Source: Arenicella sp. (GTDB lineage Bacteria; Pseudomonadota; Gammaproteobacteria; Arenicellales; Arenicellaceae). From it: a DNA stretch of 13,746 bases. Under the pieces are notes generated by a model that saw only the letters and a program-made list of their open reading frames with translations, made no database searches and had not been told where the DNA came from. Shown piece after piece: positions 1 through 13,746 of the stretch (the first letter of the stretch is position 1; each line of letters begins with the position of its first letter). The translations under genes were made by a program, and so were the position numbers. The DNA lies in NCBI GenBank assembly GCA_016763815.1, contig JAESTB010000548.1, positions 1 to 13,746 of the forward strand. The letters run 5' to 3'.

Positions 1-768
1 CATTACAGCCATCATATCAATGCCGGTAAGCCGACTTTAGTGTTGTCTAATTCTTTAGGTACAACCATGGATATGTGGCATCCGCAACTCACTGAATTTA
101 AAAAGAACTTTAGTGTATTGAGCTACGACAGTCGCGGTCATGGTGGTTCCGATGTTACGCCCGGCGGCTACTCGATGGACCGTTTGGGATGTGATGTTAT
201 CGAATTGTTAGACCACCTAAAACTCGACAAAGTACTGTTTTGCGGTTTGTCTATTGGTGGCATGACGGCACAGTGGCTGGCCGCCTTTTACCCGCAGCGA
301 ATTCACGCATTAGTGATGGCCAATACAGCCGCGCAAATTGCGCCTGCATCGTTGTGGCAAGATCGTATAGACCATGTGCAAGAACAGGGCTTAATAAGTA
401 TTTGGCCTGGCATATTAGCGCGCTGGGTATCCGACGACTTTTCGGCTAAAAGCCCTGAAAACGTAGCGTTGTTGAAGGCCATGTTTGAGTCCATTAGTGC
501 GGCTGGTTATTCCGGTTGTTGTGCGGCAATTAGAGACATGGATATGCGTAATTTAGCGCAATTAAATGACTTACCAACCTTGCTTATCGCCGGTACTAAA
601 GACTTGGCCACGCCGGCGTCGGAGTCTGAGTTTTTACTCAGTCATTACCGCGATGCGACACTGGTGAAACTTGATGCAGGGCATCTATCAAATATCGAAC
701 AAGCACAAGATTTTAATCAAAATGTGCTGAAATTTTTACTTAATTTTGATTGTTCAGGTAAGCAATGA
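1..768 (+). CDS. pcaD: 3-oxoadipate enol-lactonase-like alpha/beta hydrolase, 5-prime truncated by the window edge
   Basis: Frame 1 is open from nt 1 (HYSHHINAGKPTLVLSNSLGTTMDMW...), so the GTG at 40 in the ORF track is not a real start. It has a GLSIGG nucleophile elbow (GxSxG), a late Asp (IAGTKDLATP) and a His (DAGHLSN), as expected for the catalytic triad. The sequence is colinear by eye with Pseudomonas PcaD (VLSNSLGT, RGHG, NTAA, IAGT.D..TP, HLSN). Stop is TGA at 766-768. Confidence 0.7.
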   Translation, partial: HYSHHINAGKPTLVLSNSLGTTMDMWHPQLTEFKKNFSVLSYDSRGHGGSDVTPGGYSMDRLGCDVIELLDHLKLDKVLFCGLSIGGMTAQWLAAFYPQRIHALVMANTAAQIAPASLWQDRIDHVQEQGLISIWPGILARWVSDDFSAKSPENVALLKAMFESISAAGYSGCCAAIRDMDMRNLAQLNDLPTLLIAGTKDLATPASESEFLLSHYRDATLVKLDAGHLSNIEQAQDFNQNVLKFLLNFDCSGKQ

Positions 769-973
769 AATCGAACCATTACTGACTAAAAACCTCTTTC
801 AATGAGTAAATGTTCAACATTGAGATGACTTAAGTGAATCGAAAAAACCAATCAAACTGGCTTGCTGCTTACCTCTTTCGTGTTTTTTGATGTCTGTTTT
901 TGGCTTATCTAGCGCATCGATTCTACTACTCAGTAACTAACTAAAAATGTGTATGAAATAGGCGAATGTCAAC

Positions 974-1013
974 ATGATACTAAAATCATCAATAATTATA
1001 TATTTAGTATCAT
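974..1013. promoter_or_regulatory. Perfect 11-bp inverted repeat ATGATACTAAA-N18-TTTAGTATCAT; candidate operator overlapping an AT-rich promoter region
   Basis: Read directly from the sequence. Bases 974-984 are the exact reverse complement of 1003-1013. The 18-nt spacer (985-1002) is almost pure A/T and contains TATATT-like -10 candidates. The repeat lies about 80-115 nt upstream of the DUF485/actP start. The half-sites GATACT/AGTATC resemble the Pseudomonas-type PaaX box half-sites (GATACA/TGTATC, recalled from memory). Confidence 0.45.
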
Positions 1014-1089
1014 TTATATTTTTAACGTGTTAGATTTGAGAAATCGTGATTTCGAGACGATCTAGCTAACCCCGAATTAAAAGGCAGAA

Positions 1090-1386
1090 ATGATTTTGAA
1101 TAGTAATCCGGCATTTAGAAAACTTCTTAAGTTGCGTTCAAGAGTACGTTTTACTCTTGCCGCTCTGCTCGTGCTAGTTCACGCTTTTTTCGTAGGTGGA
1201 ATAGCGTTCTATAACGATCTTTTTGCTCGCCCATTGCAAGATGGGGGCACATTAACGATTGGCATTTTGGCCGCGGTGGTCGTGATTATAGCGATGGTAT
1301 TGCTTGAGTGGGTGTACATATTCATTAGCGAAAAGTGGCTGGACCCAATGCAGCAAAAAGTTCTAAGTGGTGAACATAATGATTAA
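1090..1386 (+). CDS. DUF485 small inner-membrane protein (YjcH family), partner of the ActP-type symporter
   Basis: The 98-aa protein has two predicted TM helices (FTLAALLVLVHAFFVGGIAF and LTIGILAAVVVIIAMVLLEWVYIF). Its size and pattern match E. coli YjcH. Its stop overlaps the start of the downstream ActP-family gene (ATGATTAA, 8-nt overlap), the same arrangement as yjcH-actP. Confidence 0.8.
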   Translation: MILNSNPAFRKLLKLRSRVRFTLAALLVLVHAFFVGGIAFYNDLFARPLQDGGTLTIGILAAVVVIIAMVLLEWVYIFISEKWLDPMQQKVLSGEHND

Positions 1387-3004
1387 TAAATTACTATGTT
1401 CACTTCTTTTGGTCATGGTCAGCGCGAATGCTTGGGCCGCTGCTGAGTCTCAGAGTGGCAATACTTCGGCTATCATTATTTTCGTCGCGTTCGTAGCTGC
1501 CACCTTGTGGATTAGTTATTGGGCTTCTAGCCGGACCAACTCCAGCTCCGCTTTTTACACTGCAGGCGGAAATATTACCGCAGGCCAAAACGGAACGGCT
1601 ATCGCCGGTGACTTCATGTCCGCCGCGTCATTTTTGGGTATTTCCGGCCTTATCTTCACCGCTGGCTTCGACGGTTTGATCTTAGCCATCGGGGCGCTAG
1701 CAGGGTGGCCGATCATGTTGTTTTTAATGTCTGAGCGTATTCGTAACCTCGGCCGTTACACGATCACTGATGTCGTTTCCTATAGGCTGCAACAACGGCC
1801 AATTAGAATGATCGCAACCTTAGGGACTATCTCAGTAATCATTTTCTATTTGATCGCGCAAATGGTTGGCGCCGGAAAACTGGTCGAATTGCTCTTCGGT
1901 ATTCCCTATACGGTTTCTGTCGCGATGGTTGGAGTCTTAGTCATTATTTACGTCACCGCAGGAGGCATGTTAGCGACTACTTGGGTGCAAATTATTAAAG
2001 CTATTCTACTTTTGAGCGGCGCCGCTTTGATGTGTGTGCTGGCCTTAGTAGCGTTCAACTTTAATCTCGATAGCTTGTTCGCAAAAGCGGTCGAGGTTCA
2101 TCCGCGCGGCGAATTAATAATGCAGCCGGGCAGTATTTTCTCTGACCCAATACAGGCGATTACGATTGCTGTTTCGATGATGTTCGGAACCCTTGGCTTG
2201 CCACATGTGCTCATGCGCTTGTTTACGGTCCCAGATATGAAAGCGGCGAAGAAATCTGTGTTTTATGCGTCGAACATGATGGCGCTATTTTACATAATGA
2301 CAATTTTGATTGGCTTTGCCACCATCGCGTTTATAAGCGGTGATCCGCAATATTATACTGATGGAAAACTGATTGGCGGCAGCAACGTAGCGGCGATTCA
2401 TTTAGCGCATGCGTTGGGTGGCGACTTACTTATGGGGTTTATGTCGGCGGTTGCATTCTCGACAATTCTAGCGGTTGTCGCCGGTTTGACGGTGGCGGGT
2501 TCGGCCGCGATTTCACATGACATATACGCCGAACTCTTAAGCAAAGGAAAGCCAGACCCGCGTAAAGAAATGTTTATTTCCAGAATTACCGTGGTGGTTT
2601 TGTGCAGTGTTGCCGTGGGACTTGGCGTTTTGTTTCAAAACCAAAATGTTGCCTTCATCGCGGTAATGCCGATGGTGATCTCGGCGAGTGTGAATTTCCC
2701 GATTCTAATTCTAGCCATGTATTGGCGAGGGTTTACCACTCGCGGCGCGGTGATCGGTGGGCTAGTGGGCTTCGTATCTTCAATCGCTTTGATTGTTGGT
2801 GGGCCAAAAGTGTGGGTCAGTATTATTGGCGCTGAGGCGCCACTCTTTCCATACGATTATCCCGCGTTGTTCACCATGACCGCCGCTTTTATCACCATGG
2901 TTGTCGTTTCAATAACTGATCGCAGTGCGGCTTCGGTTCAAGATAGAGCGCTATTTGATAAGCAGTTAGTGGTGGCGGAGTTAGCCAGTAACAAGAAGAT
3001 GTAG
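1379..3004 (+). CDS. Sodium:solute symporter family monocarboxylate permease (ActP / PaaL-PhaJ-like); candidate phenylacetate importer
   Basis: Strongly colinear by eye with E. coli ActP (YYTAGGNIT..QNG.AIAGD.MSAASFLGISGL, RNLGRYT..DV.SYRL, AQMVGAGKL.ELLFG, GGMLATTWVQIIKA, GLPH.LMR.FTV, AVAF.TILAVVAGL, FPY.YPALF). I place the start at ATG 1379 (MINKLL..., signal-like N-terminus as in ActP, GGTGA 5 nt upstream) rather than at the track GTG 1367. Confidence 0.9.
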   Translation: MINKLLCSLLLVMVSANAWAAAESQSGNTSAIIIFVAFVAATLWISYWASSRTNSSSAFYTAGGNITAGQNGTAIAGDFMSAASFLGISGLIFTAGFDGLILAIGALAGWPIMLFLMSERIRNLGRYTITDVVSYRLQQRPIRMIATLGTISVIIFYLIAQMVGAGKLVELLFGIPYTVSVAMVGVLVIIYVTAGGMLATTWVQIIKAILLLSGAALMCVLALVAFNFNLDSLFAKAVEVHPRGELIMQPGSIFSDPIQAITIAVSMMFGTLGLPHVLMRLFTVPDMKAAKKSVFYASNMMALFYIMTILIGFATIAFISGDPQYYTDGKLIGGSNVAAIHLAHALGGDLLMGFMSAVAFSTILAVVAGLTVAGSAAISHDIYAELLSKGKPDPRKEMFISRITVVVLCSVAVGLGVLFQNQNVAFIAVMPMVISASVNFPILILAMYWRGFTTRGAVIGGLVGFVSSIALIVGGPKVWVSIIGAEAPLFPYDYPALFTMTAAFITMVVVSITDRSAASVQDRALFDKQLVVAELASNKKM

Positions 3005-3052
3005 TTAAAAAATAAAAAAATAATTATTAATAAGTAAAATAGAGGAGTGATT

Positions 3053-5329
3053 ATGAAATTTGCAATAGGCAGTAAACCCAAGCTAAGCTCGCTTGCTATT
3101 GGTGTGGGGTTAGCAATGACGGCCGCCACGCCGGCATTGGCGAAGCAACAGCTTGAAGAAATAATTGTTACAGCGCAGTATCGCGCGCAAAGCATTCAAG
3201 ATGTTCCAATTTCGATCACGGCTATTGGCTCAGAAGAGTTAGAGGCCGCTAATATCTTTGATGCCGGATCTTTGGCCGTTAATGTACCCGGTTTATCGTA
3301 TGGAGAGTTTGCACCTGGACAGGCATTAATTTCATTGCGAGGTGTTAATTCGGCAGACGACGGAGCCGGCTTAGATAATTCAGTGGCGTTATTTTTGGAT
3401 GGCGTTTACATCGGTCGTGGTGCAGGAATTAATTTTGACCTATTTGACCTTGAACGTATCGAGGTATTGAAAGGCCCGCAAGGAACATTGTTCGGTCGTA
3501 ATGCGATCGGTGGAGCAATCAGTGTTGTAACCGAAAAGCCGAGTCAAGAATTCAGCGGAAAGGCCGCTGTTACCGTTGGTAATGAGGGCATACTACGTTA
3601 TCAAGGTTTAGTCAGTGGTGGAATAACTGACAAATTATCAGGCAAGTTAGTTGTGAACCATCGAGAACACGACGGTTTTGTGCGTAATGTGCTACTTGGT
3701 TTGGATCTACAAGACGAAGACCAATCGACGGTTCGAGGCCAGTTATTGTGGGAAGGCGAGAATTCAGAGTGGTTGCTTTCAGCAGATCACTTTGAAGACG
3801 AGCGCGCTGATGCCGGACGAGTGCCAATAGCGGGCCCATTTTTTGAAAACGGAGTGGCTCCTTCAGTTGGCTTAACTGGGCCTCTACAAAATACATCGCC
3901 GGTTGAAGGTTTTAGTGACCGTGAAACGGGTGGAATTAGCTTGCAGGGCGACATCGACTTCGGTTCAGGTAAGATTACTACGATCACCGCGATTCGAAGT
4001 GTTGAAACCGATTGGGAATTACCATCTATTGGTGCTCCAATTGGGGCTGACCTAGCGGCAGGCGTTTTTGGTATTGATGTGATCGATGATATTGAAGAAG
4101 AAATAGACACTTTTTCGCAAGAGTTTCGTTGGACATCACAATCGGACAGTTCTTTTAATTATGTGGTGGGTGCCTTCTTTTTAATCGAGGATACTGATCG
4201 ACGAGAACAATTTCGTTTAGATCGTAATACTCAAGCCACCGGTCAATCTGTGGTCGGTAATGAGTATACCCGAACCGAAAATGAGACGACTAGCTATGCT
4301 CTTTACGGGCAAGGTACTTGGGATATTAACCCGAAAACGACACTGAGTTTTGGTGGTCGATACAGCCGTGATGACCGAGATTATAGAGCCTCTGCGATTA
4401 ACTGTGACGGCAGTGATGAAGCAATTGTCGCAGCCGGTTTTGCAGACAATTCGAATTGTGTGTTTGGCGGAAACCGCGTGCAAGGTAGTTTGAATATTAT
4501 CAATGAAGTGTTCATTCGAGAAGCGGATGTAGATTTTGATGACTTCTCACCAATGGCCTCATTGCAATATCGTCCGAACGAAAATACGATGTACTTTGGA
4601 ACCGTTTCGACTGGTTATAAGTCAGGTGGTTTTGCTGGCTCTCAAGGTGTTGCGTCTGCGGCGACGAACGTGGTCAACCCAGAACAAGTTACCAACTTTG
4701 AACTTGGTTTTAAAGGTGACTTTCTTGACAATACTTTGCGCTTTAATGCGACAGCATTTGTGTCTGACTATGAAGACTTGCAAGTAGTTCGCTTTGGCCC
4801 GGTACCCAATTCTGATTTTGGCTCGTTCCAGACTACCAATATTGGTAGTGCTGATTTGTCGGGTGTCGAGCTAGACTTTATTTGGTACGCAAGCGACCGC
4901 ATTAAGTTTTCAGGCAATTATGCTTACCTTGATACCGAAGCCAATGATTTGGTTCTCCAAGGTGCCAATGGTTCGTCTGATTTTTCAGGTTTAGCACTGC
5001 GCCAAGCGCCTGAGCATTCGTATAGTTTTACCGCAAACTATAATTTACCGACAGCGCATGGTGAGTATGATTTCCGTTTACAGTACAGCCATGTTGATGA
5101 ACAACACTTTGACTTTCCTACGATCACTGAAACCATTGCTGATGAAGTAGATTTACTCGATCTACGAATTAACTGGGTTTCTTCAGATGAGAAGTATCAG
5201 CTGACGTTATGGGGACAAAATGTTACCGATGAAGAATACATTACTCATGCATTTAGAATTGGCCCAGGCTCAATTGGTGTCTATGGTGCCCCCGCCACTT
5301 TTGGCGTGACCGGTACGGTTAACTTTTAG
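3053..5329 (+). CDS. TonB-dependent outer-membrane receptor (plug plus 22-strand barrel type), substrate unknown
   Basis: Signal peptide with an ALA-K cleavage site. A TonB-box/plug start follows (QLEEIIVTAQYRAQSIQDVPISITAIG), then plug motifs (RIEVLKGPQGTLFGRNAIGGAI) and the C-terminal barrel signature ending in a terminal Phe (TGTVNF). GAGGAG at 3042-3047 sits 5 nt before ATG 3053, so the track GTG at 3047 is unlikely. There is no N-terminal FecA-type signalling extension. Confidence 0.9.
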   Translation: MKFAIGSKPKLSSLAIGVGLAMTAATPALAKQQLEEIIVTAQYRAQSIQDVPISITAIGSEELEAANIFDAGSLAVNVPGLSYGEFAPGQALISLRGVNSADDGAGLDNSVALFLDGVYIGRGAGINFDLFDLERIEVLKGPQGTLFGRNAIGGAISVVTEKPSQEFSGKAAVTVGNEGILRYQGLVSGGITDKLSGKLVVNHREHDGFVRNVLLGLDLQDEDQSTVRGQLLWEGENSEWLLSADHFEDERADAGRVPIAGPFFENGVAPSVGLTGPLQNTSPVEGFSDRETGGISLQGDIDFGSGKITTITAIRSVETDWELPSIGAPIGADLAAGVFGIDVIDDIEEEIDTFSQEFRWTSQSDSSFNYVVGAFFLIEDTDRREQFRLDRNTQATGQSVVGNEYTRTENETTSYALYGQGTWDINPKTTLSFGGRYSRDDRDYRASAINCDGSDEAIVAAGFADNSNCVFGGNRVQGSLNIINEVFIREADVDFDDFSPMASLQYRPNENTMYFGTVSTGYKSGGFAGSQGVASAATNVVNPEQVTNFELGFKGDFLDNTLRFNATAFVSDYEDLQVVRFGPVPNSDFGSFQTTNIGSADLSGVELDFIWYASDRIKFSGNYAYLDTEANDLVLQGANGSSDFSGLALRQAPEHSYSFTANYNLPTAHGEYDFRLQYSHVDEQHFDFPTITETIADEVDLLDLRINWVSSDEKYQLTLWGQNVTDEEYITHAFRIGPGSIGVYGAPATFGVTGTVNF

Positions 5330-5392
5330 TCGCAGCATTAGGGTGAATCTTCGGTGGCTTGCCATCGAATGGATTTTTAATTTCAAAAATTG

Positions 5393-5418
5393 TCCCCGCT
5401 GCTTCTGGCGGGGATTTT
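5393..5418 (+). terminator. Rho-independent terminator after the TonB-dependent receptor gene
   Basis: The stem TCCCCGC (5393-5399) pairs with GCGGGGA (5408-5414), giving 7 bp of which 6 are G:C. The loop is 8 nt and is followed by TTTT (5415-5418). An A-tract (5385-5389) precedes the stem. Confidence 0.7.
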
Positions 5419-5440
5419 ACTAAACGTAAAAAACTAAAAT

Positions 5441-8400
5441 ATGCTGAATAAAACTATTGTAGAAGTAGTTGATTGGATGGGCGCAACGATGCGCCCATTT
5501 TTTTTGGGTTTGTTATCAGCGCTGGCGTTAAGCGCTGGTTCGTCGGTGGCTTCCGAAGGTAGCGTTACCTCGCCGGACGTGTCTGTAACTCAGGGCGCTG
5601 ACTTAACGGATGCTCTAGAGGGCACGACCATCTACCGAGATGAATATGGTACCCCTCATGTTGTTTCTGACAGCAACTATGGGGTCTATTTTGGCTACGG
5701 ATATGCGGTGGCGACAGACCGATTATTCCAAATGGAAATGCTTAGACGGACGGCAGAAGGTCGTGTGGCTGAAGTATTAGGCCGTAAATATCTTGATCTG
5801 GATAAACACCTGCGCACTGCTTATGACCATCGTGCCGTGAGCCGGCAACTAAACGAGCTAGACGATCAAGACAGAGACGTTTTGCAGGCCTATGCTGCAG
5901 GTTTTAGCAAGCGGGTGAGTGAGGTGCTTAGCGCACAAGCGACACTGCTACCAAAAGAATTTATGGATTATGGGTTTTTGCCGCAGAAATGGAGCTCCTA
6001 TGACGTGGCGATGATTTTTGTTGGGTCTATTATCCATCGTTATTCCGACTTTAATTCCGAGTTAGACAATCTAAGTTTGTTGACCAGTTTGAGCAAGTTG
6101 CATGGCGTAGAAAAGGCTCAGAAAATATTTGATGCGTCTAAATGGTTGGTCGACCCAAGCTCACCAACAACCGTACCGCGAGACCAACCCACCCAAGCCG
6201 CCGCTGTTTCGGCCGTCGTATCTGATACACCATTGAATGCCACACATGCTTGGAATACTCAGCAGCCTCTGGGCGAAGTGCAGACAACGCGAGTGGTGTT
6301 AGACAAAAATGGCAGGTTTCTAGGCACCACTAATGATCCGAAAATGCAAGCTATCGCGGATCAACAACTCGCTGAGTACGGTTTTATTGGCCCAGAATAT
6401 CAAGCGGCGAGCAATTTTTGGTCAGTCAGCGGCAGTAGACTAAGCAATGCCGATGGTGCCCTGGTAAACGGCCCGCAGTTTGGCTTTGGTTTGCCTTCGT
6501 ATGTGTATAGCATTGGTTTACATGGAGGCGATTTTGATTTGGTCGGCAACACGCTATTAGGCTTACCGTCGATGTTATTTGCGCATAACAATAATGTCAG
6601 TTGGGGAAGTACCGCCGGTATGAGTGACCAGGTCGACGTGTACCGGGAACAACTGATTAACAATAAGCCGGAACATTATCGGCATGACAATCAAGATAAA
6701 AAGTTTGAGACTTGGATTGAAACGATCAAGGTTAAGGGTGAAGCCGACGTCGCGGTGACCGCACGGCGTTCAGTTCATGGCATGGTCGTCTCAATGGACC
6801 GTGAAAGTGGTACCGCCTATACCCGCGCTAGAGCATGGGAGGGTGCCGAAGTTCAAACTCTAATGGCCTGGGTGAACTTATCGAAAGATAAAACCATGGA
6901 CGCTGTCCAATCACGCTTGAGCGGCGTGGCGGCTAATATCAATTTTTATTATATGGATGTAAAAGGCAATTTGGGCTACACCCATGGCGGCCGCTATCCG
7001 CGGCGTGCTGATTCTCACGATTCACGAATTCCTGCTGAGGGTTCTGGCCGCGATGATTGGTTGGGTTTTCGTCCCTATTCAGACAGCCCGAATGTGCGTA
7101 ATCCTGATCAAGGTTATATTGTCAATTGGAATAATCGACCTGCTGCAGGTTGGCCTACCAGTGATTTATGGACCTACACATGGAGCGAAGCCGATCGTTC
7201 TAAGCATATTGTGAATGAGATTAATTCATCCGCAAAGATGACGACAGATGACGTTTGGGCTATTACTGAACAGGTTAGCTATAAAGATGTATCGGCGGTT
7301 TTTTTATTGCCTTACTTGACTAAGGCGGTGTCGGCAGTAGTTCTGAGTTCTGACTCTAAAAAGGCATTCGAAATTGTCGAGAACTGGGATCGCGAATGGC
7401 GACTTGAAGCGAATGGAGAATACGGTGCCGCTGAGTTAATAGTCGAAAGTTGGACTAAACGTCTGTTTGAAAATGTCTTTAAAGACGATATAGGTGAAGA
7501 TAAATACGCACTGTATGCGGCGACCAATAACCCGAATAAGCCGCTTGGCCCATCGATGGGTTCCAGTGTTGGCTCGAAGGTGATATTACGTAACTTGACT
7601 TCCCTGGAGAGCGGTACCAATGATTATGATTTTTTCAACGGGGAAACGCCCGCTAAGGTTTTGTCACGGAGCTTTATCGAAACAATCGAAGCTCTGATTG
7701 CGGAGCATGGTAGTGACACCTCAACGTGGACATTAGCGGCGGCACCTATGACTTGGAAACCATACAATTTTCGCGGTGTGCCTCAAGCGTCTGAAGACCG
7801 CTTAGTATCGTTGCCAGCCTATATGAATAGAGGCAGCGAAAACAATTTCTTTGTGGCTAAAGATGGCCGATTTGTAGCCTTTGATGTGAACCCACCTGGG
7901 CAGAGCGGTTTTGTGGCTGCGGATGGAACCGCTGCAAAACATAGTGAAGATCAGGTGGACTTATACTCTACGTATGGAACTAAAGTGCTGCCGTTTACAA
8001 TTGAAGAAATCAAAGCAGCAGCCGTAACAATAGAGATCTTGAATCATGATTCTAAGCCTGAAGTGCCCAAAGCCGGTGCAGGTTTTAAGAGCTCAAGCAA
8101 TTTGCTTGAGCAAATGCAGGTCACTTTTGAGCGAGCCGAGAGCGTTAAAAATCTAGGCGCCTTTATACATCTCGATAATGCGGTGGCTCTGGCGTCTGCG
8201 CATAGCGCTCAGGCCGCGCTTGATGCGGGTAAAACAGTCGGCGCTTTGCATGGTGTGCCGATTGTTGTTAAGGATAATATCCATGTCGCGGGAATGCCCA
8301 ACTCCGCGGGTACACCGGCACTTAAAGGCTTTATGCCGCAAGACAATAATCCTGCGGTTCAACGGCTACTCGATGCCGGCGCGATTGTTATCGGTAAAAC

Positions 8401-9439
8401 AAATATGCATGAGCTAGCATTTGGTATCACCAGTAATAATGCCGCGTTCGGGCCGGTGCGAAATGCATACGACCCATCACGGTTCGCTGGAGGCAGTAGT
8501 GGTGGAACCGCTGTCGCTATAGCCGCCGGAGTTGTCGATATGGGGCTTGGTACTGATACCGGCGGTTCTACGCGTATTCCTCCGGCGTTAAATGGCGTGG
8601 TTGGTTTTCGGCCGTCCTTGGGTCGGTACCCGTCTGGAGGGGTCACGCCCGTGTCGGAAACTCGCGATACTGTTGGGCCGATTGCGAATAATGTGACCAA
8701 CCTGGCGTTATTAGACTGCATAATGAGCGATTGTGATTCAGCGCTTAAGCCTGTGTCGTTGAAGGGCTTGCGTTTGGGGATACCTAGAGAATATTTTTAC
8801 CACAACCTTTCTGAGGATGTTGCAACTACCATGCAACAAACGATCGAAATGCTCGCCAACGCGGGCGTCATAATTGTCGAAGTGGAGATGCATGGCTTAG
8901 AAGAAGCGAATAATGGTGTGAGCTTTCCAGTCGTTCTTTATGAGTTTATTCATGAATTGCCGGTGTATTTAAAAACTCAAAACACCGGAGTTTCGATGCA
9001 ACAACTGGTTGACGGAATCGCTAGCCCAGATGTGAAAGCCACTGTCCTAAGCCAACTAGGTGAAGAGGCAATGCCCGAGCTATCGTATCGACAAGCCCTG
9101 GATGAGTTTAGACCCCGGTTACAATTGCTCTATCAAAAAACCTTTGATGAATACAATGTTGCTGCATTATTAATGCCGACTACGGTATTATCAGCACAGC
9201 CCATTGATAGTAGTGATGAAACGGTGATGTTGAATGGCACGCAAGTACCGACATTTCCGACTTATATCAGAAATACTGATCCATCTTCAAATGCAGGCAT
9301 ACCGAGTTTGACGCTCCCGGCTGGGAAGGGGCGAGATGGTTTGCCGATTGGTGTTTTGTTAGACGGCCCGAAAAATAGCGACCGACGATTGTTATCGATT
9401 GGCTTGGCTGTAGAGAAAATGATTAACAAACCACCTTAA
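5441..9439 (+). CDS. Exported fusion protein: penicillin G acylase family Ntn hydrolase (peptidase S45; alpha chain, spacer, beta chain) joined by a short linker to an amidase-signature (AS) family amidase
   Basis: A single uninterrupted 1332-codon ORF. Residues ~60-867 match E. coli Pac by eye (IYRDEYGTPH, YGYAVATDRLFQMEM, LLPKEF, DVAMIFVG, SELDNL, then beta-chain SNFW, NGPQFG, WGSTAG, YIVNWNN, ADR, NRGSEN, PPGQSGF). Residues ~887-1332 are an AS amidase (LHGVPIVVKDN, GGSSGGTAVAIAAG, GTDTGGSTRIPPA). The coordinates give the maximal ORF. The physiological start is more likely Met17 (ATG 5489), which yields a classical signal peptide MRPFFLGLLSALALSAGSSVAS-E. Met13 (5477) is also possible. Confidence 0.9.
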   Translation: MLNKTIVEVVDWMGATMRPFFLGLLSALALSAGSSVASEGSVTSPDVSVTQGADLTDALEGTTIYRDEYGTPHVVSDSNYGVYFGYGYAVATDRLFQMEMLRRTAEGRVAEVLGRKYLDLDKHLRTAYDHRAVSRQLNELDDQDRDVLQAYAAGFSKRVSEVLSAQATLLPKEFMDYGFLPQKWSSYDVAMIFVGSIIHRYSDFNSELDNLSLLTSLSKLHGVEKAQKIFDASKWLVDPSSPTTVPRDQPTQAAAVSAVVSDTPLNATHAWNTQQPLGEVQTTRVVLDKNGRFLGTTNDPKMQAIADQQLAEYGFIGPEYQAASNFWSVSGSRLSNADGALVNGPQFGFGLPSYVYSIGLHGGDFDLVGNTLLGLPSMLFAHNNNVSWGSTAGMSDQVDVYREQLINNKPEHYRHDNQDKKFETWIETIKVKGEADVAVTARRSVHGMVVSMDRESGTAYTRARAWEGAEVQTLMAWVNLSKDKTMDAVQSRLSGVAANINFYYMDVKGNLGYTHGGRYPRRADSHDSRIPAEGSGRDDWLGFRPYSDSPNVRNPDQGYIVNWNNRPAAGWPTSDLWTYTWSEADRSKHIVNEINSSAKMTTDDVWAITEQVSYKDVSAVFLLPYLTKAVSAVVLSSDSKKAFEIVENWDREWRLEANGEYGAAELIVESWTKRLFENVFKDDIGEDKYALYAATNNPNKPLGPSMGSSVGSKVILRNLTSLESGTNDYDFFNGETPAKVLSRSFIETIEALIAEHGSDTSTWTLAAAPMTWKPYNFRGVPQASEDRLVSLPAYMNRGSENNFFVAKDGRFVAFDVNPPGQSGFVAADGTAAKHSEDQVDLYSTYGTKVLPFTIEEIKAAAVTIEILNHDSKPEVPKAGAGFKSSSNLLEQMQVTFERAESVKNLGAFIHLDNAVALASAHSAQAALDAGKTVGALHGVPIVVKDNIHVAGMPNSAGTPALKGFMPQDNNPAVQRLLDAGAIVIGKTNMHELAFGITSNNAAFGPVRNAYDPSRFAGGSSGGTAVAIAAGVVDMGLGTDTGGSTRIPPALNGVVGFRPSLGRYPSGGVTPVSETRDTVGPIANNVTNLALLDCIMSDCDSALKPVSLKGLRLGIPREYFYHNLSEDVATTMQQTIEMLANAGVIIVEVEMHGLEEANNGVSFPVVLYEFIHELPVYLKTQNTGVSMQQLVDGIASPDVKATVLSQLGEEAMPELSYRQALDEFRPRLQLLYQKTFDEYNVAALLMPTTVLSAQPIDSSDETVMLNGTQVPTFPTYIRNTDPSSNAGIPSLTLPAGKGRDGLPIGVLLDGPKNSDRRLLSIGLAVEKMINKPP
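5477..5505 (+). promoter_or_regulatory. Terminator-like hairpin plus U-tract overlapping the candidate start codons of the acylase-amidase fusion gene (possible attenuator or translation-occluding structure)
   Basis: ATGGGCGCA (5477-5485), loop ACGA, TGCGCCCAT (5490-5498) form a perfect 9-bp stem. Including the last stem base, 8 consecutive T follow (5498-5505). ATG 5477 (Met13) forms the base of the 5-prime arm. ATG 5489 (Met17) spans the loop and the 3-prime arm. Confidence 0.55.
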
Positions 9440-9465
9440 ACAAAAATCTTACAAGTAGGACTCAA

Positions 9466-10464
9466 ATGCAACCCACCAACTCTCAACATTCTTTGAATAA
9501 GCATATCGGCGGGTTTATCGAATCTCTAATACTCGACCGGCGTGTGCATGCCAAATCGCTGGTCTCTACCTTGTATGGGGATATGGTGGTAACCAATGAT
9601 GGTTTCGCCTGGGTTGAAACTGTGTGCGCTGCGCTTGAGTTATTGGGTGTTAATGACCGGCTTGTACGTACAGCTTTGTTTCGTCTCAGAGAGGATGGCT
9701 GGGTAACAGCAACTCGCTCTGGGCGCAAAAGTTATTATCAATTGACTGAGTCTGCCGACGCTCAAACTCGTCAAGCGGAGCAGCGAATTTACTACTCCGA
9801 TACGCCGAGCTGGGATGGTAGCTGGGTTTTGATATTTTTGCTTGCTCCGTCCTTAGATGCAGAACTAAGACGTGAGTTTGAGCAAGAACTAGGGTGGATA
9901 GGTTTCGGTGCGATGAGCAAACGTGTTTGGGCCTATCCTGGCAATAAGTTTGAGCTTATCTCTGAGAAAATCAATCGGCTAGATTTAACCGGCAAGGTCA
10001 TTGCCATGCGCTGTAAAAATATTCATGAAGTAGACTTAGGTTTGAATATCGACGATCGAGAGCTTGCGGCTATGTGTATGCCGATCTCAGAGGTGGAAAG
10101 TATCTATAAGCAGTTTATACAAGATTTTTCGCCGTTGATCGATGAATACGGCGTTTTCTCGATGCAAGGAAACAATGCTGAAATGTTATCGCTGCGATTA
10201 TTGATGATGGATGAATATCGCCGAGCGACCTTACGTGATCCCCATTTACCACGAGCGTTACTGCCTGATAATTGGGCAGGCCACGAAGCATTTGTTCTCT
10301 GTGGTAAAATTTATAAACAAATTTATAAAGCGGCCAATATGCATTACAAAGAATTACAAAGAAATGCGGGTGTGGTTGATGTCGTCGACGGTGACGGCGC
10401 TGATAAATCAACTAGGCCATTGAGTTATGACGGTAGGTTTCTCGCCGAAACGATTAACAAATAA
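9466..10464 (+). CDS. paaX: PaaX, phenylacetyl-CoA-responsive transcriptional repressor of phenylacetate catabolism
   Basis: Colinear by eye with E. coli PaaX (SL.S.LYGD, R.ALFRL..EGW......GR.S.Y.L....., P.WDG.W.L, GFGA, LRDP.LP..LLP..WAG). AGGA lies 7 nt upstream of the ATG. The gene starts only 26 nt after the stop of the fusion gene. Confidence 0.9.
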   Translation: MQPTNSQHSLNKHIGGFIESLILDRRVHAKSLVSTLYGDMVVTNDGFAWVETVCAALELLGVNDRLVRTALFRLREDGWVTATRSGRKSYYQLTESADAQTRQAEQRIYYSDTPSWDGSWVLIFLLAPSLDAELRREFEQELGWIGFGAMSKRVWAYPGNKFELISEKINRLDLTGKVIAMRCKNIHEVDLGLNIDDRELAAMCMPISEVESIYKQFIQDFSPLIDEYGVFSMQGNNAEMLSLRLLMMDEYRRATLRDPHLPRALLPDNWAGHEAFVLCGKIYKQIYKAANMHYKELQRNAGVVDVVDGDGADKSTRPLSYDGRFLAETINK

Positions 10465-10489
10465 GGCTCGATTAGTCTTCAGATTCGAA

Positions 10490-10527
10490 TAATAGCCAGT
10501 ACTATGCTGGCTATTAACGTTTTCTTT
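10490..10527. terminator. Stem-loop between the convergent paaX and paaE genes (likely the paaX terminator, possibly bidirectional)
   Basis: TAATAGCCAG (10490-10499) pairs with CTGGCTATTA (10507-10516), giving a 10-bp stem with a 7-nt loop. ACG then TTTTCTTT follow on the plus strand. The trailing tract on the minus strand is weaker. Confidence 0.5.
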
Positions 10528-10559
10528 GAATACACGTAGAGTCTTAATACCGAGTCTTT

Positions 10560-11642
10560 CTATTTTTCATCAAAATCGACAGTGACTTCGTCGCTGATCG
10601 GGTGAGCTTGGCAGGTTAAGACAAAGCCCTGTTGTATTTCTTCATCGCTGAGCGAATAGTTTAGATCCATCTCTGTCTCGCCTTTAATGACTTTGGCCTT
10701 GCAGGTGGCACACACGCCAGCCTTGCAGGCAAATGGCAAATCTTTTCGAACTTTCAGCGCTGCATCAAGTATTGATTCTCCGCCTCGGGCGAGTTCTAAT
10801 TTACTGCCTTTACCATCGATGATAACAACCAGTTTAACTAAGTGTGAGCGCTCTTCGTCAGTCAATGATTTTTGAGCTTGAGCGTTGGCTATTGCTTGAA
10901 GGTCTTCAGGTACTCCAAATAGTTCGCTATGAACGTTCTTTTTTTCTACTCCAGCGATCACAAAGGCCTCTTGTGCGGAGGTAACCATTTCATAGGGGCC
11001 ACAAAGAAACACATCATTCAACTGGTCTGCTGGAATCAGTGTCTTCAAAAACTGAGAAATCTTCTTACCATCAATCCGGCCATTTAATAAGTCAGAGTTT
11101 TGGATTTCACGGCTCAACACGTTGAATACCGCGAGGCGTTCATGATACTTGTTTTTTAGTCCCTCTATTTCTTCTAAGAACATGATTGTGTCAGTGCTCT
11201 TGTTTCCATAAATAAGCGTAAAAGTACTACTCGATTCTGTTTCAAGGGTGGTTTTTAAAATTGACAGAACAGGGGTAATACCACTCCCCGCAGCGACGCC
11301 AATATAATTGTTGCTTTGCGTAGCATCCAGCTCAGTATAAAAGTGGCCGGTAGGCGGAAGCACATCGATGGTATCACCAACCGCAAGTTCTTCATTCGCC
11401 CATGTTGAAAAGAGTCCACCTTCAACCTTTTTAATGCCGACACGGAGTTCGTTGTCAGCGACACTGCTGCAAATCGAATATGAACGTCTTAGCTCTTCAC
11501 CATCAATTTCACGGATGAAGGTTAAATTTTGGCCTTGTGCATAGGTGAAATCACCTAATCTATCAGAGGGGACATCTAGAGAAACGACAACAGAGTCGTG
11601 TGTCTCGCGAGTAATATTCTTAACGGTGGCTTTAGCAAACAT
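10560..11642 (-). CDS. paaE: Phenylacetyl-CoA 1,2-epoxidase reductase subunit PaaE (FNR-like FAD/NAD(P)H domains plus a C-terminal plant-type 2Fe-2S ferredoxin)
   Basis: RRSYSICS flavin-binding motif (RxYS), GVAAGSGITP nucleotide-binding motif, and a C-terminal CKAGVCATCKAKV...C cluster-binding motif. Colinear by eye with E. coli PaaE. It is the last gene of the paaABCDE string. Confidence 0.92.
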   Translation of the reverse strand: MFAKATVKNITRETHDSVVVSLDVPSDRLGDFTYAQGQNLTFIREIDGEELRRSYSICSSVADNELRVGIKKVEGGLFSTWANEELAVGDTIDVLPPTGHFYTELDATQSNNYIGVAAGSGITPVLSILKTTLETESSSTFTLIYGNKSTDTIMFLEEIEGLKNKYHERLAVFNVLSREIQNSDLLNGRIDGKKISQFLKTLIPADQLNDVFLCGPYEMVTSAQEAFVIAGVEKKNVHSELFGVPEDLQAIANAQAQKSLTDEERSHLVKLVVIIDGKGSKLELARGGESILDAALKVRKDLPFACKAGVCATCKAKVIKGETEMDLNYSLSDEEIQQGFVLTCQAHPISDEVTVDFDEK

Positions 11643-11650
11643 GTTTTATT

Positions 11651-12148
11651 TCAGATTGGTTTGAAGTAGTCGAACGGCTCTTTGCATTGATTGCACTTCC
11701 AGAGTGCTTTACAAGCAGTAGAACCAAATTGACTAATTATTTGTGTGTTTAGAGATCGGCATTGAGGGCAGGGCGCCGTGAACAATAGCCGCTGTTCTTC
11801 CGATGATTGGCTTAAATCCGTGGTTCGACACGGTGGGGCAATGCCATAGTCACGCAATTTTTGTTTACTTTCATCGCTCATCCAGTCGGTGGTCCAAGCG
11901 GGAGATAAAACCAGCAACACCTCAGATTCGGGATACCCATTGTCAGCAAGCACGGTGCTGACATCTTGCGCTATTTGATCTATTGCTGGGCAGCCAGAGT
12001 ACGTGGGTGTAATGGTGACTTTAACGCGGCCGTGTTCTATTGCAACTCCCCTGAGTATGCCCATTTCATCTATGCTTAAAACTGGGATTTCGGGGTCTGC
12101 CACAGACGAGAGTATCTCGAGTAGTTTTACCTGTTCTTGAGACTGCAT
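11651..12148 (-). CDS. paaD: Phenylacetyl-CoA epoxidase accessory subunit PaaD
   Basis: Matches E. coli PaaD by eye (DPEIPVL.I.D.G, TPTYSGCPA, PAWTTDWM, REYGI.PP, C.....FGSTACKAL..C..C.EPFDYFK.I). I place the start at ATG 12148 (MQSQEQ...), 2 nt after the paaC stop. The track GTG at 12157 is an alternative. Confidence 0.88.
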   Translation of the reverse strand: MQSQEQVKLLEILSSVADPEIPVLSIDEMGILRGVAIEHGRVKVTITPTYSGCPAIDQIAQDVSTVLADNGYPESEVLLVLSPAWTTDWMSDESKQKLRDYGIAPPCRTTDLSQSSEEQRLLFTAPCPQCRSLNTQIISQFGSTACKALWKCNQCKEPFDYFKPI

Positions 12149-12150
12149 AT

Positions 12151-12903
12151 TTACCACTTACACCCTGGCATGCTACGCGGCAGAATCTGCATTTCAGCTA
12201 AGATGTACCCCAAGTGTTGAGTGTGGATGCCTTGACGACCACCACTCATTAGAAACGCCTCGTCGGGCTTTATTAGTGTTGCTTCTTCGAGTAACGCGGT
12301 GACAGCGGTGTCCCATATTACTTTCACTTTGCTTAAATCGGCCGCATGGCCTTTAGCCAGTAAGCGTTGATCTACCTCATCGGATTCGAACATTTCGGGA
12401 GTGAACTGCCACATCTCGTTTACTGCCTCCTGCATGCGTTCATGGCTGAGCTCAGTGCCATCGCCAAGACGTTTAACCCAGTTGCTGCTGTGGCGTACAT
12501 GGTATTGCGCTTCTTTCACTGATTTAGTCGCGATTGCCGCAAGCATTTCATCGTTGCAATTCACCAGCTCTTGAAGGAATGCTAAGTGCCAAACGTCGTA
12601 GAAATACTGTCTTGCGATGGTGTCAGCGAAATTTCCACTGGGCTGCTCAACCAGTAATAAATTTCTCCATTGGCGCTCGTCACGCATGAATGCTAAATCG
12701 TCTTCGCTGATGTCTTTATCTGAAAGCTCTGCTGCGTATTGGTAGAGCGAGCGAGCTTGGCCAATCATGTCCAGGCCGATATTGGTTAAGGCTATGTCTT
12801 CTTCAAGCTCAGGAGCCTTAGCCGCCCACTGACAGAGGCGCTGACACAGTATCATCGCGTTGTCCGCTTGGCGCAAGGTATAGGTATATAAATCGTTATT
12901 CAT
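12151..12903 (-). CDS. paaC: Phenylacetyl-CoA epoxidase structural subunit PaaC
   Basis: Matches E. coli PaaC by eye (YTLR.DN...L.QRL..W...APELE.D.AL.NIGLD..GQAR, RDERQ..NLLLVEQP.GNFADTIARQYF.D.WH, H..HLG..LAEMQ). Its ATG overlaps the paaB stop (TAATG). Confidence 0.9.
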   Translation of the reverse strand: MNNDLYTYTLRQADNAMILCQRLCQWAAKAPELEEDIALTNIGLDMIGQARSLYQYAAELSDKDISEDDLAFMRDERQWRNLLLVEQPSGNFADTIARQYFYDVWHLAFLQELVNCNDEMLAAIATKSVKEAQYHVRHSSNWVKRLGDGTELSHERMQEAVNEMWQFTPEMFESDEVDQRLLAKGHAADLSKVKVIWDTAVTALLEEATLIKPDEAFLMSGGRQGIHTQHLGYILAEMQILPRSMPGCKW

Positions 12904-13193
12904 TACATATGCTCGAGTTCTTTTGGCAACTTATAAAACGTGGGGTGTCGATAAATTTTGTCTCCTGACGGATCAAAAAGAACACTCTTATCATCGGGGT
13001 CTGACGCCACAATTTGTGACGAAGGTACAACCCAAATGCTGACACCCTCCATTCTGCGTGTGTATAGGTCTCGGGCATTTTGCATTGCCATTTCGGCATC
13101 AGACGCTCTAAGGCTGCCTGCGTGTTTGTGATCAATACCTCGGTTTGAGCGTATAAATACTTCCCAAAGCTGATAGTCTTTTTTGTCAGTCAT
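12903..13193 (-). CDS. paaB: Phenylacetyl-CoA epoxidase subunit PaaB
   Basis: The 96-aa product MTDKKDYQLWEVFIRSNRGIDHKHAGSLRASDAEMAMQNARDLYTRR.EG.SIWVV....IVAS...........DPS.DKIYRHPTFY matches the length and sequence of E. coli PaaB. I place the start at the internal ATG (13193), not at the 128-aa track ORF start, which would overlap the paaA 3-prime end. Confidence 0.9.
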   Translation of the reverse strand: MTDKKDYQLWEVFIRSNRGIDHKHAGSLRASDAEMAMQNARDLYTRRMEGVSIWVVPSSQIVASDPDDKSVLFDPSGDKIYRHPTFYKLPKELEHM

Positions 13194-13221
13194 AACCGTC
13201 GTTTCTCTCGTCTGTTTTTGC

Positions 13222-13746
13222 TTAGGCAGCTTGCGCTTTGGCAGCTTGCGCTTTGGCGGATTTTTTTTCGGCATAGGCAATCGCGGCATCGCGTACCCAT
13301 TGACCTTCTTCGTGTGCTTTGCGCCGATTATCGACGCGCAGCTTGTTACAGGGGCCGTTGCCCTTTATCACGTTATAGAACTCTGTCCAGTCAGGTTCGC
13401 CATAATCATAGTGGCCGGACTCCTCATTCCACTTGAGCTCGGGGTCTGGAATCGTTAAGCCCAATATTTCGGCTTGGCCAACCGCCATATCGATATATTT
13501 TTGGCGCAGCTCATCATTGGAAAACAGTTTGATTTTCCATTTCATAGACAGCTCAGAATTGGGCGATTGGTCATCGCGAGGCCCGAACATCATAATAGAT
13601 GGCCACCACCACCGATTAAGCGCGTCTTGCGCCATTTCTTTTTGTTTAGGGGTGCCATTGCAAAGCGACAGCATGATTTCATAGCCTTGGCGTTGATGAA
13701 AACTCTCCTCCTTACAAACGCGAACCATTGCACGCGCGTAAGGGCC
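13222..13746 (-). CDS. paaA: Phenylacetyl-CoA epoxidase catalytic (di-iron) subunit PaaA, N-terminal part outside the window
   Basis: The reading frame stays open to the window edge ([25 protein letters not shown]...). It matches the C-terminal half of E. coli PaaA by eye, including the EESFH di-iron ligand motif. Stop is TAA at 13222-13224. Confidence 0.92.
13225..13254. repeat. Perfect 15-bp tandem duplication (GGCAGCTTGCGCTTT x2) inside the last codons of paaA
   Basis: Read directly from the sequence: 13225-13239 is identical to 13240-13254, and GGC begins a third unit. On the minus strand it encodes the C-terminal tail (AKAQA)2, seen as ...[14 protein letters not shown]-stop. Confidence 0.85.

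Follow-up and report, generated by a model that had tools for sequence, protein, structure and literature searches.

A probable envelope-spanning front end of the phenylacetate catabolon in Arenicella sp. and related marine Gammaproteobacteria

In Escherichia coli W, the regulator PaaX represses pac (Galan 2004; Kim 2004; both as cited in PMC9493321), and according to the same account pac encodes a periplasmic enzyme of the penicillin G acylase type which, under the control of a phenylacetyl-CoA-responsive PaaX, feeds phenylacetyl amides to the paa pathway. In that organism, pac is a lone gene situated away from transport genes. In Pseudomonas, PaaL is the phenylacetate permease, and the paa catabolon of Pseudomonas putida includes with paaL/paaM (phaJ/phaK) both a dedicated inner-membrane permease and an outer-membrane component, the latter being a channel protein (PMC3224230). 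The put operon of Pseudomonas sp. ABC07 co-encodes amidases and an importer, and the phenylacetate released is passed to the paa pathway (Crofts 2018, in PMC11446756). In the description given there, the operon comprises a beta-lactamase, an MFS importer and two separate amidases, is induced by penicillin and not by phenylacetate, and is presented without a TonB receptor, an Ntn-type acylase or PaaX (PMC11446756). Furthermore, with DdvT of Sphingobium sp. SYK-6, a TonB-dependent receptor (TBDR) has been described that is devoted to an aromatic carbon source instead of iron or a vitamin (PMC6874591).

The locus described here resembles each of these systems in part. It lies in a window, meaning the whole stretch of DNA that was analysed, of 13,746 nucleotides from Arenicella sp. 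(GCA_016763815.1, JAESTB010000548.1:1-13746). ORF calling together with Pfam and NCBIfam profile scans confirmed the presence and position of every gene named in the initial annotation and bore out its claim of five same-strand genes beside the phenylacetyl-CoA epoxidase genes. On the plus strand, these encode in order a DUF485 protein, an ActP-like symporter, a TBDR, a 1332-aa penicillin-G-acylase::amidase fusion and PaaX:

974-1013, no strand assigned: predicted PaaX-type operator (motif match; core at 975-1012)
1090-1386, plus strand: DUF485 small membrane protein, YjcH-like symporter partner (PF04341, E = 2.4e-16)
1367-3004, plus strand: ActP-like SSS symporter (PF00474, E = 7.5e-101)
3053-5329 (alternative start 3047), plus strand: TBDR (PF07715, Plug; PF00593, barrel)
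5350-5414, plus strand: two intercistronic hairpins 3' of the receptor gene (folding energies)
5441-9439, plus strand: acylase::amidase fusion (PF01804, residues 63-859; PF01425, residues 895-1318)
5441-8098, plus strand: penicillin-G-acylase part of the fusion (PF01804, E = 2.3e-122)
8099-9439, plus strand: amidase-signature domain of the fusion (PF01425, E = 3.5e-99)
9466-10464, plus strand: PaaX-family repressor, last gene of the block (PF07848, PF20803, PF08223)
10490-10516, no strand assigned: bidirectional terminator hairpin between paaX and paaE (hairpin prediction)
10560-13746, minus strand: paaE, paaD, paaC, paaB and the 3' part of paaA (TIGR02160, TIGR02159, TIGR02158 and TIGR02157, all above cut-off)
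10560-11642, minus strand: paaE

The block and the epoxidase genes had been described as standing back-to-back. Their adjacency was confirmed, but the block and paaEDCB(A) are convergent, i.e. arranged tail-to-tail, with 95 nt between the ends of paaX and paaE. The upstream gene pcaD (1-768) lies outside the block. The remainder of paaA is located on another contig (C244) together with paaZ and paaY, a divergent paaFGHIJ and the start of paaK, and the genome contains the full paa set.

We consider it likely that the block serves the phenylacetate (paa) catabolon as a front end spanning the cell envelope. In such a route, the TBDR would take up one or more amide-linked arylacetyl compounds, mainly phenylacetyl ones, and the periplasmic fusion protein would act on them through two independent sites, namely the Ntn-hydrolase site at Ser324 and the arylacetamide-hydrolase-type amidase site formed by Lys944/Ser1019/Ser1043, which together would free the arylacetate and an amine or ammonia. 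The acid could then be moved across the inner membrane by the DUF485/ActP-like symporter and be converted by PaaK into phenylacetyl-CoA for degradation in the paa pathway. Phenylacetyl-CoA would further lift PaaX off the operator in front of the block, and the system would therefore induce itself and its own repressor. The class of substrate and the direction of flow are inferred. Compared with E. coli W pac, the acylase is here fused to an amidase and forms one block with the receptor, the symporter and paaX; where P. putida employs a channel protein in the outer membrane, the block encodes a TBDR, and the compound taken up is probably a conjugate and not the free acid.

The receptor gene has two candidate starts, at 3047 and 3053, of which the latter is the likelier one, with a GGAG located 7 nt before its ATG. 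The N-terminus of the protein consists of a signal peptide ending in PALA followed by a TonB-box-like EEIIVTA motif, TonB dependence is predicted, and both the Plug domain (PF07715) and the 22-strand barrel domain (PF00593) were matched. A close solved structure was not found. The relationship to DdvT, which serves a different class of substrate and has no coupled periplasmic hydrolases, is one of general fold only. The initial supposition of a substrate too large for porins was not borne out, as the lignin-derived aromatic dimer taken up by DdvT is small (PMC6874591). Small arylacetamides should pass porins, and this counts against the front-end reading, which does not account for the need for a TonB-powered receptor.

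The locus had also been likened to polysaccharide-utilisation systems. With regard to functional logic this comparison holds: as in SusC/SusD loci, a TonB-dependent protein for import across the outer membrane is encoded together with hydrolases of the envelope (in most relatives lipoproteins), a second importer in the inner membrane, and a regulator. It fails with regard to architecture, as the ORF and Pfam scans revealed no SusD-like gene in the window and the receptor falls outside the SusC type (52.8 bits against the SusC/RagA model TIGR04056, cut-off 368). In addition, the substrates would be amides here and the carriers are Gammaproteobacteria, not Bacteroidota.

The best NCBIfam match of the receptor is a siderophore-receptor subfamily, although at 143.8 bits it remains well below the cut-off of 223.5, and PvdQ belongs to the Pfam family of the acylase. 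One could hence imagine that the block processes an iron chelator, similar to PvdQ in pyoverdine maturation or to the acylases of marine amphiphilic siderophores, and that its adjacency to paa is incidental. We regard this as very improbable, because a search for a Fur box at the block found none and a PaaX box is present instead, because the acylase belongs to the penicillin-G type, five of the eight positions of its phenylacetyl pocket being identical, and because several arrangements link it with a carboxylate symporter and paa genes.

The acylase part of the fusion is composed of a signal peptide, an alpha chain, a spacer and a beta chain that starts at Ser324 (nt 6410). The PF01804 match spans both chains, and both align with solved penicillin G acylases (best solved matches E = 3.5e-163), with Ser324 aligning to residue 1 of the solved beta chains. 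About 75 residues separate the end of the alpha-chain alignment from Ser324, and self-cleavage of this spacer is a prediction. The protein retains beta S1, Q23, F24, F57, S67, A69, W154, I177, N241 and R263 as well as alpha R145. Those among them that form the oxyanion hole or assist catalysis (beta Q23, A69, N241 and R263) are shared by the window protein with 14 related marine proteins. In the phenylacetyl pocket (alpha M142, F146; beta F24, F57, S67, F71, W154, I177), the three positions that differ carry the clade-wide substitutions alpha M142I, alpha F146Y and beta F71M, located near the leaving-group site, which set the clade apart from E. coli W pac.

The triad of the amidase domain is found in the motifs VVK(944)DN, GGS(1019)SGG and GGS(1043)TR. 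This domain exceeds the cut-off of the NCBIfam model NF005688, 'indoleacetamide hydrolase' (590.7 versus 532 bits), a name that is an annotation label and not an assay. Four unfused amidases from related loci scored 514-577 bits against the same model, with three passing and the fourth falling just below, and would by this measure belong to the same family as the fused domain. The catalytic residues of both enzymes are intact, and the fusion protein, judged from its signal peptide, should be exported. This agrees with the periplasmic location initially assumed, which is further supported by the lipoprotein signals on the unfused acylases and unfused amidases of relatives.

Exported enzymes of this kind could also serve for interference, by inactivating acyl- or aryl-homoserine lactones or benzylpenicillin-type antibiotics, with the paa pathway merely disposing of the acid. 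Members of the penicillin acylase family are described as capable of cleaving homoserine lactones and penicillins (as reported in PMC11903891 and PMC5474475), and through the put operon soil bacteria link amidases to paa for penicillin catabolism (as outlined in PMC11446756). As a main role of the block, however, interference appears unlikely: a TonB-powered importer and an acid symporter are uptake devices that inactivation would not need, ORF and Pfam scans found no beta-lactamase in the block, and the predicted operator would tie its expression to phenylacetyl-CoA flux. Furthermore, the acylase is far more distant from the PvdQ-type lactone acylases (E = 1e-7) than from the penicillin G acylases (E = 1e-163).

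The symporter scored 743.6 bits against NF006903, just below the cut-off of 750, and 702 bits against the other ActP model with its cut-off of 1099. DUF485 and SSS genes are paired in five further loci (L004, L022, L006, L016 and L039). The identity of the symporter amounts to 89-90% in L004, L005 and L022, to 71% in Dasania (L039), and to 50-57% for those beside the paa genes of L006 and L016. We take PaaL to be a member of the same ActP-like subfamily. The linkage to paa genes in the window, L006, L016 and L039 suggests phenylacetate or another arylacetate as the compound carried, and the proposed function as inner-membrane acid importer fits by analogy with the Pseudomonas permease (PMC3224230).

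PaaX matched all three PaaX Pfam domains (PF07848, PF20803 and PF08223), and against the equivalog model TIGR02277 it reached 216.9 bits, below the cut-off of 264.55. Upstream of the DUF485 gene lies the sequence ATGATAC-N26-GTATCAT, whose core TGATAC-N26-GTATCA (975-1012) overlaps a promoter-like site at 969-996 with promoter-like hexamers; a match occurred in 0 of 200 shuffles. The E. coli PaaX site is TGATTC-N27-GAATCA (PMC9493321), and the geometry is the same, with inverted 6-bp half-sites about 27 bp apart, whereas the half-site reads TGATAC here and TGATTC in E. coli. TGATAC-N26/27-GTATCA occurs in three exact copies within the 4.32-Mb genome, namely in the promoter region of the block, in the paaF/paaY promoter region (C244:5283) and at an intragenic position. 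In L004, L022 and L023, the same box is found upstream of DUF485; in L024, which is without the transporter genes, it precedes the fusion gene. It precedes the receptor gene in L037 and L038 as well as the Dasania array, each time with one mismatch, and the motif is also present in the paa clusters of Pseudoteredinibacter and of a Thiotrichales MAG. This operator, common to the block promoter and the organism's own paa promoter and kept in relatives, supports the suggested control by PaaX, which would bind there and be released by phenylacetyl-CoA. Such control is not universal: no PaaX box can be recognised at the unlinked amidase-TBDR-acylase triads found in Pseudoteredinibacter and in Cellvibrionaceae.

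Recurrence of the gene order in relatives had been set beforehand as a test of the proposed link, and the order was indeed found: the full DUF485-SSS-TBDR-fusion-PaaX block facing paaEDCBA is present in L004, L005, L022 and L023. Its components occur in rearranged form beside paa genes in L006/7, L016, L037 and L038, and stand together without paa alongside in Dasania marina (L039). Overall, about nine distinct arrangements of the same parts were found in several lineages of marine Gammaproteobacteria, with cultured Dasania marina and Pseudoteredinibacter among the carriers. The constant core consists of the TBDR, the acylase and the 'indoleacetamide-hydrolase'-family amidase, and wherever the flanking sequence suffices, a TBDR orthologue of 50-79% identity adjoins the acylase, the amidase or both. 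Among other module-carrying genomes, paaA was found in all six that were tested, and two congeners with 99%-complete genomes have neither the module nor paaA.

The most constant unit is the amidase-receptor pair, which in G341 occurs as PaaX-like-amidase-TBDR without an acylase, and in L037 a second receptor with further amidases and amidohydrolases lies nearby. These observations would also fit nitrogen scavenging by an amidase-receptor core, in which ammonia or amines are the valued product and the arylacetate is a by-product handled by paa. We find this quite unlikely, as no nitrogen-regulation genes or sites were seen, a PaaX-family regulator stands beside the pair even in G341, and the pair has the acid symporter and paaK as physically linked neighbours in L006. 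There (L006/7), a gap of 3 nt separates paaK from the amidase-TBDR-acylase-amidase2 series behind it, and paaZ-DUF485-SSS diverges from these genes.

Returning to the front-end reading, one could tentatively go further and speculate that the module represents an undescribed nutritional route in marine Gammaproteobacteria, in which specific natural arylacetyl amides are captured by TonB-powered uptake. A published description of a receptor-acylase pairing was not found in the literature. Cleavage of such amides might be the ancestral job of penicillin G acylase, with the substitutions at alpha positions 142 and 146 and beta position 71 adapting the leaving-group site to the natural substrate, and with the fused or adjacent amidase cleaving that molecule a second time in an obligatory step. 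Candidate substrates for this route are algal auxin-type phenylacetyl or indoleacetyl conjugates, phenylacetyl-amino acids, and phenylacetyl-capped peptides or lactones. The recurrence of the parts in many marine bacteria suggests a natural role for penicillin G acylase that can be tested.

The junctions within the block are short or overlapping, as initially stated, with an overlap of up to 20 nt between DUF485 and ActP and spacings of 42-48 nt (ActP to TBDR), 111 nt (TBDR to fusion) and 26 nt (fusion to paaX). The TBDR-fusion gap, however, is not a plain spacer, as stable hairpins occupy 5350-5369 and 5393-5414 (-12.2 and -16.5 kcal/mol); in the alignment, the second is conserved among relatives, its closing pair being swapped. 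A third hairpin (5475-5500), followed by eight T, lies within the first codons of the fusion ORF. The five genes could be co-transcribed, but because of the hairpins between and into the receptor and fusion genes, they may be made in unequal amounts, or not as a single transcript. The terminator-like hairpins could even be taken to indicate five independent neighbours of unrelated function, but such a fortuitous adjacency is hardly credible, being already contradicted by the synteny across about nine arrangements in several gammaproteobacterial lineages and by the operators in common with paa promoters. The hairpin between paaX and paaE (10490-10516) comprises 12 bp, with a folding energy of -16 kcal/mol and z = -5.2.

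All genes named in the initial annotation were recovered by ORF listing and profile searches in the window, which is contig C455 of a genome of 642 contigs (4.32 Mb, 85% complete). The block consists of the following genes:

1090-1386, plus strand: DUF485 protein
1367-3004, plus strand: ActP-like sodium:solute symporter
3053-5329, plus strand: TonB-dependent receptor
5441-9439, plus strand: fusion of a penicillin-amidase domain with an amidase-signature domain, 1332 aa
9466-10464, plus strand: PaaX

The genes paaE, paaD, paaC and paaB and the end of paaA lie on the minus strand, convergent with paaX, and a 12-bp hairpin is found between the stop codons of paaX and paaE. Contig C244 of the same genome holds the 5' part of paaA together with paaZ and paaY, the genes paaF, paaG, paaH, paaI and paaJ in divergent orientation, and the first 36 residues of paaK, which then runs off the contig end. 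In public databases, the proteins nearest to the fusion carry the label Arenicella sp. Upstream of the block, at the contig edge (1-768), we found pcaD, encoding 3-oxoadipate enol-lactonase (TIGR02427, above cut-off), a beta-ketoadipate pathway gene beside a phenylacetate block. On contig C149 (3557 bases) of genome G000, a second DUF485 gene (44%) adjoins a paaJ-like thiolase gene (70%), together with pieces of an ActP-like gene (72-80%, restricted to residues 32-141); this set could stem from a paralogue in decay, from a co-binned strain variant or from a fragment of the assembly.

The gene order beside paa genes, which the initial annotation had read as the logic of a single locus, was found again in relatives. 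Loci retrieved with the fusion protein and with the receptor as queries come from several lineages and show these arrangements:

L004, L005, L022, L023: full order of the window, fusion 72-80% identical
L024: fusion-PaaX facing paaEDCBA, transport genes absent
L038: amidase, then receptor-acylase-PaaX, facing paaEDCBA
L037: receptor-fusion right after a paaH-like gene, within a paa cluster
L006, L007 (Thiotrichales MAGs): paaK, 3 nt, then amidase-receptor-acylase-second amidase, divergent from paaZ-DUF485-symporter
L016: receptor-acylase facing PaaX-paaEDCBA, DUF485-symporter nearby
L039 (Dasania marina, a cultured isolate): receptor-acylase-DUF485-symporter-amidase on one strand
L010, L012, L013, L015, L019, L021 (Pseudoteredinibacter, Cellvibrionaceae): amidase-receptor-acylase, away from paa
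L034 (genome G341): PaaX-like-amidase-receptor, acylase absent

Receptor orthologues are rare (three of 400 sampled genomes of the class) and have an amidase next to them wherever flanking sequence exists; paaA is present in all six of the other module-carrying genomes tested, and neither receptor nor acylase nor paaA is present in two congeneric genomes, each 99% complete, all of these counts being descriptive, as related genomes are not independent samples. It could be imagined that the genes of the block are neighbours merely by chance, yet such a variety of arrangements is hard to reconcile with fortuitous adjacency, to which we assign a low probability. The constant core is formed by receptor, amidase and acylase, so that the amidase is no accessory.

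Some loci show further peculiarities. One Pseudomonadales MAG (CBDBDZ01; L003 and L016) has paaABCDE twice, and each cluster comes with a separate PaaX paralogue and a separate acylase, which is of the fused form in one case and in the other a lipoprotein accompanied by a receptor. In a close relative (L043:6185-9845; acylase 73% identical), the acylase ORF is separated by 216 nt from that of a shortened amidase, and the gene calls merge PaaD with PaaE and PaaA with PaaB, which reflects either real fission and fusion or frameshifts in the assembly. At two unrelated loci (L016:3757-6861 and L034:5671-6495), genes for LigB-type extradiol dioxygenases are located just upstream of the receptor or the PaaX-like gene, in L016 accompanied by an M20 peptidase and an alpha/beta hydrolase, a hint that hydroxylated arylacetates may also be handled.

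With respect to its ancestry, the block looks mosaic. For the fusion and PaaX, the L022 group is nearest (72-80%), with paaABCDE genes that share only 45-63% identity with those of the window; for the paa genes (69-90%) and the receptor (78%) of the window, L038 is nearest, the unfused acylase and amidase of which reach 59-60%. These identities suggest that the fusion-paaX cassette may have been exchanged as a unit.

A candidate PaaX operator was found at 974-1013. It is a perfect inverted repeat with a wide spacer (ATGATAC-N26-GTATCAT), which lies 77 nt ahead of the DUF485 gene and overlaps a promoter-like site. Its geometry matches that of the E. coli PaaX site, TGATTC-N27-GAATCA (PMC9493321). 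The core TGATAC-N26/27-GTATCA has three copies in the 4.32-Mb genome, namely in the window, in the divergent paaF/paaY promoter region on C244 and within a gene on C205, the last of which was dismissed as chance; dinucleotide shuffles of the window yielded no core match in any case. Among the relatives, L022 carries the motif at both equivalent places, L004 and L023 carry it upstream of DUF485, and L005 and L024 at paaY/paaF, with L024 having it also directly upstream of the fusion gene. One-mismatch versions precede the receptor gene in L037 and L038 as well as the Dasania array, and the motif is further present within the unlinked paa clusters of Pseudoteredinibacter and a Thiotrichales MAG. 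Upstream of the unlinked triads of Pseudoteredinibacter and Cellvibrionaceae, no PaaX box was found at up to two mismatches. A Fur box was not found at up to three mismatches, and the receptor-fusion interval contains neither a second PaaX box nor a promoter-like site. Given the distribution of the motif, its geometry and the lack of competing signals, the block very probably belongs to the PaaX regulon. Since paaX is its last gene, the block would be autoregulated, as is the paaXY operon of E. coli (PMC9493321). In Dasania marina (L039:3198-9901), the receptor-acylase-DUF485-symporter-amidase array is directly preceded by genes for an ECF sigma factor, a FecR-like anti-sigma factor and an STN-domain receptor, and 60 nt ahead of these genes there is a PaaX-type box with one mismatch; the module may here be overlaid by an additional layer of cell-surface signalling.

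The gap between receptor and fusion gene contains two hairpins (5350-5414; -12.2 and -16.5 kcal/mol), the second of which is kept in four relatives with its closing pair swapped and is followed by a short T-run. A third, strong hairpin, followed by eight T (5475-5508, -17.6 kcal/mol), overlaps codons 12-20 of the fusion ORF and covers the internal ATGs at 5477 and 5489; its stem is kept in relatives and the eight-T run is specific to the window. Conservation, with synonymous changes, extends to the upstream ATG of the fusion gene (5441) and its 12 codons, and in other relatives the receptor-acylase distance is 5-40 nt. A permissive Rfam scan of the window, these hairpins included, gave no match. 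We infer that they could be attenuators or RNA-stabilising elements inside an operon.

Over its full length, the acylase part can be aligned with penicillin G acylases of solved structure (E = 3.5e-163), Ser324 of the fusion taking the position of beta-chain residue 1. It keeps beta Q23, F24, F57, S67, A69, W154, I177, N241 and R263 as well as alpha R145, and three pocket positions are changed (alpha M142I, alpha F146Y and beta F71M). These changes are common to the 14 marine relatives examined and are absent from the enzymes of Achromobacter and Providencia. Beta F71 is reported to affect substrate binding and chiral discrimination (PMC3347531), and the clade supplies natural acylase variants at such specificity-shaping positions. 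From the residues kept and changed, the acyl preference would stay phenylacetyl-like and the leaving-group site would be unlike that of the classical enzymes. The amidase part has the motifs with Lys944, cis-Ser1019 and Ser1043 and scores above the cut-off of NCBIfam NF005688, a family named 'indoleacetamide hydrolase', which is the best family for every module amidase scanned (three of the four unfused ones are above its cut-off and the fourth is slightly below). Since the fusion begins with a signal peptide and relatives with separate acylase and amidase have lipoprotein-type signals on both, the two activities are predicted to work in the cell envelope.

The receptor has a signal peptide, a TonB-box-like motif, a Plug domain and a barrel. 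Among solved structures no close relative was found, and the comparison gave no clue to its substrate; the likeness to siderophore and colicin receptors is generic and strongest in the plug domain. Processing of a siderophore by the block has, in our view, a low probability.

The sequence of events proposed in the initial annotation, in which a conjugate would be imported by the receptor and cleaved in the periplasm, the acid would pass through the symporter into the paa pathway and phenylacetyl-CoA would relieve PaaX repression, appears to be the best explanation once it is amended with regard to the constant core and to substrate size. The substrate had been thought too large for porins, which need not be the case, as a TonB-dependent receptor imports a small lignin-derived aromatic dimer (PMC6874591). 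For the amidase, two roles can be imagined, namely that it (i) covers a complementary set of arylacetyl amides, which we prefer, or (ii) cuts the same molecule a second time. Amide cleavage might instead serve to scavenge nitrogen or to inactivate a signal or an antibiotic, and we regard either purpose as improbable. Under the preferred catabolic reading, the known import range of TonB-dependent receptors would be widened by a new class of substrate, namely aromatic acids in amide linkage.

Penicillin G acylase is a major industrial enzyme, the natural role of which is, to our knowledge, still conjecture. This role becomes testable here, since the enzyme belongs to a recurrent, regulated module that equips it with an outer-membrane receptor of its own, an amidase as partner and an importer for the acid, and that a shared candidate operator ties to phenylacetate catabolism. 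As Dasania marina and Pseudoteredinibacter isoporae, which both have the module, are cultivable, the substrate question is open to ordinary genetics and enzyme screening.

Among known systems, those nearest to the block are pac of E. coli W, which PaaX represses, the Pseudomonas uptake genes paaL/paaM (PMC3224230), the penicillin-catabolic put operon (PMC11446756) and the receptor DdvT (PMC6874591), and literature searches returned no published description of a receptor-acylase-amidase module. The novelty lies in the combination and in the fact that it recurs: a TonB-dependent receptor dedicated to the module, an acylase clade marked by a pocket signature of its own, an amidase as obligatory partner, here fused to the acylase, and the integration of all these with symporter and repressor. 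In L022 (1-5200) and L024 (800-9700), the upstream neighbour of the module is an IadD-like cluster (IAA degradation) of MarR, CoA ligase, thiolase, DUF35, SDR, Rieske alpha and beta, cyclase and MFS genes, which was not found in the genome of the window (hits ≤29%). Its Rieske alpha subunit matches a solved protein of 437 residues (7yls/8h2t, E = 1e-136), a length that has also been reported for the auxin dioxygenase IadD of Variovorax (PMC10374108).

What the first reader, a model, noticed from the sequence alone, without database searches (positions are those of the whole stretch)
5441..9439. Exported 1332-aa fusion of a penicillin-G-acylase-type Ntn hydrolase to a complete amidase-signature amidase
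Both halves look catalytically competent.

Acylase half:
- It has the Pac layout of alpha chain, a ~75-aa spacer, then a beta chain starting at SNFW.
- The autoprocessing and catalytic Ser beta1 is Ser324 (agc 6410-6412).
- Beta F24, F57, S67 and A69, the NWNN Asn, the ADR Arg and the Ca-site acids (alpha SELD; beta D73, V75, D76) are all present in a by-eye alignment to E. coli Pac.

Linker and amidase half:
- Where Pac normally ends (about residue 867-870), the ORF runs on through a 19-aa Pro/Lys/Gly/Ser linker (NHDSKPEVPKAGAGFKSSS, nt 8042-8098).
- It then enters an AS amidase whose Lys-cisSer-Ser triad has exactly the FAAH spacing (+75, +24): K944 (8270-8272), S1019 in GGSSGG (8495-8497) and S1043 in GGSTR (8567-8569).

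Export and maturation:
- A Sec-type signal peptide at the N-terminus implies both activities are periplasmic. AS amidases are usually stand-alone cytoplasmic enzymes.
- Pac-type maturation would give an alpha chain plus a beta-amidase chain of about 1009 aa.

I know of no characterised S45-AS fusion. Known relatives of both halves release arylacetic acids. Pac acts on N-substituted phenylacetamides, and IaaH/AMI1-like AS amidases act on primary arylacetamides such as phenylacetamide or indole-3-acetamide. The fusion could therefore be a broad phenylacetyl/arylacetyl-amide hydrolase, or a two-step processing enzyme for a doubly amide-linked substrate.
Basis: partly seen in the sequence, partly recalled or inferred. 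Interest (0 to 1): 0.85.

Follow-up and report, generated by a model that had tools for sequence, protein, structure and literature searches.

The report
Fused penicillin acylase–arylacetamidase, phenylacetate locus
A real but rare gene fusion in a marine Arenicella bacterium joins a penicillin-G-acylase-type enzyme to an indoleacetamide-hydrolase-type amidase in one exported protein next to the phenylacetate-degradation genes. It most likely releases phenylacetate from two classes of amides, so it is a new combination of known parts rather than a new kind of enzyme.

Summary
Window 5441-9439 (+) is one uninterrupted 1332-aa ORF with a full-length Penicil_amidase domain (aa 63-859) and a full-length Amidase domain (aa 895-1318).

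It is not a merge artefact. Nineteen protein clusters from independent NCBI, JGI, ENA and Logan assemblies (51-75% identity) carry both domains in frame, with all catalytic residues invariant.

The architecture is rare: 6 of 185,579 species-representative genomes. No paper was found on it. Trees of each half indicate at least two separate fusions, one in Arenicella-like bacteria and one in Halieaceae.

In many unfused relatives the same four genes sit together: a TonB-dependent receptor, the acylase, an IaaH-like amidase and PaaX. The window adds a DUF485/ActP-like symporter and paaABCDE.

The amidase half passes NCBIfam's indoleacetamide-hydrolase cut-off and is about 46% identical to Agrobacterium IaaH. 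Stand-alone relatives are often exported lipoproteins, so a periplasmic AS amidase is normal in this group.

AlphaFold gives two well-folded domains joined by a disordered linker, with no confident interface.

Best reading (inferred): a periplasmic two-headed phenylacetyl-amide hydrolase feeding the paa pathway. It is a new variant of known kinds, of moderate interest.

The parts
1090..1386 (+). DUF485 (YjcH-like) small membrane protein, partner of the symporter
   Evidence: PF04341 at 2.4e-16. The same DUF485+SSF pair occurs in the unfused Halieaceae module L033 and in L012.
1367..3004 (+). Sodium:solute symporter of the ActP/PaaL type; inferred phenylacetate importer across the inner membrane
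   Evidence: PF00474 at 7.5e-101. NCBIfam ActP subfamily scores 743.6 bits, just under its cut-off of 750. It is 74-89% identical to the symporter in L033, L012 and L013.
3047..5329 (+). TonB-dependent outer-membrane receptor, orthologous across the fused and unfused acylase loci
   Evidence: Plug and beta-barrel domains. It is 78%, 63%, 62% and 52% identical to the receptor directly upstream of the acylase in L004, L006, L002 and L033.
5393..5414 (+). Terminator-like hairpin after the receptor gene
   Evidence: It is conserved in L009, L012 and L013.
5441..9439 (+). Whole fusion ORF, 1332 aa. The true start is possibly 5477 or 5489.
5441..5554 (+). Signal peptide region (MGATMRPFFLGLLSALALSAGSSVA|SE). 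There is no twin-arginine motif, and Gly33 replaces the lipobox Cys of homologues.
   Evidence: Alignment A1 and the lipobox scan. The cleavage site is inferred by eye and was not predicted with a tool.
5627..6190 (+). Acylase alpha chain (about aa 63-250), with alphaR145 at R200 and Ca-site alphaE152 at E207
   Evidence: Matches PGA alpha chains at E 2e-56 to 4e-55.
6191..6409 (+). Spacer pro-peptide (about aa 251-323), expected to be removed by autoprocessing
   Evidence: It lies between the alpha and beta matches. It is partly conserved in homologues: T282, V286, G291, F293, G295 and A323.
6410..8041 (+). Acylase beta chain, beginning at nucleophile Ser324 (SNFW). Oxyanion residues are A392 and N564; R586 is also present; Ca-site residues are D396, V398 and D399.
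   Evidence: Matches PGA beta chains from residue 1 at E 1e-121 to 1e-107. Foldseek target TM-score is 0.89-0.91. The residues are invariant.
8042..8098 (+). 19-aa linker NHDSKPEVPKAGAGFKSSS
   Evidence: Variable in length and sequence among homologues. Residues 871-884 have pLDDT below 50.
8099..9436 (+). IaaH-type amidase-signature domain with triad K944, cis-S1019 and S1043
   Evidence: NCBIfam NF005688 scores 590.7 bits against a cut-off of 532. It is 45-46% identical over its full length to Ti-plasmid iaaH. PDB 2dc0 matches at E 1e-61 with TM-score 0.84.
5475..5500 (+). Conserved GC-rich hairpin plus T8 run inside the 5' end of the ORF, covering ATG-13 and ATG-17. It is a possible regulatory element of unknown function.
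   Evidence: z = -3.2; 4 pairs with compensatory changes.
9466..10464 (+). PaaX-like repressor, 27 nt downstream and co-directional with the fusion gene
   Evidence: PaaX, PaaX_M and PaaX_C domains. TIGR02277 scores 216.9, below its cut-off of 264.55. It follows the acylase gene in L001, L004, L005, L009-L013 and L090.
10560..13746 (-). paaE, paaD, paaC, paaB and the 3' part of paaA (phenylacetyl-CoA epoxidase). paaA runs off the contig end.
   Evidence: NCBIfam equivalogs for PaaE, PaaD, PaaC and PaaB are above their cut-offs. PaaA was read by eye from the translation of 13222-13746; no family search was completed on it.

Best explanation
The gene encodes a Sec-exported, two-headed amidohydrolase. 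It is the entry enzyme of a conserved phenylacetyl-amide scavenging module found in marine Gammaproteobacteria.

Shown:
- One in-frame ORF carries a complete PGA-type Ntn hydrolase and a complete IaaH-type amidase-signature domain.
- All catalytic residues are conserved.
- The ORF is embedded between an orthologous TonB-dependent receptor with an ActP/PaaL-like symporter on one side, and paaX with paaABCDE on the other.

Inferred mechanism:
1. The pre-protein is exported unfolded through Sec.
2. The acylase half cuts itself before Ser324. This gives an alpha chain of about 215-225 aa and a 1009-aa beta chain that carries the amidase on a flexible tether of about 19 residues.
3. The acylase head hydrolyses N-substituted phenylacetamides, for example phenylacetyl-amino acids.
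4. The amidase head hydrolyses primary arylacetamides, namely phenylacetamide and possibly indole-3-acetamide.
5. Both heads release phenylacetate in the periplasm. The symporter takes it up and the paa pathway degrades it, probably under PaaX control.

The fusion arose at least twice from neighbouring genes. Its likely benefit is co-export, co-localisation and 1:1 stoichiometry, not substrate channelling.
For: Architecture and residues.

Not an artefact: 19 clusters carry both Pfam domains, from four independent sources. Six GTDB species genomes carry the fusion.

Two origins:
- All-fused monophyly is found in 0 of 100 bootstraps for both halves.
- Halieaceae fused acylases group with unfused Halioglobus acylases in 100 of 100.
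- Their amidase halves group with stand-alone exported amidases in 100 of 100.
- The linkers differ between the clades, and four of the six aligned Halieaceae fusions keep a Met at the start of the amidase part and all six keep an extra N-terminal amidase segment.

The gene module is conserved without fusion:
- L033 has receptor, amidase, DUF485, symporter and acylase in that order.
- L004 has amidase, receptor, acylase, PaaX and paa.
- In all, 12 unfused loci have the IaaH-like amidase within 10 kb of receptor plus acylase. In six of them it is immediately convergent.

Each enzyme also occurs alone with the receptor, which argues for independent PAA-releasing activities:
- L007 has amidase, receptor, paaX and paa but no acylase.
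- L006, L015, L016, L022 and L067 have the acylase and receptor but no amidase.

Other support:
- The amidase is of IaaH type: NF005688 is above its cut-off and it is about 46% identical to Ti-plasmid iaaH.
- The acyl-pocket residues of PGA are largely kept.
- The AlphaFold model has pLDDT 84.7 and pTM 0.63 with a disordered linker, which indicates a flexible tether.
- E. coli PGA is already known to be PaaX-repressed and is regarded as a scavenger of PAA amides and esters (PMC9493321).
- PaaL is the phenylacetate permease of P. putida (PMC3224230).
Against: - No enzymatic data exist. Substrate assignments rest on about 35% identity to PGA and about 46% identity to IaaH.
- PGA itself is known to accept phenylacetamide (my own knowledge). 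An extra primary-amide hydrolase therefore looks partly redundant under a purely parallel model.
- A TonB-dependent receptor is unusual for substrates as small as phenylacetamide.
- No E. coli-type PaaX operator (TGATTC-N27-GAATCA) is present in the window. PaaX control is inferred from adjacency only.
- In the sister group of the Arenicella clade the stand-alone amidase lacks a signal peptide. Its compartment therefore differs between relatives.
- Four substrate-contact positions differ from E. coli PGA: alphaM142I, alphaF146Y, betaV56L and betaF71M.
- The loop holding N564 is low-confidence in the model (residues 563-580).
Confidence: 0.6

Rival explanations
1. Sequential two-step enzyme. 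The two heads act one after the other on a single doubly amide-linked substrate imported by the TonB-dependent receptor, with one head's product being the other's substrate. Candidate substrates are a phenylacetyl-amino-acid amide or peptide amide, or phenylacetyl-glutamine or -asparagine.
For: - Gene fusions often link consecutive steps.
- The receptor suggests a larger or scarcer substrate than phenylacetamide.
- The fusion recurred twice and the genes are tightly adjacent in many genomes.
- Exported peptide amidase Pam is a structural relative of the amidase half (E 5e-44).
- PGA alone could already handle phenylacetamide (my own knowledge), so the second head may have a different job.
Against: - Each enzyme occurs alone with the receptor, and with paa genes in the case of L007.
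- The nearest stand-alone amidases can be cytoplasmic while the acylase is a periplasmic lipoprotein.
- The amidase's closest characterised relative is a primary arylacetamide hydrolase, not a peptide amidase.
- No confident inter-domain interface is predicted (pTM 0.63, disordered linker).
Confidence: 0.2
2. Auxin-manipulating enzyme. The amidase head makes indole-3-acetic acid from indole-3-acetamide, and the acylase head frees auxins from amino-acid conjugates. The purpose would be to influence algal or plant hosts rather than to feed catabolism.
For: - The amidase half meets the NCBIfam indoleacetamide-hydrolase equivalog cut-off and is about 46% identical to the T-DNA iaaH.
- Phenylacetate is itself an auxin, and phenylacetyl-amino-acid conjugates occur naturally in plants (PMC12369477).
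Against: - The conserved partners are catabolic and uptake genes: paaABCDE, paaX, the symporter and the receptor.
- No iaaM or other auxin-biosynthesis gene is present in the window.
- An exported enzyme beside a receptor and an importer fits nutrient scavenging better.
Confidence: 0.08
3. Penicillin (beta-lactam) catabolism or detoxification module, analogous to the put operon or to classical penicillin acylase use.
For: - The acylase half is a true PGA homologue.
- In soil bacteria a beta-lactamase plus two amidases feed phenylacetate from penicillin into the paa pathway (Crofts 2018, as summarised in PMC11446756).
Against: - No beta-lactamase is present in the window or in the related loci inspected.
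- The organisms are marine sediment and coastal Gammaproteobacteria.
- The second head is IaaH-like, and nothing links it to benzylpenicilloic acid.
Confidence: 0.05
4. Artefact: two adjacent genes merged by an assembly or sequencing error at the junction.
For: - The window is a single low-coverage MAG contig.
- One close relative (L005/L089) does show a frame break in the linker.
Against: - Nineteen clusters from NCBI, JGI, ENA and Logan assemblies carry the in-frame junction at 51-75% identity.
- Six species-representative genomes carry it.
- Composition is smooth across the junction.
- The amidase part has no start codon, RBS or signal peptide of its own in the Arenicella clade.
Confidence: 0.02

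Closest known systems
Escherichia coli / Kluyvera / Providencia penicillin G acylase (Pac/PGA; MEROPS S45, Ntn hydrolase)
   Same: - Layout of signal peptide, alpha chain, spacer and beta chain.
- Ser beta1 nucleophile in SNxW.
- Oxyanion residues betaA69 and betaN241, plus betaR263.
- Ca-site residues.
- Most acyl-pocket residues.
- About 35% identity in beta, with target TM-score about 0.9.
- Linkage to PaaX and the paa catabolon. In E. coli, PaaX binds the pga promoter (PMC9493321).
   Different: - It carries a 465-aa C-terminal extension (linker plus AS amidase).
- The spacer is about 74 aa, against 54 aa in E. coli (the E. coli figure is my own knowledge).
- The signal is Sec or lipoprotein type without a twin-arginine motif. 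E. coli PGA uses Tat (my own knowledge).
- Four contact residues differ: alphaM142I, alphaF146Y, betaV56L and betaF71M.
- It is partnered with a TonB-dependent receptor and a symporter.
Indoleacetamide hydrolase IaaH/Tms2 of Agrobacterium Ti plasmids (NCBIfam NF005688; amidase-signature family)
   Same: - 45-46% identity over the whole domain.
- Above the NF005688 equivalog cut-off.
- Lys, cis-Ser, Ser triad and GGSSGG signature.
   Different: - Here it is a C-terminal domain of an exported acylase, not a free protein. T-DNA IaaH is expressed in the plant cell (my own knowledge).
- The context is catabolic (paa), not auxin biosynthesis with iaaM.
Stand-alone exported IaaH-like or 'mandelamide amidase'-annotated amidases of Halieaceae and other bacteria (for example P0136, P0148, P0149, P0163, P0175 and the L033 amidase)
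   Same: - 52-58% identity.
- They have N-terminal signal peptides or lipoboxes, so they are periplasmic.
- They are adjacent to an orthologous or related receptor, paaX and paa.
   Different: They are separate polypeptides with their own export signal. None has been characterised.
Peptide amidase Pam of Stenotrophomonas maltophilia (PDB 1m21/1m22)
   Same: An AS amidase that is processed from a signal-bearing precursor (my own knowledge). It is a structural relative (E about 1e-43, target TM-score about 0.76).
   Different: It is much more distant than IaaH. It acts on C-terminal peptide amides and has no link to phenylacetate.
put operon for penicillin catabolism (beta-lactamase, MFS importer, amidases Put1 and Put2, then paa) in soil Proteobacteria
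   Same: Amidases release phenylacetate, which is then consumed by the paa pathway (PMC11446756 citing Crofts 2018).
   Different: No beta-lactamase is present here. The transporters differ (TonB receptor plus SSS symporter). The enzymes are fused and of PGA and IaaH types.
PaaL/PhaJ phenylacetate permease of Pseudomonas putida
   Same: The paa-linked uptake role is the one inferred for window 1367-3004. PaaL is required for growth on phenylacetate (PMC3224230).
   Different: The window protein was not compared directly with PaaL. Membership of the same SSS subfamily rests on my own knowledge and on the near-cut-off ActP hit.

Membership tests
Penicillin G acylase family (Pfam PF01804, MEROPS S45, Ntn hydrolases) | Full-length match to the family profile above the curated cut-off | tested here: met
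   PF01804 scores 410.7 bits against a cut-off of 21.3, covering profile positions 3-675 of 675.
Penicillin G acylase family (Pfam PF01804, MEROPS S45, Ntn hydrolases) | Precursor layout of alpha chain, spacer and beta chain, with the nucleophile Ser as first residue of beta | tested here: met
   Solved beta chains align from their residue 1 to S324. Alpha chains align to residues 63-250. About 74 residues lie between them. S324 is invariant in 17 homologues.
Penicillin G acylase family (Pfam PF01804, MEROPS S45, Ntn hydrolases) | Oxyanion-hole and catalytic helper residues (betaQ23, betaA69, betaN241, betaR263) and the Ca2+ site | tested here: met
   Q346, A392, N564 and R586 are present. So are E207, D396, V398, D399 and D575. 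All are present and invariant.
Penicillin G acylase family (Pfam PF01804, MEROPS S45, Ntn hydrolases) | PGA fold | tested here: met
   The AlphaFold model matches PGA beta chains with target TM-score 0.89-0.91. The construct lacked the signal peptide and spacer.
Penicillin G acylase family (Pfam PF01804, MEROPS S45, Ntn hydrolases) | Phenylacetyl-specific acyl pocket (alphaM142, alphaF146, betaP22, betaF24, betaV56, betaF57, betaS67, betaW154, betaI177) | tested here: inconclusive
   Six of nine residues are identical: P345, F347, F380, S390, W477 and I500. Three are conservatively changed: I197, Y201 and L379. The leaving-group residue betaF71 is M394. This is compatible with phenylacetyl specificity but does not prove it.
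Penicillin G acylase family (Pfam PF01804, MEROPS S45, Ntn hydrolases) | Autoproteolytic maturation and hydrolysis of phenylacetyl amides | not testable with these tools
   This needs expression, chain-size analysis and enzyme assays.
Amidase-signature family (Pfam PF01425) | Full-length profile match, GGSS[GS]G signature, Lys/cis-Ser/Ser triad and AS fold | tested here: met
   PF01425 scores 333.3 bits against a cut-off of 27. K944, S1019 and S1043 are invariant with +75 and +24 spacing. The GGSSGG signature is present. Target TM-score to 2dc0 is 0.84.
Indoleacetamide hydrolase (NCBIfam NF005688 equivalog) | Score above the curated equivalog cut-off and close similarity to characterised IaaH | tested here: met
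   The score is 590.7 bits against a cut-off of 532. Identity to Ti-plasmid iaaH is 45-46% over 99-100% of the domain.
Indoleacetamide hydrolase (NCBIfam NF005688 equivalog) | Hydrolysis of indole-3-acetamide or phenylacetamide | not testable with these tools
   This needs an enzyme assay. The context (paa genes, no iaaM) points to phenylacetamide rather than indole-3-acetamide.
PaaX regulon (phenylacetyl-CoA catabolon) | Physical linkage to paaX and paa genes | tested here: met
   paaX lies 27 nt downstream and paaEDCBA is adjacent. The linkage is conserved in at least 10 related loci.
PaaX regulon (phenylacetyl-CoA catabolon) | PaaX operator (TGATTC-N27-GAATCA in E. coli) in the promoter region | tested here: not met
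   There are 0 exact matches. Relaxed matches are no more frequent than chance, and none lies in an intergenic region. The Arenicella PaaX is divergent and below the TIGR02277 cut-off, so it may recognise another site.
Bacterial lipoproteins | Lipobox L-[AS]-[GA]-C at the end of the signal peptide | tested here: not met
   The window has LSAG (Gly33, GGT). Fourteen of the other 16 aligned fusions match the lipobox pattern used; P0019 and P0020 also have a Cys at the aligned position, in non-canonical boxes. The window protein is therefore probably cut by signal peptidase I, unless G33 is a sequencing error.

The most novel reading that the evidence does not exclude
The tethered heads form a dedicated two-step machine for one specific, still unidentified natural product. 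This would be a phenylacetyl-capped, amide-terminated compound taken up by the cognate TonB-dependent receptor. Lineages would tune how much fused versus free acylase they make. One relative (L005/L089) would do this through a -1 ribosomal frameshift at an in-phase A_AAA_AAG heptamer placed exactly in the linker.
Probability: 0.15. Interest if true: 0.75.

Novelty: new variant of a known kind. Interest (0 to 1): 0.5.

Why it matters
- **Natural role of PGA.** Penicillin G acylase is among the most used industrial enzymes, yet its natural substrates and role have stayed conjectural ("scavenger of phenylacetyl compounds").
- **A coherent uptake and degradation module.** This locus and its relatives place a PGA in one module: outer-membrane receptor, periplasmic acylase, IaaH-type amidase, monocarboxylate symporter, paa pathway and PaaX. 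The module is conserved across marine Halieaceae and Arenicella, and the two hydrolases have fused at least twice.
- **Comparative support.** This is strong comparative evidence that the acylase and the arylacetamidase work on the same substrate pool.
- **Experimental handles.** Cultured relatives are available, for example Parahaliea mediterranea (L018), Halieaceae WSDMB12 (L051) and Luminiphilus syltensis (P0109). The ligand of the receptor could be sought in them.
- **Biocatalysis.** A natural single-gene enzyme combining secondary-amide and primary-amide phenylacetyl hydrolase activities may also be of practical interest.

Tried and rejected
- **Merge artefact: rejected.** In-frame orthologues come from four independent data sources.
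- **Single origin of the fusion: rejected.** Bootstrapped neighbour-joining trees of both halves reject it. These are NJ with Kimura distances only; no maximum-likelihood tool was available.
- **E. coli-type PaaX operator: not found.** Exact and relaxed searches found nothing, either in the whole window or in intergenic regions. A sigma-70 scan gave nothing above background, and no promoter was found between the receptor terminator and the ORF.
- **Architecture census.**
  - A junction-spanning query against 1.84 billion representatives returned only two representatives that span the junction.
  - The other long hits were tandem amidases or a eukaryotic receptor-amidase chimera.
  - Distant independent S45+AS fusions could still be hidden below the top 150.
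- **Structure for a channel or interface.** Only pLDDT and pTM are returned. A pTM of 0.63 with a disordered linker gives no support for a fixed interface. Active-site geometry could not be measured. The construct had to omit the signal peptide and spacer to fit 1200 residues.
- **Literature.** Searches for the fusion, for the two Pfam accessions together, for acylase plus TonB receptor, and for Arenicella plus phenylacetate each gave 0 papers. One broad search was uninformative. Galan et al. 2004 was not held.
- **L005 as a natural split.** It turned out to be a 1-nt-shorter linker rather than two ordinary genes.

Full report
**1. The observation.**

The window holds one uninterrupted ORF at 5441-9439 (+), ATG to stop, 1332 aa.
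- Pfam finds two full-length domains on it. Penicil_amidase PF01804 covers aa 63-859 (E 2.3e-122, profile 3-675 of 675). Amidase PF01425 covers aa 895-1318 (E 3.5e-99, profile 6-445 of 445).
S324 is AGC at 6410-6412, K944 is at 8270-8272, S1019 at 8495-8497 and S1043 at 8567-8569. The 19-aa linker lies at 8042-8098, and the triad spacing is +75 and +24.
- Solved PGA beta chains align from their residue 1 to S324 without gaps for about 300 residues. Alpha chains align to aa 63-250.
- This places the oxyanion and helper residues at Q346, A392, N564 and R586. The Ca-site residues are E207, D396, V398 and D399. The acyl-pocket residues are P345, F347, F380, S390, W477 and I500.
- Four contact positions differ: alphaM142 is I197, alphaF146 is Y201, betaV56 is L379 and betaF71 is M394.
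- GC content is even across the junction.

**2. It is not an artefact, and it is rare.**

- A search of 5.8 billion proteins returned 19 clusters with both Pfam domains, at 51-100% identity, from NCBI, JGI, ENA and Logan assemblies.
- In an alignment of 17 full-length members, every catalytic residue of both halves is invariant. The linker varies in length and sequence.
- The window protein is deposited as MBL4673985.1, 'indoleacetamide hydrolase [Arenicella sp.]'. Close relatives are named 'penicillin amidase'. Automatic annotation has therefore named only one half each time.
- Among 185,579 species-representative genomes, six carry the fusion. They are Arenicella and unclassified gammaproteobacterial MAGs, one Halieaceae MAG, and two contigs binned as Bacteroidota that are clearly Arenicella-like.
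- A junction-spanning query against 1.84 billion 50%-identity representatives found only two representatives that cross the junction. Other long hits were unrelated architectures.
- No PDB chain covers both domains. No paper was found.

**3. Surroundings.**

- Upstream, on the same strand, lie a PcaD-like lactonase (40-768), a DUF485 protein (1090-1386), an ActP/PaaL-type sodium:solute symporter (1367-3004) and a TonB-dependent receptor (3047-5329).
- Downstream lies a PaaX-like regulator, 27 nt after the stop (9466-10464). It is followed, convergently, by paaE, paaD, paaC, paaB and the end of paaA.
- The receptor directly upstream of the acylase is orthologous in fused and unfused loci (52-78% identity).
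- The symporter is 74-89% identical in L033, L012 and L013.

**4. Evolution of the fusion.**

- Neighbour-joining trees with 100 bootstraps were built separately for the acylase and amidase parts.
- They never recover all fusions as one clade (0 of 100 for both halves).
- The Halieaceae fusions group with unfused Halioglobus acylases (100 of 100). Their amidase parts group with stand-alone, signal-bearing amidases (100 of 100).
- The Arenicella-type amidase parts are sister to a different group of stand-alone amidases.
- The junctions also differ. All six aligned Halieaceae fusions keep an extra N-terminal amidase segment, and four of them have a Met where a separate amidase gene would have started.
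- I therefore infer at least two independent fusions.

**5. The unfused state is widespread.**

- L033 (Halieaceae) has receptor, amidase (with signal peptide), DUF485, symporter and acylase (lipoprotein) in one direction.
- L004 has amidase, receptor, acylase, PaaX and paaEDCBA. Its amidase is 59% identical to the window's amidase half.
- A tblastn synteny table shows the IaaH-like amidase (50-59% identical) within 10 kb of receptor plus acylase in 12 unfused loci. These come from Halieaceae, Luminiphilus, Parahaliea and relatives.
- In six of those loci the amidase is immediately downstream and convergent.
- Each enzyme can also stand alone with the receptor. L007 has the amidase with paaX and paa but no acylase. 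L006, L015, L016, L022 and L067 have the acylase without the amidase.

**6. Export.**

- The N-terminus (MGATMRPFFLGLLSALALSAGSSVASE) is a Sec-type signal without a twin-arginine motif.
- Most fused and unfused relatives end it with a lipobox (LSAC). The window has Gly33 (GGT) at the Cys position. This copy would therefore be a soluble periplasmic protein, unless that base is an error.
- The likely start is M13 (5477) or M17 (5489) rather than 5441, judged from homologue N-termini.
- Stand-alone amidases of this subfamily frequently carry signal peptides or lipoboxes. The ones closest to the Arenicella clade mostly do not.
- A periplasmic AS amidase is thus ordinary in this group.

**7. What each half is.**

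- The acylase half is a true PGA homologue. It is about 35% identical in the beta chain, and the AlphaFold model has a target TM-score of 0.89-0.91 against PGA beta chains.
- The amidase half exceeds the NCBIfam indoleacetamide-hydrolase equivalog cut-off (590.7 against 532).
- It is 45-46% identical over its full length to the iaaH of Agrobacterium Ti plasmids.
- Its best solved relative is the uncharacterised Thermus amidase 2dc0 (E 1e-61). Peptide amidase Pam is more distant.
- IaaH-type enzymes hydrolyse primary arylacetamides. This is established knowledge and was not tested here.

**8. Structure.**

- The construct was aa 62-250 plus 322-1332, which fits the 1200-residue limit. It was folded with a 47-sequence alignment.
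- The result was mean pLDDT 84.7 and pTM 0.63.
- Both domains are confident. The linker (residues 871-884) has pLDDT below 50.
- The modest pTM is what is expected if the relative domain placement is undefined. I read this as a flexible tether, with no evidence for a channel.
- Coordinates and PAE were not available, so the distance between active sites could not be measured.
- The loop around N564 is also low-confidence.

**9. Mechanism.**

Shown:
- the architecture;
- the conserved catalytic residues;
- the conserved gene module;
- the repeated fusion.

Inferred:
- Sec export, followed by autoprocessing at Ser324 into alpha and beta-amidase chains.
- The acylase head hydrolyses N-substituted phenylacetamides. 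Phenylacetyl-amino-acid conjugates occur naturally in plants (PMC12369477).
- The amidase head hydrolyses phenylacetamide and perhaps indole-3-acetamide.
- Phenylacetate is imported by the symporter. PaaL is the phenylacetate permease in P. putida (PMC3224230).
- Degradation proceeds by the paa pathway under PaaX. In E. coli, PaaX represses pga, and PGA is regarded as a scavenger of PAA amides and esters (PMC9493321).
- I favour parallel action of the two heads, because each enzyme also occurs alone with the receptor and paa genes, and because the amidase's compartment varies among relatives.

Points against:
- An obligatory two-step reaction on a doubly amidated substrate remains possible.
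- A TonB-dependent receptor for such small substrates remains unexplained.
- PGA appears redundant with the amidase on phenylacetamide.
- No E. coli-type PaaX operator exists in the window.

**10. Comparison and verdict.**

- Both halves pass every sequence- and fold-level membership test of their families.
- Activities and processing cannot be tested here.
- The combination on one polypeptide, its lipoprotein or periplasmic setting, and its receptor-symporter-paa module are undescribed as far as my searches reach.
- The parts and the chemistry are familiar. This is a new variant of known kinds.
- Its main value is as comparative evidence on the natural role of penicillin acylases, and as a defined, testable marine phenylacetyl-amide utilisation locus.
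- Interest: 0.5.

Noticed in passing
window 5475-5500 (+), with the T-run to about 5508: An 11-bp GC-rich hairpin (GGATGGGCGCA-ACGA-TGCGCCCATTT) followed by T8 looks like an intrinsic terminator. It lies inside the 5' end of the fusion ORF and covers the candidate start codons ATG-13 and ATG-17. The RNA fold has z = -3.2. It is conserved in the Arenicella-clade loci L009, L012, L013, L005 and L010, with compensatory changes in 4 pairs. It could be an attenuator or a start-codon-sequestering element. No promoter was found between the receptor terminator (5393-5414) and the ORF.
   Followed up: partly
L005 3734-3751 and L089 296-313 (relatives, 72-76% identical to the window protein): The acylase and amidase halves are in different frames because the linker is 1 nt shorter than in the in-frame orthologue L090 (GTA AAA AAA AAG ATT TAA against GTT AAA AAA AAA GAT TTA). 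The same sequence appears in assemblies of two sequencing runs (DRR671597 and DRR671603). The break sits on a canonical, in-phase -1 slippery heptamer A_AAA_AAG, one codon before the stop. A -1 shift would give ...AAAVKKKDLT..., identical to the orthologue. It may be a programmed frameshift that makes both free acylase and the fusion, or a recent fission.
   Followed up: partly
window 5537-5539 (codon 33, GGT): The window protein has Gly where more than 90% of homologues have the lipobox Cys (TGT). A single base decides between a lipoprotein and a soluble periplasmic protein. This could be real variation or a MAG consensus error.
   Followed up: partly
L012 (JBLHME010000084.1, 'Cryomorphaceae') and L013 (JBLHMH010000020.1, 'Polaribacter sp.'): Two contigs assigned to Bacteroidota MAGs carry the whole Arenicella-type module: symporter 88-89% identical, receptor about 70%, fusion 74%, plus PaaX and paa. 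They are most likely mis-binned gammaproteobacterial contigs.
   Followed up: no
L002/L003 13959-23930 (Halieaceae-type fusion locus): Downstream of the fusion lies a cluster of further amide-bond hydrolases and transport genes. It contains a histone-deacetylase-like amidohydrolase, a 505-aa AS amidase, an Amidohydro_3 protein, a second TonB-dependent receptor, a 467-aa AS amidase and an SCFA transporter. It looks like an amide-utilisation island.
   Followed up: no
window 40-768 (+); Acinetobacter loci L034-L056: A PcaD-type 3-oxoadipate enol-lactonase (above the TIGR02427 cut-off) sits at the left edge of the window. A homologue (38-47% identical) lies in the flank upstream of the distant PGA-like gene (32-34% identical) in many Acinetobacter genomes, and directly upstream in L043 and L045. 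This may be chance or a wider lactonase-acylase linkage.
   Followed up: no
window 9439-9466 and 10490-10516: paaX follows the fusion gene after only 27 nt on the same strand, so the two are probably co-transcribed. This would make the acylase-amidase gene part of an autoregulated unit. A 12-bp hairpin at 10490-10516 sits between the convergent paaX and paaE genes and may act as a bidirectional terminator.
   Followed up: no
L005 6185-7819 and 8574-9845: In this Logan contig paaD-paaE and paaA-paaB are called as single fused genes, whereas L089 from the sister run has them separate. This suggests local indel errors in L005. The linker frame break, by contrast, is shared by both contigs.
   Followed up: partly
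proteins P0275, P0281, P0356 (one search hits): Other long proteins carry this amidase type. Two are tandem double-amidase proteins (963 and 1143 aa). One is a 1115-aa protein combining Furin-like, Receptor-L and GF_recep_IV domains with a C-terminal AS amidase, and is probably eukaryotic.
   Followed up: partly
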